A program made the translations under genes and the position numbers. A DNA stretch of 40,482 nucleotides from a virus: IMG/VR virus record IMGVR_UViG_3300045988_118718, positions 1-40,482 of that record; one strand, written 5' to 3'. Positions 1 through 40,482 of the stretch are shown here, one piece after another. The notes under the pieces were generated by a model. That model did no database searches. It was not told where the DNA came from and saw nothing but the letters and a program-made list of their open reading frames with translations. Each line of letters opens with the position of its first letter. Position 1 is the first letter of the stretch.

Positions 1-55
1 GATGTGCACCGCTCTTGTAATCAACCATCTGCAGACCATCTTTGGCAAGTTCCTT
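1..55. repeat. 55-bp terminal direct repeat, identical to 40428..40482; assembly overlap of a circular or circularly permuted genome
   Basis: Base-by-base comparison of the first 55 nt with the last 55 nt shows identity. The minus-strand ORF runs in frame across the junction. Confidence 0.95.
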
Positions 56-547
56 GATAGCTTGATCTGTAGCTTGTTGCGGGCTTAATAAGCCACTGGA
101 CACACTCAAATAAGCCTTGTCCAGCAAATCCATATACCGCTTGTTGGCGGTCTGTACAGTCGTTTGACAGAGATTAGTAAGTTCACCTTTTAAAGCATTG
201 GTTCCGGCTTTGACCTGCTCTGTGAGATCCACAGTTCGACCATCCAGCATATCGGCCTCCTGGTAGATCTTCATATCCTCACGGATGCTTTCGTAGGCTG
301 AATCACTCATGATCTGAGCAACTTGTTCCTCAGAGACACCTAAAAGCTGTGCCAGCATCTGATTGATGTAGTCTGTCTGTAACCCTAACTGCTGCAGCTT
401 CATGATCTGATACTGTGCAGTCGATACCATGTTCAGATCGTTTGCTTTTAAACGCTTGGCAATATCAATCAGTATTTCCGTTTCTAACTCGAAGAACTGA
501 TTGGCAAGGCCGTCACCAACTGTCAGAAGGTAACGGGGATCAAGCAT
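1..547 (-). CDS. MuF / SPP1 gp7-like head morphogenesis protein, N-terminal part; the gene wraps around and continues at 40427..39412, 520 aa in total
   Basis: ATG at 547..545 overlaps the portal stop (ATGCTTGA). The frame is open down to base 1 and in phase with ORF 39412..40455 through the 55-bp overlap (…AKDGLQMVDYKSGAH…). Confidence 0.85.
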   Translation of the reverse strand, partial: MLDPRYLLTVGDGLANQFFELETEILIDIAKRLKANDLNMVSTAQYQIMKLQQLGLQTDYINQMLAQLLGVSEEQVAQIMSDSAYESIREDMKIYQEADMLDGRTVDLTEQVKAGTNALKGELTNLCQTTVQTANKRYMDLLDKAYLSVSSGLLSPQQATDQAIKELAKDGLQMVDYKSGAH

Positions 548-2033
548 CTAAGTCATCCTTATTGACCTGTTGATCAAGAGGGAACTGCAAGCCTTGAGGT
601 TCCATACCTTCAAGCTCACCCGTCATTTCTCTGGCCTCTTCTTCCTCTTCGCCTAGATACTTCACACGATATTCCCACTTCTGACGGACACCTGCAGATA
701 TTTCCTGCAAGAACCGCATACGCTCGGTTTCTTCATCTGAAAACATTGTGTCATCAAATTGAATTGATATCTTCACATCCGGATTCACAGACAAGCCACA
801 TTTTTCTTTTGCCAGAATCAAAATTGAATGTACCAATTCTGTCAAGGCATCCTGAATCGTGATGCGCTGTTTCCAAACAGATTCTGTAAGGTCTTTGTTA
901 GATGTTCGAACCTCTGTGGCTGTAGCCATTGCCTGTGCATCGAACTGATATCGATGTTGGCCAAAGCCTACTTTAGAAGAGAGAATATTCAAGTTCAGCT
1001 GAATATTCTCTTTGTTTTCATCTACACGTAACTGCGGATTGTACTCCTGCATGAACTGTTCATCACTTGGTGTCTTAGTTCCTGTAATTACATATAAAGT
1101 CTTCTCAATCGTTGTCGGTATATCCGGTTTGATTCGTTTGTCCTCTGGATCAGAGGATGCCTGTTTCATGGCAAACATGGCCTGATTCATGAAAACTCTT
1201 TTCTTACCTAACAGGATATCGTTATAGAGGTTGTCGTAGGCCAAGTCGCAGCCTTTTAATTGATCAATGGCATTGGCATAAATACTGATTCCCATTGGTA
1301 CATCTTCCAGGTTGTTTTCGATGTTTGGTGAGATAACAACAAACGGCTTGCATGGTAATAAATAGTTATCCACAATACTGTTCAGATTATCAACACGCTT
1401 ATACGATTCATCATTAACCTCATAAAAATAGTTTTCCACAAGATATCCTTTTGGATGAATCAAAAACAACTGCAGGTATAAATAACGTTTGCCCTTATGT
1501 GCCTGTTCACTTGCCAATGCCACTTCGGTAATCTCTCCATTCTCCCATGACAACGGTACGATCATACGTGCATCTCGAATATAGCGAATCTTAACATCAT
1601 CCGCTCTCAGCTCACCATTCAACACATTTGGTCTGACAAGATCCAAATAGAAACAGGCGGTACCGGATGCAAACTCACGTTCGATCAGCCGGTTTCCCAT
1701 CTTCCAGAATTTGGAACGTCCTAAAACGCCGCCCTGCTGTTCTTCTTCGTCTCCCGTCAAATAAGATTGGGTATTCTCATCATCTACGTTGATCAACGTC
1801 TTATCGTTTAGAAGTAAGTTTGCCCAGTCTTCACAGACTTTCTTGGCCATCTTCAATTTCTTACGATACAGGGTGATAAAGTTGCCCTGATCATCGGTGG
1901 CCTGGTATTTGTGGAACTTGGAAAAATATCCCTTCCACCAGTCTGTCCATTCATCAATGTAGGTGTAGTAGGATTCAAGATCCGTGTCTACCGTGTATCC
2001 CAAATCCCGCAAAATATTAAAGATTACCATCAC
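540..2033 (-). CDS. portal protein (SPP1 gp6-like)
   Basis: 497-aa ORF directly downstream of terL. The N-terminal motif …WTDWWKGYFSKFHKY…LKMAKKVCEDWANLLLN… is typical of gp6-type portals. The start is GTG 2033 or ATG 2030, overlapping the terL stop. Confidence 0.9.
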   Translation of the reverse strand: MMVIFNILRDLGYTVDTDLESYYTYIDEWTDWWKGYFSKFHKYQATDDQGNFITLYRKKLKMAKKVCEDWANLLLNDKTLINVDDENTQSYLTGDEEEQQGGVLGRSKFWKMGNRLIEREFASGTACFYLDLVRPNVLNGELRADDVKIRYIRDARMIVPLSWENGEITEVALASEQAHKGKRYLYLQLFLIHPKGYLVENYFYEVNDESYKRVDNLNSIVDNYLLPCKPFVVISPNIENNLEDVPMGISIYANAIDQLKGCDLAYDNLYNDILLGKKRVFMNQAMFAMKQASSDPEDKRIKPDIPTTIEKTLYVITGTKTPSDEQFMQEYNPQLRVDENKENIQLNLNILSSKVGFGQHRYQFDAQAMATATEVRTSNKDLTESVWKQRITIQDALTELVHSILILAKEKCGLSVNPDVKISIQFDDTMFSDEETERMRFLQEISAGVRQKWEYRVKYLGEEEEEAREMTGELEGMEPQGLQFPLDQQVNKDDLDA

Positions 2034-3253
2034 ATCACCCCCGTAATGTAGTCCATGAATATGGACCAGGAATAAAAATGGGCATCGAATGTATCGATGT
2101 CCGTTGTAAAGTCGTCGAGGATCGCATCCTCATCTTTTTTCGTATCGTATAAAGCGGTACTCAATGCTTCAACAACCATCGGCACTGCCTTGAACTTCAT
2201 TCTGTGCTGATTTAGCAAAAGATTGTAAATCAAGATTCTTGTTTTACCCTCAATCTTTTTACAGTCAATGACCTCCGTGGATAGTCCGGCTTCCCATACC
2301 GCTGTCCGAATGGAGTTTAGCAATACCTGTTCGGCGTTGTCCACGCACACATAGCTTGGATAATACCCCACAGCATTTAAAGCTTTGATAAAGCTCACGG
2401 TTTCCTGGCAAAGCCTATCCGCATCAATCGTACCTTTTGCGTGTACGATCTTGCGCTCCATAAAGGTCGTAAGGTTGTTCCAGTTATTGCTGATGCCGGT
2501 CGCTACCAAAGTACTGTGCGACTTCGTCCCTCCAATATCCAGACCAATATTGACGATCTGGAAGGTTGGAAGCTCCTTCACTTCCCACAACTTAGGATTG
2601 TCGGCAAACTGAGGAAAGAGAAGACCTTCAGCATTGCACCACTCTCCCAAAACGTATCGATTGTAGTACACCGTGCCTCGATACTCATTCTTCAGATTCG
2701 TGACAAAGCTTTCCGGAAGAAATTTGTTATCGTCAAGTGTATATTTCTGACAAAAGATATCCGCATCTGAATCAATGAACCGTTTGAACCAGTGCTTTGG
2801 ATTTTCCGGGTTGCACGTTCCATCGAAACAGGAATACTCTTTATCCAGACGTGACTTCAACATTTCGAAGACTTCCTGGTTCCAGGTCACTACCTCATCA
2901 CCATAGCAGTACGCAATCGACATTCCTCGGATCTTGTTGACCTGTGTTACTTTATCGGCACCCAATGCATAACACCATCGACCGAAAAGTCTGACCTTGT
3001 TATCGTTCTTGATAATCGATACAAGCTTGTCACCGTACATTTCCCGCATCGGATTCAGCACGTTTCGCTCTAAGGTAGCCTGTGTGTTACCCAATAATAA
3101 AACGTCGCCAGGACGTCCCTGGAGTGCTCTGATGCGTTTGGGAATCATGTAGTAATCAAGCCATGTCTTCCCCGATCGTGTAGCTCCGGTCTTAATATTC
3201 CAGCGATGATTGGCATCGGTCCAGAACTCTTTCTGCAGTGGTGTCAGTTTCAC
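2030..3253 (-). CDS. terL: terminase large subunit (PBSX / Terminase_3-like)
   Basis: 407-aa ORF with Walker A-like GATRSGKT near the N-terminus. GTG start preceded by AAGGAGG. Lies between terS and the portal. Confidence 0.9.
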   Translation of the reverse strand: MKLTPLQKEFWTDANHRWNIKTGATRSGKTWLDYYMIPKRIRALQGRPGDVLLLGNTQATLERNVLNPMREMYGDKLVSIIKNDNKVRLFGRWCYALGADKVTQVNKIRGMSIAYCYGDEVVTWNQEVFEMLKSRLDKEYSCFDGTCNPENPKHWFKRFIDSDADIFCQKYTLDDNKFLPESFVTNLKNEYRGTVYYNRYVLGEWCNAEGLLFPQFADNPKLWEVKELPTFQIVNIGLDIGGTKSHSTLVATGISNNWNNLTTFMERKIVHAKGTIDADRLCQETVSFIKALNAVGYYPSYVCVDNAEQVLLNSIRTAVWEAGLSTEVIDCKKIEGKTRILIYNLLLNQHRMKFKAVPMVVEALSTALYDTKKDEDAILDDFTTDIDTFDAHFYSWSIFMDYITGVM

Positions 3254-3990
3254 GATTTGGCCTCCTTGTCAATGCCGGCAAGCAGCTGATCTAATTTGGT
3301 AAGCTCCTGGCTTTCACCACCGTCAGACTCTAGTTTCTTTTTCTGTGCCTGAAGCAGTCCAAGCCTTGCCTTTTGCTCTTCCGTGGCCAGTTCCCAATTC
3401 TTGTGAAGTAGTTCATCATACTGCTTGATCATGCTTTCCAATGTCTTCATAGCTCTTGATTGTGCCGTCATAAAGCTGGCCTGTTTGTCCCAAGCCTGTT
3501 GCACGTCATAGGCTATAGCCTCTCCTTCGAGGGTAACCTCTCTAGTCCTATCGTCTTTGTCGATGACATACATAATGTTCTGCGCTCTGACGATTGCTGC
3601 CAATTGTAGCTGGATGTTGTACCACAAAATATCCAAAGGACTTTCCGGCATCTCACCAATAATCTGATTGACCTCTTCCGGTAGCCACTTGGCAAAGAGT
3701 CCGTGCTTTTTAGCGTTTTGGTTTCCAGGAGGCCCTGTTCCGTTTTTATTTCCCGGCTGTGCACCTTTCTTTTTGTGTGCACACTTTTTGCCTTTGTTTG
3801 TGTGCACACCTTTTTTGTTCCAATGACGTGTTTTCCAAGACTTGACTGTGTTAAGAGTGACATCGTACTTTTCCGCAATCTCTTTATACTTCAAGCCGCT
3901 TTTATAGTCTTCATATGCCTGCTCCCACAATTCACTCAAGTCAATCCACCACCTCGTCATTCGTCGTTTTGCCAAAAGAAAAAGCACCAA
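3250..3990 (-). CDS. terS: terminase small subunit (HTH plus GNKNA..KHG motif type)
   Basis: The ORF has an N-terminal HTH-like segment (YKEIAEKYDVTLNTVKSWKTRH) and a PGNKNGTGPPGNQNAKKHGLF motif, and is adjacent to terL. The exact start is uncertain: TTG 3990, GTG 3987 or ATG 3960. Confidence 0.8.
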   Translation of the reverse strand: MVLFLLAKRRMTRWWIDLSELWEQAYEDYKSGLKYKEIAEKYDVTLNTVKSWKTRHWNKKGVHTNKGKKCAHKKKGAQPGNKNGTGPPGNQNAKKHGLFAKWLPEEVNQIIGEMPESPLDILWYNIQLQLAAIVRAQNIMYVIDKDDRTREVTLEGEAIAYDVQQAWDKQASFMTAQSRAMKTLESMIKQYDELLHKNWELATEEQKARLGLLQAQKKKLESDGGESQELTKLDQLLAGIDKEAKS

Positions 3991-4019
3991 GGTCTTCCTT
4001 GATGCTTTTCGATATTACT

Positions 4020-4028
4020 ATTATACCA
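4020..4028 (-). promoter_or_regulatory. candidate extended -10 promoter element (TGGTATAAT) upstream of terS
   Basis: The minus strand reads GTGGTATAAT in the 57-nt gap between the 142-aa ORF and terS. The -35 is weak. Confidence 0.3.
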
Positions 4029-4047
4029 CCTTGACACATCTAGTTTC

Positions 4048-4476
4048 CTAGAACTTTTCACTTTTTTTAATCAAAGAAAGTACTTTTTCATATGGATTCT
4101 CATATCCATACTTATTCGATAGGCTTTTGTAGTATGCTCCATCAAAAAATTCACTCACAAACTCCAATTCTTTTGAATCACAGATAAGTCGTACAGCTTT
4201 TAAGTATGCCTCTGCCTTTTCGATGCGGTTCTGATATTCATTCTTTTCCTGAATCAACTGCATCTCCTGTGATATCAGATCATTCACGATATATGACTTG
4301 TCCAGATGATTTTCTATTTTGACACCATTCCCTCCATTTGGGCATGACGGTTCCTGTATACGGTAGATTTCTTCTGTGATGTGCAGCAGCATTTCATCGA
4401 TGTTTCTGACGATCGATTTCAACCTCTGCAAGTTCTTTATGTTGTAAAGTATATCCTTTGCTTTTGCATCTATCAT
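4048..4476 (-). CDS. hypothetical protein; possible late-gene transcription regulator, judged by position only
   Basis: 142-aa ORF with an AAGAGGG SD 8 nt upstream, sitting immediately upstream of terS. I recognised no motif with confidence. Confidence 0.6.
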   Translation of the reverse strand: MIDAKAKDILYNIKNLQRLKSIVRNIDEMLLHITEEIYRIQEPSCPNGGNGVKIENHLDKSYIVNDLISQEMQLIQEKNEYQNRIEKAEAYLKAVRLICDSKELEFVSEFFDGAYYKSLSNKYGYENPYEKVLSLIKKSEKF

Positions 4477-4648
4477 TGCCTATCCCTCTTTTCCTTTCGA
4501 TCAATTCAAATAAATCTGACTTGGTGATTCCATGTTGAACACAAATCGTTCCAAGCTCTTTTTCATGTTCCAACTGTGCCAGCGCCGTATATTCCTTTTG
4601 GATCTGCCTTGCTATTTTATCCTGTCGCTTTTGTCTGTAATTCATCAT
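4394..4648 (-). CDS. hypothetical small protein, possibly DNA-binding
   Basis: 84-aa ORF starting ATGATGAAT. It overlaps the next ORF by 83 nt in another frame, so its 3' end is uncertain. Confidence 0.5.
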   Translation of the reverse strand: MMNYRQKRQDKIARQIQKEYTALAQLEHEKELGTICVQHGITKSDLFELIERKRGIGNDRCKSKGYTLQHKELAEVEIDRQKHR

Positions 4649-4660
4649 TCACACTTTCTA

Positions 4661-4793
4661 CTCGTACCCATGAAGGGCCGGACTATCGAATTATTATTTT
4701 TGTACAAACTGTAAGATCGAATGGGTTAAGTTATTTCTAGGAGAAAATCAAAACAAATGCCTGCATGATAATCCGGTCCTTACTGAGTACGAG
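4661..4793. repeat. long-range imperfect inverted repeat: 22-nt arms at 4661..4682 and 4772..4793 enclosing an 89-nt AT-rich spacer
   Basis: ctcgtacccatgaagggccgga versus the reverse complement of tccggtccttactgagtacgag. As RNA, 18 of 22 positions are Watson-Crick pairs, one is a G-U wobble and three are mismatches. The element is intergenic. Confidence 0.7.
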
Positions 4794-4803
4794 AATTCAT
4801 CTT

Positions 4804-4917
4804 TTACATAGCCAATGGCCTTCCAATTCCAATCGAACAAAGAACTATGATCTCAAATAGCCATACTCCAAGAAGGATCAGAACGGCAATGATCCACTCA
4901 TCATCACGGCCGTTCAT
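4804..4917 (-). CDS. small hydrophobic protein (37 aa), below the ORF-track cutoff
   Basis: AGAGAGG SD followed by ATG. Translation MNGRDDEWIIAVLILLGVWLFEIIVLCSIGIGRPLAM contains one predicted TM helix. Confidence 0.4.
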   Translation of the reverse strand: MNGRDDEWIIAVLILLGVWLFEIIVLCSIGIGRPLAM

Positions 4918-5049
4918 TTCTGACCTCTCTTTCTGATCCAATTACGATCTTCGTTCTTGTAACGGAACCTCTTGGCTCTATTCGTATGATGTAGGCATTG
5001 AACAGCCCCTCGTACATCAGCTTTTGTCCTCGGACGATTCGTCCGTCTT

Positions 5050-5472
5050 CTACTGCTTTACCTTCCCACATTCCAGTTCCTCCAGTCTGATATAAATTCC
5101 AGGCTTTGCCGCCCAGAACTTTTCCACGATCTCACTGCACACAAGCGCATCGTCTTTCCAGTATCCCAGTGCCGTCATGCCATCTTTCAAAGCCTTTTGC
5201 AGATTGTCCGTATCTGGCCTAGTAGCTTTCCATTCACCATCGCTATGATTTCCCTTCAAAGGAAAGAGCCACTTCACCACCAATCGGCATGGCCCTATGA
5301 TCGTCTGCCAATCTTCCGGCATGGCTCTATACAAAGCTCCCGTGATCTTCGCTTTTGCCCTGTTCAGTTCCGGTGGATCGTAGAACACGGGCTTGCCTTT
5401 GATCATCGTTACCTTATGCTCCTGTGCCGTTACGGTTGGAGGGATCATCGGCATAAAAAATTCAGTTTTCAT
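5050..5472 (-). CDS. rusA: RusA-family Holliday junction resolvase
   Basis: 140 aa. The …RPDTDNLQKALKDGMT…WKDDALV… motif matches the RusA catalytic Asp pattern. Confidence 0.85.
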   Translation of the reverse strand: MKTEFFMPMIPPTVTAQEHKVTMIKGKPVFYDPPELNRAKAKITGALYRAMPEDWQTIIGPCRLVVKWLFPLKGNHSDGEWKATRPDTDNLQKALKDGMTALGYWKDDALVCSEIVEKFWAAKPGIYIRLEELECGKVKQ

Positions 5473-5617
5473 TTTGCTCCGCGATAATATCCAAATTAAT
5501 CAGCAACGATTTAAACAAGCATCCTATAGATTCCTTATCGAAAAATTCACATGCATCATATTGACACTCTATGCCATGTTCTCCATCCGATAACAAAGGA
5601 CAAATCTTTTCTTTCAT
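5462..5617 (-). CDS. small Cys-rich hypothetical protein (51 aa from the internal ATG)
   Basis: The track ORF 5462..5713 runs into the iteron region. ATG 5617 has GGAGG 10 nt upstream and gives MKEKICPLLSDGEHGIECQYDACEFF…. Confidence 0.5.
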   Translation of the reverse strand: MKEKICPLLSDGEHGIECQYDACEFFDKESIGCLFKSLLINLDIIAEQNEN

Positions 5618-5685
5618 TTTTCTTTTTCCTCCTCTTCGCTCACGCGCGATAGTCGTGGAGAGTGGGTAACAAAACCCGCGCACGT

Positions 5686-5828
5686 TGGCGGTTTTGGTAC
5701 CCCTACACGACACCCACCACCACGAACTCTATATATAATAGGATTTGGTGGTGGCGCCAAATCCGCCAAAACCTGGATTTGGTGGCGAACTCATGAAACA
5801 CCAAAACCTGGATTTGGTGGTGGTGGCG
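5686..5828. repeat. iteron cluster with an AT-rich core; putative replication origin
   Basis: Direct repeats GGATTTGGTGG(TGG)CG at 5741, 5776 and 5811. Two of them extend to CCAAAACCTGGATTTGGTGG (5766..5787, 5801..5828). Inverted partial copies: ggttttgg 5690..5697, cacccaccaccacg 5711..5724, ccaaatcc 5757..5764. The AT-rich stretch ctctatatataata lies at 5727..5740. Confidence 0.6.
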
Positions 5829-5834
5829 GACTCT

Positions 5835-8033
5835 CTAATCGCGTATAATAAATCCATTTTCTATCTTGTAACCGGCATTTTTTATCCAGTTTCTGACTGT
5901 ACTTTCTGGCTTATCAAGGTGTTTTACAAGGTCCTTAAACATGGTTGGATCACCATAGTTTTCAAGATCGATGAAGTTATCGATTTCTACTTTATGATTG
6001 TTTCTCTTCTTCTTGGCCACCTCTTTAGCTTTGTTGATTGCTTTCTTTTGCGGTGTCATATAATCCGGTTGGACATCCTTCAGAACGCCTGTGCGGTCCC
6101 AATGATGAACCGGATAGTCAAACCATAGATTGACTGGATCAAAGCGTTTGAACTCACGCAGCGTGCCTTCTATGCGCCATGCTGTTCGTCCCTTGGCCGT
6201 TTCTCTGACGGTCTTCAATTCCTCTGTGATTTGTTTGTATTGCGGTTTCAAGAGGTCCCTGCACCATTCCAGCATTCGTGTCTGGCTGAACTGATCATCA
6301 ATCGGTATTTGCTCCTGCAGATTGTATTTGCGCAGCCACTGCATACAGAATTTACATACCGCTTTGTTTTCTTCCTGGTCTCGAACTGTGTCCGAAACTT
6401 CCAACTCAATAAGGTCTAACAGCGCATCGGGATCTCGTGCAAACACTCCTGAGCCACTGGCTCTATCCATCGAGCGTTTACCGCCCTGCGCGCCCTTTGA
6501 ATGATGGTGACAGTAGATCACCGCACACCCCAATTCGGTGCACACCTTGTCAAACTGGTTACAAAAATTTGCCATCTGATCAGCACTATTTTCATCACCG
6601 GTAATGACCTTGTAGATTGGGTCGATGATGATAGCGATATAATTCTTTTTAGCGGCACGTCTTATCAGTTTCGGTGCCAGCTGATCCATAGGTACCGACT
6701 TCCCACGTAAGTTCCAGATATCAATGTTGTCAATGTGCTTCGGCTCCAAGTGCATGGCTTTATACACGTCCTCAAATCGATGCAGACATGACGCTCTATC
6801 AAGCTCCAGGTTCACATACATTACACGTCCCTGCTTACAGTCCCATTCCAGCCATTTAGCGCCTTCAGCCATTGCAATGACTAACTCAATGAGTGCAAAG
6901 GATTTACCAGCCTTTGACGGACCAGAAATCAGCATTTTGTGGCCGCAGCGCAACACTCCTTTGATTAGTTCCGGTGACAAACTTGGCATATCGTTCCAGA
7001 CTTCGGCCAGGTTTTCCGGATCTGGCAGATCGTCATTGACCGATTCAATCCATTCTTCCCATTCATTCCAGGATGACTTTCCGATATTCGTATCAATTAA
7101 AAACTGTTTGTTTTTTCCTCGCTTGATACCCGGCATACGTGACAGTCTGCTTGGATTCTTGTTCTGCTCGTCGATGATTAATCCATTCTTCTTACAAATC
7201 TTGTATAAGTAATCAACGCGCTTTCTATATTCCTTATTATCGGCTGCATCCACTTTGACGATGGCATGGATGGATTTCCCACCGCTGTAAACCAAACAGG
7301 CTACCGGCAACTCTAGTTCCCGAATCAGTGCATTCTGCTTGGCCAGATCCATATCGTCACACTCGACCAATGCATACCGAAATTCGGTAACATTAGAGTT
7401 CTTACATCCCTGACCGTCCAGTGGATTAAAACGGATCCATGCACCGGCTTCCGGGTCATAGTCTCCCATCACAGCACCAATATCGCCTTTGCATTGCCTT
7501 AAATCGGCAATAAGTTGTCCGGCCGTCTTTTTATAAGATCCCTGTGTGGGCACATGCTTACCATCTTCGTTGACCCAACTTTTAGTGACATAGCCTACGA
7601 TATCCTCATCGTTGAATAATGTTTCAAGATATTTAATAAGATCGCTCACAGGCTTCCATCTGCGCCCGTCAGGCTGTTCAATGGGCAATACTTCCACATG
7701 CTCCGAATCAACCACTACATAGTCATCCGATATCTCATCATCCCAACCTAATGCGACTGCTTCTTCCCGTACCGGTGGTTGGTATCCTCGTTCATAGGCC
7801 ATTTGATAGATGGTGCCACCTGTGACGATACTGCCGCCGTCTTCTCGAAACGTCTCCCATTTCGAGCCACATTCACCGGGATGGTAGCGAGCGGAGTCTC
7901 TACGGCTCCACTCTTCCCAATCCCAAGCGCTGTATCCTTCATGCTTTAACGCCATACCTACATTGACCCATTCTTGGTAATTTAATGTTTCCGGATCAAT
8001 GTAGTACAGCAGCTGCTTAATGTTACTTTCCAT
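5835..8033 (-). CDS. DNA primase / replicative helicase fusion (PriCT-like N-terminus, primase-polymerase-like core, RepA/AAA_25-like ATPase)
   Basis: 732-aa ORF. The N-terminal YQEWVNVGMALKHEGYSAWDWEEWSRRDSARY…KWETF resembles a PriCT_2 motif. Walker A is GPSKAGKSF and Walker B is IIIDPIYK. Confidence 0.8.
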   Translation of the reverse strand: MESNIKQLLYYIDPETLNYQEWVNVGMALKHEGYSAWDWEEWSRRDSARYHPGECGSKWETFREDGGSIVTGGTIYQMAYERGYQPPVREEAVALGWDDEISDDYVVVDSEHVEVLPIEQPDGRRWKPVSDLIKYLETLFNDEDIVGYVTKSWVNEDGKHVPTQGSYKKTAGQLIADLRQCKGDIGAVMGDYDPEAGAWIRFNPLDGQGCKNSNVTEFRYALVECDDMDLAKQNALIRELELPVACLVYSGGKSIHAIVKVDAADNKEYRKRVDYLYKICKKNGLIIDEQNKNPSRLSRMPGIKRGKNKQFLIDTNIGKSSWNEWEEWIESVNDDLPDPENLAEVWNDMPSLSPELIKGVLRCGHKMLISGPSKAGKSFALIELVIAMAEGAKWLEWDCKQGRVMYVNLELDRASCLHRFEDVYKAMHLEPKHIDNIDIWNLRGKSVPMDQLAPKLIRRAAKKNYIAIIIDPIYKVITGDENSADQMANFCNQFDKVCTELGCAVIYCHHHSKGAQGGKRSMDRASGSGVFARDPDALLDLIELEVSDTVRDQEENKAVCKFCMQWLRKYNLQEQIPIDDQFSQTRMLEWCRDLLKPQYKQITEELKTVRETAKGRTAWRIEGTLREFKRFDPVNLWFDYPVHHWDRTGVLKDVQPDYMTPQKKAINKAKEVAKKKRNNHKVEIDNFIDLENYGDPTMFKDLVKHLDKPESTVRNWIKNAGYKIENGFIIRD

Positions 8034-9357
8034 TCTTTACCTCAAATAGTGGATGCTTGCCAAACATGATTTCTTTCTCTTCTTCCGATGCAGCATATCC
8101 AAAGGATTCTAACCACTGATAGTATGATTCAAGCGGCTCTTTTTGATCAGAACGATATTCATTACAACGACTTCCACGCCAAATTGGCTCAAGTATATTG
8201 CTTGAATCATTCAATTCAAATTTTGAATAAATGAGGGCAAATAAAAGACGTATCATTTCTTTTGCAGTTTCTGGTTTCTTTATTCCGTCTTCGGCGGAGT
8301 TTCCGGTAATTACTTCAAAGTTTTTTTCGAAATTAACCATATAAGACGTGTCGATTAATTCCTCCTTAATCGACATATAAAAAGATGACAAATCATATAA
8401 AGTTTGGATATCGGTAGGCAGTTCCTTCATTTTTCCCTGTACAAATTCCAACCTGGCCTGATAAGCAGCATTCGCTTTTAAAATGATTTTTTCTTTTGCT
8501 TTTTCCTCTTCTGTCGGTTCTTTTTTGACCGGTATTTCTAACTTTTTATTTTGTTCATTGTCTCTTTTTTTATACAAATAAATGAAAGTGCTATCGGCAC
8601 GAAAACAGTATTCTTCAGCTTTTTCCAAAGGTTCTTCCTTTAAAAACTCTTTGTAGTCATGTTTTCCATAAAAGCATTTGAAGTATCCATATCCTTCAGG
8701 TTGTTTGTCTACTTCTACAATTCCCTGTAACTGAAGTTTTTCAATAACCTTGGCTTTTAGTTTCTCTATTTTTTGATTTTCCAACGCTAGGTTAAGATTG
8801 TAACGAAAGTCTCTTGTACCGATAGACTTAAGAACTTCGTCTTTTACTTTTTCATCTTTGATCTGTTCAAGATCAATGTAATCCTGAAGGGTAGCCCCTC
8901 TCTCTACGCCCTTTTTGAACTTATCATGATCTAGCTTCAGAAGATTCAATCGATGTCGGATAGTCTTTTTAGAAAAGCCTGTCTCTTTCTTCAGGTCGTC
9001 TTCCGTCATGCCTAAGTCGAGGCACATTTGAAATCCATGTGCCTGCTCGTAAGGATCCAGGTCATTACGCTGCATATTCTCCAGGAGCATAACAGCCTGT
9101 TGTTCATCTTCCTTCATCTGGGAGATGACACACGGCAGACTATCCAATCCGGCCATCTTGGCCGCTTCCAATCTTCGGTTTCCAATGACTACATAATAAG
9201 TTCCGTGATCATTGGATACGACTGTCAGATTCTGCAGTATTCCTTTTTCCCGGATACTGTCTGCCAGTTCCGTGAGATCCCCTAAATCCTGTCTTGGATT
9301 CTTTGGGTGATGCTCCAACATATCTATATTTAAATCTATGATATTTGCTGTATTCAT
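8023..9357 (-). CDS. ParB-like nuclease domain protein
   Basis: The N-terminus has HPKNPRQDLGDLTELADSIREKGILQNLTVV…GNRRLEAAKMAGL, the ParB/Srx motif set. The 300-aa C-terminal region is not recognised. Confidence 0.8.
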   Translation of the reverse strand: MNTANIIDLNIDMLEHHPKNPRQDLGDLTELADSIREKGILQNLTVVSNDHGTYYVVIGNRRLEAAKMAGLDSLPCVISQMKEDEQQAVMLLENMQRNDLDPYEQAHGFQMCLDLGMTEDDLKKETGFSKKTIRHRLNLLKLDHDKFKKGVERGATLQDYIDLEQIKDEKVKDEVLKSIGTRDFRYNLNLALENQKIEKLKAKVIEKLQLQGIVEVDKQPEGYGYFKCFYGKHDYKEFLKEEPLEKAEEYCFRADSTFIYLYKKRDNEQNKKLEIPVKKEPTEEEKAKEKIILKANAAYQARLEFVQGKMKELPTDIQTLYDLSSFYMSIKEELIDTSYMVNFEKNFEVITGNSAEDGIKKPETAKEMIRLLFALIYSKFELNDSSNILEPIWRGSRCNEYRSDQKEPLESYYQWLESFGYAASEEEKEIMFGKHPLFEVKNGK

Positions 9358-10976
9358 TGCGCTACCTCCGGTTTAAATTCGGCCGGTTTAATGCCCTGTG
9401 GAATTCTCCATCCACAGGCAGCTATCCGGTCGATCATATTCTTGGCCGATTCAAATGACCATGTTCCAACGTGCTGAAAACCACGGCTCTCCAAGAATCG
9501 AATCTGTTTCGGTGTGGTCAATCCTTCTTCTCGACGTTTATTCAATCGATCGAGCAATAAATTTGCCTTTCCGGCATTGTCGATCTCATCGGGGAATATG
9601 CCATACTTTTCTAATGCTTTTATTTGCTTGTCACTGGCTGGTGCCATTTCCCATCCAAAGGCCGGTACATAGCTTGACAGATCTTCCGCCTGTATCGACA
9701 TTTCAAACTGCAACGGATCCACCAGTTTACGCTTACGTTTCTTCATAGCGGCCAATTGCTCGGCCAGCTTTTCCTCACGTTCACGCTGCACGTCTTCACG
9801 AGCTGTCTGCTCCGCTTCCTCCAGGTCAATGGCCATTGGATCGATGGCAGCCTGTTTTTCCATGTTTTCGGTCATTTTCTTGGACACCTCTTCACTGTCC
9901 GCTATGAGTGCAGCCGGGTGACACAGTTCATGACGTTCTGTGTGCCATAAAAAGTCTAGTAAAAGTAGATTCTCCTTGCCCTCACATAGCCTTGTCCCAC
10001 GTCCCACCATCTGGCAGTAAAGAGATCGTACTTTAGTCGGTCTCAACACGATCACACAGTCCACGGACGGGCAGTCCCATCCCTCGGTCAGTAGCATTGA
10101 ATTGCAAAGTACGTTGTATTTCCCCTTGTCAAAATCATCGAGTATCTCTGCGCGGGCTTGCGTGGATCCATTACACTCGGCGGCGTGGAATCCTTCCGCG
10201 TTCAAGATATCTCTAAACTTTTGGGATGTTTTGACTAATGGCAAAAACACAACTGTTTTACGATCCATGCAGTACTTTTTCATCTCCTGCGCGATCTGGT
10301 GCAAGTAAGGATCTAAAGCCGTATCGATATCACTGACCTTGAAATCTCCGGTCTGTACGGCTACATGGGAGAAATCAATCTTTAACGGAATTGTCATGGC
10401 CTTGATTGGACTCAGATATCCCTCTTTTATAGCCTTTGGCAACGTGTATTCATACGCCAACGACTCGAAGAAGTTACCCAAATTACGCATATCGCCTCGG
10501 TCCGGTGTTGCAGTTACTCCCAGTACGTTTGCCCCGGAGAAGTGCTCCATGACCTTCTGATAGCTGTTAGAAAGCACATGATGTGCTTCGTCAACGATAA
10601 TGGTGTCAAAGTAATCCGGATCAAACTTATTCAGACGGTTCTCGTTCTGGAGAGATTGGACAGAACCAACGACGATTCTGAACCATGAACCAAGGCAGGA
10701 CTGCTCAGCCTTTTCCACCGCTGTACCTAATCCTGTAGTCTTGGCAATCTTGTCGCTGGCCTGTTCCAACAGCTCGCCACGGTGCGCCATGATCAACACA
10801 CGATCGCCATGACGTACACATTCCTCGGCCACTTTGGCAAAAACAATTGTCTTTCCGCATCCGGTTGGTAGGACCAGGAGTGTTTTCGTATGGCCCTGAT
10901 CCCATTCCCGGAAGATGGCCTCTTTTGCCTGTTGTTGGTATGGTCTAAGCTCCACTAAAATCGACCACCTTGCCAA
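9354..10976 (-). CDS. SF2 DEAD/DEAH-box helicase
   Basis: Motif I is PTGCGKT, motif II is VDEAH, motif III is TATP and motif VI is QMVGRGTR. The ORF is 540 aa. Confidence 0.85.
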   Translation of the reverse strand: MARWSILVELRPYQQQAKEAIFREWDQGHTKTLLVLPTGCGKTIVFAKVAEECVRHGDRVLIMAHRGELLEQASDKIAKTTGLGTAVEKAEQSCLGSWFRIVVGSVQSLQNENRLNKFDPDYFDTIIVDEAHHVLSNSYQKVMEHFSGANVLGVTATPDRGDMRNLGNFFESLAYEYTLPKAIKEGYLSPIKAMTIPLKIDFSHVAVQTGDFKVSDIDTALDPYLHQIAQEMKKYCMDRKTVVFLPLVKTSQKFRDILNAEGFHAAECNGSTQARAEILDDFDKGKYNVLCNSMLLTEGWDCPSVDCVIVLRPTKVRSLYCQMVGRGTRLCEGKENLLLLDFLWHTERHELCHPAALIADSEEVSKKMTENMEKQAAIDPMAIDLEEAEQTAREDVQREREEKLAEQLAAMKKRKRKLVDPLQFEMSIQAEDLSSYVPAFGWEMAPASDKQIKALEKYGIFPDEIDNAGKANLLLDRLNKRREEGLTTPKQIRFLESRGFQHVGTWSFESAKNMIDRIAACGWRIPQGIKPAEFKPEVAQ

Positions 10977-11461
10977 CCTTGCTGCGGTTGTGTTGGTTGA
11001 GTCGTTGCCTGTTTTGACGGATCAACAAAGGATTTGATGTTGTTATATTCGTTGCCGTTATATTTACGGTGATTGATCACTACATATCCTGTTGCTCCCG
11101 GAACTTTTGACCAATCCATTTTGATACGTCCGTCCGGTAATGTCTGTGCACCGATGGCTTTGAAAAAAGCAAACAACTGACCATTGGTTGACAGTAGAAA
11201 TAGCTTTTTATCGATATGTACATCTTCGCCATTGTGATTTATGACTAAATGTACATTGGCCACGTTACAAGGCGGCATTTTGTCTGTGCCATTATGCTGC
11301 TCACGGTCAAAGCTATCTACACGGAATGGATAAGTTCCTTCCGGCAGTAAGGTAAAAGTCTTTTCTTCGACTTCATCATCCCATCCAAGAGCTGTTCCTT
11401 GAACACTTGCAGGTTGTTGTGGTACCTGCTGACCATATCCGTATTGATTTTGATAATCCAT
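10955..11461 (-). CDS. DUF669-like protein (putative ssDNA-binding partner of Sak4-type recombinases)
   Basis: 168-aa ORF directly downstream of the AAA_24 ATPase with Gln/Gly-rich termini. The assignment rests on size, synteny and general resemblance. Confidence 0.55.
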   Translation of the reverse strand: MDYQNQYGYGQQVPQQPASVQGTALGWDDEVEEKTFTLLPEGTYPFRVDSFDREQHNGTDKMPPCNVANVHLVINHNGEDVHIDKKLFLLSTNGQLFAFFKAIGAQTLPDGRIKMDWSKVPGATGYVVINHRKYNGNEYNNIKSFVDPSKQATTQPTQPQQGWQGGRF

Positions 11462-11479
11462 GTTTATTTCCTCCTATTA

Positions 11480-12586
11480 TTAAAACGGTAATGTTTTCTC
11501 TTTTATCATTTCGTAGACTTGATTCCATGCTCCAATGAGTACTCCGTCTATAAAGTCTTTTGGATATTCTCTGACCGGCATGTCTTCCGGGAAGTAGCCT
11601 CGCATGGCTACAACCTTGCGAATATCATCCTCGTAAACTCCATTGGCTTTCATGAGATCGAGCAACGCTTTAGGGATTCCCTGATATTCCGGCGTATCCC
11701 AGTTAAATTCTTTACGTGCCGGTATATCTTCGGGATCGACAATTCTTGGCGGTTCTTCATCCATGCCATCTCGGATGTCCAGACCGCCTGTATTGTATGG
11801 CAGCGGATCAGGATCAATGGTTTGCTCGGCTACAGATTTAGTCTGAGTTTTTTCCATTTTGGAAATAACTGAATCTGTAAATAAGTGAGCAATCTGGTTA
11901 TAGTCAAAGTCCAGTTTGTCCGGAAGATCATCACGATTTTTGGCATCCCAAGTTGCCGTATGTGTTGTGTACATGACTCTCTTTTGGCCACCCTGTCCCT
12001 TGGATTTGCCGTCCTTGCTTTTGACAACGATAGTCTGATAGTTGGCAAACAGAATCATATCGGCCCATTCCTTGGCCATAGGCGCTGTTTTCTTTTCCAG
12101 TTTCAACTCCCACCGATCATAGGTGCCCATTTCATCCGGTTGTTCAAACTTGGAGATCTTGGCATGAGCGGTTACTACAACGTTGATACCAGCCTGCACT
12201 ACGCCTTCTAAACGATTCAGCAGTTGCCCAAAACGCTCGGCGAGATACGTGTATCCTTTTCCGTATCCGGCATCTTCTATGCCATTCCACCCTTTTGCCT
12301 GGCAAAGATCCCATGCACACATACGCTCGGCCCAGTCCAATGTATCGATCACCAATGTCCTACACATCTTTTCCTGTGCCACTGTCATGACCTCATCGAT
12401 CAGCATTGGCCAGCTTGTCGGTGTCGGCATACGTTTAACATCCAGGTTACGGGTAGACCCTTCCGTATCGATAAAGAGAGGATCGGGAAAATGACTTGCG
12501 AAAGTCGATTTCCCTACACCTTCAGGACCATAGACAAGCACCTTTCGTGCATGTTGAATCTTTCCACCTGTGATTTCATATTTCAT
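11480..12586 (-). CDS. AAA_24 / Sak4-like ATPase (RecA-fold recombination protein)
   Basis: The N-terminus VLVYGPEGVGKSTFASHFPDPLFIDTEGS is the typical AAA_24 signature. Confidence 0.75.
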   Translation of the reverse strand: MKYEITGGKIQHARKVLVYGPEGVGKSTFASHFPDPLFIDTEGSTRNLDVKRMPTPTSWPMLIDEVMTVAQEKMCRTLVIDTLDWAERMCAWDLCQAKGWNGIEDAGYGKGYTYLAERFGQLLNRLEGVVQAGINVVVTAHAKISKFEQPDEMGTYDRWELKLEKKTAPMAKEWADMILFANYQTIVVKSKDGKSKGQGGQKRVMYTTHTATWDAKNRDDLPDKLDFDYNQIAHLFTDSVISKMEKTQTKSVAEQTIDPDPLPYNTGGLDIRDGMDEEPPRIVDPEDIPARKEFNWDTPEYQGIPKALLDLMKANGVYEDDIRKVVAMRGYFPEDMPVREYPKDFIDGVLIGAWNQVYEMIKEKTLPF

Positions 12587-13875
12587 TAAAAACTACCTGC
12601 CTTCCATGTCGGTTGTTTCGGTACTTCTTCAGCCTGGCTTTTGACGTATCCATCTTCGATAATGATGCTGCATTCCTCGCCGGTCGATACTCTTGTACCG
12701 ATGATCTGCAAGCCTTCCTTTTCGGCCCATGCACCAAATTCCTTGAGCGTATCCACATCCATCTGCTCCAGCTTATCAACTAGGACAAAGCCACATTCCG
12801 GATTCAGACAACGCACAATCGATGTGGCCACGATCAACTGCTCTGCGGAAGACATGTTGTCCCATTTTTGCCCTTTGTAAATCAATACACTGTCTTCAAT
12901 GGATAACCCTTCGAGCGGTAGATTGGCACCTTTTAACAGATCCAGTTTGTCCTGACGGACCTTCTTCAGTACGGCATCCTTGTTTTCCCATTCCAGTTCT
13001 GCCTGACGTGCATCCTCTTCCGCTTTCTGTTTGTCCAGGTTGGCACGTACCTTACGGTTGATCTCTTCGATCTCCTGCAGATTGTTTTCCAGCTCTTCCG
13101 TAGACTGATCCACAAGATCCATTGCATCCGTCTTAGCGATTGCTAAGTTTTGTGTAGCCTTTGTTAAAGCATCCTGTTTTTCTTTCAGCATCTGCTGGAT
13201 TCTGGCTACTTCTTCAGTCAAGGTATGAACCTGGTATTCATACTGATCTACCTTTTCACGCTTGCGGGCATTTTCACCATTTTGTGCCAGGATAGCCTGT
13301 TGTTGGTTGATTAACTCTTGTGGTGATACCAATTGATCTGGGACACCGTCATAGTGCGTTTGTTCCTGAGCAAACTTCTTTTTCTGATCCGCGATACGTC
13401 CGGCCATCAATCTGTCTTGATAAGCTTCCTTTTCCTGACGTTCCAGCTCCATAAGTTGTGGACCAACCCCGATGATTTGCAGTAAGGTATTGGCTTTTTC
13501 TTTATCGCTGGATGCCATGAACTTAGGCAGATTAAGTGCCAGCTTTTCGATAAAGCTGTCCAGTAACGTTTGACCGGCTTTTTTGCCAGACGGATCCGAG
13601 ACTTTAAGAGCACTGTTTTTGCCCTTACGCTCAACGATGATCCCGTTGCTAAGCTCAATTTTCAAATGTGGTGGAATAACTGACTGATCATTCTGCGCTC
13701 TGGAAGGTTTGAATGTGTCGCCACCAAGATTCCAGGCAATCGCATCTAATACAGATGTTTTACCCTGTCCGTTCTTTCCACCAATCACGGTCAATCCATT
13801 TTGCGTGGGTTCAACCTTTACCGCTTTGATTCGTTTGACGTTTTCCAGTTCTAACTGATTGATCTTTACTGTCAT
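12586..13875 (-). CDS. SMC/RecF/SbcC-like AAA ATPase with a coiled-coil insert
   Basis: Walker A is GGKNGQGKTSVLDAI. A long heptad-like central region is followed by a C-terminal signature/Walker B-like FVLVDKLEQMD. Confidence 0.75.
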   Translation of the reverse strand: MTVKINQLELENVKRIKAVKVEPTQNGLTVIGGKNGQGKTSVLDAIAWNLGGDTFKPSRAQNDQSVIPPHLKIELSNGIIVERKGKNSALKVSDPSGKKAGQTLLDSFIEKLALNLPKFMASSDKEKANTLLQIIGVGPQLMELERQEKEAYQDRLMAGRIADQKKKFAQEQTHYDGVPDQLVSPQELINQQQAILAQNGENARKREKVDQYEYQVHTLTEEVARIQQMLKEKQDALTKATQNLAIAKTDAMDLVDQSTEELENNLQEIEEINRKVRANLDKQKAEEDARQAELEWENKDAVLKKVRQDKLDLLKGANLPLEGLSIEDSVLIYKGQKWDNMSSAEQLIVATSIVRCLNPECGFVLVDKLEQMDVDTLKEFGAWAEKEGLQIIGTRVSTGEECSIIIEDGYVKSQAEEVPKQPTWKAGSF

Positions 13876-14207
13876 TCTTCATCCTCCACGATTTTCTTTT
13901 CGAAAATTTCTTTTGTAACCATCGCATCTGGATGTTTACTTTTAATGCCTTTGGCAATCAATTCTGATAATTCAAACGTTAGATTCTTTAAAGATTGATC
14001 TAAATGTTTCTCAATCAGATCATCAATCTGTTGTTTTGTAATTCCATAGTCTTTCGTAAATAACTCGACCATTTTCTTATTTGTTCCACATTTCATTCCT
14101 AACATCATAGGTTTATAATTGATCTCTGCTTTGACTAAAGGTTCCGGATCAATCGCATCTAATATCTTGTCTAGTACTTCTTCTAATTCTTTTAACTTGT
14201 TATTCAT
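13872..14207 (-). CDS. hypothetical early protein
   Basis: 111-aa ORF with an SD, acidic in composition. Confidence 0.6.
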   Translation of the reverse strand: MNNKLKELEEVLDKILDAIDPEPLVKAEINYKPMMLGMKCGTNKKMVELFTKDYGITKQQIDDLIEKHLDQSLKNLTFELSELIAKGIKSKHPDAMVTKEIFEKKIVEDEE

Positions 14208-14238
14208 TTTCTTGTTCTCCTTCTTGTGTTAAAATAGG

Positions 14239-14262
14239 AGTGGATATTTTAGATTATCCACT
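14239..14262 (-). terminator. possible hairpin (AGTGGATA/TATCCACT) after the 103-aa gene
   Basis: 8-bp perfect stem overlapping the stop of ORF 14261..14572. The downstream tract is only partly T-rich. Confidence 0.3.
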
Positions 14263-14572
14263 ATTGAGCGCTCTCTACTTTGGTCGGTGAAGGCGCTTTT
14301 TTTAATGCCTCGTAGGCTTCTGTGATTTTCTTTTCAGTAAGTCCTACATAAGCTATGACTCTTCGAGCCAATACCGTGTTATGATCCAGATTCTCCAATC
14401 CTTCCAATGTCACATCTTTGCGAATACTTTCAATGACCTGATCGGCTCTTCTTGCACCACATGGTATAAATGACATAACTTCTTTTCGATTCAGGAAACC
14501 TTTCCGCATAAGGTTGTACCGATTTGTTGTTAATTCATCCGGAGAAATATCTTTCACCCGCATATGACTCAC
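14261..14572 (-). CDS. hypothetical early protein
   Basis: 103-aa ORF with GGAGGTGA upstream of the ATG. Confidence 0.6.
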   Translation of the reverse strand: MSHMRVKDISPDELTTNRYNLMRKGFLNRKEVMSFIPCGARRADQVIESIRKDVTLEGLENLDHNTVLARRVIAYVGLTEKKITEAYEALKKAPSPTKVESAQ

Positions 14573-14579
14573 CTCCTTC

Positions 14580-14792
14580 CTAGATCCATGTACTTAGCAT
14601 CTGTAGTCCAACTGTTAACAGCATTCCTATTGCTAAACCAAATACCAGATATTCAACTTTAGTCATATCTTTTTGTTTTGGCTTTTCGCACCATTGAAAT
14701 GCCTCAGTGTGTAAAAAGTCTTTTTCAGGTAATTTGCTCATAAATAACATCCCCTTATCTTTCATCATTCTTTTTTTCAAATACCTTTTCAC
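14580..14792 (-). CDS. small membrane protein
   Basis: C-terminal TM helix VEYLVFGLAIGMLLTVGLQMLSTWI. The start is ambiguous. Confidence 0.5.
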   Translation of the reverse strand: MKRYLKKRMMKDKGMLFMSKLPEKDFLHTEAFQWCEKPKQKDMTKVEYLVFGLAIGMLLTVGLQMLSTWI

Positions 14793-14946
14793 AATAATCC
14801 ATATAGGATTTAATCATTTCGTTAGTAAGTTCTTCTTGATGATTCGTTAAACTTTCCATATAATGCATTCCAATTAGGTTACTCATCATGAATGAAACAA
14901 TAAAACTAATAGTTACACTGCAAATACAACTAACGATTACTTCCAT
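14755..14946 (-). CDS. small membrane protein
   Basis: N-terminal TM helix VIVSCICSVTISFIVSFMMSNLIG. Confidence 0.5.
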   Translation of the reverse strand: MEVIVSCICSVTISFIVSFMMSNLIGMHYMESLTNHQEELTNEMIKSYMDYCEKVFEKKNDER

Positions 14947-14994
14947 CTTTTACCTCACTCTAGTTTTCGCGTTTTCTCCACTTCCATAAATACG

Positions 14995-15003
14995 TGATAA
15001 AAT
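14995..15003 (+). promoter_or_regulatory. candidate extended -10 (TGATAAAAT) for the plus-strand accessory gene
   Basis: Located 27 nt upstream of the ATG at 15030, with AAAGGAG between them. Confidence 0.3.
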
Positions 15004-15029
15004 ATATTTAGTGAAAGGAGATAAATTAC

Positions 15030-15242
15030 ATGTCAAATTTTGATGATGACTTTATTAATGATTTTCTAGAGTCATACAATTCATTTCTGAATGACACTAT
15101 CAAGAAAGCAACATTTCAAATAGATAAAATTATCGAGTTGCAAATTTCTTCCTATATTGGCTCAATACAAAGATTATCTGAAACAATAATTAGAAATAAT
15201 AATGCTATTTTAAAACGCTTAACCTTCAATTTGTTGATATGA
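15030..15242 (+). pseudogene. 5' fragment of an accessory (moron) gene split by the IS insertion
   Basis: The reading frame enters the IS at 15216. Removing the IS and one TSD copy joins it in frame to 16357..16872. Confidence 0.8.
15208..15215. repeat. target site duplication TTTTAAAA (left copy)
   Basis: An identical 8-mer abuts both ends of the IS. Confidence 0.75.
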
Positions 15243-16348
15243 CATAAATAATGTTGGATTAAACAGTATTTTATAAGTACAGAGAAACGAGGTACTTATA
15301 TGTTGATGAATACTAGTTCTGATTTTTTAGTCCCTTCCATTGATGAAAAACTTTGCGCTTATCAAAAAGATCGTATTTCTCAAATGATCCGTGATTATCT
15401 GGAAATCAATCAACAGATGGATCACTTTCATTTCGAATACTGTCCTAAATGTGGTCAACATCATCCCATGCTCGTAAAAGCGGGTAAAACCAAGGCTGGT
15501 AAACAGATGTTGAAATGTAATTCCTGTAAAAAACGCTTTGTATGTGATCATGGTCAGTTGACTTACTATTCTCATCAACCGCAGTCAAAATGGAACGATC
15601 TGATCATCGAAACGCAGAATGGAAATTCGCTGCTTCATACAGCTGCTAAAATCGATGTACATGAATCCACTGCTTTTCGTATGCGTCACAAATATCTTCA
15701 TTTCATTGAAGATATGGAGTGTCCCATATGTGCTACATCATGAAATCGAAATGGATGAAACGTATGTGACACATTGCCGTAAAGGCCGTTTTATCAAAGA
15801 TCATCCCGGCAAGAAGCGGGGTACCCGTGCTTCCAGGGCCGGTTTGTCCGATGAGAAAGTGTGCATAATAACAGCAGTGCAACGCCTGGGAAAATGTATT
15901 GCACGTTCGCTGAATGTATCGAAACCTTCTATAAAAAATGTAGAAGACTTTTGTCAATCCGTTGCCAATAAAAGCTACGTCTGGACAGATGGACTGCAAA
16001 GTTATACAAAGGTCCTCTGTGAAAAGAAATGCACCAACAAAGTTTTGAATACCTACAGTAAATACGATGCAGTCAATCATCTGAACAATGTCAATTCATT
16101 CCATTCAATGATCAAGGAGCAGTATCGGTTTTACCGGGGAGTGTCCAGCAAATACATCAACCGATATAATGCTCTGTTTACATTACAGAAGGAATATCAG
16201 GGAATGGACTCACAAGAATTCCTGTTACTGATTATGAAAAGATTGAGAGGACAAGTTAGTTACTTTTTTATTCGTCAAATACGAAAAGTAGATCTTTTTA
16301 AATTTGCGATTACTTAAAAGGCTATGTCAACAAATTGGAGATTAAGCG
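15216..16348 (+). mobile_element. IS1595-family (ISXO2-like) insertion sequence, 1133 bp
   Basis: 22-bp terminal inverted repeats match at 20 of 22 positions: cgcttaaccttcaatttgttga at 15216..15237 versus the reverse complement of 16327..16348. It is flanked by an 8-bp TSD. It encodes a zinc-ribbon plus DDE (ISXO2-like) transposase. Confidence 0.85.
15300..16317 (+). pseudogene. IS1595-family transposase, interrupted by one frameshift near 15715..15735
   Basis: ORF 15300..15743 carries the zinc ribbon CPKCG…CNSCKKRF and the HTH-like TAFRMRHKY. The +1 frame from about 15730 continues with EIEMDETYV…, the first DDE Asp region. A single indel explains the split. Confidence 0.8.
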
Positions 16349-16872
16349 TTTTAAAAAGTATTGAATCAATTCAGAAAGTAAACACTGATGCAATATCTTT
16401 AGCAGCCAAACAATCTATCCAAAACAATTTAGAAACAGTAATTAAAGCGAATGTAATCAATAGCAAAGTTTTTTTGGATTCATATGTTGATAACATGATT
16501 GCTTACGCTGCCAATAATGTTGTTGATCAATTGGAAAATATCAAAAGCGATGAAGTTGAAGAAAGTACAACAGCCCAAAATCTTCAACCAGTAAAGAAAC
16601 ATACACATTGGACAAGAGGTGATGTTCTTTCGCTGATATCCATAATTCTTTCTTTAATCATGTTTGTGCTTCCTAACAATAATGATCAAAACATTACGAT
16701 AGAAAACATCGAAGTAAATATCATAAATTCAGAAGATAACGTTGGTAATCCACCAAACAAACTAATTGAAAGTGTTTCTTCATTGATTCAGATAATAGAT
16801 GATATTGATCCAGAACTACTTCATCAATCTATTGATGAAGTTAAAGAGGACTATCAAGAAAACAGCAATTGA
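16324..16872 (+). pseudogene. 3' fragment of the split accessory gene; could still be expressed from an ATG inside the IS right end
   Basis: ATG 16324 lies inside the right inverted repeat and is in frame with the host-gene remainder. The protein has one TM helix (VLSLISIILSLIMFVL) and an acidic C-terminus. Confidence 0.7.
16349..16356. repeat. target site duplication TTTTAAAA (right copy)
   Basis: Identical to 15208..15215. Confidence 0.75.
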
Positions 16873-16893
16873 TAAAAGATTTATACTTCTTTT

Positions 16894-16930
16894 AAGACTT
16901 TGAACTCGCACTTCAAGGTCTTTTATTTTT
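16894..16930 (+). terminator. rho-independent terminator
   Basis: 11-bp stem AAGACTTTGAA/TTCAAGGTCTT with one G-U pair, followed by TTATTTTTT. Confidence 0.7.
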
Positions 16931-17009
16931 TCTTTATCATCCATCTCACACCTCTTTCTATGTCTGTTCCTTCCCGTTGTATAATGACTTTTGTTTCACC
17001 TTTTAGCTT

Positions 17010-17207
17010 TTAAAAATCTTCAAATAGATAATCAATAGTAAATTCTGGAAAAACTTTACGTTTTATCAGCAGCATTGCTTTCAAGTTAATATTCGTTGTT
17101 CCTGACAAGTAATTAAGTAATGTCTTATACTCAATTCCCACTTCCTCAGAAAGTTCCTTCTTTGACATTCCTTTTCTAGAAAGCTCTGCCTCTAAATTTC
17201 TAAACAC
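17010..17207 (-). CDS. Cro-like XRE-family HTH regulator
   Basis: 65 aa with a GTG start 7 nt after AGGAGG. The HTH is MSKKELSEEVGIEYKTLLNYLSG. It is divergent from the repressor gene. Confidence 0.8.
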   Translation of the reverse strand: MFRNLEAELSRKGMSKKELSEEVGIEYKTLLNYLSGTTNINLKAMLLIKRKVFPEFTIDYLFEDF

Positions 17208-17223
17208 TTCAGCACCTCCTTTG

Positions 17224-17313
17224 TTACCCCGCGAGGTAATTACATGTACATAATATACGCTGTAGGGTAATATGTCAATGCGAAAGAATAATTATTTTTA
17301 CTTTGCGGGGTAT
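17224..17313. promoter_or_regulatory. three 16-bp operator-like sites in the switch region
   Basis: TTACCCCGCGAGGTAA (17224..17239), the reverse complement of 17255..17270 (TTACCCTACAGCGTAT) and the reverse complement of 17298..17313 (ATACCCCGCAAAGTAA). Confidence 0.6.
17250..17278 (-). promoter_or_regulatory. early lytic promoter candidate (TTGACA-17-TATTAT)
   Basis: Minus-strand TTGACA at 17278..17273 and TATTAT at 17255..17250. An operator-like site lies in the spacer. Confidence 0.6.
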
Positions 17314-17321
17314 TTTCTTTC

Positions 17322-17349
17322 TTTACAACGTAATAAAATAGGTTATAAT
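17322..17349 (+). promoter_or_regulatory. repressor promoter candidate (TTTACA-16-TATAAT)
   Basis: TTTACA at 17322..17327 and TATAAT at 17344..17349, upstream of the SD AAAGGTGA and ATG 17371. Confidence 0.55.
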
Positions 17350-17370
17350 CTAGGTATAAAGGTGATTGCT

Positions 17371-17775
17371 ATGTTAAAAGACAAACTACTAGAACTAATG
17401 GAAGAAAAAGGTATAAATAAATCGGAGCTATCAAAAGGAGCGGATATTCCTTATACGACTATAGATGGGCTATTTAAAAAGAACTCTGAAAATATAAAAC
17501 TGCCAACTTTGAAAAAGTTAGCAGCGTACTTTAATTGTTCGATGGACTATTTGGCTGATGATGAATCTTATAAAAAGTCCCAATGGGGCAATGATGCAGC
17601 CAACCGGGAATATTTAGCAGATAAGCCAGAATTACTAGAAATATATGATCAGCTGGTAAATAGAGATGATATGGTTATTCTTTTTGACAAAACCAAAGAT
17701 CTCGAACCTAAAGATGTGGAGTCCGTACTGATGTTTGTACAAACAATTCGTAAGCAACGTGGTTTAGATGATTAG
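17371..17775 (+). CDS. cI/ImmR-like XRE-family repressor
   Basis: The HTH is INKSELSKGADIPYTTIDGLF. I chose the internal ATG 17371, which has an SD, over the track start 17272, which lies in the promoter region. There is no S24 peptidase domain, consistent with ImmA-dependent control. Confidence 0.8.
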   Translation: MLKDKLLELMEEKGINKSELSKGADIPYTTIDGLFKKNSENIKLPTLKKLAAYFNCSMDYLADDESYKKSQWGNDAANREYLADKPELLEIYDQLVNRDDMVILFDKTKDLEPKDVESVLMFVQTIRKQRGLDD

Positions 17776-18109
17776 TGACACGAATGATGTCATTATACGC
17801 ACTATGATATCATCGGGTGATTTTATGAGTTTTGAAGACTTCTGTGCACAGAATAATATAGTGGTTACTTATTATTCTTTCTCAACCAAGGTGCGGGGTT
17901 GCTGTATGAAGATAGATGATTACTATCTTGTGGCAATCAACCCTAGATTTTCAAATAATTCAATGAAGCGAACTCTCATTCATGAGATCACGCATATTAT
18001 GCAGGATCATCTGCTATGCGATCAGAGCGAATATGAGAAATGTGAAGAAGAAATAGACAGAATTATTAGTAACATGAAAAAATTAAAGTTTAACCAATTA
18101 ACATTATAA
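17768..18109 (+). CDS. ImmA/IrrE-family metallopeptidase (anti-repressor protease)
   Basis: HEITHIMQDH is a HEXXH motif. The gene overlaps the repressor stop, the typical ImmR-ImmA pairing. Confidence 0.8.
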   Translation: MISDTNDVIIRTMISSGDFMSFEDFCAQNNIVVTYYSFSTKVRGCCMKIDDYYLVAINPRFSNNSMKRTLIHEITHIMQDHLLCDQSEYEKCEEEIDRIISNMKKLKFNQLTL

Positions 18110-18120
18110 GGAGGAAGTAC

Positions 18121-18963
18121 ATGCCAAAAAGTATTTTTGATTTAGAAGTTAGATTAGACTTTGATAAAGAGTATAAAAGAATCATGGAAATTATTGATAG
18201 CCCTATATTTTCCACTTCATATCAAAGCGGTTTTTCTTTCTATGAAATAATAAACAGTATTTTTCAATTTTGGCCATATCGTCGCACTGCTAGAACTATA
18301 GATGAATATTTTGAACTTAAAAATTTAAGATTTGGTAATTTTTCATCATCTAAAGAGGAAAAACTATACGATCTTCAGTTTGTATTTGATTTTATTTGCT
18401 GGATATATAACCCAAATCGTAAAATGTCAGAAATGTATGGTTCAATAAGAATTGAATCAATCATAAAAGACTGTTTTGAAAGCAATAGACATTATTTTGT
18501 ATTGATTACAGATAACATTGAAGAAATAATAGAAAGCTTAAATATGGAAATCCAAACAATAAACGACCATATTACTTTTATTAAACGTAATGCTGACGTT
18601 GATAGCGTTCTAACACAATTAGAAGAAGAACCCGATATTCGTTTATTACTTCTTTCTTATAATGATTTCAGAGTAGAAAATAGTTTGGAAGATAAGCAAT
18701 ATATTATCAGAAAACTAGCTGATTGGCTTGAACCTCAAAGGAAGAAATATAGCTCTATTAACTCTAACCTGACAAAAGATATATTTAATGCCATAAACAA
18801 TGGAAATGTCCGACACAACAATATCAAACAATGGAGTTTCAAAACTGATGAAGATCAGTTAAAAATGTACGATAAGATATTCAAAATGATTCTTCATCTT
18901 ATACGAGAAGAAGATGTAAAAAAAATACGTGAGGAAATCAAGATATTAAATGCAAACCATTAA
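18121..18963 (+). CDS. hypothetical 280-aa protein; candidate prophage-encoded defence or exclusion gene
   Basis: Visibly AT-rich ORF with a GGAGGAAG SD, placed between immA and int. I recognised no motif. Confidence 0.7.
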   Translation: MPKSIFDLEVRLDFDKEYKRIMEIIDSPIFSTSYQSGFSFYEIINSIFQFWPYRRTARTIDEYFELKNLRFGNFSSSKEEKLYDLQFVFDFICWIYNPNRKMSEMYGSIRIESIIKDCFESNRHYFVLITDNIEEIIESLNMEIQTINDHITFIKRNADVDSVLTQLEEEPDIRLLLLSYNDFRVENSLEDKQYIIRKLADWLEPQRKKYSSINSNLTKDIFNAINNGNVRHNNIKQWSFKTDEDQLKMYDKIFKMILHLIREEDVKKIREEIKILNANH

Positions 18964-19013
18964 CATATTGTTCTGTCCATGCTATTGTGTTAATGAATAA
19001 CGATTAAATATAT

Positions 19014-19046
19014 AAAAAATCCACCGATGCTACCAACATCAGTGGA
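19014..19046 (-). terminator. hairpin with a T-run on the minus strand
   Basis: Stem TCCACCGATG/CATCAGTGGA with one mismatch. On the minus strand it is followed by TTTTTT. Confidence 0.4.
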
Positions 19047-19160
19047 TCGATAAGGGTACTACCAATACCCAGTACATAAAAAGAATGCTCGGCAAGCATA
19101 TTCCTTTTTATGTACCTATCTTAACAAAATTACACCAAAAAAGAAAGGATGGGTACGATT

Positions 19161-20294
19161 ATGTCGGTATTCAAAGATGGAAATTCATGGGCTTATAAAG
19201 GAAAGATCGCTATTCCTTTTGAACCTGGAAAATATAAAAGTTATTACAAAAGAGGATTTTCTAAAAAGAAAGATGCGCAAAGAGCAGAACAATTATTTAG
19301 AGATAATTTTTCTACACATCAGAAAGATATTACTTTCGACGAATTAGTAAATCTATATCGTGCCAACTATCGGACACAGAATGTGAAAGAATCAACTTTA
19401 ATTGGTGATGAAAGCTATTATAGATTGCATATTCAGCCAGTTTTAGGCAAATATCCATTAAGTCAAGTTACTACACAAGCTATTGATTTATGGAAATCCT
19501 ATATGATCAAAAAGCCTAAAACAGAAAGAAAAAAGAATAAAAATGAATATTATTCTACCGCTACAATAAATCATGCTAAAAGTGTGATTAGTAAATACTT
19601 ATCATATGCAGTAAGGCTCGGTTTCATATCTTATAACCCGTGTCATAATGTACCAAGTTATCAAAACAAGGAAGAACTTAAAGAAAAACAAGAAATAAAA
19701 TTCTGGGAAGTCAACGAGTTTAAAACATTTATAGCATCTGTAGATGAAAAACGCTGGAACGATATTTTTACATTTTTATTCTTTACAGGATTACGTGAAT
19801 CAGAAATGTTTGCTTTGTCATGGAGAGACGTCGATTTTCAAAAATGTACTTTGAGAATCAATAAGTCTATTACCTATAAGACAAAAGCGGCTCCCTGGAA
19901 AATAACGACACCTAAGAATGAAAACTCCATTAGGATTATTGATTTGCAGGATACTTTATTAGATCGATTAAAAAATCGTTTAGAAAAAGAAAAACATAAA
20001 GACGGATTCACGCTTGATTATTTTATATTTGGAGATATTAAACCCGTGTCTCGATCTGACTTGGCGCGTAAAATGGATTATTTCATACAGTTATCAGGGG
20101 TTTCACGAATCACACCCCACGGTCTTCGCCATAGTCACGCTTCCTTTTTGATCAAAAGCAAAATTGACGATTCTTTAATTGCTGAAAGATTAGGACATAC
20201 CGTAGCAGAGCTAAGAAAAACTTATGCACATATATATGATTCTATGAGACAAGACATGAAAAGAATATTGGATGAAACATGTAAAATTGAATAA
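19161..20294 (+). CDS. int: tyrosine integrase
   Basis: The C-terminal catalytic motifs are …GLRESE…, HGLRHSHASFLI and LGHTVAELRKTYAHIY. ATG 19161 is preferred because ATG 19149 lies inside the SD AAGGATGG. Confidence 0.9.
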   Translation: MSVFKDGNSWAYKGKIAIPFEPGKYKSYYKRGFSKKKDAQRAEQLFRDNFSTHQKDITFDELVNLYRANYRTQNVKESTLIGDESYYRLHIQPVLGKYPLSQVTTQAIDLWKSYMIKKPKTERKKNKNEYYSTATINHAKSVISKYLSYAVRLGFISYNPCHNVPSYQNKEELKEKQEIKFWEVNEFKTFIASVDEKRWNDIFTFLFFTGLRESEMFALSWRDVDFQKCTLRINKSITYKTKAAPWKITTPKNENSIRIIDLQDTLLDRLKNRLEKEKHKDGFTLDYFIFGDIKPVSRSDLARKMDYFIQLSGVSRITPHGLRHSHASFLIKSKIDDSLIAERLGHTVAELRKTYAHIYDSMRQDMKRILDETCKIE

Positions 20295-20297
20295 AAT

Positions 20298-20324
20298 TCG
20301 CAAATTTTCGCAATTTTTTCGCAA
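20298..20324 (+). repeat. three tandem TCGCAAWTTTT repeats; candidate arm-type integrase binding sites
   Basis: TCGCAA occurs at 20298, 20308 and 20319. Further copies (TCGTAA 20499, TCGCAA 20510) lie on the other side of the putative core. Confidence 0.5.
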
Positions 20325-20340
20325 TTTTTGACAATAAATT

Positions 20341-20366
20341 AAAAAAACTCCTTTATGTAAAGGAGT
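20341..20366 (-). terminator. hairpin ACTCCTTT-ATGT-AAAGGAGT with a T7 run on the minus strand; possibly bidirectional and also ending int
   Basis: 8-bp perfect stem with an A7 run on the plus-strand 5' side. Confidence 0.5.
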
Positions 20367-20376
20367 TATCAGCTAT

Positions 20377-20402
20377 TGGTGGAGATGAGGAGAGTCAAAA
20401 GG
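20377..20402 (-). other. candidate attP core resembling the 3' end of a tRNA gene
   Basis: The reverse complement CCTTTTGACTCTCCTCATCTCCACCA looks like a T-arm (TTNGACTCTCC), an acceptor 3' strand and ACCA. There is no full cloverleaf. Confidence 0.4.
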
Positions 20403-20513
20403 ATAAAAATATTAGTATAAATAGATATTATTTATGCTTTATATAAAGGTATATGAAGTGCTTTAGAGTTTATAAGAATCATTAAAATATAAATCTTTTC
20501 GTAAATATTTCGC

Positions 20514-20540
20514 AAAAAAACAGGGAGCCCGAAGGCTCCC
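20514..20540 (-). terminator. rho-independent terminator of the late/lysis operon
   Basis: The minus strand reads GGGAGCC-TTCG-GGCTCCC followed by TGTTTTTTT. Confidence 0.8.
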
Positions 20541-20572
20541 TACAGCTAACAAAAATAGTTTACTAATTCAAA

Positions 20573-21244
20573 TTAAATATTAAGCAGCTTCTTAAAAAGC
20601 AACAGTACAATACATATCATCATTGGCAACGCATCTATACTATTTATATATACCTTATTTTGTTCTATTTCTTTAGGTATCAATAAATCATCAACAGGTT
20701 GAATGGATCTAAGTTCCACAGACTTTTGCAATTCTTTTTCTGCCTTTTCTTTTTTCTCCTGCCGGATGCGCTCCTCTTGATCATAGATTTCCTGCACACC
20801 AGAGTATAAATAAAAGCCTACGAATGTTAATCCGTAGGAATCGGGGATATGGTATGCATCTGTAGGACTGAGCCTGTACAATCGCCACATATAACCGCCA
20901 AACGAGCTCATGGATACGTCAATCGAACCATCATCATAACAATGTTCGACTATACCGATATGTCCGCATAGTCGTCCATATGCATCAGTGATGCCGCCTG
21001 AATAAATAATACAGCTTCCAACCTTTGGAGATGGTATCTGTTTCATTTCAGGACGGCTCGCCCACATAATAGCATTTCCACCATAAAATGTAACAGGAGC
21101 GTTACATATCTCTGCTAGTCTGCCCCATGCATAACAAGTACAATTCGGCAGTCCGTAGCCTCTTTGAAAGTAAGGATTGGCACCATAGTACCAATCCCCT
21201 AGATTATCATCGGTTCTACGTTCATTTATCCTAGATGCTGCCAC
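20573..21244 (-). CDS. CHAP-domain peptidoglycan hydrolase with a C-terminal transmembrane anchor
   Basis: Catalytic Cys context LPNCTCYAWGR and His context CGHIGIVEH. A coiled, charged linker precedes a terminal hydrophobic helix LPMMICIVLLLF. GTG start with no SD, overlapping the amidase gene by 14 nt. Confidence 0.8.
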   Translation of the reverse strand: MAASRINERRTDDNLGDWYYGANPYFQRGYGLPNCTCYAWGRLAEICNAPVTFYGGNAIMWASRPEMKQIPSPKVGSCIIYSGGITDAYGRLCGHIGIVEHCYDDGSIDVSMSSFGGYMWRLYRLSPTDAYHIPDSYGLTFVGFYLYSGVQEIYDQEERIRQEKKEKAEKELQKSVELRSIQPVDDLLIPKEIEQNKVYINSIDALPMMICIVLLLFKKLLNI

Positions 21245-22235
21245 CAGATGCCAAAATGTTTATCAACCGCTGTGCCTCGTTGTAGTCAACTCCTAAGCGT
21301 TGTGCTTCGGCTTGCCGAGTTGCTCCTGTTCCGTGCTTGCCCTCGTTCCATACTTCAAGAGCAAATTGACGTGCAGACATAGTAGATCCGGTAGATCCAG
21401 CACCAAGTAAAGCGTTGACTCTAGCCTGTACCGCATTGTAGTTGTAACCTGCAGATGTTAATCGATTGATACGGTCCTGTCCGTTTCCCCATGATCCGGC
21501 GATTACTTCCTTGGCGATCTGATCAATGGATTTTTGTGGAGTTGTACTTGTTCCGACTCCTAACTGTCGATTAACCTCGGCTTGTACCTCAGCATAGTTA
21601 TATCCGGCAGCTTCCAGCTTAGCTTGACGTTCAGCACCATTACCATATTTGCCGGCAATGACATCTCTTGCAACGTCAGCTATAGATTTTGATGGTTGAC
21701 TAGGTTGAGTTGTGCCTCCACTTGGTGCTTGCCCACCATTGACCATCTGGTCATACCATTGCTGCGCTCTCTGGATATATGCATCTTTTTGCGAGCCATA
21801 GATCTGTCCAGGGCAGGCAGTAGCGGCAAAATATTTATGCGGAAATACATTGACCAGCCACTGCGGACGGCCTAATCCAAAATGTTTACAAAGCGCAGCA
21901 ACAAGATGTGCTCCGGCATCTAGGCAAGCCTCTGTGATTGTACCATCTGGTTGATTGGCGTGCTCAATACCAATGGATGTGCAGTTTGCTTCCCAGTTGC
22001 TAGCATGCCATGCTGTATCGCTATCCCATACAAGCTGTCCAGTACGCCCACTCGACTCTACTTGATATTGTGCTGACGCTTCACGTGTTTGCCAAACATT
22101 GTAACATTGTTCGACCGTCAGATCACCTGCGTTATAATGCACAACGAGCATCTTTACTTTTTTACCTGCTCTACCAGGTGTAAAGTGTTTATCTAAAATA
22201 TAGTTAACATCGGCATCTAAAGTTTCATAGTTCAT
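21231..22235 (-). CDS. endolysin: N-acetylmuramoyl-L-alanine amidase (Amidase_2/PGRP) with three CW_7 cell-wall-binding repeats
   Basis: The N-terminal MLVVHYNAG…IGIEHAN motif and three repeats of the type G(K/S)(Y/W)GNG..R...L..AGY.Y..VQ..VN..LG. Confidence 0.9.
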   Translation of the reverse strand: MNYETLDADVNYILDKHFTPGRAGKKVKMLVVHYNAGDLTVEQCYNVWQTREASAQYQVESSGRTGQLVWDSDTAWHASNWEANCTSIGIEHANQPDGTITEACLDAGAHLVAALCKHFGLGRPQWLVNVFPHKYFAATACPGQIYGSQKDAYIQRAQQWYDQMVNGGQAPSGGTTQPSQPSKSIADVARDVIAGKYGNGAERQAKLEAAGYNYAEVQAEVNRQLGVGTSTTPQKSIDQIAKEVIAGSWGNGQDRINRLTSAGYNYNAVQARVNALLGAGSTGSTMSARQFALEVWNEGKHGTGATRQAEAQRLGVDYNEAQRLINILASGGSI

Positions 22236-22339
22236 TATTCTTCCTCCTTATCTTCTTTTGGCGCATCAGCACCTTTTCCCATTGCGTTCAATTCCTCTTC
22301 CATTTCCGGTGTAATTACTACGTCTAAACTTTCTGGCAT
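22235..22339 (-). CDS. small acidic ORF (34 aa), below the ORF-track cutoff
   Basis: GGAGGAAAACAAA precedes the ATG. The stop overlaps the endolysin start (TAATG). Confidence 0.35.
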   Translation of the reverse strand: MPESLDVVITPEMEEELNAMGKGADAPKEDKEEE

Positions 22340-22351
22340 TTTGTTTTCCTC

Positions 22352-22678
22352 CTATTCTCGAATCGGCAGCTCTTTTAACTCAAGCGCCATCTTCTTCACT
22401 TTTCCATTCCCACCAAGATCCTCATAAGCTTCGGCCATTTCAATTAGATTTTCGTATCCGTGTGGTGTTATTTCCCCACGCTCGATATAGCGGTCATGAT
22501 AATCGATGATTTGTTGCCTCAAAAGACATCGAGTTCCTTTTCGATTGGCTTGTTTTTCAATCTCTTCTCGTTCATCACGCACTTTGGCTTGTTTCCGTAT
22601 ATTTTTTAGCAGCCATACAATGTAACCGCACATGGCGGTTACTATGGATACCACAACCTGGGTAAATAAATCTTCCAT
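22352..22678 (-). CDS. membrane protein of the lysis cassette (holin/antiholin-like, one N-terminal TM)
   Basis: TM helix VVVSIVTAMCGYIVWLL followed by a charged tail. Lies between the holin and the endolysin. Confidence 0.55.
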   Translation of the reverse strand: MEDLFTQVVVSIVTAMCGYIVWLLKNIRKQAKVRDEREEIEKQANRKGTRCLLRQQIIDYHDRYIERGEITPHGYENLIEMAEAYEDLGGNGKVKKMALELKELPIRE

Positions 22679-22679
22679 T

Positions 22680-23018
22680 TTATTCCTCTACAGATGCATT
22701 AAAGCCACCGTTAAATCCATTAACAGCGGCTTCAATTAAAGTTTCTAATTCGGTTGTCGTTACAGTTATTCCTGCATTCGTGAGTAATTCCGATGCTCTG
22801 TCTAAAGCTTTCTGCAGCTTCTCTTCTCCGTGGATATCTTTATAGACCTGTTCGACATATTCTACAGTACTGTTCACAATGTCATACTTGGTTTGATTAT
22901 CCACATACTTATTATATGCTTTTTTGATCTGATATCCTACGACACCAGCCACACACATTAGTACAGTTCCTGCCAGTTGTAAGACCGCCGGCATGATTGT
23001 TTCAATGATTTGTTCCAT
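22680..23018 (-). CDS. holin (LL-H-like)
   Basis: 112 aa with N-terminal TM AVLQLAGTVLMCVAGVVGY and a soluble helical C-terminus. SD is AAAGGAGG. Confidence 0.6.
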   Translation of the reverse strand: MEQIIETIMPAVLQLAGTVLMCVAGVVGYQIKKAYNKYVDNQTKYDIVNSTVEYVEQVYKDIHGEEKLQKALDRASELLTNAGITVTTTELETLIEAAVNGFNGGFNASVEE

Positions 23019-23028
23019 AGATCCTCCT

Positions 23029-23376
23029 TTATTCTATAGTTGCTGTAATTGATGCTAAAAAAGTAACTTCACTTCCATATTTTGGAAAATTAAATATCAG
23101 TTCTTTTCCTCTAATAATCATACTTCCACCAGTAACCACCAAACTAGTTCCTACAAAACCTGTAATTACCGCAATACTTCTTGGATGATAGTATGGTAGT
23201 AATTCACTGAATTCATAGCGATTTCCACCAGAAGAACTTACTGTAATTTCTAGCATATAAGTTACAACATTACCATTTCTTGAATAATCGACTTTCCCTT
23301 TATCTGTTCCAACAGTAAAGTGAAATGTTCCTGTTTCACTTTTCAATTGATTACCATGTCTGTCTATTAGTTGCAT
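23029..23376 (-). CDS. tip cassette 5: paralogous small beta-rich protein (115 aa)
   Basis: N-terminus MQLIDRHGN. No SD. The start codon sits in the loop of a 9-bp hairpin ATTAGTTGC/GCAACTAAT. Confidence 0.65.
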   Translation of the reverse strand: MQLIDRHGNQLKSETGTFHFTVGTDKGKVDYSRNGNVVTYMLEITVSSSGGNRYEFSELLPYYHPRSIAVITGFVGTSLVVTGGSMIIRGKELIFNFPKYGSEVTFLASITATIE

Positions 23377-23397
23377 AAAATCGCAACTAATCTGCTA

Positions 23398-23772
23398 TCA
23401 ACTTCTTTTCGCTACATACATATAATTGATATAGAATACATTCATATATCCACTAAATCCGCTTCCAATATCAACAACTAGATTGTTACCATATACATTG
23501 GCTTTAACGTCACCACTTCCATTACCGGGATATCCGATTGGATAATAATAATTTGGTTGTCCTGTTTTTGCACACCACAAGCAAGAACATGGATGAATGA
23601 AGAAATAATCAAACCCACCTGCACCTATGTTAACTTCCTTGTGCAAACTAGTACCCATATCAATTTGTATATGCTTCATTAAGATAGGTCTACCATCAAC
23701 CCATCTCATGCCTGTATCTTGTTCATTTTGCGAAAAATTCATAACTGCATTTCCAAAACGATCAGTGAACAT
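23398..23772 (-). CDS. tip cassette 4: receptor-binding-head-like protein (124 aa)
   Basis: MFTDRFGN…NEQDTGMRWVDGRPI…, clearly paralogous to cassette 2 along its full length. No SD. Confidence 0.7.
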   Translation of the reverse strand: MFTDRFGNAVMNFSQNEQDTGMRWVDGRPILMKHIQIDMGTSLHKEVNIGAGGFDYFFIHPCSCLWCAKTGQPNYYYPIGYPGNGSGDVKANVYGNNLVVDIGSGFSGYMNVFYINYMYVAKRS

Positions 23773-23791
23773 AAATTCACTAGATAGTGTC

Positions 23792-24091
23792 TTAATGCTT
23801 GTCTAATACGATATATCTAACTTCTAATCCTTGACCTGATACAAAGCTAGTTCCATAAACATTTATTGTTAGAGTAGAACCACTTACAGTTCCTACTACG
23901 TTTACTGGTTGGAAATATGGAGTTCCTGACCTTCCCCATACATTACCTAAAAATATAGCCGTTCCTGTCGGCGCTTTAGGCAATGTTACAGTTCCTGTCA
24001 TAGTATTTCCTTCACTTTGTCTTACAACTAACGTTCCTGTAGCTATTACATCAAAGTCATATAGACTGCTTCCATATCTATCGACTAGCAT
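23792..24091 (-). CDS. tip cassette 3: paralogous small beta-rich protein (99 aa)
   Basis: N-terminus MLVDRYGS, preceded by structured leader B. Confidence 0.7.
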   Translation of the reverse strand: MLVDRYGSSLYDFDVIATGTLVVRQSEGNTMTGTVTLPKAPTGTAIFLGNVWGRSGTPYFQPVNVVGTVSGSTLTINVYGTSFVSGQGLEVRYIVLDKH

Positions 24092-24236
24092 ATTCTCACG
24101 TGGACACTATCTAGCAGTCCACCTTCTTTCAAGTTTGAAGAGTACAAGCAGATTAGTAAATGCTTGCCCCCCCCCGTTTGTTTTGAAGAGTTTTTTCATA
24201 GAGATTGCATATCTCTAATTTTGCACAATGCTTTTC
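24092..24236 (-). promoter_or_regulatory. structured leader B: hairpin, short ORF, G9 tract, hairpin HP1, SD-like box in hairpin HP2
   Basis: On the minus strand: AGAGAT/ATCTCT hairpin (24200..24216); ATG at 24199; G9 (24167..24175); HP1 CAAGCA-N10-TGCTTG (24145..24166); GAAAGAAGGTGG (24119..24130); HP2 GTGGAC-N11-GTCCAC (24100..24122); cassette ATG at 24091. Homologous to leader A. Confidence 0.6.
24167..24175 (-). repeat. homopolymer G9 (C9 on the plus strand)
   Basis: Counted directly. One of only two such tracts that I saw in the window. Confidence 0.95.
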
Positions 24237-24608
24237 TTAGTTCTTCTTGACGTAAAGATAGTAGATATAAAAGACGTTATACCAACCTGAAAAGTTACTT
24301 GCGAGAGATACCTCTAAATTATTGTTATGGATCAAAGCATTAATCTCTTTGCCATAATTCACAGGATAGAAATAATGGTCTGCTCCTACTGAATAACTTT
24401 GTGTGCTCCACAAGCAACTATAAGGGTCAATCCAAACAAAATCATAATCATTGGCTCCAATATCTACAGAACCTTGCAAATTTGTATTTGATAAATCAAT
24501 TCTTTTATAATTTCTATAGATTGGTCTTCCGTCTTGCCATTTTAAACCTGTATCTTGTTCGCCTGTTTCAAACTGTTGAAAAGCGTTTCCAAATCTATCT
24601 ACTAGCAT
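24237..24608 (-). CDS. tip cassette 2: receptor-binding-head-like protein (123 aa)
   Basis: MLVDRFGN…GEQDTGLKWQDGRPIY…. No SD in the 19-nt gap after cassette 1. Confidence 0.7.
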   Translation of the reverse strand: MLVDRFGNAFQQFETGEQDTGLKWQDGRPIYRNYKRIDLSNTNLQGSVDIGANDYDFVWIDPYSCLWSTQSYSVGADHYFYPVNYGKEINALIHNNNLEVSLASNFSGWYNVFYIYYLYVKKN

Positions 24609-24627
24609 AATTGCTAGACAAGGGATG

Positions 24628-25011
24628 TTAGTCTGTCGTTTTGGTATATCTCAAAGTAACAACAAAAGTAACTGGCATTGCGGTTGGCATTGATCCACGA
24701 ATCGCTAAGCCATTTACTTTATTAACGTATGAGGCTTTCCAATCACTTGTGGAAAGATACATATTAACACTTTGATATCCCTCTGAATCGCCTCTGTAAT
24801 AAGCGTATGAATTTGATTCGTCTACCCATATATGACCTGCATTACTTATGCCCAAACTAGATAAACTTTTATTTACACTTATTGTTTTGGAGTTTACTTC
24901 CACCGAAACAGTCTTTGTATAAATAGGTTTTTCGTTTATCCAAAATTCGCCTGTTTCTTGTTCGGTTTCAGATAGGCTTTGAAAAATGTTTCCGTAACGA
25001 TCAACTAACAT
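24628..25011 (-). CDS. tip cassette 1: receptor-binding-head-like protein (127 aa)
   Basis: MLVDRYGN…TEQETGEFWINEKPIY…, preceded by structured leader A. Confidence 0.7.
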   Translation of the reverse strand: MLVDRYGNIFQSLSETEQETGEFWINEKPIYTKTVSVEVNSKTISVNKSLSSLGISNAGHIWVDESNSYAYYRGDSEGYQSVNMYLSTSDWKASYVNKVNGLAIRGSMPTAMPVTFVVTLRYTKTTD

Positions 25012-25123
25012 CTAATCTGGTGTACCTTGCCTAGAAGTACACCACCTTTCTGATAGAGTGTGCAAAAATTAGATAATGCACACCCCCCCCCGATTCAAAA
25101 ATTGAATTTTCATAAGTTCCTCC
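25012..25123 (-). promoter_or_regulatory. structured leader A: strong SD, short ORF, G9 tract, hairpin HP1, SD-like box in hairpin HP2
   Basis: On the minus strand: AAGGAGG (25119..25125); ATG at 25113; G9 (25083..25091); HP1 GTGTGCA-N12-TGCACAC (25058..25083); AGAAAGGTGGTG (25040..25051); HP2 TGGTGTAC-N11-GTACACCA (25018..25044); cassette ATG at 25011. Confidence 0.6.
25083..25091 (-). repeat. homopolymer G9 (C9 on the plus strand)
   Basis: Counted directly. Confidence 0.95.
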
Positions 25124-25630
25124 TTACTGCCAATACACGGCTTCTTTTAAACTTTTTACAGGCTCTGCTACTCGTGTAACACTTGTGATGCTTGTACCTG
25201 TAAATCGAACTTGATATAAAGCAAATTCATCTGTAGTTGCACCTGCCGAGATATCTCCACTAGTTACGCTTGGAGCTACAGGTGTACCCGATGTGGAAGT
25301 TCCTTTTTTTACTGCCAGCGCCATACTTTCAACTTTGGTTGATGTGCTTTTGGTGTAACGACAAACAATCAAATCAATTCGATTCTGACCGCTTACTCCT
25401 GCGCTAAAAGTCACGTTTTCGGTTGTACCTTTTTTAATTCCTCCAAGCGCTCCTTTTTGGATCAAATCACCATCGGCAATACGGACGGTAGTGTTGTTTA
25501 CTACCGTAGCCGCTAACTTCTGACCTGTTCCTAGTACCACCGAATCGCTACCAAAGATACCTCTAATCAATCTACGTTCTTTTTCAGACGTTAAATGAGG
25601 TGTCCCCCTGTACCCTGTGATGATCTCCAT
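25124..25630 (-). CDS. tail fibre/baseplate-associated protein (BppU-N-like fold suspected)
   Basis: 168-aa ORF. Its N-terminal half resembles that of ORF 28008..28631 in pattern (…RIDLIVCRY… versus …RYDYVAIRY…). It is the last gene before the cassette array. Confidence 0.5.
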   Translation of the reverse strand: MEIITGYRGTPHLTSEKERRLIRGIFGSDSVVLGTGQKLAATVVNNTTVRIADGDLIQKGALGGIKKGTTENVTFSAGVSGQNRIDLIVCRYTKSTSTKVESMALAVKKGTSTSGTPVAPSVTSGDISAGATTDEFALYQVRFTGTSITSVTRVAEPVKSLKEAVYWQ

Positions 25631-26298
25631 TAGGCATCAACTTCTTTCCACGGCGCACCGACTGCACCCGGTTCCCAAACGTTGTTATCGGCAGTGGATT
25701 CCCAAGTTTTGCCATTGTGAGTCACCTTATCACCTGTCTTATACCCGTTGGTAGATCCTGGTTGTTCCCATTCTCCAATTTCGCCAGATTGTCCAGGCAA
25801 AACTTTTGCCCACAAGCTTGGTGCATCTGCAGGTGTCCAATCAGCCTGCGCATCATGCGCTTGTAAACATTTGTACAATGTACCGTTATAGGTTACACGT
25901 TCGTCCTTTTCGTAATGCTTAGAGTCGCTCCAAATATCAAACAAGTTCGGTACTAGCACTGCAGTTTCATCGTCCACAGTTCGCGCTTGGATCTTCGCCA
26001 ATGTTATAGCATCGGCATAAGCCTGTGTCTGCGCTTCGGGAGTTTCAGTTGGTTTATACATATTGATTCCGTAGATTTGACCTGTATAAACTTCTAAACT
26101 GTACAACTCCGTGTATCCTTCAACGACTGTTTCTGACTCATTATCATCAACAAATGTCATTTTGCGTGTCTTTAAAGGATCTTTAAAATGTTCTTTGAAT
26201 GTTTCGGGTGTTTCCAAAGTTCGAATATTCAAACGATTATCCTCAAATCCAAAGCATTGGATCGTCATTTCTGACAAATCGTTAAAAATTAGTTTCAT
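25630..26298 (-). CDS. tail-associated protein with two CBM5/12-type carbohydrate-binding motifs
   Basis: YEKDERVTYNGTLYKCLQAHDAQADWTPADAPSLWAKV and YKTGDKVTHNGKTWESTADNNVWEPGAVGAPWKEV fit the W/Y..GD.V.Y.G..Y.C…W.P…LW pattern. Confidence 0.65.
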   Translation of the reverse strand: MKLIFNDLSEMTIQCFGFEDNRLNIRTLETPETFKEHFKDPLKTRKMTFVDDNESETVVEGYTELYSLEVYTGQIYGINMYKPTETPEAQTQAYADAITLAKIQARTVDDETAVLVPNLFDIWSDSKHYEKDERVTYNGTLYKCLQAHDAQADWTPADAPSLWAKVLPGQSGEIGEWEQPGSTNGYKTGDKVTHNGKTWESTADNNVWEPGAVGAPWKEVDA

Positions 26299-26306
26299 AA
26301 GTCCTC

Positions 26307-26672
26307 CTATTCTTTTACATAGTCACCATACGTATCAGTTGTACTGATCGTGCCCCATGTAGCAGTACCGCTACTACCGCCATACTTTAGTACCTGTCCA
26401 TTTGATCCACCGCTAGGAATGTGCTTATTGCCTGCGGAAGTTGGGTGCGTATATACAGTGTCGGTAAACTTAGCGTTGCTCGGTACATCATCATTGACTG
26501 TGTGCCCGTTGACCGTATCGGCATCACCACCATTGGCAGGGAGCGAACTAGGAAAATCAGTAATCTGTGATTTCGTATGGCTATGATTCTTTGCAGCAAA
26601 GTTGCTTTTGACCTTGGTATATAACTTTGATAAAGCATAAGATAGCCTTACAAGGGATAAATACTTAAACAT
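26307..26672 (-). CDS. tail fibre protein segment
   Basis: NHSHTKSQITDFPSSLPANGGDADTVNGHT is a common fibre motif. Confidence 0.6.
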   Translation of the reverse strand: MFKYLSLVRLSYALSKLYTKVKSNFAAKNHSHTKSQITDFPSSLPANGGDADTVNGHTVNDDVPSNAKFTDTVYTHPTSAGNKHIPSGGSNGQVLKYGGSSGTATWGTISTTDTYGDYVKE

Positions 26673-26682
26673 AGCATCCCTC

Positions 26683-27471
26683 CTAAGATAGACTTTCGAT
26701 AATGTCGTCTATTTCTCCTGTACTGATTTCTACGAGATCGGTTGCTTCTACATATCCACTAAGATCAATGGTTCCGGACGTCACATCCCATGCTGTACCA
26801 TTCCAGATCACATTGTCACCGGCTTTGATGTTATGAGATGCATCGGCCTGTTCAACATTCCATACGTCACCAATAGCATTATTGCTTGTTGGCAGTTCAG
26901 CATAAGTTGTTTTGGTTCCTTTATACTTCAAAGCCGATGTAACATCAGCCTTTAGCGCATAGTTTTCCAGCTTACTGTCAACGGATGACGTAGTGGCATA
27001 TCCTTTGGATGAGATTGCTGATTCCACTTGTGAGGCCGTCTGATATCCCTTTTCGGTGATTGCTGCTTCCACCTGTTCGGAAGTTTGGTATCCTTTAGCC
27101 GTGATAGCACCATCAACCTGTGATGCATTTTGATACCCGGCATCATTGGTAAATTCACTAACATTTGTTGGCTTACCGATAACATTGTCCCAATTCACGG
27201 AATCCGCTTCTCCACCACCGGTAGCGCTTAAATTTCCATCATCATCAATGGCAAGTCCGGCGCCTACTTTGATACCTCCCAAAACATCTTTTTGAGCTTT
27301 CGGTAAGGTATAGTTCTGCAGACCTTCCAACTTTGTTTTTTCCTCAGTCGTAAAGTCATTCGTTGACAGTCCCTTGCCATCTTCCTTCTTAACAAAAAAG
27401 GCCGTTATTCTGCCCCATAAATAAGGCAGACCAACGTCCCTGTCTAAAAATCTAAATTTTCCATCACTCAT
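26683..27471 (-). CDS. tail fibre protein with 15-aa tandem repeats
   Basis: KGLSTNDFTTEEKTKLEGL motif and four GYQxxSQVxxAIxxK repeats. Confidence 0.7.
   Translation of the reverse strand: MSDGKFRFLDRDVGLPYLWGRITAFFVKKEDGKGLSTNDFTTEEKTKLEGLQNYTLPKAQKDVLGGIKVGAGLAIDDDGNLSATGGGEADSVNWDNVIGKPTNVSEFTNDAGYQNASQVDGAITAKGYQTSEQVEAAITEKGYQTASQVESAISSKGYATTSSVDSKLENYALKADVTSALKYKGTKTTYAELPTSNNAIGDVWNVEQADASHNIKAGDNVIWNGTAWDVTSGTIDLSGYVEATDLVEISTGEIDDIIESLS
26959..27138 (-). repeat. 4 x 45-nt in-frame tandem repeat (GYQ.ASQV..AI..K) inside the fibre gene
   Basis: Read from the translation, residues 112-171. Confidence 0.7.
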
Positions 27472-27719
27472 TTAAATGATCCTCCAAAAATTACTTTATC
27501 TATATCTTGTGGTGTCATAGCTTCCATTTTGTCCTGCAATCCATAATCCGCTGATACTTTCTCTCCTACGATTTCCTCACCATTTAATTTTGGTTTATCC
27601 GGTAGCTCTCCATAAGTCTTGGCACCACCCGTTGCAATGGTGATATTGCCTGTCAGTGTCTTTGTCTTATGGATATGACCGGTTAGCTTAGTCAAAATTG
27701 ACCTCCTTAAGAATCTCAA
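27468..27719 (-). CDS. small tail-module protein
   Basis: 83-aa ORF. Its start overlaps the upstream gene by 32 nt, so the real start may be further downstream. Confidence 0.45.
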   Translation of the reverse strand: MRFLRRSILTKLTGHIHKTKTLTGNITIATGGAKTYGELPDKPKLNGEEIVGEKVSADYGLQDKMEAMTPQDIDKVIFGGSFK

Positions 27720-28011
27720 ATAGACTCGGTGGAATCACGGTCGTAACATCTCCGTTGGCCTGTGTCAGTTGGATGTCATACACGTATTTCCCATAGTCCA
27801 GGTTTACTGTGTCCTCGTGTGAAATCGTAAAGGTTTCCCCGGATATGTTTTTCTGCAGAATGATCAAGGATGTGGATGTGTTCTTTTTCACAGTAAAGAC
27901 TAGCTGATCACCACTCTGCAGCGTATAAGGATCTCCTTTTTGATCTAGGATTTCTATTTCAAAGCGTGTTGTATCACCACGGATGATTCCAATATCATTC
28001 ATATTGCTCAC
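27688..28011 (-). CDS. Ig-like (BppU_N/DUF2479-like) tail protein
   Basis: IIRGDTTRFEIEILDQKGDPYTLQSGDQLVFTVKK pattern. Confidence 0.5.
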   Translation of the reverse strand: MSNMNDIGIIRGDTTRFEIEILDQKGDPYTLQSGDQLVFTVKKNTSTSLIILQKNISGETFTISHEDTVNLDYGKYVYDIQLTQANGDVTTVIPPSLFEILKEVNFD

Positions 28012-28631
28012 TCCTTCAGATAGTCATGCATGCTTGTCTTGATTTCGTCAATCTGAAGCTGCAGATTAGCTCCGATATCACCGCTCATCTGATCTTTGAT
28101 CTTATCAAAAAAGGCTGTCCACTGATCCTGGAATCCCTGTGTAGGAATCTTCGATAAAGTATCCACCGTCAATCCACAGAATGTTTCATCCATGCGGACA
28201 TCCATGATATTGTCTTGAGTGATCTCCCCTGCGCTCGCCGGTACAATTACGATTGCCAAGATCAAATCATACTGCGTTTGATTTCGAGTCGGAGCCGATG
28301 GCATTTCGGCTGTACCTTTGACATACACGACCTGTACCTGATTGCTGGACTGTGTGTAGCGGATAGCTACATAGTCATAGCGAGTATAGTATTCAGCCAC
28401 AGGAGCCACCAGGCTAACATCCTGGCGAGGGCAGAAGATTAAACCACCCATTTCATCCTCTTTGGTATGCGTAAAAGCCACACCATTTTTTACAGTTAAA
28501 TTCATTCCAGAGTTTGCCTGTACTTGGAAGTCATTGCCTGTAACATTTAAAATACCGGGTGTTCGCCCGGCATGAAAAAGGCGCATATCCTGCGCCAAGT
28601 AATACGTATCATCTAATGGGAAAGCTGTCAT
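28008..28631 (-). CDS. baseplate/tail structural protein
   Basis: 207-aa ORF coupled to its neighbours by ATGA-type overlaps. Confidence 0.5.
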   Translation of the reverse strand: MTAFPLDDTYYLAQDMRLFHAGRTPGILNVTGNDFQVQANSGMNLTVKNGVAFTHTKEDEMGGLIFCPRQDVSLVAPVAEYYTRYDYVAIRYTQSSNQVQVVYVKGTAEMPSAPTRNQTQYDLILAIVIVPASAGEITQDNIMDVRMDETFCGLTVDTLSKIPTQGFQDQWTAFFDKIKDQMSGDIGANLQLQIDEIKTSMHDYLKE

Positions 28632-29710
28632 GCAGTCACCCCTTTCTTAGCGGATGCTTCCTCCGCATATAGTGTCAATTCTATTTCAATAGTTTCCACA
28701 CCGTCTTCCTCGATCTCATTGATTCCGGATATTCGATACAGTGTGTTCTGAATATTGTATTTGACCGATTCAACCTTTACAATGTCGCCCAAATCATAAT
28801 CAATTCGGAAGCGGAACAAAGGATCGTTTGGATCTACTGTCACCGAGAATTTAACCACTGCTGAATGTTCGGCCAGGGCTTCCAATCCTTCATTACGTAA
28901 GACATTCTGATATTCCTCGTCCGTGTACGTCTGCTCATTGCCGGATTCATCAGTGTACTTTTTAGACGTATTCCGTGAATCCACATACAGCTCATATCGT
29001 TCACCACCATTGGATAAATCGACTTCCACCACGGTTCGTTCTTCGCCTTCCCCCTGTGCACAGACATAGGCAAAATTTTTATAATCCGATAGATCTCTTT
29101 CAACCGATTGAAACGTAATATTTGATAACTTGTCACTGAATTTCACATTTCGTTTTTTGCCACTGTACATTCCAAACTGATTTAAGGCTCCTGGAGATTT
29201 CCCGGCCAACTTATCAGCCAACATTCGGTATCCCAGTCCTGTTTGCTCACAGACAAGCTGCACGGTATCTCTGAGTGTTTCCCATGTAGATTCCATATCC
29301 AGTCCTGTAACCTGAAGTCCCTGTGGATCTGGTGCAAAATAGATATCCAAATTTCGCTGGTTGAATTGTATGCAATCCATAACATCACTTTCTACATTTG
29401 TACCAAAATGCCAGGTGCGAATATTGATACGTTGATCAAGATTATCCATATAGCCGCGGATTTCGATATCGCCCTGCGCTTCATCCTCCGATTCCTCATC
29501 GTGGAAAAAAGACACAAATCCGATTTCCTGTGTAGCCTGGTTTACAAACCTTGTAACACCTTCCTTGATGTTGGCCAGGTTCTCTTTGGTCGGTCGTACA
29601 TGGATCTCAAATTGTCCAGGTTCGGCATATTTCCTTTTCCATTGGATTGACGTATAGTTCTGAAGAATTCCTATTCGCTTACCCTGATCATCAAAAATCA
29701 TCATCTGCAT
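28628..29710 (-). CDS. tail-associated (Tal-like, Sipho_Gp37-like) protein
   Basis: 360 aa directly after Dit. The N-terminus MQMMIFDDQGKRIGILQNYTSIQWKRKYAEPGQFEIHV matches the Gp37-like family as I remember it. Confidence 0.65.
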   Translation of the reverse strand: MQMMIFDDQGKRIGILQNYTSIQWKRKYAEPGQFEIHVRPTKENLANIKEGVTRFVNQATQEIGFVSFFHDEESEDEAQGDIEIRGYMDNLDQRINIRTWHFGTNVESDVMDCIQFNQRNLDIYFAPDPQGLQVTGLDMESTWETLRDTVQLVCEQTGLGYRMLADKLAGKSPGALNQFGMYSGKKRNVKFSDKLSNITFQSVERDLSDYKNFAYVCAQGEGEERTVVEVDLSNGGERYELYVDSRNTSKKYTDESGNEQTYTDEEYQNVLRNEGLEALAEHSAVVKFSVTVDPNDPLFRFRIDYDLGDIVKVESVKYNIQNTLYRISGINEIEEDGVETIEIELTLYAEEASAKKGVTA

Positions 29711-29713
29711 AAG

Positions 29714-30577
29714 CTAAACTCCCGCATACGTGATTGCATATTCGATATCCAATTCCAGACTGTCTAACCCAGAATCCGCATCAAAGCGCAATGGATTTTC
29801 CCCGACATCCAGTTGAAAGAAGGAGGCATCAAAGTCCATATCCGGAAAGGCGTTGATTTCTTCACCATCTCGAATCAGATAACAGTAACAATCGTTAGGA
29901 ATCGTGGAAATCACAAGCTCATCATCGATCTGCATCGTCAACGAAGAAAACTTTAAAACCTCTTGTGTAACGACTTTCAGAAGTTCCGGACCTACCACGG
30001 TATCCTTGGCCACGAATCGAGCCACAAATCCAATCGGTACTGATCCGGAATTGATGATCGTACTCAACTGGTTGATCACTTTCTCCGATATTTTCCATTG
30101 TTCCGTACTGGAAAACGTGTAGGGGAATTTGAACCTTGCCTCATAGCTTACGAAGTTTAGGTATCCTCCATCGATGGCCTTCCAGTAAGGGAAAGCACAG
30201 AACATCGTAAATTGAAAGCTTTGCCAGTATGGATTGGTTGACATATCCGGAGTTTGAGTTGGTACGCCTTCCAGATACACATCAATACCGGCCTGATCAT
30301 CGATGTATCGAATACGAGCCGATACTGTAGGAAGAATGGTATCCAAGATCTTACGGCGTACCGTTGGATCATAACGATATCTACCTTCAAACGTTACGCT
30401 TTTCGGCTGCACTTTTTGACCAGTCAAAGATGCACCAATCTGTCCGGTAGACTGTGCAGAGGATACATCAATATCATTGCTGGATAGACCGTCAATCTGT
30501 ACCAAACGAATCCCTGTCTTCTTGGAGAATTCAACGGTTTGTCCATTCGCGTTTTCATAGATTACTGTTATCCCCAT
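29714..30577 (-). CDS. distal tail protein (Dit)
   Basis: 287 aa immediately after the tape measure, with the typical N-terminal beta-sandwich start (ITVIYENANGQTVEF…). Confidence 0.7.
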   Translation of the reverse strand: MGITVIYENANGQTVEFSKKTGIRLVQIDGLSSNDIDVSSAQSTGQIGASLTGQKVQPKSVTFEGRYRYDPTVRRKILDTILPTVSARIRYIDDQAGIDVYLEGVPTQTPDMSTNPYWQSFQFTMFCAFPYWKAIDGGYLNFVSYEARFKFPYTFSSTEQWKISEKVINQLSTIINSGSVPIGFVARFVAKDTVVGPELLKVVTQEVLKFSSLTMQIDDELVISTIPNDCYCYLIRDGEEINAFPDMDFDASFFQLDVGENPLRFDADSGLDSLELDIEYAITYAGV

Positions 30578-33500
30578 TTCTGCCTCCTTTGCATTTTCTG
30601 TGCTTCTCTTGCCATTTCAGACGGCCTCAATACTTTGGCACTGTTGACCGTTTGTTGGAAGTTATTGGTCGTCTGATTGACAACCGATGACCCAGCACCG
30701 GCATACTGTAGATTGTTGCTTAATACGCGACCTGCAGTATTCGAACTGATGATATCCTGCATCTTGGTCTTTAGGCCTTTTACACGGGATACTATTTTTG
30801 ATTCTGCTTTTAGCATGGCAGCCGTAAAGCTATCAGTCATGACTCTAGGTAATCCGCTCATTGTATCTTCCATCGTCTGATACATCGCATGACCCATATC
30901 ATCTACAGTATATTTTGCCGCCATGACCGGTAGATTTGCATTGTCTAAAATACCTTTCTCAAGGCCAGCCATTGCCCACATACCGTTTTCTGTTGTGGTT
31001 TTCCACGGTGATCCTTCACCGCCGGTTTCACGTATTTTGGCCAACGTTTGATTTACTACATTGGCTGCTGCTGTCAATGCTAAGCCAACACCACCAGAAA
31101 TGCCTCGTGCAAAACCAGCTGTAAGGTTATAACCAGAGTCATAAGCATTGCCACTGCCTAAGCCACTGACTGCAGTATTACTAACTTGTGTAGCACTTGT
31201 TTTAACAGCAGGTTCTCCTTCTTTTATACCTTTGCCAAGACTTTCAGAATTCTTTTTACCCTGTTGTTTTAATTCTGATTCTGCTTCAGCGCCTTCAATC
31301 ATGAGCTGCTTAATTTGTTCAATAGCATCAGCCGGCAAAATAGATCCATCAGATACACCTTGTGCCAAATCGGCCGGTACTTCTATACCAGCCTCTTCCG
31401 CTTTGGCCAACAAGTCATTGAATGTCATGATATCGGTCATCATCTGTACTGCCTGTTGTGGCTGATATTGACCACTCAGAATTCCATTAGATAGCCATTG
31501 TGGTACCTGTTGACCGGCGGCAGAGGATTCCTTCAGCAAATCATTAAAAGAGATCCATGCATTCATCTGTGCAACTGCCTGGCTTGGTAATAATTCACCT
31601 GTTTTAATTCCTTCAGTAATTGATTCAGGCACATTATATCCGGCATCTGTAGCCTGTTGACGTAAAGTGTCATAATTGACTAATGCTGTCATTTCTTCCA
31701 CTGATTCCGGTAAAGCGTATTGCCCTTCCTGGATTCCCTGTGTAATGGCTTCCGGGACCTCCACACCGGCTGCACGTGCGCCTTCGACTAACTCATTCAT
31801 CTTCTGTTTGAGCGTTTCGGTATCAAGAGCCTCATTGATTTTATCGCCCCAGGCATCCATCTCATCGGTCAGCCCATTCACTTCGTCTTGATAATCCGAT
31901 AACGTGTCTTTGGACTCTTTTAATGTTTGGTCAGCACCTTGAACATTTAATCTCGCTTTATCCAAAGCATTTGCTAATTCATTTTGGTTCGATGCATTTT
32001 CTTTTACTGCTTTGTTGTAAGCTTCCTGCGCCTCGTTAAGCTCCTTATGAGCCTTCTCTGAAGCTTTGGCATTTGTAGCTACTTGGTCTTCGGCATCTGC
32101 TAGATCCATTTGTGCTTGTGCTAAATCTTCGGCTGTTGATATCATATTTTCCTGATAAGCTTTGGCCATGATCATATCTTTCGAAGCTGATATATAGTTT
32201 CGTATCTCTTGTGTAGACATACTTAACTTATTCGCTTCTTCGTCATACTGTAGATTCAATCCCGGCATCAGCTCATTCAGTTTATCTACATATCCTGTCA
32301 TCAATTGTTTTTCTGCATTTGATAGCTGTTCTTTATTAGCCAATTCTTCTATTTTGGATGCCATTGTCTCGGCCACTGCCGATTCCGCTTGTGCGCTTTC
32401 TATGTTAGCCTCACGAGTTTCTCGGTTTTGTTCCATTTGCTCTCGCAGTTCTTCATATTTTTGGCGCATCTCTTCTGTGGCTACTGCATTTTCATCTTCT
32501 GCTTTTGCAGTTTCAATCAGATTTCCCACATAAGATACTAAAGCAATTCCTGCACCGGCGATCAATCCTGCCAACAAGCCCCATGCAGATCCCTTTTGAG
32601 CAATATTCAAAGCCTTTTGCGCAGTCTCTGCAGCTTTCGTTCCTTTTGTAAACACCGTAAGGGCTGCATTTGCTGTTTTGGTTGCTGCAGCTCCTAACAG
32701 AGCGGATGATTTATACATGATAAATGCAGTACCGGCACCTTTCATAACCGAAGTTAGTTCTTCGCCATGATCGATGCAGAACTGCAAGGCATCCACCACC
32801 GTATCCATTGCATCTTCAGCTGTTTTGCCAAATCCATCCCAGTCAACTTCTTTGATCATATCCTGCATGGCTCCGGATGCTTTATCCACTGCCGGTTTTA
32901 AAGCATTCAAAGCATTTGCTTTCAGATCATTCATTTCCGTCTTTAATGGGGTAACGGAACTTGCTAGATTGGCCTGCGCATCTTTCAAACGCAGTTCGGA
33001 TGCATTCAAATCTAAAGTACTTTGTGATAGTTCATCATACGTCTGTTTGGATTGACCAAACGTCTGATTCAATGTCTGTGCAATCAGATCCGCACGCTCC
33101 TGTGTGTCGGCACATGCCGCCAATGCAGCGCTGTAGGCATCTTCCTGTGTTTCTCCATCAGCAATCGCTTTATTAAAAGCTTTCTGCGCCTCTGTGTGTC
33201 CTGCCATAGCTGCCGACCAATCTTCGTTAGACCGTCTGGCCCAGTTGATGGCATCGGCCAAAGTACCTGTTACATGTGCAACCTGTGCCGATTCGTTCAT
33301 CGATTCGGTCAAAGATTCAATCGGAATACTATCACCATAAGCCGACCATACACCAATGGCAGCACTTGCAGATGCACTAACGGTATCGGTAGATACCTTC
33401 ATACCTAGTAAGTTTGTAATAGCGTTGGTCGCCATCTGATCATCACCTAAGTATTTATAAAATTCCTGATACTGCCCTTTGGCATAGTCCACAGAGTATC

Positions 33501-33942
33501 CAAATGTCGTAGCTGATCCGGACAACTTTGCCTGCATCGTACTGTATTCGGATGTGGCATCGATTAAATCAAACAGACTTCCGGCTAAACTTCCTACTTT
33601 ACCGATAACCGTCTGAATCACACTTGATCCAAGATCGGCCAGGATACCTTTGAATACTGTAAATCCCTGTGTAGCTGGCTTGGTCTGCTCCGGAAGTCTA
33701 TCCATTCCATTTCCAAGACCTTCGATATCATCCTGTGCCTGCTGTGCAGACTGCTTTAATTCATCAAGACTTCCGGATGCTCTGGATGCACCTTTGGCCA
33801 TATCATCAAAATCGGCACCATCGAGGCTCTTTTTGGCTGTATCGCCAAGGTCTTCAATCTTCTTTTCCGATTCACTGACCTTTTTATTCACATCTGTATT
33901 GTCAAGATCAATCTTGATGCTTACAGATCCCTGATTTGCCAT
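30568..33942 (-). CDS. tail tape measure protein
   Basis: 1124 aa, Ala/Gln/Glu-rich and helical, with a hydrophobic central segment and internal repeats, following the two chaperone-position genes. Confidence 0.9.
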   Translation of the reverse strand: MANQGSVSIKIDLDNTDVNKKVSESEKKIEDLGDTAKKSLDGADFDDMAKGASRASGSLDELKQSAQQAQDDIEGLGNGMDRLPEQTKPATQGFTVFKGILADLGSSVIQTVIGKVGSLAGSLFDLIDATSEYSTMQAKLSGSATTFGYSVDYAKGQYQEFYKYLGDDQMATNAITNLLGMKVSTDTVSASASAAIGVWSAYGDSIPIESLTESMNESAQVAHVTGTLADAINWARRSNEDWSAAMAGHTEAQKAFNKAIADGETQEDAYSAALAACADTQERADLIAQTLNQTFGQSKQTYDELSQSTLDLNASELRLKDAQANLASSVTPLKTEMNDLKANALNALKPAVDKASGAMQDMIKEVDWDGFGKTAEDAMDTVVDALQFCIDHGEELTSVMKGAGTAFIMYKSSALLGAAATKTANAALTVFTKGTKAAETAQKALNIAQKGSAWGLLAGLIAGAGIALVSYVGNLIETAKAEDENAVATEEMRQKYEELREQMEQNRETREANIESAQAESAVAETMASKIEELANKEQLSNAEKQLMTGYVDKLNELMPGLNLQYDEEANKLSMSTQEIRNYISASKDMIMAKAYQENMISTAEDLAQAQMDLADAEDQVATNAKASEKAHKELNEAQEAYNKAVKENASNQNELANALDKARLNVQGADQTLKESKDTLSDYQDEVNGLTDEMDAWGDKINEALDTETLKQKMNELVEGARAAGVEVPEAITQGIQEGQYALPESVEEMTALVNYDTLRQQATDAGYNVPESITEGIKTGELLPSQAVAQMNAWISFNDLLKESSAAGQQVPQWLSNGILSGQYQPQQAVQMMTDIMTFNDLLAKAEEAGIEVPADLAQGVSDGSILPADAIEQIKQLMIEGAEAESELKQQGKKNSESLGKGIKEGEPAVKTSATQVSNTAVSGLGSGNAYDSGYNLTAGFARGISGGVGLALTAAANVVNQTLAKIRETGGEGSPWKTTTENGMWAMAGLEKGILDNANLPVMAAKYTVDDMGHAMYQTMEDTMSGLPRVMTDSFTAAMLKAESKIVSRVKGLKTKMQDIISSNTAGRVLSNNLQYAGAGSSVVNQTTNNFQQTVNSAKVLRPSEMAREAQKMQRRQKWG
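31300..31780 (-). repeat. about four tandem repeats of roughly 38-40 aa within the tape measure (AG..VP..I..GI..G…P..AV..M……FNDLL)
   Basis: Read from the translation. Coordinates are approximate. Confidence 0.6.
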
Positions 33943-33946
33943 TTCA

Positions 33947-34519
33947 TCACCTCTTTACGTTTGCAAGCAATTCTGCTTCTATTTCGTATGGATCTCGCTG
34001 ATCTTCATAGCCACCATCCAATGACCAGTATGCTTTGAGTTCGGCCATTTCCTTACGCATTGATTCAGACATCTTGCTTAGATCCGCTGTTCGATAACTC
34101 ATGATCTTTCCAAACATGGTATCACCGGATAAACTATCAAACATGGCTTTAAATTCCCACCAATGCAGATCTGCGGTCAACAGATCGATTTGATACTGTT
34201 CCCGAAATGCTGCATAGATCCACGGCATATCCACTTCAAAGCTATAAGGCTTGTCATTCGATGTTTTAGTGGCTTTCCGAATCGGCTGACCCAGACGATA
34301 GAAAGAAAAAAGAGCGTTTTGCACGCTCTCCATATCTTCATTCAATAGATCATTATTGCCTAATAATCGTATTTGCAGATAGGTCTTGAATTCATCCGGT
34401 ATCTCATCATCCTGTAACATGGCTTCGAACTTGATCCATGTGCGAAAGTCTGTCTTGATCAGATAGTCTTTTTCACCGATTCTAATGCTTTTCGGCAGGT
34501 CTGTCCTGGTCAATACCAT
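33947..34519 (-). CDS. Gp15-like tail assembly protein
   Basis: 190 aa at the position before the tape measure. It has its own SD (GGGAG) and ATG. Confidence 0.6.
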   Translation of the reverse strand: MVLTRTDLPKSIRIGEKDYLIKTDFRTWIKFEAMLQDDEIPDEFKTYLQIRLLGNNDLLNEDMESVQNALFSFYRLGQPIRKATKTSNDKPYSFEVDMPWIYAAFREQYQIDLLTADLHWWEFKAMFDSLSGDTMFGKIMSYRTADLSKMSESMRKEMAELKAYWSLDGGYEDQRDPYEIEAELLANVKR

Positions 34520-34931
34520 ACTTGGCTCCCGCCTTCTTCATAGCATCTACAAAGCGTATCATCTGATCATTGTAAGCTTTCATGGTTTGTATCTCCTTAT
34601 CAGCTTCCGCTTGCTTTCTTTCTACTTCCGGACGTTTCAGTTCACTGATATACAGATCATTCAATTTGTTACATAGATAGTAAGGCAAAGTTGATTTTTC
34701 AGTGGCCTTGAAAATGGATTTACTCGATCCTTTACCCAATACCACATCAATCGTTTCCTTACACATATTCAGAAAGGCAGGACTAAACATATCGGTTTCT
34801 TCCTGTACTTTCTGTACAAACTCTTTCAGTGCCTGGACAGCTTTCAAATCATACAGATTGCATTTGTACTCTTTTCCACGGATTCCAAGTACACGTTCAC
34901 CGGATGTATATTCAAGATCAATTTTCTGCAT
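34482..34931 (-). CDS. tail assembly chaperone
   Basis: 149 aa between the major tail protein and the Gp15-like gene. Confidence 0.55.
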   Translation of the reverse strand: MQKIDLEYTSGERVLGIRGKEYKCNLYDLKAVQALKEFVQKVQEETDMFSPAFLNMCKETIDVVLGKGSSKSIFKATEKSTLPYYLCNKLNDLYISELKRPEVERKQAEADKEIQTMKAYNDQMIRFVDAMKKAGAKYGIDQDRPAEKH

Positions 34932-34942
34932 AAACTATCCTC

Positions 34943-35455
34943 CTAGGCTTCTTCTAAATCTTCATCTGAAGTGAAGGTCTTTGTTGTGATATCAAATACG
35001 CCTGGAATCGGCTCACCAATGCTGGCAAATGTACCTTCGGCCGTTAGCTTGCCTCCACCTTCGCCAGATCCTGGATTGGATGGCTGCACTTCATAGGTGT
35101 GCTGATAAGCACGGTATTTTCCCTGCTGACTTTCAACCTGGTTCCAAGTTTCTACTTCAACCTCTGTAAACTGCTGATTTGTTTTTCTTAATTTACCAAC
35201 CTGATATACCCAGTAACTGAATGTGTCACCTGGATATACAGATCCGCCGTATGCGATGCTTGGAGAATATCCCATCATCATACTTGTTGCGGATTTATCG
35301 CCAATGAACTGTGTACCATCTTCAACGTTTGGATTCAGCGATTCAGTCCAGTTGGTAAAACCTTTATTGGCCAGAACAAATTCTTCCTGACCTTCCCATT
35401 TCACGTAATGGAGATTGTCTTCCGTTTTCAACTCTCTGTTTGGATAAGTTGCCAT
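34943..35455 (-). CDS. major tail protein
   Basis: 170 aa, assigned by position after the neck genes, with an acidic C-terminus. Confidence 0.65.
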   Translation of the reverse strand: MATYPNRELKTEDNLHYVKWEGQEEFVLANKGFTNWTESLNPNVEDGTQFIGDKSATSMMMGYSPSIAYGGSVYPGDTFSYWVYQVGKLRKTNQQFTEVEVETWNQVESQQGKYRAYQHTYEVQPSNPGSGEGGGKLTAEGTFASIGEPIPGVFDITTKTFTSDEDLEEA

Positions 35456-35907
35456 TATTCGAATCTTCCTTTCTTTTCATAGGTTAATTTAAAACCAGCC
35501 AAGAATGTCGAAAGTTTTACACCTTCACCCTCGTAGTCGGCCGGTCTATCAGTCATTTCCAGACTGATTGGTGTTGCGTTGTCTAACTTTAAATTTGGAA
35601 ATCCTGCCAGTTCTTCCTTTTCGAACTCTTCCGCAAATCCATTGAGGATGCGTGATAGATCCAGCATAGCTTTCGTATCTCTTCGAGAGCTTTGAAAAAG
35701 CAGAGAAAAATTGAACTCTGCTTTGTAGGCACCGGAGATATACTTTTCAAGTGTTACCGGATCAGCATTTCTCTTAAAGCATAGACAAGTATTTTTTGAA
35801 TCCGGAAAGTATTCCAGATACACTGGATATACATTCTGGATCTTTTTTACATAGGCAAACAGACCATCTTCAATCTGTCGAATATCTTTCATTTCCATTT
35901 TGATCAC
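35455..35907 (-). CDS. tail terminator / tail completion protein
   Basis: Assigned by synteny (150 aa). ATGA overlaps with neighbours. Confidence 0.5.
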   Translation of the reverse strand: MIKMEMKDIRQIEDGLFAYVKKIQNVYPVYLEYFPDSKNTCLCFKRNADPVTLEKYISGAYKAEFNFSLLFQSSRRDTKAMLDLSRILNGFAEEFEKEELAGFPNLKLDNATPISLEMTDRPADYEGEGVKLSTFLAGFKLTYEKKGRFE

Positions 35908-36299
35908 CCCGTATATAGCTTTCTGACAAATTCAATCCATGACTTTAGCTTTCTTGCTTTGGTGTATTCAAACCAGTCTTTGTGTCCTCCACCGCGATAT
36001 TTGATATCACGATTCGTATATACTTTTCGCTCGTATTTTCTCGCCCACGGTCGATGCGATTTGATACCAACCATGACCTTCCCGAACCATTGGAAATGTG
36101 CATAAGGCGCATCCCAAGTCAAATAGTCACTTGTATCAGATGCGCTTCGTACTGCAGAATTTCTTAGATAATTGCTTCTGAAAGGTACATTCTGATTGGT
36201 ATCTTTCAGAATCTGCTGTTTTAGTAAGATTTTCTTTTTCTTTTGATCCTTGGTTAGTTTGGTCAAGCCGCTCAAATCTGTTGTTACATTTACGCGCAT
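35904..36299 (-). CDS. neck protein (HK97 gp10-like / minor capsid family)
   Basis: Synteny plus the …WDAPYAHFQWFGK… motif. Confidence 0.5.
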   Translation of the reverse strand: MRVNVTTDLSGLTKLTKDQKKKKILLKQQILKDTNQNVPFRSNYLRNSAVRSASDTSDYLTWDAPYAHFQWFGKVMVGIKSHRPWARKYERKVYTNRDIKYRGGGHKDWFEYTKARKLKSWIEFVRKLYTG

Positions 36300-36673
36300 G
36301 TGATCTCCAAAAACTGCGGATCCGTACCAAAAGGATCTGTCACTTTGACCTGGTTGATTGTATACTCCTGACCGTTATAAAGGATCACATCGTCTTTCCG
36401 GAAGCACACCTGGCTATCCGGATCATCATACTGATGTTCCAAGACAAGTTTCTTATTTCCTGCATCGTAATCTTTACAATCCACAATAATCAGCACTGTA
36501 TCAGTCGTGTCGACACCACGTGTACCTAAAGTCATGCCGTAGGTTCCATCAAATTTCACATGCTTAAATACAGTGTCTGAATATGTGGCTTCATTATCGA
36601 CTTCAGGTCCATAATTGCGGACCGTGATCGTATGCGGCCTAAGGAATCGGGGTGAACTCATACAAGCATGCAC
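36290..36673 (-). CDS. head closure / head-tail joining protein
   Basis: Assigned by synteny (about 125 aa). Confidence 0.5.
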   Translation of the reverse strand: MHACMSSPRFLRPHTITVRNYGPEVDNEATYSDTVFKHVKFDGTYGMTLGTRGVDTTDTVLIIVDCKDYDAGNKKLVLEHQYDDPDSQVCFRKDDVILYNGQEYTINQVKVTDPFGTDPQFLEITCA

Positions 36674-37041
36674 CCCAATCCTGTCTTAAGCAAAGCGTGA
36701 TCTAATTTGGATTTGAAAAGCGGACTTAATGGAATGCCCATGTAGTATTCCATGTTTGTTCCATCCACCGAATACGAAAAGCCACTAGTGGAAACCGAAT
36801 TGAAATTGAAATCCGACTTACCTAAGCATGCATTGATGCCACCGCAGGAAAGAAGGAAATCAATCTCATACAAAAGGATCTCTTTGTAGTCAAAGCCATA
36901 TTCATCCAACGGCTTAACACGCCAATAGGGAATATGATCCATGATGTATCCTTCCATTGTGGCTTTCGCATACGGATAGATCTCCTTGAATTCCTTTTCT
37001 TCAAATCGTCCGCCCAGCTGATCGTATTCGTCGTAGGTCAT
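36658..37041 (-). CDS. head-tail adaptor protein
   Basis: ATG 37041 has AGGAG 6 nt upstream and lies 1 nt after the capsid stop. The track start 37083 lies inside the capsid gene. Confidence 0.55.
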   Translation of the reverse strand: MTYDEYDQLGGRFEEKEFKEIYPYAKATMEGYIMDHIPYWRVKPLDEYGFDYKEILLYEIDFLLSCGGINACLGKSDFNFNSVSTSGFSYSVDGTNMEYYMGIPLSPLFKSKLDHALLKTGLGCMLV

Positions 37042-37042
37042 C

Positions 37043-38020
37043 TTATGCTCCTGTTGCCTGAATCTGAATGTTTTTGAATACACCGGCTTTCTTTGTATTC
37101 TTCAAAGCTAAACCGGCTACCATTTCAACTTCACCTTTCTTAACGGCTCCCGGCAAACTCATGTTAGGCAGATAAGTATTGATTACACTACCACCTTTCA
37201 GAGATACACCGTGTACAGCTGTTAAATCAAAGGTTGCGGCATAGATAGCAGATGTACCTGTAGCATCATCAATCTTGACACAAGGCACTGTCTTAGATCC
37301 GTCAAAGTAGTACTGCATATCTACCAAAGCGATACCATCATAAGTCGAAATAGAACGTCCAAAAGCATCTACAGATGGAGCAAACTGACCAATCTTTTTA
37401 CAAATATAATTCAGTGTCGAATACATCTTAGAATTCATCAACAAGGCTGTTGGTTTTCCGTCCATAGTGGCCAACCAGTTATCCAATGCATAGATAAAGG
37501 CTTTGTAGTTCGCATCAATCTTATCCACATCGGACAAGTCAATAGCTGCATCCGGATTATAAACTGTGGATGCACTCGTCAGTAAAGTATCCAATCCATC
37601 AAAAGATGTAGCATCTCCCTTTGCTGTGGATTTTCCATTGATAAAGTCATAATGGAATTTGTTTCGTGTAGCCAAGATTTTCTGCTGTAATTGGAAAGTA
37701 ATTTCAGACTGTGCGGCAGAATCTTCCAAAACACGGTCTACTTCAAAAGATCCACCAAAGATCTTTAGGTCCGTTGTCTTCTTAACTTTCTTAGCTTCAC
37801 CGGCGGTGTATTCTGAATTAATTGCACGCCCAGCAGCCATCGATGGAGTCTGCAACTGCAAGTATCCATAAGTCAAAGTACTTCCACCGGTTCCGGCAGA
37901 TACGGCATCATCAAATGTTAATCGGTCCAGAATGAAAGATCCTCGACGGAATTCGTCGATGACTGCCTGCTGAACCTTGTCGGCTAAACCGACCTTAGCT
38001 TCTGCTAATGTTAATGGCAT
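37043..38020 (-). CDS. major capsid protein (HK97 fold)
   Basis: 325 aa following the scaffold gene, with a strong SD (TAGGAGGAA). Confidence 0.85.
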   Translation of the reverse strand: MPLTLAEAKVGLADKVQQAVIDEFRRGSFILDRLTFDDAVSAGTGGSTLTYGYLQLQTPSMAAGRAINSEYTAGEAKKVKKTTDLKIFGGSFEVDRVLEDSAAQSEITFQLQQKILATRNKFHYDFINGKSTAKGDATSFDGLDTLLTSASTVYNPDAAIDLSDVDKIDANYKAFIYALDNWLATMDGKPTALLMNSKMYSTLNYICKKIGQFAPSVDAFGRSISTYDGIALVDMQYYFDGSKTVPCVKIDDATGTSAIYAATFDLTAVHGVSLKGGSVINTYLPNMSLPGAVKKGEVEMVAGLALKNTKKAGVFKNIQIQATGA

Positions 38021-38032
38021 AAATTATTCCTC

Positions 38033-38593
38033 CTATTGTTCTTTCGAATAAAAATCTGAGATTGCACCACCAAGAGTCAACGCTTCTCCTTCCGGTTTCT
38101 TCGTATGATCACCACCAAGATTGACATCCTGTGGCTTTGGTTCGGCCGGCTTTGCTGGTTCTGTTGGTTCAAATAAATAATCGTTTTCCTTTTTGATATT
38201 TTCCAACTGTTCTTTCAAACCTGTTACCGTACCATCCTCGTTTAATTTAATGGTCTCTGTATCGATCAGAGCCATCAGTGCTTTTTCATTACGAGGTCTT
38301 GATGCCATGATTGCAAGACGAATAGCAGCATCTTTCTTTTCAGCCGCTAAATCAGTATTGTATTTTGTTTCCCAGTTTTTCACATCGTCTTTTAGTTTCT
38401 GAACATCCACACCATCATATGATTTCACTGTTTCAGTAAGCTCCTTGATCTTGGTGTCTTTCGTGGCCAAATCGATCTTCTGATTTTCAAACTTCTGATT
38501 CCATGCAGTGACGTCATTCTGATGGAGATTCATGATCGAATCAATCTGATCTTTTGTCAGCCCTTCAATTTTTTGTAAATCTTCTCTTTTCAT
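38033..38593 (-). CDS. scaffolding protein (GP20/DUF4355-like)
   Basis: 186 aa, helical and charged, with the N-terminus MKREDLQKIEGLTKDQIDSIMNLHQNDV, upstream of the capsid gene. Confidence 0.8.
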   Translation of the reverse strand: MKREDLQKIEGLTKDQIDSIMNLHQNDVTAWNQKFENQKIDLATKDTKIKELTETVKSYDGVDVQKLKDDVKNWETKYNTDLAAEKKDAAIRLAIMASRPRNEKALMALIDTETIKLNEDGTVTGLKEQLENIKKENDYLFEPTEPAKPAEPKPQDVNLGGDHTKKPEGEALTLGGAISDFYSKEQ

Positions 38594-38686
38594 TTTTGTT
38601 CCTCCTACACTACGCTTTATTTACGTGAGTTGCGCTCACTTGTGCGGTCGCCTTTTAACGCCTTGCCCGTGGCAAAATAAAACACA

Positions 38687-38962
38687 TCATTGCTTATTCT
38701 GATAAACATCGATGTGTTCTTTAAATAAATTTTTATCTGTTGTTATAAAAAACGGCTGTAATGGCTGATTAAAAGTTAAAATTGAAAAATATATTTTACC
38801 TTCTTTTAGTACTGCTTCTAATTCATTATCATCTAAGACGATACAACCGCAGATCATACCATCTTTGAATCGATGAACAGGTAAAGTTTGATACTCTTCT
38901 TGATCTTTTGCATATTCAACATTTACTTTTACATCATCCAAAATTTCATGAGAAAAATTCAT
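38687..38962 (-). CDS. hypothetical protein in the AT-rich islet
   Basis: 91-aa ORF with a TAGGAGG SD. Confidence 0.6.
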   Translation of the reverse strand: MNFSHEILDDVKVNVEYAKDQEEYQTLPVHRFKDGMICGCIVLDDNELEAVLKEGKIYFSILTFNQPLQPFFITTDKNLFKEHIDVYQNKQ

Positions 38963-38975
38963 TAATACCTCCTAT

Positions 38976-39182
38976 TCAAAAATAAAATCTTGGCAATTTT
39001 CTCTTTGGCGGGTCTTTCACGTATACCGTCTCCTTTCTTTTCTTTCCACAAAAAATGCAGGTATGAATAATCTTTTCCACCCTGCACTTTTGTTGTGAAT
39101 CATAATAACTAGTTTTGATTTTACTGTTCCATACGTGATTACACATAAATACTCCATATTGCCCTTCACACGAAAAAAGCAC
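38976..39182 (-). CDS. small Cys/His-containing (zinc-ribbon-like) hypothetical protein
   Basis: 68 aa with CNH…C…CIFCGKK. Confidence 0.5.
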   Translation of the reverse strand: MLFSCEGQYGVFMCNHVWNSKIKTSYYDSQQKCRVEKIIHTCIFCGKKRKETVYVKDPPKRKLPRFYF

Positions 39183-39197
39183 ACTTGCTACAGTGTG

Positions 39198-39407
39198 CTA
39201 TTCTTCCCAATATCGTGCGACATGTTCAATTATTTCTTCAGCTTCTCGGCATGCCTGCGTAGGAGATAATTCGTTGTCATACAGTTCAGACACAGTAAAA
39301 TCATGCAAAGCATCTAGTATTTCTTCTTTGTCATTGGATGATGCTATTTGATCACCATTGTCCAGATGTTGCTTGATCCATTCTCTTTCATCAACACTAA
39401 ACGGCAT
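39198..39407 (-). CDS. small acidic protein (69 aa); candidate immunity or partner of the MuF C-terminal domain
   Basis: ATG 39407 lies 7 nt after AAGGAG, which forms the last codons of the MuF gene, and 5 nt after its stop. The track start 39539 lies inside the MuF gene. Confidence 0.6.
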   Translation of the reverse strand: MPFSVDEREWIKQHLDNGDQIASSNDKEEILDALHDFTVSELYDNELSPTQACREAEEIIEHVARYWEE

Positions 39408-39411
39408 GTTA

Positions 39412-40482
39412 TCACTCCTTTGGCGTAACCTGTAGTAATTCTCCTGTGTCCGGATTGATTGATACCTGGCATTTATCAGTCTTATAAGTAATAGACTTTC
39501 GCCCTTGCTTATCGACTTTAATACCTGAACTCTTACCATTCTTCAGACAATCGACAATATACTTAAACTTTACACCTTTTCTTGTTCCAGTTATCCCGGA
39601 CTTCACTGCAAAACTATCTTTAGTAATCTTCTCGTTACTCGACTTGTAATTACCAATGATTCGGTCAATAACATGAGGTGCAAATCCTGTAATAATTATA
39701 CCATCCTTTGTCTTGGTATCGACAATATCTTTCGTGATTTTATATGCTGTCTGATTATACGTTTTAAATGTTACCAAAGATGATATATCTCCATTTTCCT
39801 TTGCTTTCTCATACTTTTCCCGAACCCATTCTTGCTTTGCTTTTGCCTCTGTTCTTCCACTTACCGTTAATCTTGTCTTTGTGCTCTTAGAGGATAGATA
39901 CGCTTTCTCACGACCATAGTCACGCTTTAAAATATCCGGATGTGCATTGATCAAATCCTTGTTCTTTTTCTGCCATTCCTTGACCTTTGAGCCTTCGTAA
40001 GTCGAGTCAAGACCGGCCGCTTTCATGATCTGTTCTCTGCGTTTCCATTCACGGATCATACGTTCGTTATAGCGTTGTTTCTGCTCCAACTCATACTGCT
40101 CTTTGTTCTCACCCAAGCGATATGGCTCATATGTCTTTTCACTGACGCCCGGAATGTACGGGTAAAACTGATGGCGGCAGTTCCAACCACCAAGACCATC
40201 ACCGTGGCCATAGCGTGTGGCCTGTTCAAAGTTCTTGTAATTGCCATACTTCTTTTTACGCCAGTAGATCTTACCTTGCCATTTCGCGTGGCTTGGACGT
40301 GCGCCCATGTGGCTGGATACTTCCACAAGATTTACGTCCAAATCGTCCATGACTTGTTCCTGACAGGCACAGGCATTCTTGGTCGTGGCAGTCCTTACTG
40401 CTACTCTGACTGCACTATCCAACTGCCGATGTGCACCGCTCTTGTAATCAACCATCTGCAGACCATCTTTGGCAAGTTCCTT
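39412..40482 (-). CDS. MuF / SPP1 gp7-like head morphogenesis protein, C-terminal part including a roughly 220-aa extension
   Basis: MuF core motifs HMGARPSHAKWQGKIY and GGWNCRHQFYPY. A long Lys/Glu-rich linker is followed by a terminal domain of about 100 aa beginning …GFAPHVIDRIIG…. Confidence 0.85.
   Translation of the reverse strand, partial: KELAKDGLQMVDYKSGAHRQLDSAVRVAVRTATTKNACACQEQVMDDLDVNLVEVSSHMGARPSHAKWQGKIYWRKKKYGNYKNFEQATRYGHGDGLGGWNCRHQFYPYIPGVSEKTYEPYRLGENKEQYELEQKQRYNERMIREWKRREQIMKAAGLDSTYEGSKVKEWQKKNKDLINAHPDILKRDYGREKAYLSSKSTKTRLTVSGRTEAKAKQEWVREKYEKAKENGDISSLVTFKTYNQTAYKITKDIVDTKTKDGIIITGFAPHVIDRIIGNYKSSNEKITKDSFAVKSGITGTRKGVKFKYIVDCLKNGKSSGIKVDKQGRKSITYKTDKCQVSINPDTGELLQVTPKE
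40428..40482. repeat. 55-bp terminal direct repeat (copy of 1..55)
   Basis: Identical to the window start. Confidence 0.95.

Follow-up and report, generated by a model that had tools for sequence, protein, structure and literature searches.

The window, the whole 40,482-nucleotide stretch of IMG/VR record IMGVR_UViG_3300045988_118718 analysed here, belongs to a temperate siphophage from the human gut, of the gut Clostridia type, whose terminase is only 42-56% identical to those of phages of Ruminococcus gnavus, Flavonifractor, Faecalibacterium and Butyrivibrio. On its minus strand, five consecutive open reading frames (ORFs), here called cassettes c1 to c5, lie between a 168-aa protein gene (ORF168) and the holin gene (Phage_holin_6_1, 22680-23018) (Table 1). 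Upstream are further distal-tail genes: a CBM5/12 protein (25630-26298), fibre-like proteins of 262 aa and 121 aa, and Dit/Tal. Neither a megablast of the locus nor a tblastn of c2 matched GenBank phages, and a scan of GTDB genomes with the alignment of the ORF168 N-domain gave no confirmed locus. Rfam matched at chance level only over 22900-25800; in the region, terminators were not found and promoter-like sites were not above expectation.

Table 1. Cassettes, ORF168 and intervening elements of the locus in the order of the minus strand
Feature	Position	Strand	Remarks
ORF168, constant N-terminal (anchor/shoulder) domain of RBP family	25124..25630	-	Stop where relatives run on into neck and head
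Long spacer I, 112 nt	25012..25123	-	SD, leader ORF, poly-G, hairpin 1, SD-like GAAAGGTGG, hairpin 2, 7 nt, c1 ATG
Leader ORF I (MKIQFLNRGGVCII, then stop)	25069..25113	-	AGGAGG in front; ATG and SD conserved in all loci
Poly-G tract I, G9 on coding strand	25083..25091	-	G8 or G9 in 18 tabulated arrays; G7 in L087
Hairpin 1 of spacer I (TGTGCA-loop-TGCACA)	25059..25082	-	Loop TAA closes one leader frame; compensatory changes versus spacer II
Hairpin 2 of spacer I (GGTGTAC-loop-GTACACC)	25019..25043	-	CTAG in loop; A-U to C-G double change, L007/L074
Cassette c1, 127 aa, family A	24628..25011	-	Fibre-tip type TGE.WI..KPIYTKT...LRYTKTTD; P0114, P0169 and P0084 end in same domain
Start hairpin of c2 (CTAGCA / TGCTAG around ATG)	24602..24617	-	
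Cassette c2, 123 aa, family A	24237..24608	-	AF2 model, BFVD matches, identity to Phage_fiber_rpt proteins
Long spacer II, 145 nt	24092..24236	-	Paralogue of spacer I; repeat family D5
Leader ORF II (MKKLFKTNGGGQAFTNLLVLFKLERRWTAR, then stop)	24107..24199	-	No clear SD
Poly-G tract II, G9 in window	24167..24175	-	G6-G12 in relatives
Hairpin 1 of spacer II (CAAGCA-loop-TGCTTG)	24145..24166	-	
Hairpin 2 of spacer II (GTGGAC-loop-GTCCAC)	24100..24122	-	Loop CTAG supplies TAG ending leader II in window
Cassette c3, 99 aa, family D	23792..24091	-	hhalign D-G; family G match in L066 fused protein
Start hairpin of c4 (ATC-T-AGTGAA / TTCACT-GAT)	23761..23785	-	ATG in loop
Cassette c4, 124 aa, family A	23398..23772	-	Slot-4-type MFTDR start; comparison with c2
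Start hairpin of c5 (ATTAGTTGC / GCAACTAAT)	23366..23391	-	
Cassette c5, 115 aa, family B	23029..23376	-	Homologues only in same arrays

The five cassettes begin MLVDRYGN, MLVDRFGN, MLVDRYGS, MFTDRFGN and MQLIDRHGN. Searching the six-frame translation of the window with the regular expression M.{1,4}DR[YFH]G returned 5 matches, compared with a mean of 0.05 (maximum 1) in 200 shuffles, which bears out the five minus-strand ORFs of these lengths and the common start given in a preliminary description of the locus. M-x-x-D-R-(Y/F/H)-G is present in all cassettes, often with N at the next position. The codons beneath it vary (CGT, AGA, CGA or CGC for arginine; GGA, GGT, GGG or GGC for glycine), and because the motif is conserved despite these synonymous changes, it appears to be selected as protein.

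Behind this tag the cassettes fall into three unrelated families, A (c1, c2 and c4), D (c3) and B (c5), with likeness ending after ~12 residues by BLASTP and hhalign, so the earlier view of five paralogues does not hold. Within family A, c2 and c4 are indeed close paralogues (44-47% identity), to which c1 is related more remotely (22-24% identity, E about 1e-5); all three carry the block E-Q-(E/D)-T-G..W..P-I that had been described for them. Beyond the first ~12 residues, c3 and c5 resemble neither the family A cassettes nor each other, which undoes their proposed pairing as a second, looser type. Consistent with this, families B and D, and A and B, align by hhalign over only 12 columns, and the only body-level relations that hhalign found among cassette families were D with G and a partial match of B with F.

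ORF168 and the fibre links of the cassettes

ORF168 is the headless, constant N-terminal half of a family whose members are normally single polypeptides, in which a helical neck joins a beta-rich N-domain to a hypervariable head with a beta-sandwich fold. Its matches to PHROG profiles, themselves ~294-319 positions long, cover profile positions 1-163 only; homologues at 36-45% identity have 255-293 aa, and those at 68-96% have 168-173 aa. Almost all IMG/VR relatives with a complete ORF encode 257-332 aa, with wildly different C-termini on near-identical N-domains. The ~170-aa form is limited to close relatives, and only these split-form relatives carry motif-tagged cassettes; conversely, motif-bearing ORFs were found solely downstream of split N-domains. 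Within the split clade, whose N-domains are 68-96% identical, the C-terminal tail PV.S...A.Y of ORF168 is invariant. In an AF2 model of the fused relative P0009, residues 40-151 form a beta N-domain, residues 158-178 a helix and residues 180-268 a beta head. Some fused relatives have a silent head that can be inverted: L019, L023 and L028 carry variable segments in opposite orientations with inverted crossover repeats (45-nt inverted repeats in the neck), and L023 and L028 are inversion isomers.

This plan is reminiscent of the receptor-binding proteins (RBPs) of lactococcal-type siphophages such as p2 ORF18, which consist of shoulder, neck and head and undergo head-domain swapping. To our knowledge, the three parts are one polypeptide in phages of that type. 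Like p2 ORF18, the fused relatives carry their head, a hypervariable beta-sandwich, on a helical neck behind a beta N-domain, but neither sequence nor fold gives a significant match (2bsd, E 0.057, TM 0.29); nor did Foldseek of fused P0009 find any other significant match in the PDB (phi812 baseplate, E 0.008), and the ORF168 family profile matched no PDB sequence. Foldseek of c2 and of P0009 placed the adenovirus fibre head, the p2 RBP and the phi812 baseplate among the top PDB fold names, which are suggestive only.

Judged by profile searches, family A is a widespread C-terminal tip domain of phage fibres. Its profile matched 308 representative clusters at E 1e-3 or better, with the domain (TG..W.DGKPIY...YTKTTD), for which there is no Pfam entry, mostly at the very C-terminal end of proteins that are 140-500 aa long or more. 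P0084, P0114 and P0169 are examples of proteins that end in it; the matches also include a Collar+Gp10_C tail fibre and Phage_fiber_rpt proteins, and c2 shares 50-54% identity with the C-terminal part of the latter. The preliminary description had named structure prediction with Foldseek as a check: for c2, the AF2 model (pLDDT 89.6; a beta-sandwich at 18-121 behind a low-confidence N-terminal helix at 3-15) has fold matches to fibre-like phage proteins in BFVD (E down to 4e-5, TM 0.46-0.57) but nothing significant in the PDB (best E 0.03, TM 0.38). The tip also occurs in short fibre-repeat proteins adjoining the capsid gene of phi29-like phages, so family A may be a tip used on fibres generally and not the primary binder of a receptor.

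Two other cassette families, E and G, have matches among the heads that fused relatives carry in one polypeptide with an ORF168-type N-domain. Family G aligns at E 7e-6 to residues 177-250, in the C-terminal head, of the L066 fused protein, an ORF168 homologue. Family D resembles family G (hhalign 94.8% over 94 columns) and c3 itself gives a weak match to the L066 protein (E 0.11), which links c3 indirectly, at the level of sequence profiles, to the heads of fused relatives. For c5, no relation to any fibre or head was detected; its homologues occur in the same arrays only, an identical protein lies on 51 contigs, and the homologue search with c5 returned c5 alone. The earlier suggestion that the cassettes are detached head domains thus stands for c1, c2 and c4, indirectly for c3, and finds no detectable link for c5. 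Matches of c3 to antibody heavy chains (E=0.007, PDB sequences) were judged a chance likeness to a CDR-H3/J segment.

Small, variable genes that follow fibre genes often encode chaperones (Tfa, gp38, Mu U), and the tail-lysis junction is a common moron site. The cassettes sit in just such a position, no fibre link was found for c5, and none of the five matched Pfam or PHROGs, all of which would agree with small accessory proteins: fibre-assembly chaperones or caps, or proteins of lysogenic conversion or superinfection exclusion. We nevertheless regard this as distinctly unlikely. Family A is an integral C-terminal fibre domain rather than a partner gene, E and G match integral heads of fused relatives, and unrelated bodies behind one N-terminal tag fit a common attachment site better than five different chaperones. 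The cassettes also showed no similarity to chaperone families such as Tfa or gp38 in Pfam, PHROG and PDB sequence searches, the last of which gave no match, and inspection of their sequences made no signal peptide or transmembrane segment evident.

If the cassettes are heads, they could still be virion proteins that dock elsewhere (on the CBM5/12 protein, the 262-aa or 121-aa fibre-like proteins, or Dit/Tal), with ORF168 a truncated, headless baseplate protein. All split loci form one clade, so the co-occurrence of tag and split N-domain counts as one evolutionary event; and since these loci have the whole distal-tail gene set in common, co-occurrence cannot tell partners apart or single out ORF168. 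ORF168 is also devoid of a recognisable branching domain: nothing T4gp10-like was detected in it, and Pfam gave neither Gp10 nor Collar. Yet the gene order of N-domain and then heads reproduces the domain order of the fused relatives, heads carried there by this very N-domain have homologues in families E and G, and the C-terminal tail of the split N-domain is invariant in the clade. We therefore consider docking on another tail protein unlikely.

Exchange of cassette bodies and selection in related arrays

Across 17 arrays compared, we distinguished 7 body families and 23 subtypes, with 3-5 cassettes per array; the cassettes of the split clade, about 99-128 aa long, comprise at least four unrelated families. 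The exchangeable unit is the cassette body, from the DRYG motif through the stop codon: bodies move between slots, and the spacer and first 2-5 codons stay slot-specific. Subtype C9, for example, occupies slot 5 in L001 and slot 2 in L076, with identity running from the DRYG codons to the stop. An identical c5 was present in the ten loci inspected, with differing cassettes upstream, and the c5 spacer holds TAGCAGATTAG, a remnant from the 3' end of a family-B cassette. We also considered whether the C-terminal tail of ORF168 co-varies with position 8 of the motif, where L004 combines a basic tail with E/E/D; L007 breaks the pattern, and the idea was rejected.

Such mobility, with breakpoints at the conserved motif and the stop, might point to a mostly silent reservoir from which bodies are recombined into an expression position (gene conversion of the pilE/pilS type or a direct-repeat shufflon), one head being made at a time. 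Bodies pass between phages as well as slots; L086 has a deletion between the repeated spacers and a hybrid of spacers I and II; in relatives, a silent head that truly inverts is in use; and slots 2, 4 and 5 have no SD. However, the cassettes are all intact in well-covered arrays (the window, L001-L007 and L072-L081), the single deletion remnant lying in the 2-kb fragment L087, and dN/dS is 0.11-0.37 for cassette pairs with enough divergence, so that by these sequence measures the cassettes are under purifying selection, which argues against the partly silent cassettes proposed earlier. Every cassette has its own ATG, and an expression site is missing: a stop codon closes ORF168, whose sequence is not homologous to the 5' ends of the cassettes. 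All cassettes are co-oriented on the minus strand, the inverted repeats in the window are weak ones only (74-83%), and a Pfam scan of 30 window ORFs found as recombinase-type domains a phage integrase (19149-20294), the sole site-specific recombinase among them, and an IS1595-type DDE domain. Nor do the slot-specific junctions travel with the bodies, as attC sites do. A silent reservoir is thus very improbable; an integron-like array was rejected, given junctions without attC-like behaviour and no IntI-like gene among the scanned ORFs.

Leader ORFs, poly-G tracts and start hairpins

As first described, c2, c4 and c5 follow the previous stop after 19, 19 and 21 nt, with no SD in between. The longer gaps before c1 and c3 are structured and mutually homologous, each with a leader ORF and a poly-G tract, and spacer I is kept in every array with a covered junction between N-domain and first cassette. 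The two tracts are the sole G/C runs of 7 or more in the window. Otherwise identical spacers differ in tract length (G10/G11/G12, G9/G10 and G8/G9), although in these metagenome assemblies such differences may partly be sequencing error. Poly-G length sets the stop position of leader I, and the three leader frames end at a conserved TAA in the hairpin-1 loop, a TAG in the hairpin-2 loop, or ATGyTAG.

Both spacer hairpins stay paired through compensatory changes, and the start hairpins are conserved with arm sequences that differ from slot to slot. The start hairpins are modestly stable (z -1.8 to -2.5), and a loose control test found a hairpin of some kind at 9 of 44 other gene starts in the window; the claim for these structures is therefore based on their conservation and on compensatory changes, and not on how stable they are. 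A short stop-to-start distance with a hairpin at the start codon is the classic layout of translational coupling. With 10-25 nt from stop to start and a conserved hairpin at the start codon, this layout would account for the missing SD at c2, c4 and c5. Together, the leader ORFs with variable poly-G tracts and the start hairpins suggest coupled, possibly phase-variable translation.

The same elements could be taken for recoding signals that join ORF168 to a cassette, whether by readthrough, by a frameshift on the poly-G tract or by ribosomes that hop over the structured spacer: a slippery G-run lies immediately 5' of a stable hairpin, and structured gaps of ~110-145 nt stand where the fused relatives have their neck. 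But all three frames are closed between the ORF168 stop and the c1 ATG, which a TAG directly precedes; the leader has its own SD and ATG; c2, c4 and c5 would be out of reach; and the same element precedes c3, far from ORF168. We give recoding almost no chance of being right.

A candidate split receptor-binding module

We judge it fairly probable, from gene content and homology, that the locus is a split multi-head RBP module in which separate heads dock via the shared tag. The N-terminal peptide is a plausible docking tag: probably with the following short helix, the octapeptide would dock each head to the conserved C-terminal tail of ORF168. Heads would attach probably as trimers, with the neck rebuilt non-covalently, and one virion, or one burst, could show several different heads.

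More tentatively, the array may be translated as a coupled chain, in which slots 2, 4 and 5 would re-initiate 10-25 nt past the previous stop, at an ATG without an SD held in a small hairpin. Slots 1 and 3 would sit behind leader ORFs with hypermutable poly-G tracts, and tract length would place the leader stop 55-61 nt upstream, inside hairpin 2 or 7 nt into the cassette. The stop position could thereby gate two sub-blocks, slots 1-2 and slots 3-5. Taken to its furthest extent, the locus would be a 'translational shufflon', a recombinase-free, phase-variable host-range device: separate heads tag-docked on one anchor, sub-blocks set stochastically as poly-G slippage shifts the leader stop relative to a start-masking hairpin, and each burst a mix of receptor-binding repertoires. 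We put this forward as a speculative extension and hold it to be doubtful.

The preliminary description knew of no system with this layout. This exact layout is not known to have been described, but multi-RBP systems with an anchor and a conserved peptide, as well as shufflons, are (PMC6872550, PMC13352976, PMC6109161). The former, with an anchor or adapter and a conserved N-terminal peptide, include the K1-5/K1E/SP6 gp37 adapter, KP32/KP34/K11, G7C gp66/gp63.1, and the Menlow and PhiK64-1 groups, and docking by N-terminal peptides of 7-11 residues has been experimentally validated in podophages (PMC6872550, PMC13352976). As in K1-5/KP32-type phages, at least two adjacent genes here have unrelated bodies behind a very short common N-terminal peptide (7-11 residues in K1-5/KP34, 8 here), bodies are swapped modularly behind it, and a separate constant protein, for which ORF168 is the candidate here, holds the virion anchor. 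Those phages are podo- and myophages with tailspikes or depolymerases of 600-1200 aa, whereas here a temperate siphophage would use bare heads of ~99-128 aa, up to five in tandem, with an unrelated peptide sequence and an interaction that we infer from sequence; the anchor, too, has no detectable T4gp10-like branching domain and visibly derives from the splitting of a once-fused RBP.

Invertible tail-fibre switches and shufflons (Mu Gin, P1 Cin, p15B Min and bifidophage Rin) also combine constant N-terminal with variable C-terminal parts (PMC6109161). The locus shares with them a constant N-terminal RBP part followed by dissimilar alternative heads (Rc/Rv logic), and the fused ORF168 relatives truly have an invertible head. 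Unlike in those systems, the heads of the window are co-oriented, each with its own start and tag, ORF168 has its own stop, and neither inverted crossover repeats nor a dedicated invertase (among the scanned ORFs) was found; joining would be post-translational. Hypermutable poly-G tracts are described in Campylobacter phages (Sorensen et al. 2021 Cell Rep 35:109214, as cited in PMC10877375) and contingency loci in T2/T4 (PMC12633550). Here, too, long G-runs lie near receptor-binding genes and differ in length between otherwise identical genomes, but they lie outside the RBP frames, in short leader ORFs with two conserved hairpins behind them; a switch, if there is one, would therefore work through translational coupling and not through protein truncation.

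With one probable anchor gene and five tagged cassettes, one virus may carry several host-binding tips. If docking holds, a temperate siphophage of gut anaerobes would possess a naturally occurring plug-and-play RBP system, with a minimal ~170-aa anchor and an 8-residue tag accepting heads of unrelated folds only ~100 aa long, and a single protein family would have arrived at three solutions, with the head single and fused, invertible, or split off as a tandem set. The poly-G leaders and hairpins would add a new phase-variable route of adsorption that leaves the RBP reading frame untouched. Docking would also explain how such prophages track diverse or changing host surfaces, and would offer a very compact rule by which the host range of phages of hard-to-target gut Firmicutes could be engineered.

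Head-like cassettes and a truncated N-domain gene

The window represents the ~40-kb genome of a temperate siphophage. Packaging genes lie on the left, the integrase and lysis genes are central and head genes lie on the right; over 1-40482 the window has the appearance of a complete phage genome in circularly permuted form. An identical copy of the c2 protein is also present on a 40,554-bp contig. In the lysogeny region, one ORF encodes a DDE transposase domain of the IS1595/ISXO2 type (E 8e-16); its neighbours are a Cro/C1-type repressor and an ImmA-like peptidase.

Coordinates of features in the window and in compared IMG/VR loci
Feature	Sequence	Position
Terminase	window	2030-3253
Replication genes	window	
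ORF with transposase domain (+)	window	15619-16317
Integrase	window	19149-20294
Two lysins	window	20573-22235
Holins	window	22352-23018
Cassette c5, family B (-)	window	23029-23376
Spacer after c4	window	23377-23397
Cassette c4, family A (-)	window	23398-23772
Cassette c3, family D (-)	window	23792-24091
Spacer II	window	24092-24236
Cassette c2, family A (-)	window	24237-24608
Cassette c1, family A (-)	window	24628-25011
Spacer I	window	25012-25123
ORF168, N-domain gene (-)	window	25124-25630
TMP (1124 aa; assigned by size and position), Dit, Tal	window	28628-33942
Spacer I/II hybrid	L086	3262-3357
Family D deletion remnant	L087	1767-1966
Family A-tipped genes	L082-L085	~4668-5540
Invertible alternative head	L028	5480-6332
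Invertible alternative head	L023	5480-6332
Invertible alternative head	L019	5480-6231

The five minus-strand cassettes c1-c5 agree in position, length and N-terminus with the preliminary description. Their shared N-terminal motif (M.{1,4}DR[YFH]G) turns up 5 times when all six frames are translated, with 0.05 expected. It is conserved at the protein level, because synonymous codons vary: its Arg is encoded by CGT, AGA, CGA and CGC, its Gly by four codons, and its Tyr/Phe by TAC, TAT and TTT. The feature is real, but its description as five paralogues was only partly correct: c2 shares 44-47% identity with c4, and c1 belongs to their family as a distant member, whereas c3 and c5 match nothing else in the array past ~12 N-terminal residues.

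Upstream of c1 lies ORF168, which three PHROG profiles (~294-319 positions) match only over profile positions 1-163. Its homologues at 68-96% identity are 168-173 aa long, and those at 36-45% identity are 255-293 aa. Complete ORFs in the 66 IMG/VR loci with ORF168 relatives are almost all 257-332 aa, the exceptions being one of 582 aa and one that ends early at 117 aa (L068); only the two closest loci (L006 and L007) have relatives of ~170 aa. The long relatives run from a conserved N-domain through a short helical segment into a C-terminal region that is wholly dissimilar between phages whose N-domains are near-identical. An AF2 model of one such fused relative, P0009 (mean pLDDT 70), places a beta N-domain (40-151) before a helix (158-178) and a beta-sandwich (180-268); such a modular layout is that of a receptor-binding protein (RBP). 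A profile search with the ORF168 family found no PDB sequence, and Foldseek gave P0009 no significant tie to a solved RBP (best, phi812 baseplate, E 0.008; lactococcal p2 RBP, E 0.057, TM 0.29).

The N-domain gene ends before the neck in 18 collected loci, namely the window, L001-L007 and L072-L081; the array could be read in 17 of these, and the fragments L086 and L087 were added. Motif-tagged ORFs occur only 3' of these split N-domains, with 0 in fused loci. Because all split loci form one clade, the split and the tagged ORFs represent one evolutionary event.

The proposal that the cassettes are detached head domains is largely supported, with head homology for three to four of the five, but c5 has no such link. 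Pfam and PHROG returned zero matches for any of c1-c5. The c2 protein matches, at 50-54% identity, the C-terminal two-thirds of proteins of 165-179 aa that begin with the Pfam 'Phage tail fiber repeat'. An exhaustive profile search with family A reached 308 representative clusters, and in most of these the domain forms the very C-terminal end of a longer protein (such as 303-417 of 419 or 407-513 of 515); one family A-bearing protein also has Collar and Gp10_C domains, and a C-terminal '...LRYTKTTD' is common to c1 and family A-bearing fibres. In a confident AF2 model of c2 (pLDDT 89.6), a beta-sandwich (18-121) follows a helix, modelled with low confidence, in which the shared motif lies. No PDB structure is significantly similar to this model, which matches predicted phage protein structures (E 4e-5, TM 0.46-0.57), several annotated as tail fibres. 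By hhalign, family D is a relative of family G (94.8%, 94 columns), found in a sister array; family G aligns to the head (residues 177-250) of a fused ORF168 homologue (E 7e-6), and family E of sister arrays also matches the heads of fused relatives (E ~1e-9). For family B, a homologue search returned c5 itself only. Separately, phmmer paired c3 with many Fab heavy chains (E=0.007-0.2), its segment YGSSLYDFDV..GTLV mimicking CDR-H3/J-region sequence; we judged this antibody-like match to be chance.

Because the family A tip also occurs in short fibre-repeat proteins adjoining the capsid gene of phi29-like gut phages, family A is probably a fibre tip in general, and its part in primary receptor binding is putative. 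In four phi29-like gut podophage contigs of 16-18 kb (L082-L085), the family A-tipped proteins (165-179 aa, Phage_fiber_rpt) have a conserved MENYQGN..YNLLED N-terminus, and their genes lie between those for the capsid and the tail, next to a second fibre-repeat gene, of 103-104 aa. These proteins could be head fibres.

Slots, bodies and remodelling of the arrays

Arrays hold 3-5 cassettes, with 7 body families and 23 subtypes in mosaic combinations; slots 1-4 still differ among ten loci retrieved via an identical c5. The preceding spacer and the first 2-5 codons follow the slot, not the body: the start of slot 4 is always MFTDR or MKFTDR and that of slot 5 always MQLIDR or a close variant, no matter which family the body is from. 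Subtype C9 is found both in slot 5 of L001 and in slot 2 of L076, and the two copies are identical in nucleotides from the motif codons GAT-AGA-TAC-GG to the stop, with both flanks unrelated. Because this identity spans exactly motif codons to stop, that interval is the exchangeable unit.

In L086, recombination within or beside the poly-G tract has made a hybrid of spacers I and II; slots 1-2 are lost and a family D cassette directly follows the N-domain. Of a family D cassette in L087, only 5 initial and ~10 terminal codons are left. In the window, 11 nt of a family B 3' end, TAGCAGATTAG, persist in the spacer behind c4; they equal the last codons and stop (..A D stop) of the family B cassette in sister arrays, a scar showing that c4 replaced a family B body.

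Start hairpins, leader ORFs and poly-G tracts

As first described, c2, c4 and c5 follow stop-to-start gaps of 19, 19 and 21 nt without an SD. At these slots, codons 2-4 of the cassette base-pair with the spacer before it to form a 6-9-bp hairpin, with the ATG inside the loop or at its edge, and the arms vary by slot and variant with pairing preserved.

Arms of the start hairpins
Slot	Left arm	Right arm
2	CTAGCA	TGCTAG
2, MARLT variant	TAGTCTT	AAGACTA
4	AGTGAA	TTCACT
4, MKFT variant	GTGAATTT	AAGTTCAC
5	ATTAGTTGC	GCAACTAAT

Since the hairpins are only moderately stable (z -1.8 to -2.5) and a loose test finds some start hairpin in 9 of 44 other genes too, the argument for them rests on conservation and compensatory change. 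A start hairpin with a 10-25-nt stop-start distance is a standard arrangement for termination-reinitiation coupling; distances at these slots are 10-25 nt, and their cassettes may be translationally coupled.

The two long gaps, spacers I and II, are paralogous structured elements with the order leader ORF, poly-G tract, hairpin 1, SD-like GAAAG(G/A)AGGTGG and hairpin 2, the last 7-8 nt from the cassette ATG. The leader ORFs begin MKIQFLNRGG... (behind AGGAGG) and MKKLFKTNGGG..., and in both hairpins double changes between elements and between loci preserve the pairing. The two tracts (G9) are the only G/C runs of at least 7 in the window. As read from metagenome assemblies, tract length ranges from G6 to G12 among relatives and is the sole difference between otherwise identical spacers (G10/G11/G12, G9/G10 and G8/G9). 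Tract length sets where the leader stops: at a TAA conserved in the loop of hairpin 1 (55-61 nt before the ATG), at a TAG conserved in the loop of hairpin 2 (15-18 nt before it), or at ATGyTAG, 7 nt into the cassette. All three states are found in nature; in the window, leader I stops early and leader II stops in hairpin 2. Phase-variable gating of two cassette blocks by the tracts is possible on this sequence pattern.

The preliminary description also raised partly silent cassettes. Silent or decaying cassettes are unlikely, because dN/dS is 0.11-0.37 in orthologous pairs of sufficient divergence, SD-less slots included, and in the cassette region no terminators are predicted and promoter-like sites are not in excess of expectation.

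Proposed attachment and comparable known systems

An ancestral one-piece RBP was split in two. In the mechanism that we consider most likely, with moderate probability for its core, ORF168 would remain on the baseplate, and the heads, made separately, would use the N-terminal tag, and probably the helix behind it, to attach to the ORF168 tail (PV.S...A.Y, invariant across the split clade), replacing the covalent neck. Trimerisation is presumed, and several heads may be displayed per virion. The comparisons show the split itself, head homology, the slot and body architecture, purifying selection on the cassettes and length polymorphism of the poly-G tracts; docking, its partner, trimerisation, multi-head display and the coupling and gating of translation are inferred.

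Secondary RBPs of K1-5/SP6, KP32/KP34, G7C and Menlow have a conserved 7-11-residue N-terminal docking peptide (PMC6872550), and such adapter/branch systems have been validated experimentally (PMC13352976). These come closest in function, but Pfam, PDB-profile and fold searches detected no T4gp10-like branching domain here, which places the array outside them on that feature, and the scale is very different (heads of ~100 aa, five in tandem, in a temperate siphophage). Gin/Cin/Min/Rin switches (PMC6109161) follow the same constant/variable logic, whereas the window cassettes have separate start codons, the window has only weak inverted repeats (74-83%) and none of that type, and Pfam scans of 30 of its ORFs found no invertase. 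Poly-G phase variation of RBPs is reported for Campylobacter phages (Sorensen et al. 2021, as cited in PMC10877375), and phage contingency loci are discussed in PMC12633550; in those cases the tract lies inside the affected gene, whereas here it lies in upstream leader ORFs. The combination of slots, hairpins and poly-G tracts is unusual, and we found no description of it in the literature. Judged by likeness, the array probably belongs with multi-RBP docking-peptide systems, in altered form.

Some fused relatives carry an invertible alternative head directly downstream of the fused gene, a promoterless opposite-strand ORF whose start lies within the neck sequence (SNKVAELNKNITS...). Inverted repeats of 45-48 nt, located where the neck is encoded, flank this ORF. 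L023 is an inversion isomer of L028, and the arrangement resembles the Mu G-segment or a Rin-type switch. A single protein family shows three arrangements: one fused head, a head that can be inverted, and tandem heads that are split off.

Follow-up and report, generated by a model that had tools for sequence, protein, structure and literature searches.

Hypermutable poly-G tracts in two paralogous leaders of a gut phage tail-tip module, and a proposed uORF-gated RNA switch among receptor-binding-like cassettes

Slippage-prone G runs in the tail or receptor-binding module have been described in Campylobacter phages (Sorensen et al. 2021, Cell Rep 35:109214; cited in PMC12823448 and PMC10877375), where the tracts reportedly lie inside the coding sequence of structural genes and give direct on/off frameshifts. 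The locus described here also has G runs in such a module, but the tract is in a uORF of 14 to 38 codons within an intercistronic leader, the genes that it would regulate are intact, all three reading frames stop in RNA landmarks, and the likely host is a Gram-positive gut anaerobe. In the Helicobacter pylori tlpB leader, a variable G-repeat is the target of the sRNA RepG and provides graded control (PMC8295292); here, too, the length of a leader G run would tune translation of co-transcribed downstream genes, but the run is within a uORF and its partners are cis elements rather than a trans-acting sRNA. T4 genes 38 and 25 have a split SD, with a hairpin shortening the distance to the start codon (22 nt reduced to 5 nt in one case and 27 nt to 11 nt in the other; PMC3014915). 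Similarly, the leaders described here have an SD more than 20 nt away that is brought near the AUG by a hairpin (from 27 to 31 nt down to about 7 to 8 nt), but, unlike in T4, the hairpin loop is complementary to a distant junction, such that the SD could serve a second AUG 300 to 400 nt downstream, and a phase-variable upstream uORF reads through the hairpin. RNA coliphages such as MS2 provide familiar examples of coat-replicase coupling and of a maturation gene controlled by delayed folding; as in those phages, a start codon here is closed by distant pairing and would be opened only by ribosomes on an upstream ORF or on nascent RNA, but the setting is a DNA prophage operon with nested helices enclosing whole cassettes, and the choice would be coupled to a hypermutable tract. 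The proposed outcome, one genome with several alternative receptor-binding ends, is shared with Mu Gin and P1 Cin, shufflons, and the Bordetella phage DGR, although selection here would be translational, with no recombinase, invertible segment, or reverse transcriptase.

The two leaders, A and B, and five small cassettes are all on the minus strand of a 40,482-nt virus contig (the window, meaning the whole stretch of DNA analyzed; Table 1). The cassettes follow the Dit, Gp37-like, and CBM5/12 baseplate genes and precede the holin gene, which lies downstream of cassette 5 and has a strong SD. Cassettes 1 and 2 form unit A and cassettes 3, 4, and 5 form unit B; all are promoterless, and the intercistronic gaps are 19 to 21 nt. 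Searches of the cassettes against Pfam and PHROGs found nothing, but an AlphaFold2 model of cassette 3 (pLDDT, 89) is all-beta, and its best PDB matches are to distal receptor-binding domains of tailspikes and pyocin fibers, although these are weak (E, 0.01 to 0.3). From this model and these weak structural matches, the cassettes are likely to be alternative small beta-sandwich, receptor-binding-like proteins of the tail tip.

A 168-aa ORF lies just upstream of leader A. Its PHROG matches cover only profile positions 1 to 163 of 294 to 319, its homologues occur as split (168 to 173 aa) and fused (255 to 293 aa) forms, and neither Pfam nor a PDB sequence search gave a match (none significant in the latter). 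Its position after the baseplate genes suggests that it may be a tail-tip protein, here without its C-terminal domain and followed by separate cassettes. The idea that it is joined to the cassettes by readthrough, frameshifting, or bypass was rejected, as in-frame continuation past its TAA meets stops and the fused homologues have an unrelated linker and no VDRYGN motif.

Table 1. Positions of leader, junction, and cassette features in the window
Feature	Position	Strand	Details
168-aa ORF	25124..25630	-	Equals N-terminal ~160 residues of ~255- to 320-aa proteins of unknown function
Leader A	25012..25125	-	Paralogue of leader B
Leader A uORF	25069..25113	-	SD AAGGAGG
Leader A G9 tract	25083..25091	-	
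Leader A hairpin 1	25059..25082	-	
Leader A SD2	25042..25050	-	
Leader A hairpin 2	25019..25043	-	Element CTAGGCAAGG at 25025..25034
Cassette 1	24628..25011	-	127 aa; first of unit A
J2	24602..24623 (including start hairpin)	-	CCTTGTCTAG at 24614..24623; complementary to hairpin-2A loop
Cassette 2	24237..24608	-	123 aa, MLVDRFGN...; no SD
Leader B	24092..24236	-	Upstream of cassette 3
J3 (5' part of leader B)	24207..24227	-	TGTGCAAAATTAGAGATATGC; complementary to hairpin-1A loop and 3' arm
Hairpin 0	24200..24216	-	AGAGAT-ATGCA-ATCTCT; MFE and centroid folds
uORF-B ATG	24199	-	
uORF-B, G9 reading	24107..24199	-	MKKLFKTNGGGQAFTNLLVLFKLERRWTAR, then stop at hairpin-2 loop TAG
G9 tract B	24167..24175	-	Hypermutable homopolymer
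Leader B hairpin 1	24145..24166	-	CAAGCA-TTTACTAATC-TGCTTG; fold and covariation
Hairpin-1B element	24147..24157	-	ACTAATCTGCT; complementary to J5
SD2-B	24119..24130	-	SD-like GAAAGAAGGTGG; invariant columns in two leader alignments
Leader B hairpin 2	24100..24122	-	GTGGAC-TGCTAGATAGT-GTCCAC; fold and covariation
Hairpin-2B element	24103..24114	-	CTAGATAGTGTC; complementary to J4
Cassette-3 ATG	24091	-	
Cassette 3	23792..24091	-	99 aa, MLVDRYGS...; first of unit B; start ATGCTAG
Cassette-3 3'-end element	23795..23803	-	GACAAGCAT; pairs with own start ATGCTAGTC at 24083..24091
J4	23780..23791	-	GACACTATCTAG; 7 nt upstream of SD-less cassette-4 ATG
Cassette-4 ATG-loop hairpin	23764..23781	-	AGTGAA-TTTATG-TTCACT; read from sequence; 5' arm overlaps J4
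Cassette 4	23398..23772	-	124 aa, MFTDRFGN...; no SD
J5	23386..23396	-	AGCAGATTAGT; upstream of SD-less cassette-5 ATG
Cassette-5 ATG hairpin	23367..23390	-	TTAGTTGC-GATTTTAT-GCAACTAA; inverted-repeat search
Cassette 5	23029..23376	-	115 aa, MQLIDRHGN...; no SD

Leader B is a paralogue of leader A. Both have the same order of parts (a uORF bearing G9, hairpin 1, an SD, hairpin 2, and the cassette ATG), and they share 73% column identity when aligned. An earlier note, made by reading the sequence alone, had claimed that leader B repeats the architecture of leader A, with compensatory stem changes and with a CTAG 19 nt ahead of the cassette ATG in each; all of the sequence features that it gave are present on the minus strand, and the stem differences are indeed compensatory, affecting three hairpin-1 pairs and one hairpin-2 pair. 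When A and B are aligned together with MAFFT, the 3' arms of hairpin 1 are misplaced because the loops are 12 and 10 nt, and the covariance model was therefore built from leader-B sequences alone, with leader A aligned by Infernal. This model recovers every leader A (E, 1e-9 to 1e-12) and, when searched against the window, finds no matches beyond the leaders. Both leaders also fold more stably than shuffled sequences (z = -2.75 and -3.59). Hairpin 0, which adjoins the uORF-B ATG and whose 5' arm overlaps J3, is present in all of the leader-B sequences examined for it.

Homologous leaders with 24 distinct backbones were found on about 28 contigs of related gut prophages or phages, including one from a Faecalicoccus pleomorphus isolate genome (GCA_028321765.1). 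A pattern scan of metagenomes gave 30 stretches, five of them true leaders and the remainder chance G runs, and no match to the 4.4-kb module was found among 50,697 phage records searched with megablast. Protein- and DNA-pattern scans of genome contigs for the host likewise gave no true match; the host lead is a cassette-3 homologue in the Faecalicoccus isolate. The closest known terminases are 42 to 56% identical and belong to phages of Ruminococcus, Flavonifractor, Butyrivibrio, and Faecalibacterium. The source is a temperate siphovirus, probably of Faecalicoccus or a related gut member of the Erysipelotrichaceae. We note that the family is young and narrow, with leaders 76 to 89% identical, and that many apparently independent observations share ancestry.

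The window contains only two runs of G8 or longer, tracts A and B; the four matches to a G8 pattern (two overlapping matches in each G9 tract) compare with a shuffle mean of 0.38, and no shuffle reaches four. At G9, both are long enough to slip (about 7 nt or more). Across the 24 backbones the tracts range from G6 to G11, and they are polymorphic between otherwise identical genomes. Two loci (L011 and L012) align over 5,604 nt with no mismatches and two gaps, which are the two tracts, and another two (L057 and L062) are identical across 1,362 nt save for tract A. The arrangement of the Campylobacter phages, with the tract inside the coding sequence of a structural gene, is not found, as the tract sits in the short intergenic uORF and the cassette ORFs lack any G run. 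The poly-G run in the leader uORF is a hypermutable contingency tract, although its switching rate and its effect on expression are inferred, and the length differences come from short-read assemblies in which homopolymer consensus errors cannot be fully excluded.

Tract length sets the reading frame of the uORF, and each frame has a conserved place to stop. In leader B, G9 gives a uORF of 30 codons that stops at the TAG in the hairpin-2 loop, and G8 gives one of 37 codons that ends at the TAG of ATGCTAG, overlapping the cassette start; both stop positions had been given in the earlier note and both hold. What is conserved, however, is not an open G8 frame as such, as that note had it, but three distinct stop landmarks: in 24/24 backbones, one frame past the tract ends at a TAA within the loop of hairpin 1, another at a TAG within the loop of hairpin 2, and the remaining one at a TAG located at +4 relative to the cassette ATG. 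The last of these follows for cassette 3 from its ATGCTAG start. All three frame classes occur among natural loci, and the frame that corresponds to a given tract length varies from locus to locus. The distance from tract end to ATG also varies (69, 70, 71, 72, 73, 74, 75, or 79 nt), and the three-stop rule is kept throughout; among leader-A sequences, a form of hairpin 2 that is shorter by 2 nt has lost 1 nt on either side of the TAG, so that the three frames stay distinct. The 5' part of the uORF before the tract is 18, 24, or 27 nt by locus, always a multiple of three, and 7/8 indels in this part and in the spacer between hairpin 1 and SD2 are multiples of three. Shared ancestry means that the statistics for these frame rules rest on few events (nominal p about 0.01 to 0.02).

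The stop/start overlap expected for translational coupling is therefore present at every backbone as one frame ending at the TAG of ATGNTAG, although leader B of the window is not itself in the coupling frame. The pairs of states observed do not follow an obvious rule of exactly one being on (W, class i/ii; L004, class iii/iii). Translation of uORF-B, which lacks its own SD, is uncertain unless the idea of a remote SD, discussed below, is right.

The local hairpins are supported by covariation that is retained in the larger alignment of relatives. In the leader alignment, 94.7% of all cells are paired and eight pairs have changed on both sides, and the covariation score is 0.29, compared with 0.16 for shuffles (0/500 reach 0.29) and 0.02 to 0.10 when the partners are slid. 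Hairpin 1 (helix 2) is 94.4% paired and hairpin 2 (helix 3) is 99.5% paired, each with three pairs changed on both sides. The outcomes that the earlier note said would refute it, namely an absence of homologous leaders in relatives, a loss of covariation in a larger alignment, or a G tract of fixed length, were thus not encountered. In leader B, the hairpin-1 loop holds the TAA that closes one frame, and the stem is lengthened by pairing of the G tract with CUCUUC; hairpin 2, lying between SD2 and the ATG, has two TAGs in its loop, in two frames. Hairpin 2 is present in both the MFE and the centroid folds of both leaders, and it is a split-SD hairpin. The end of GGTGG is 27 nt from the ATG in leader B, where SD2-B lies, and 30 nt in leader A, so the SD is more than 20 nt from the AUG, and the stable hairpin restores a spacing within the 5 to 11 nt expected, bringing an SD located 27 to 31 nt upstream to about 7 to 8 nt from the first-cassette AUG; an effect on initiation is inferred. 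Rfam 15 covariance models gave no match in 22900..25300 at E values up to 1. The only Rfam match in the window is GP20-b, located elsewhere.

The earlier note overlooked a set of long-range complementarities that link the leaders to the cassettes lying downstream. The loop of hairpin 2 shows complementarity to the junction preceding the second cassette, and that of hairpin 1 to the junction following that cassette. In unit B, the hairpin-2B and J4 elements form an inverted repeat of 12 nt at 100% identity (duplex, -22 to -28 kcal/mol; z, -4.7 to -7), and in the centroid fold of the 491-nt unit this helix takes the place of the local hairpin; hairpin-1B and J5 likewise form an inverted repeat of 11 nt at 100% (duplex, -17 to -21.5 kcal/mol; z, -2.4 to -4.2 across loci). 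For hairpin-1A and J3, RNAduplex gives -18.7 to -21.8 kcal/mol at all loci (z, -3 to -5.8 against shuffles). At every locus, cognate duplexes between leader element and junction are -15 to -28 kcal/mol, whereas non-cognate duplexes are -3 to -14 kcal/mol.

The AUG region of the first cassette is, in addition, complementary to the 3' end of that same cassette. The start of cassette 1 (24992..25013) pairs with its own end (24624..24644) at -20.6 kcal/mol (z, -4.3), a helix present in the MFE and centroid folds of the 541-nt unit A, and the corresponding pairing in cassette 3 (z, -3.7) is likewise in the MFE and centroid folds of unit B. This start-to-end pairing is restricted to first cassettes, with a mean z of -4.7 for A1 (n = 10) and -2.8 for B1 (n = 13), compared with about 0 for A2, B2, and B3. 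The complementary sequences differ between unrelated cassette families, and even the shared C-terminal TKTTD and stop are written as ACGACAGACTAA after leader A, matching ATGTTAGTTGATCG, and as ACTACCGATTAG after leader B, matching ATGCTAGTCGAT. In one locus (L004), an A:U pair between J2 and the stretch preceding the cassette-1 ATG has become G:C by compensatory change. Transitions among the mismatches of the long-range helices yield G:U in eight cases and A:C in one (partly a hand count), which suggests pairing in sense RNA rather than between DNA repeats; this statistic, too, rests on few events (nominal p about 0.01 to 0.02).

None of the downstream cassettes has an SD, and each of their AUGs is located within or next to a small local hairpin in competition with the long-range helix. 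The stem at the start of cassette 4 is retained in L003 despite one inserted codon, variants in L007 and L038 preserve pairing at cassette 5, and the cassette-2 hairpin (CTAGCA-ATTA-TGCTAG) is kept with a new sequence (TAGTCTT/AAGACTA) in L006, which has a different cassette 2. Each long-range helix is flanked by a purine tract and an AUG, with spacings (tract to helix plus helix to AUG) of 7 + 5 nt from SD2-A to cassette 2, 4 + 7 nt from SD2-B to cassette 4, 3 + 7 nt from poly-G A to the uORF-B AUG, and 3 + 6 nt from poly-G B to cassette 5. The effective SD-AUG spacing across the helix, 9 to 12 nt plus the helix width, is at the long end of the workable range. As an anecdote, unit B of L004 has a single cassette, no closing helix, and the shortest tract (G6), and is in the +4 frame.

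The best interpretation, to which we assign a probability of about 0.55, is a phase-variable RNA switch, gated by the uORF, that selects one of several alternative receptor-binding cassettes. Both the hypermutability and the RNA architecture are well supported, but in the absence of expression data the regulatory logic is inferred. In this view, leaders A and B would be paralogous translational control leaders in the tail-tip module, one per cassette unit, with tract length determining how far leader ribosomes travel. Ribosomes in the +4 frame would unwind the start-to-end helix and then reinitiate at the first cassette, as in classical coupling. In the other frames the first cassette would stay closed, and the long-range helices would exclude one or two cassettes as a loop, bringing an SD-like purine tract (SD2 or poly-G) to 9 to 12 nt from the next SD-less AUG. 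Slippage at the two G tracts would then switch the tail-tip cassette expressed by a phage lineage. The assignment of frames to cassettes is guesswork without expression data.

A bolder reading, which we regard as no more than possible, is that the two leaders together build a two-stage, three-way translational selector. The stop of each frame would lie about 10 to 14 nt downstream of an SD-like tether (poly-G or SD2), inside an element that pairs with the initiation region of one particular cassette, to which the terminating ribosome would be handed over. A ribosome stopping at +4 would pass to the first cassette, one stopping in the hairpin-2 loop to the second, and one stopping in the hairpin-1 loop to the third, meaning cassette 5 or, from leader A, onward passage to uORF-B; poly-G would double as a remote SD site. 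If this were true, two slippery tracts would pick one of five receptor-binding heads without a recombinase or any change to a gene.

Of the alternatives, a simple on/off switch survives best and remains possible. Here, the tract would only decide coupling into the first cassette through ATGNTAG, later cassettes would be translated by termination-reinitiation, and the long-range complementarities would serve some other role, such as an RNase III-cut stem around the first cassette that influences mRNA stability or stoichiometry. In its favor, the stop/start overlap is conserved in one frame, the first-cassette AUG is sequestered in whole-unit folds, the short intercistronic gaps suit reinitiation, and the discontinuous stem of about 25 to 35 bp enclosing the gene resembles RNase III processing stems that are already known. 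However, it leaves unexplained why the stops of the other two frames fall in hairpin loops in 24/24 backbones, why precisely those loops are complementary to the junctions, and why each long-range helix has an SD-like tract on one side and an SD-less AUG on the other, 3 to 7 nt away.

Transcriptional slippage is less likely. RNA polymerase stuttering on the G run would give every cell the same fixed mix of frames, and the leader would hold the ratio of cassette products constant rather than switch among them. RNA polymerase can slip on homopolymers of at least 9 nt, and a three-frame design would be equally workable in RNA, but G runs generally slip less than A or T runs, and differences in DNA length are seen directly between otherwise identical genomes. 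Transcriptional and DNA slippage are not mutually exclusive.

Three further explanations appear very unlikely. In a phase-variable promoter, of which Neisseria porA and opc are examples that vary by tract length, the G run of leader A would be a spacer between -35 and -10 elements that tunes initiation. Leader A does have -35-like and -10-like hexamers, TTGAAT-N19-TCTAAT with G9 and N18 with G8, but leader B lacks the -35-like hexamer at the equivalent place although all else is conserved, 18 to 19 nt is a suboptimal spacing, a promoter scan lists no such site, and the uORF, frame rule, 3n indels, and complementarities are all unaccounted for. In DNA inversion, a site-specific recombinase would flip cassettes 1 and 3 with the hairpin loops as recombination sites. 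Inverted repeats of 10 to 17 nt do flank both cassettes, as this would require, and a degenerate cassette start, ATGTTAGTCTGTCGTTTTGG, can be read on the reverse strand at the 3' end of cassette 1. However, every cassette identified in the approximately 28 loci is oriented as its leader rather than in both orientations, the opposite strand lacks an ORF, meeting a stop after 22 codons, Pfam scanning of 28 of the window ORFs (not all ORFs) revealed no invertase and only a tyrosine integrase and an IS1595 transposase, the mismatches lean 8 to 1 toward sense-strand G:U, and the arm sequences vary by cassette family, unlike a recombinase site. A lack of function, with tract differences being assembly errors and the rest being conservation from recent duplication, gains some support from the young, narrow family and the error-prone sequencing of homopolymers, but is countered by the compensatory changes in both hairpins and long-range helices, the position-specific start-to-end pairing, the in-frame indels, and a tract range (6 to 11) exceeding the ±1 expected from errors. 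Separately, integron-like cassettes were set aside, as the repeats enclose the gene and do not form a 3' attC, and cassette families are position-specific. An intrinsic terminator or attenuator was rejected, since 22000..26400 contains no terminator-like site and hairpin 1 is not followed by a U run.

The proposed uORF-gated RNA switch is directly testable, as there is a lysogen in culture (F. pleomorphus GCA_028321765.1). If the model holds, a temperate phage would switch its receptor-binding options stochastically and reversibly by single-base slippage, acting through a uORF and nested long-range mRNA helices rather than by inversion, DGR mutagenesis, or in-gene frameshifts. It would provide a natural case of one SD site serving distant start codons through alternative RNA pairing, in a design compact enough for reuse as a synthetic three-state switch. 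Host-range prediction from metagenomes and prophage annotation would have to read such leaders, and phage poly-G phase variation would extend from Campylobacter phages to the prophages of Gram-positive gut commensals.

The tail-tip and lysis genes of this siphovirus lie on the minus strand of the window and open with those for Dit, Gp37-like, and CBM5/12 proteins. A 168-aa ORF follows the baseplate genes, and then come leader A with cassettes 1 and 2 (unit A), leader B with cassettes 3, 4, and 5 (unit B), a holin, an amidase with CW_7 repeats, and a CHAP protein. In PHROG families of ~300 aa and unknown function, the 168-aa product aligns with the N-terminal ~160 positions only. The phage is temperate, because it encodes an integrase and a Cro/CI-type repressor, and because the integrase and lysis genes are adjacent, the window is probably a complete, circularly permuted genome. 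Its sole Rfam match, GP20-b (RF03003), is barely above the gathering score (36.6 versus 36.2 bits).

Coordinates of features in the window and in related contigs
Feature	Coordinates	Strand	Remark
Low-GC region	15000..20500	+	28-36% GC
IS1595-type transposase	15619..16317	+	In low-GC region
Cro/CI repressor	17272..17775	+	In low-GC region
IrrE-like peptidase	within 15000..20500	+	In low-GC region
Integrase	19149..20294	+	In low-GC region
Cassette-3 ATG	24091	minus
G9 tract, leader B	24167..24175	minus
Hairpin 0	24200..24216	minus	Adjoins uORF-B ATG
Reverse complement of cassette-1 3' end	24624..24644	+	ATGTTAGTCTGTCGTTTTGG
168-aa ORF	25124..25630	minus
GP20-b motif	38611..38674	minus	Head-gene region
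L004 unit B	7442..7876		Single cassette
L009 G run	~7689		G9
L010 G run	6920..6927		G8
L010 329-aa ORF	4405..5394		Directly after fused tail-tip gene

Homologues of the 168-aa protein (P0001-P0022) are either split (168-173 aa) or fused to an extra C-terminal domain (255-293 aa); where the gene upstream of leader A is of the split form, the leader and cassettes follow. About 28 contigs, gathered from contigs encoding split forms, viral-contig scans, one metagenome pattern scan, and contigs encoding cassette-3 homologues, have a common layout of leader A, two cassettes, leader B, one to three cassettes, and holin. Most come from human gut samples, one relative resides as a prophage in the genome of a Faecalicoccus pleomorphus isolate, and we found no close described phage. 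Depending on the phage, the leader-cassette block is preceded by a 168-aa, 224-aa, or 301-aa ORF, and because these upstream genes are unrelated, the block behaves as a portable module. In L009 and L010, distant relatives that are near-identical to each other, the homologue of the 168-aa ORF is 46% identical and is read in L010 as a fused 278-aa gene. The next L010 gene, followed by minus-strand ORFs, is possibly integrase-like, judged from its translation only and without a family search; it could belong to a recombinase-based diversification system of another kind, or be no more than the prophage integrase.

The G tract lies in the leader uORF and is hypermutable. The two G9 runs are the only runs of G8 or longer in 40 kb, and the tract ranges from G6 to G11 among 24 distinct leader backbones; a fixed length, which would have counted against the earlier note, is not what we find. 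Two contigs from different samples (L011 and L012) are identical over 5,604 nt save two 1-nt gaps, both at the tracts (9 versus 8 in leader A, 9 versus 10 in leader B). L057 and L062 differ solely in tract A, and L001 and L003, which are 98.9% identical with a common leader-B backbone, have tract-B lengths of 9 and 8. Several short-read contigs start near tracts (L060 at position 1; L056, L058, and L062 17-60 nt upstream of the tract), and it is possible that within-sample length heterogeneity broke these assemblies.

In 24/24 backbones each of the three post-tract frames has its own, conserved stop site. Relative to the cassette ATG, frame i closes at -58 to -67 with a TAA located in the loop of hairpin 1, frame ii at -18, -21, or -22 with a TAG located in the loop of hairpin 2, and frame iii at +4 with the TAG of ATGNTAG. 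The three-stop rule survives even though eight different spacings between tract end and ATG occur, which together include every residue modulo 3. In the shorter variant of leader-A hairpin 2, the frames remain distinct because one base is lost on each side of the TAG; the leader-B loop contains two TAGs in two frames. The 5' part of the uORF is 18, 24, or 27 nt long and the spacer from hairpin 1 to SD2 (the Shine-Dalgarno [SD] site before hairpin 2) is 11, 14, and 14 nt in leader A and 15, 17, 18, 21, and 24 nt in leader B; over both segments, 7/8 indels are multiples of three (nominal p below 0.01 against a one-in-three null), as would be expected if the sequence is translated. All three frame classes are present among natural contigs. 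The frames assigned to uORF-B in the earlier note held, with G9 leading to the hairpin-2 loop and G8 to the TAG of ATGCTAG. Its emphasis on an open G8 frame calls for a refinement, as this is one case of a conserved design and the open frame is that of G7/G10 or G9 in other loci.

The other sequence statements of that note were all correct on checking, including the positions of hairpin 0, the uORF ATG, the G9 tract, the SD-like GAAAGAAGGTGG, the cassette-3 ATG, and leader-B hairpins 1 (CAAGCA/TGCTTG) and 2 (GTGGAC/GTCCAC). Homologous leaders do exist in related genomes, and covariation is sustained. A covariance model of eleven leader-B sequences recovers all leader-A copies (E 1e-9 to 1e-12); it has no other hit in the window and none in three relatives that are more distant. 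Neither leader has an Rfam match, and the predicted folds of both are better than those of shuffles. In the model alignment 94.7% of cells are paired, eight pairs are altered on both sides, and the covariation score is 0.29, versus 0.16 for shuffles (0/500 reach 0.29) and 0.02-0.10 for slid partners. Compensatory variants include TGTGCA/TGCACA, TGCGCA/TGCGCA, and CAAGCA/TGCTTG in hairpin 1, and GTGTAC/GTACAC, GTGTCC/GGACAC, and GTGGAC/GTCCAC in hairpin 2; the local hairpins are real and covarying. SD2 is directly 5' of hairpin 2 and 27-31 nt from the ATG, of which 7-8 nt are left once the hairpin has formed. Hairpin 2 is a split SD, matching the arrangement in T4 genes 38 and 25 (PMC3014915), although its effect on initiation is inferred. 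The ATG in the hairpin-0 loop opens a 4-codon mini-ORF (ATGCAATCTCTATGA) whose TGA overlaps the uORF-B ATG as ATGA; it is not conserved where the loop is 2 nt shorter (e.g., L007).

Cassettes 2, 4, and 5 and uORF-B lack an SD, and each ATG is in or beside a small local hairpin. The cassette-2 hairpin is retained with a wholly different sequence (TAGTCTT/AAGACTA) in L006, where a different cassette occupies that position, and the cassette-4 hairpin is kept in L003 despite a one-codon insertion. Directly upstream of each of these ATGs lies a junction complementary to a leader hairpin loop. In the window, the hairpin-2A loop matches J2, ahead of cassette 2, over 10 nt, and the hairpin-1A loop and 3' arm match J3, within the 5' portion of leader B, over about 20 nt. 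The other two matches are perfect, hairpin 2B with J4 ahead of cassette 4 (12 nt) and hairpin 1B with J5 ahead of cassette 5 (11 nt). The matches are nested: hairpin 2 is complementary to the junction after the first cassette and hairpin 1 to that after the second. At every locus cognate duplexes reach -15 to -28 kcal/mol (z -1.6 to -7, mostly -2.4 or stronger), versus -3 to -14 kcal/mol for non-cognate combinations. Each long-range helix is flanked on the 5' side, at a distance of 3-7 nt, by an SD-like purine-rich tract and on the 3' side, at 5-7 nt, by an SD-less AUG (tract-helix plus helix-AUG distances are 7 + 5 nt for SD2-A and cassette 2, 4 + 7 nt for SD2-B and cassette 4, 3 + 7 nt for poly-G A and the uORF-B AUG, and 3 + 6 nt for poly-G B and cassette 5); junction-to-ATG distances are conserved across the loci examined for J2, J4, and J5, and vary by 2 nt for J3.

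Transitions in the four leader-junction helices yield G:U eight times and A:C once (partly a hand recount), an asymmetry that sense-RNA pairing would be expected to give and DNA repeats would not; the other variants are two transversion mismatches and one deletion. In L004, the -6 region of cassette 1 and J2 have both changed, turning an A:U pair into G:C. The nested complementarities and their sense-strand bias are established, and pairing in the RNA is inferred.

The first cassette of each unit is closed at its start by its own 3' end, as seen both in complementarity and in predicted folds. About 20 nt around the AUG are complementary to the last codons and stop (mean z -4.7 for A1, n = 10; -2.8 for B1, n = 13), and no such complementarity is present in second and third cassettes (z about 0). 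Unrelated first-position families reach this pairing via different sequences; for a C-terminal TKTTD*, synonymous codons and stop (TAA versus TAG) differ after leaders A and B, matching ATGTTAG... and ATGCTAG..., respectively. The helix is in both the MFE and centroid of whole-unit folds (541 and 491 nt), and the unit B centroid has hairpin-2:J4 in place of local hairpin 2. Read in reverse complement, the 3' end of cassette 1 translates as MLVCRFG..., resembling a degenerate cassette N-terminus, which is more likely a by-product of start-to-end pairing than a relic gene.

What the five cassettes have in common is limited to an N-terminal motif, M(L/F/Q)(V/T/L)(I)DR(Y/F/H)G, beyond which they belong to different families, each confined to first or to later positions. 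Modelled with AlphaFold2 (pLDDT 89), cassette 3 forms an all-beta domain whose best PDB matches are the LKA1 and phi297 tailspike C-terminal domains, the R-type pyocin fibre foot, and trimeric lectins, all weak (E 0.01-0.3, TM 0.5-0.6). From these matches, the position after baseplate genes, and the split and fused homologues, we infer that the cassettes are likely alternative receptor-binding heads.

Poly-G phase variation in phage receptor-binding loci has been described in Campylobacter phages (Sorensen 2021, cited in PMC12823448 and PMC10877375), where the tracts are reportedly inside genes, in contrast to the leader uORF here. Also known, each on its own, are split SD hairpins (PMC3014915), a G repeat of variable length in the leader of an mRNA (PMC8295292), and start sites closed by long-distance pairing, which in MS2 are opened by upstream translation. 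The literature searched describes neither the combined features, nor this phage group, nor a uORF-borne tract with three structured stops. The bolder reading, a categorically new three-way translational selector, is possible but less likely than not.

We favor the proposal that tract length governs cassette choice, with a probability of about 0.55, the regulatory effect being inferred from sequence alone. Ribosomes on the leader would advance to a point set by tract length, and those in frame iii would unwind the start-to-end helix before reinitiating at the first cassette. In frames i and ii that cassette would remain closed; one or two cassettes would be looped out by the long-range helices, which would also release the following AUG from its local hairpin and place SD2 or the poly-G run next to it. 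Which later cassette corresponds to frame i or ii, and whether expression is exclusive or graded, cannot be derived from sequence. Unit B of L004 fits this mechanism because it has one cassette (with a cassette-4-type body), no closing helix (z = 0.2), the shortest tract seen (G6), and a frame ending at +4; it may be a locked-on derivative. Another G run differs between L009 and L010, inside a 56-aa ORF in a context unrelated to the leaders, and poly-G variation is perhaps a wider habit of this phage group.

Follow-up and report, generated by a model that had tools for sequence, protein, structure and literature searches.

A G-tract leader as a candidate translational gate for putative alternative fibre-head genes in a temperate siphovirus-like genome

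We favour, with moderate confidence, a reading of leader A, the spacer between a fibre-like gene and the first of five small cassettes, as a translated and structured gate for an SD-less array of five alternative fibre-head genes. The gate would be set by the length of an uninterrupted G run within a short leader ORF, a tract that is very probably hypermutable. That the leader is translated, that the cassettes depend on it and that its three possible states rank in a given order are points that we infer from the sequence. The window, by which we mean the whole 40,482-nucleotide stretch analysed (IMG/VR virus record IMGVR_UViG_3300045988_118718), is a temperate siphovirus-like genome. After Sipho_Gp37, the last of the tail-module genes listed here, come fibre-like genes, a CBM_5_12 protein, a 168-aa ORF and then the leaders with five small ORFs; the lysis genes, a holin, an amidase with CW_7 repeats and a CHAP gene, are next. 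The genes that matter to the argument are as follows.

30568..33942, minus strand: tape measure gene of the tail module
29714..30577, minus strand: Dit-like gene of the tail module
28628..29710, minus strand: Sipho_Gp37 gene of the tail module
25124..25630, minus strand: putative constant N-terminal fibre/receptor-binding part, 168 aa, a separate gene with a PHROG match
24628..25011, minus strand: cassette 1, 127 aa (MLVDRYGN...), fibre-head candidate, no SD
24237..24608, minus strand: cassette 2, 123 aa, no SD; start codon in a small hairpin loop, 22 nt past the cassette 1 stop
23792..24091, minus strand: cassette 3, 99 aa, no SD
23398..23772, minus strand: cassette 4, 124 aa, no SD; start codon in a hairpin loop
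23029..23376, minus strand: cassette 5, 115 aa, no SD; start codon in a hairpin loop
22680..23018, minus strand: holin, next after cassette 5, with a strong SD (AGGAGG)
19149..20294, other strand: integrase, 381 aa, with an arm-binding domain, the sole recombinase

The 168-aa protein matches only residues 1–163 of PHROG profiles that are roughly 300 positions long. Its distant homologues (36–45% identity) are single fused proteins of 255–293 aa, and its close homologues (68–96% identity) are all 168–173 aa long. The five cassettes (99–127 aa, all on the minus strand) occupy the place of the variable C-terminal receptor-binding part of the distant relatives. They have in common a MLVDR(Y/F)GN-like N-terminus and are otherwise dissimilar. 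The AF2 model of cassette 2 is a ten-strand beta-sandwich (pLDDT 88.8) with a poorly defined N-terminal helix. A Foldseek search of the PDB with this model had no significant hit, its top TM-score being 0.41, a weak likeness to viral fibre heads, and a sequence search of the PDB with cassette 2 gave no meaningful match. Searches of Pfam and PHROGs matched none of the five cassettes; tblastn of cassette 1 against phages and megablast of the 5-kb region against phage records were likewise without a match. In homologues of cassette 2 (50–54% identity), the domain sits behind a Phage_fiber_rpt N-terminus and not behind MLVDRFGN. Judging by position and homology, the cassettes would be stand-alone variable fibre-head domains and the 168-aa protein the constant part to which they belong. 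As to the host, protein and DNA-pattern scans of GTDB genomes both failed to find the element, and tblastn with the lysin and capsid protein led only to distant matches in mixed hosts.

Leader A starts directly after the TAA stop of the upstream ORF (25126..25124) and is laid out on the minus strand as listed below.

25012..25123, minus strand: leader A, a 112-nt spacer holding an SD, a short ORF, G9, hairpin 1, an SD-like box and hairpin 2
25125..25119, minus strand: SD AAGGAGG of leader ORF A, 5 nt ahead of the leader ATG
25113..25111, minus strand: ATG of leader ORF A; 22 nt of ORF precede G9
25069..25113, minus strand: leader ORF A as assembled, 14 codons plus a TAA stop within loop 1
25091..25083, minus strand: G9 tract A, codons 8–11 of the leader ORF
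25083..25077 / 25064..25058, minus strand: core stem of hairpin 1, 7 bp GTGTGCA/TGCACAC, loop TTATCTAATTTT
25055..25087, minus strand: hairpin 1 in its extended form, tract G's paired with CUCU; the loop holds the TAA and the invariant CTAAT
25051..25040, minus strand: SD-like box AGAAAGGTGGTG, 28 nt before the cassette 1 ATG; its 3' half is the 5' arm of hairpin 2
25018..25044 (arms 25044..25037 and 25025..25018), minus strand: hairpin 2, 8 bp TGGTGTAC/GTACACCA, loop TTCTAGGCAAG including the invariant CTAG
GATTAG, then the cassette 1 ATG at 25011, minus strand: 3' end of the spacer
25005..25011, minus strand: ATGTTAG, in which the long (G8-frame) leader ORF ends on top of the cassette 1 start

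Re-reading of the minus strand bore out all the sequence details of leader A given in an earlier note on this DNA, including an SD-like box that lies 28 nt from the ATG and partly inside hairpin 2, and the inverted repeats that form the two hairpins are each 100% complementary. Frames computed anew also agree with what that note said of the short ORF: with G9 it has 14 codons and stops at the loop-1 TAA, and with G8 it has 35 codons and ends at the TAG of ATGTTAG. The G9 run had been described as conspicuous in an AT-rich genome. Conspicuous it is, with two G9 runs in the 40.5-kb window against 0.10 expected from shuffles, but the genome, at about 42% G+C, is only moderately AT-rich. On either strand of the whole 40.5 kb, the only G/C runs of at least 6 nt are this tract and a second one, tract B, located at homologous sites in paralogous leaders. 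Both tracts are uninterrupted and of a length (about 7 nt or more) that qualifies a homopolymer for slippage. The second leader comprises the following features.

24092..24236, minus strand: leader B, a paralogue of leader A ahead of cassette 3 that aligns with leader A over its whole length
24107..24199, minus strand: leader ORF B, 30 aa as assembled
24167..24175, minus strand: G9 tract B, at the position homologous to tract A

Leader B has a hairpin that carries a four-codon mini-ORF, MQSL, whose TGA overlaps the ATG of leader ORF B (ATGA). Its other elements are hairpin 1, a box that reads GAAAGAAGGTGG, and hairpin 2, whose loop is CTAGATAG.

The signals for translation initiation are unevenly distributed in this region. 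Among the genes of this phage whose ATG starts are clear, most show SD:anti-SD pairing energies between about −9 and −13 kcal/mol, and leader ORF A, at −11.8 kcal/mol, falls within that range; the values for cassettes 1–5 and leader ORF B run from +1.3 to −5.8 kcal/mol. The SD-less stretch extends over 2.1 kb and five genes, from 25011 to 23029, and the SD returns at the holin. At the junctions between one cassette and the next, the stop codon lies 22–24 nt ahead of the following ATG, which is enclosed in a small hairpin loop; codons 2–3 supply the 3' arm of that hairpin. The arms of these junction hairpins differ yet stay complementary (CTAGC/GCTAG, AGTGAA/TTCACT and TTAGTTGC/GCAACTAA), and cassettes 2, 4 and 5 are without the SD-like box of the leader type. 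Read from its sequence, the anatomy of the junctions is that of translational coupling.

In every variant of the leader, the three reading frames end at one of three places: in loop 1, in loop 2, or at +4 within the cassette. Measured from the cassette ATG, the loop-1 TAA lies at −58 to −67, the loop-2 TAG at −18 to −22, and the third stop at +4; for leader A the first two distances are 60 nt and 22 nt before the cassette start. The +4 stop is present in 17/17 unique leaders, where it takes four forms (ATGTTAG, ATGCTAG, ATGCTGA and ATGCTAA), and the overlap has the same phase as the canonical ATGA overlap. As assembled, with G9 in both tracts, leader ORF A ends in loop 1 and leader ORF B in loop 2. 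A TAG shortly before the start, at −3 in type A or −18 in type B, always closes the frame of the cassette itself, so the leader can never fuse with the cassette. Across the frames, the leader ORF is 14–37 codons long.

What is kept in this ORF, if anything is selected, seems to be its openness or the passage of ribosomes and not a product, because the long-frame peptide lacks conservation: hairpin 1 is read in different frames from one variant to another. Indels before tract B come in multiples of 3 (18, 24 or 27 nt). A 23-codon frame would be open by chance with a probability of about 0.2 per leader, and together with the indel events we estimate roughly P = 0.05, which is suggestive and lends modest support to an open frame by design. 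Counted by lineage, the consensus states are about 7 at +4, about 10 at loop 2 and about 6 at loop 1, with no preferred state; this even spread over the three frames fits a freely switching locus and fits a neutral tract equally well. Exact look-up in the protein collection of the leader peptides predicted for G5–G12 found none of them, not even the 30-aa product of leader ORF B, which indicates that such small ORFs are not called there.

The spacing of the loop-2 stop (18–22 nt) is close to that at the SD-less cassette junctions (22–24 nt), so the loop-2 state may also allow reinitiation, and the switch is then more likely to have three levels than to be ON/OFF. A geometry suited to termination-reinitiation coupling had been proposed on the strength of the G8 frame. 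The overlapping stop in every variant and the SD-less cassettes speak for it, but leader A as assembled is in a third frame, which ends at −60.

To place the leaders in a wider context, we gathered 26 leader copies from related contigs, all of them from human-gut metagenomes or viromes. Loci were collected by homology to the 168-aa protein (L003–L009), by protein look-up with cassette 2 (L023 and L024) and by DNA pattern (L013–L015 and L018–L022). The tract is uninterrupted in 26/26 of these copies, with lengths between G6 and G11: G8 or G9 for tract A (12 relatives), and G6, G8, G9, G10 or G11 for tract B. Uninterrupted tracts occur in both leaders of the protein-homology loci as well, which were found without reference to the G run. 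None among the relatives collected keeps the cassettes without the tract, and L010, the single closer relative in which the gene is fused, lacks both cassettes and leader.

The clearest view of tract variation comes from three pairs of otherwise identical contigs, 5.0 to 7.0 kb in length, that are independent assemblies; two of the pairs concern these leaders and the third concerns another G tract. L013 and L014 (5604 nt) show 0 mismatches and two one-base gaps, which are the two tracts; L014 and L015 (4955 nt) show 0 mismatches and a single gap, at tract B; and L011 and L012 (7007 nt), of a more distant clade, show 0 mismatches and differ solely in another G run, G9 in one and G8 in the other. 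Tract B also differs between L004/L005 and L006 (G9 versus G8). L023 and L024 match the window at 100% identity, G9/G9 included, and this recurrence indicates that tract length is stably inherited, at least in that lineage; the G9/G9 “low” state is the common one. Four contigs (L003, L019, L021 and L024) end inside or just past leader A, a suggestive hint of length heterogeneity within populations. Tract length had been proposed to switch cassette expression, by slippage either of DNA or of transcription. Length does vary in the DNA among relatives, an effect on the cassettes would follow from the leader frames and is more likely three-level than ON/OFF, and DNA slippage is favoured over transcriptional slippage because the length differences are present in assembled DNA.

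The leader ATG and an SD-like sequence are kept in three to four different upstream gene contexts. These include the 168-aa N-domain, a CBM_5_12 protein (L013) and a GLMS..DK..LD fibre protein (L021/L022). Behind the N-domain and in L013 the leader SD is a strong one; L021/L022 have the weaker AAAGGA.

Both hairpins emerged as the consensus structure when the 17 unique leaders were aligned, with 5 pairs changed on both sides. One such compensatory change, in the A-type leader of L013, turns TGTGCA/TGCACA into TGCGCA/TGCGCA. One-sided stem changes are from G-C to G-U and occur on the sense strand only, which fits an RNA and not a DNA structure. Fold z-scores were −2.7 and −2.5. Invariant in the 17 unique leaders are CTAAT in loop 1, CTAG in loop 2 and AAGGTGG in the box. 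Furthermore, in 10/10 folded variants 3–6 of the tract G's pair with CUCU/CUCC just past hairpin 1 to give a long lower stem, and part of the tract may therefore be kept for structure. An Rfam search of 22000..26000 gave no match with E up to 1.

Taken together, these features suggest the following course of events. Ribosomes would load at the strong SD of leader ORF A, and slipped-strand mispairing during DNA replication would change the length of the G run and thus set the frame of the leader ORF. The frame would fix where these ribosomes stop, whether in loop 1, in loop 2 or at +4. Since the cassette start is without a normally placed SD, how far the ribosomes travel would decide whether hairpin 2 opens and whether they pass to the cassette start by termination-reinitiation. 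A stop at +4 would leave hairpin 2 melted and bring ribosomes onto the cassette start; a stop in loop 2 would also leave hairpin 2 melted, with a gap of about 20 nt as at the cassette junctions, where reinitiation has to be possible; and a stop in loop 1 would leave hairpin 2 intact and the ribosomes 60 nt short of the start. Three expression levels would result, the highest from +4, an intermediate one from loop 2, and the lowest from loop 1, where expression might rely on the SD-like box alone. The switch is thus probably graded and not binary. Cassette 2 would follow cassette 1 by coupling, and leader B would be the same gate for cassettes 3–5. Against such a gate stands the conserved GAAAGG box by hairpin 2, which could drive cassette initiation by itself and make the leader frame less important.

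This objection can be developed into an unlikely alternative, in which the tract is neutral and the cassettes have a constitutive split ribosome-binding site: hairpin 2 would fold out 23–27 nt and bring the GAAAGG box, in single-stranded form, to within 6–8 nt of the ATG. Discontinuous ribosome-binding sites of this kind are known from T4 genes 38 and 25. The geometry is indeed present and conserved here, with an SD-like box more than 15 nt from the start, an intervening hairpin that could bridge the distance, and the order of box, stem-loop, 6–8 nt and ATG kept in both A and B types. The cassettes would then be independent of the leader ORF, and the G run would owe its conservation chiefly to its place on the 5' side of the lower stem of hairpin 1, with tolerance of changes in its length, as the pairing of tract G's with CUCU/CUCC in all 10 folded variants allows; the occurrence of all three frames as consensus and the reproducible G9/G9 state also suit a neutral tract. 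However, that pairing needs only 3–6 G's and tolerates interruption, whereas the tract is always an uninterrupted run of 6–11, and a split site leaves unexplained the conserved SD and ATG, the overlapping stop, and cassettes 2, 4 and 5, which have no box. It is more improbable still that the leaders serve mainly as module-boundary linkers for swaps of cassette arrays by homologous recombination, with hairpins and tract of secondary importance. Leader A is nearly identical beside three different upstream genes and different cassettes, and four contigs break inside or just after it, as a linker would predict, but linkers have no need of an SD, an ATG, a G run or fixed stops, and the compensatory changes in the stems, like the G-U pairs on the sense strand, suggest that RNA structure is under selection. 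A linker role is compatible with the translational gate.

Two further explanations concern the tract itself. Programmed recoding, by slippage of RNA polymerase or by slippage of the ribosome or peptidyl-tRNA-Gly hopping before hairpin 1, would give a fixed ratio of frames whatever the length of the DNA, and would in this way account for the tolerance of any tract length. Although a slippery G GGG GGG stands directly before a stem of 10–14 bp, the spacer between the two is 0–2 nt, whereas −1 frameshift signals typically have one of 5–9 nt. Transcription slips less readily on G/C runs than on A/T runs, and the differences in DNA length are real, so we give this explanation only a slim chance. 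Far less credible again is the idea that the length differences are homopolymer sequencing or assembly errors in a tract without biological variability. Runs of 8–11 G's are error-prone and several contigs break at the leader, but an identical G9/G9 was recovered in two further assemblies, the lengths extend from 6 to 11, and the tracts are conserved at homologous sites of diverged phages (70–96% protein identity).

A number of other candidates were tried and rejected. The tract as a promoter spacer (−35 TTGAAT, −10 TCTAAT) fits leader A loosely and leader B not at all, and a promoter scan of the region stayed at background level. Intrinsic terminators were ruled out for both hairpins: neither stem is followed by a U run, and 0 terminator-like sites were found in 22000..26500. 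Fusion of the 168-aa protein to a cassette by readthrough or frameshift has no frame path, and in L013 and L021/L022 another gene takes the upstream place. Stop-codon reassignment was dismissed because table 11 gives normal ORFs. An integron-like attC site was discarded for want of a core-site match and of IntI. Bypassing of the T4 gene 60 type, with take-off at the tract's Gly codons and landing on GGU GGN in the box, was inconsistent across leader variants. A −1 programmed frameshift signal was set aside on account of the 0–2 nt spacer, although a heptamer and a structure are present.

If the leaders do gate the cassettes as we propose, they would constitute a compact, enzyme-free means of diversifying host-recognition proteins in a temperate gut phage. 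More tentatively, and with well under even confidence, we consider that a translational relay free of recombinase may here replace the invertase-driven shufflon of the distant relatives: two independently mutable G tracts with three states each would control how ribosomes pass along the SD-less genes and would yield progeny with differing mixtures of the five heads on a constant anchor encoded by a gene of its own. Consensus assemblies of such phages would hide functionally different subpopulations, and we predict that the host range of these uncultured phages is unreadable from a single genome sequence.

The nearest mechanistic parallel is the pil1 pilus locus of Streptococcus gallolyticus (Danne et al., 2014; PMC3894217), in which a leader ORF contains the pentanucleotide repeat GCAGA and the hairpin acts as an intrinsic terminator of transcription. 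Repeat number at pil1 sets where the ribosome stops relative to the hairpin, and expression of a surface structure in this Gram-positive organism is heterogeneous as a result (PMC3894217). The likeness lies in a slippage-prone repeat within a short upstream ORF that shifts the stop relative to a downstream hairpin. Unlike pil1, the phage leaders have a G homopolymer and hairpins that are not terminators; each leader has a pair of hairpins, both with a stop in the loop, and a further stop over the start of an SD-less gene. Control in the phage would act on translation, by reinitiation, and is phage-encoded, with two such elements per array. The parallel with termination-reinitiation coupling of the ATGA/TAATG type extends to SD-less downstream genes, to a stop that overlaps the start or precedes it by about 20 nt, and to small hairpins around the start that would block independent initiation. 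What departs from the usual case is the upstream “gene”, a leader ORF that is not conserved and that stops where a mutable tract dictates.

Among phages, in the account of Sorensen et al. (2021, Cell Rep 35:109214) given in PMC12823448, hypermutable polyG tracts in the receptor-binding protein genes of Campylobacter phages generate subpopulations with different receptor-binding proteins. Those systems resemble the present one in having a phage-encoded G homopolymer at a host-recognition locus. The Campylobacter phage tracts reportedly lie inside protein-coding genes and decide between a full-length and a truncated product. The tract described here differs in belonging to a separate leader ORF with no fusion to a cassette; it differs also in serving five small stand-alone head cassettes and in a putative human-gut Gram-positive host. 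If the gate is real, it would be without precedent outside Campylobacter phages, and without any precedent in working through a leader ORF and translational coupling and not through the receptor-binding gene itself.

Shufflons of the Rin type are related to the Min, Gin and Cin systems. The Rin shufflon of Bifidobacterium prophages is made up of a tyrosine invertase, a receptor-binding part that is N-terminal and constant, and C-terminal cassettes that vary (Mavrich et al., 2018; PMC6109161). The window likewise has a constant N-terminal part followed by several dissimilar variable cassettes, and the 168-aa protein has 32–34% identity to the constant part in relatives. Among those inspected, in ctl617 (L002) and in L012, a homologue of the constant part is followed by inverted cassettes and a tyrosine recombinase, an arrangement that is that of the Rin shufflon; in phiCs5676-1 (L001), small ORFs on the opposite strand and a transposase follow the fused gene. 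Unlike Rin, the window is without an invertase, its cassettes are complete ORFs on one strand, and its constant part ends in a stop codon; the choice of cassette would be made by level of translation and not by DNA inversion. One homologous locus would thus have found two solutions, DNA inversion in some lineages and homopolymer slippage in others. The leader element is in this respect a new form of homopolymer phase variation, outside the pil1, Campylobacter polyG and Rin systems.

The leader preceding cassette 1 (leader A, with its G tract and two hairpins) occurs together with the cassette array in other phages, at the following positions in related human-gut contigs:

L013, 4813..4929: leader A with cassette array
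L021, 1065..1169: leader A with cassette array
L022, 168..285: leader A with cassette array

In different phages, three unrelated genes are found upstream of this unit: the 168-aa constant part of the fibre protein, a CBM_5_12 protein, and a fibre protein whose C-terminus reads ...DKSRLDQLWAKFDSMVFFT(N/E)D. It follows that the array acts as a module that can be exchanged.

Within the array, none of the five successive genes (23029..25011, minus strand) carries a Shine-Dalgarno sequence. The start codons of cassettes 2, 4 and 5 are located in the loops of small hairpins, 22–24 nt downstream of the preceding gene's stop, and the arm sequences of these hairpins vary from junction to junction while their complementarity is kept. 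Cassette 3 is preceded by a paralogue of leader A:

24092..24236, minus strand: leader B, with a G9 tract at 24167..24175

The leader ORF of leader B lacks a Shine-Dalgarno sequence and lies behind a hairpin, AGAGAT-ATGCA-ATCTCT. A mini-ORF of four codons (MQSL) opens at the ATG within this hairpin's loop, and its TGA stop overlaps the start of the leader ORF as ATGA. The second loop of leader B reads CTAGATAG, so that each of the two frames not leading to the cassette contains a TAG there.

In leader A, the loop-1 sequence ATCTAAT (25068..25074) is complementary at 7/7 positions to ATTAGAT (25010..25016), which comprises the five bases preceding cassette 1 and the first two bases of its start codon. 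Judged from this complementarity, long-range pairing could hide the cassette 1 start. The match is retained across A-type leaders, with a G-U pair in L007, and is inconsistent among B-type leaders.

Four independent assemblies break at leader A (the ends of L003, L019 and L021 and the start of L024), either inside hairpin 2 or ≤21 nt from the cassette 1 start. Mixed tract lengths could cause such breaks, as could a drop in coverage at the G run or a leader common to co-occurring phages.

On the strand opposite to the cassettes, a block of low G+C content (28–36%; 15000..20300, plus strand) is presumably a lysogeny module, because it ends with a 381-aa tyrosine integrase bearing an arm-binding domain. 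A host was sought through GTDB genomes and phage records, and these gave no identification.

Among the distant relatives, the clade of L011 and L012 has a constant part of 46% identity, a shufflon-like recombinase and inverted cassettes. These two contigs are identical across 7007 nt save for one G run, which lies downstream of the fibre locus, within an ORF that encodes 56 aa:

L011, 9689..9697: G9
L012, 6920..6927: G8

In L012, as in L001 (phiCs5676-1) and L002 (ctl617), the constant and variable parts are fused in one gene, followed by small ORFs on the opposite strand, which in L001 include an IS200-type transposase. L002 and L012 also carry a tyrosine recombinase, a likeness to the Rin shufflon, the invertase system of Bifidobacterium prophages.
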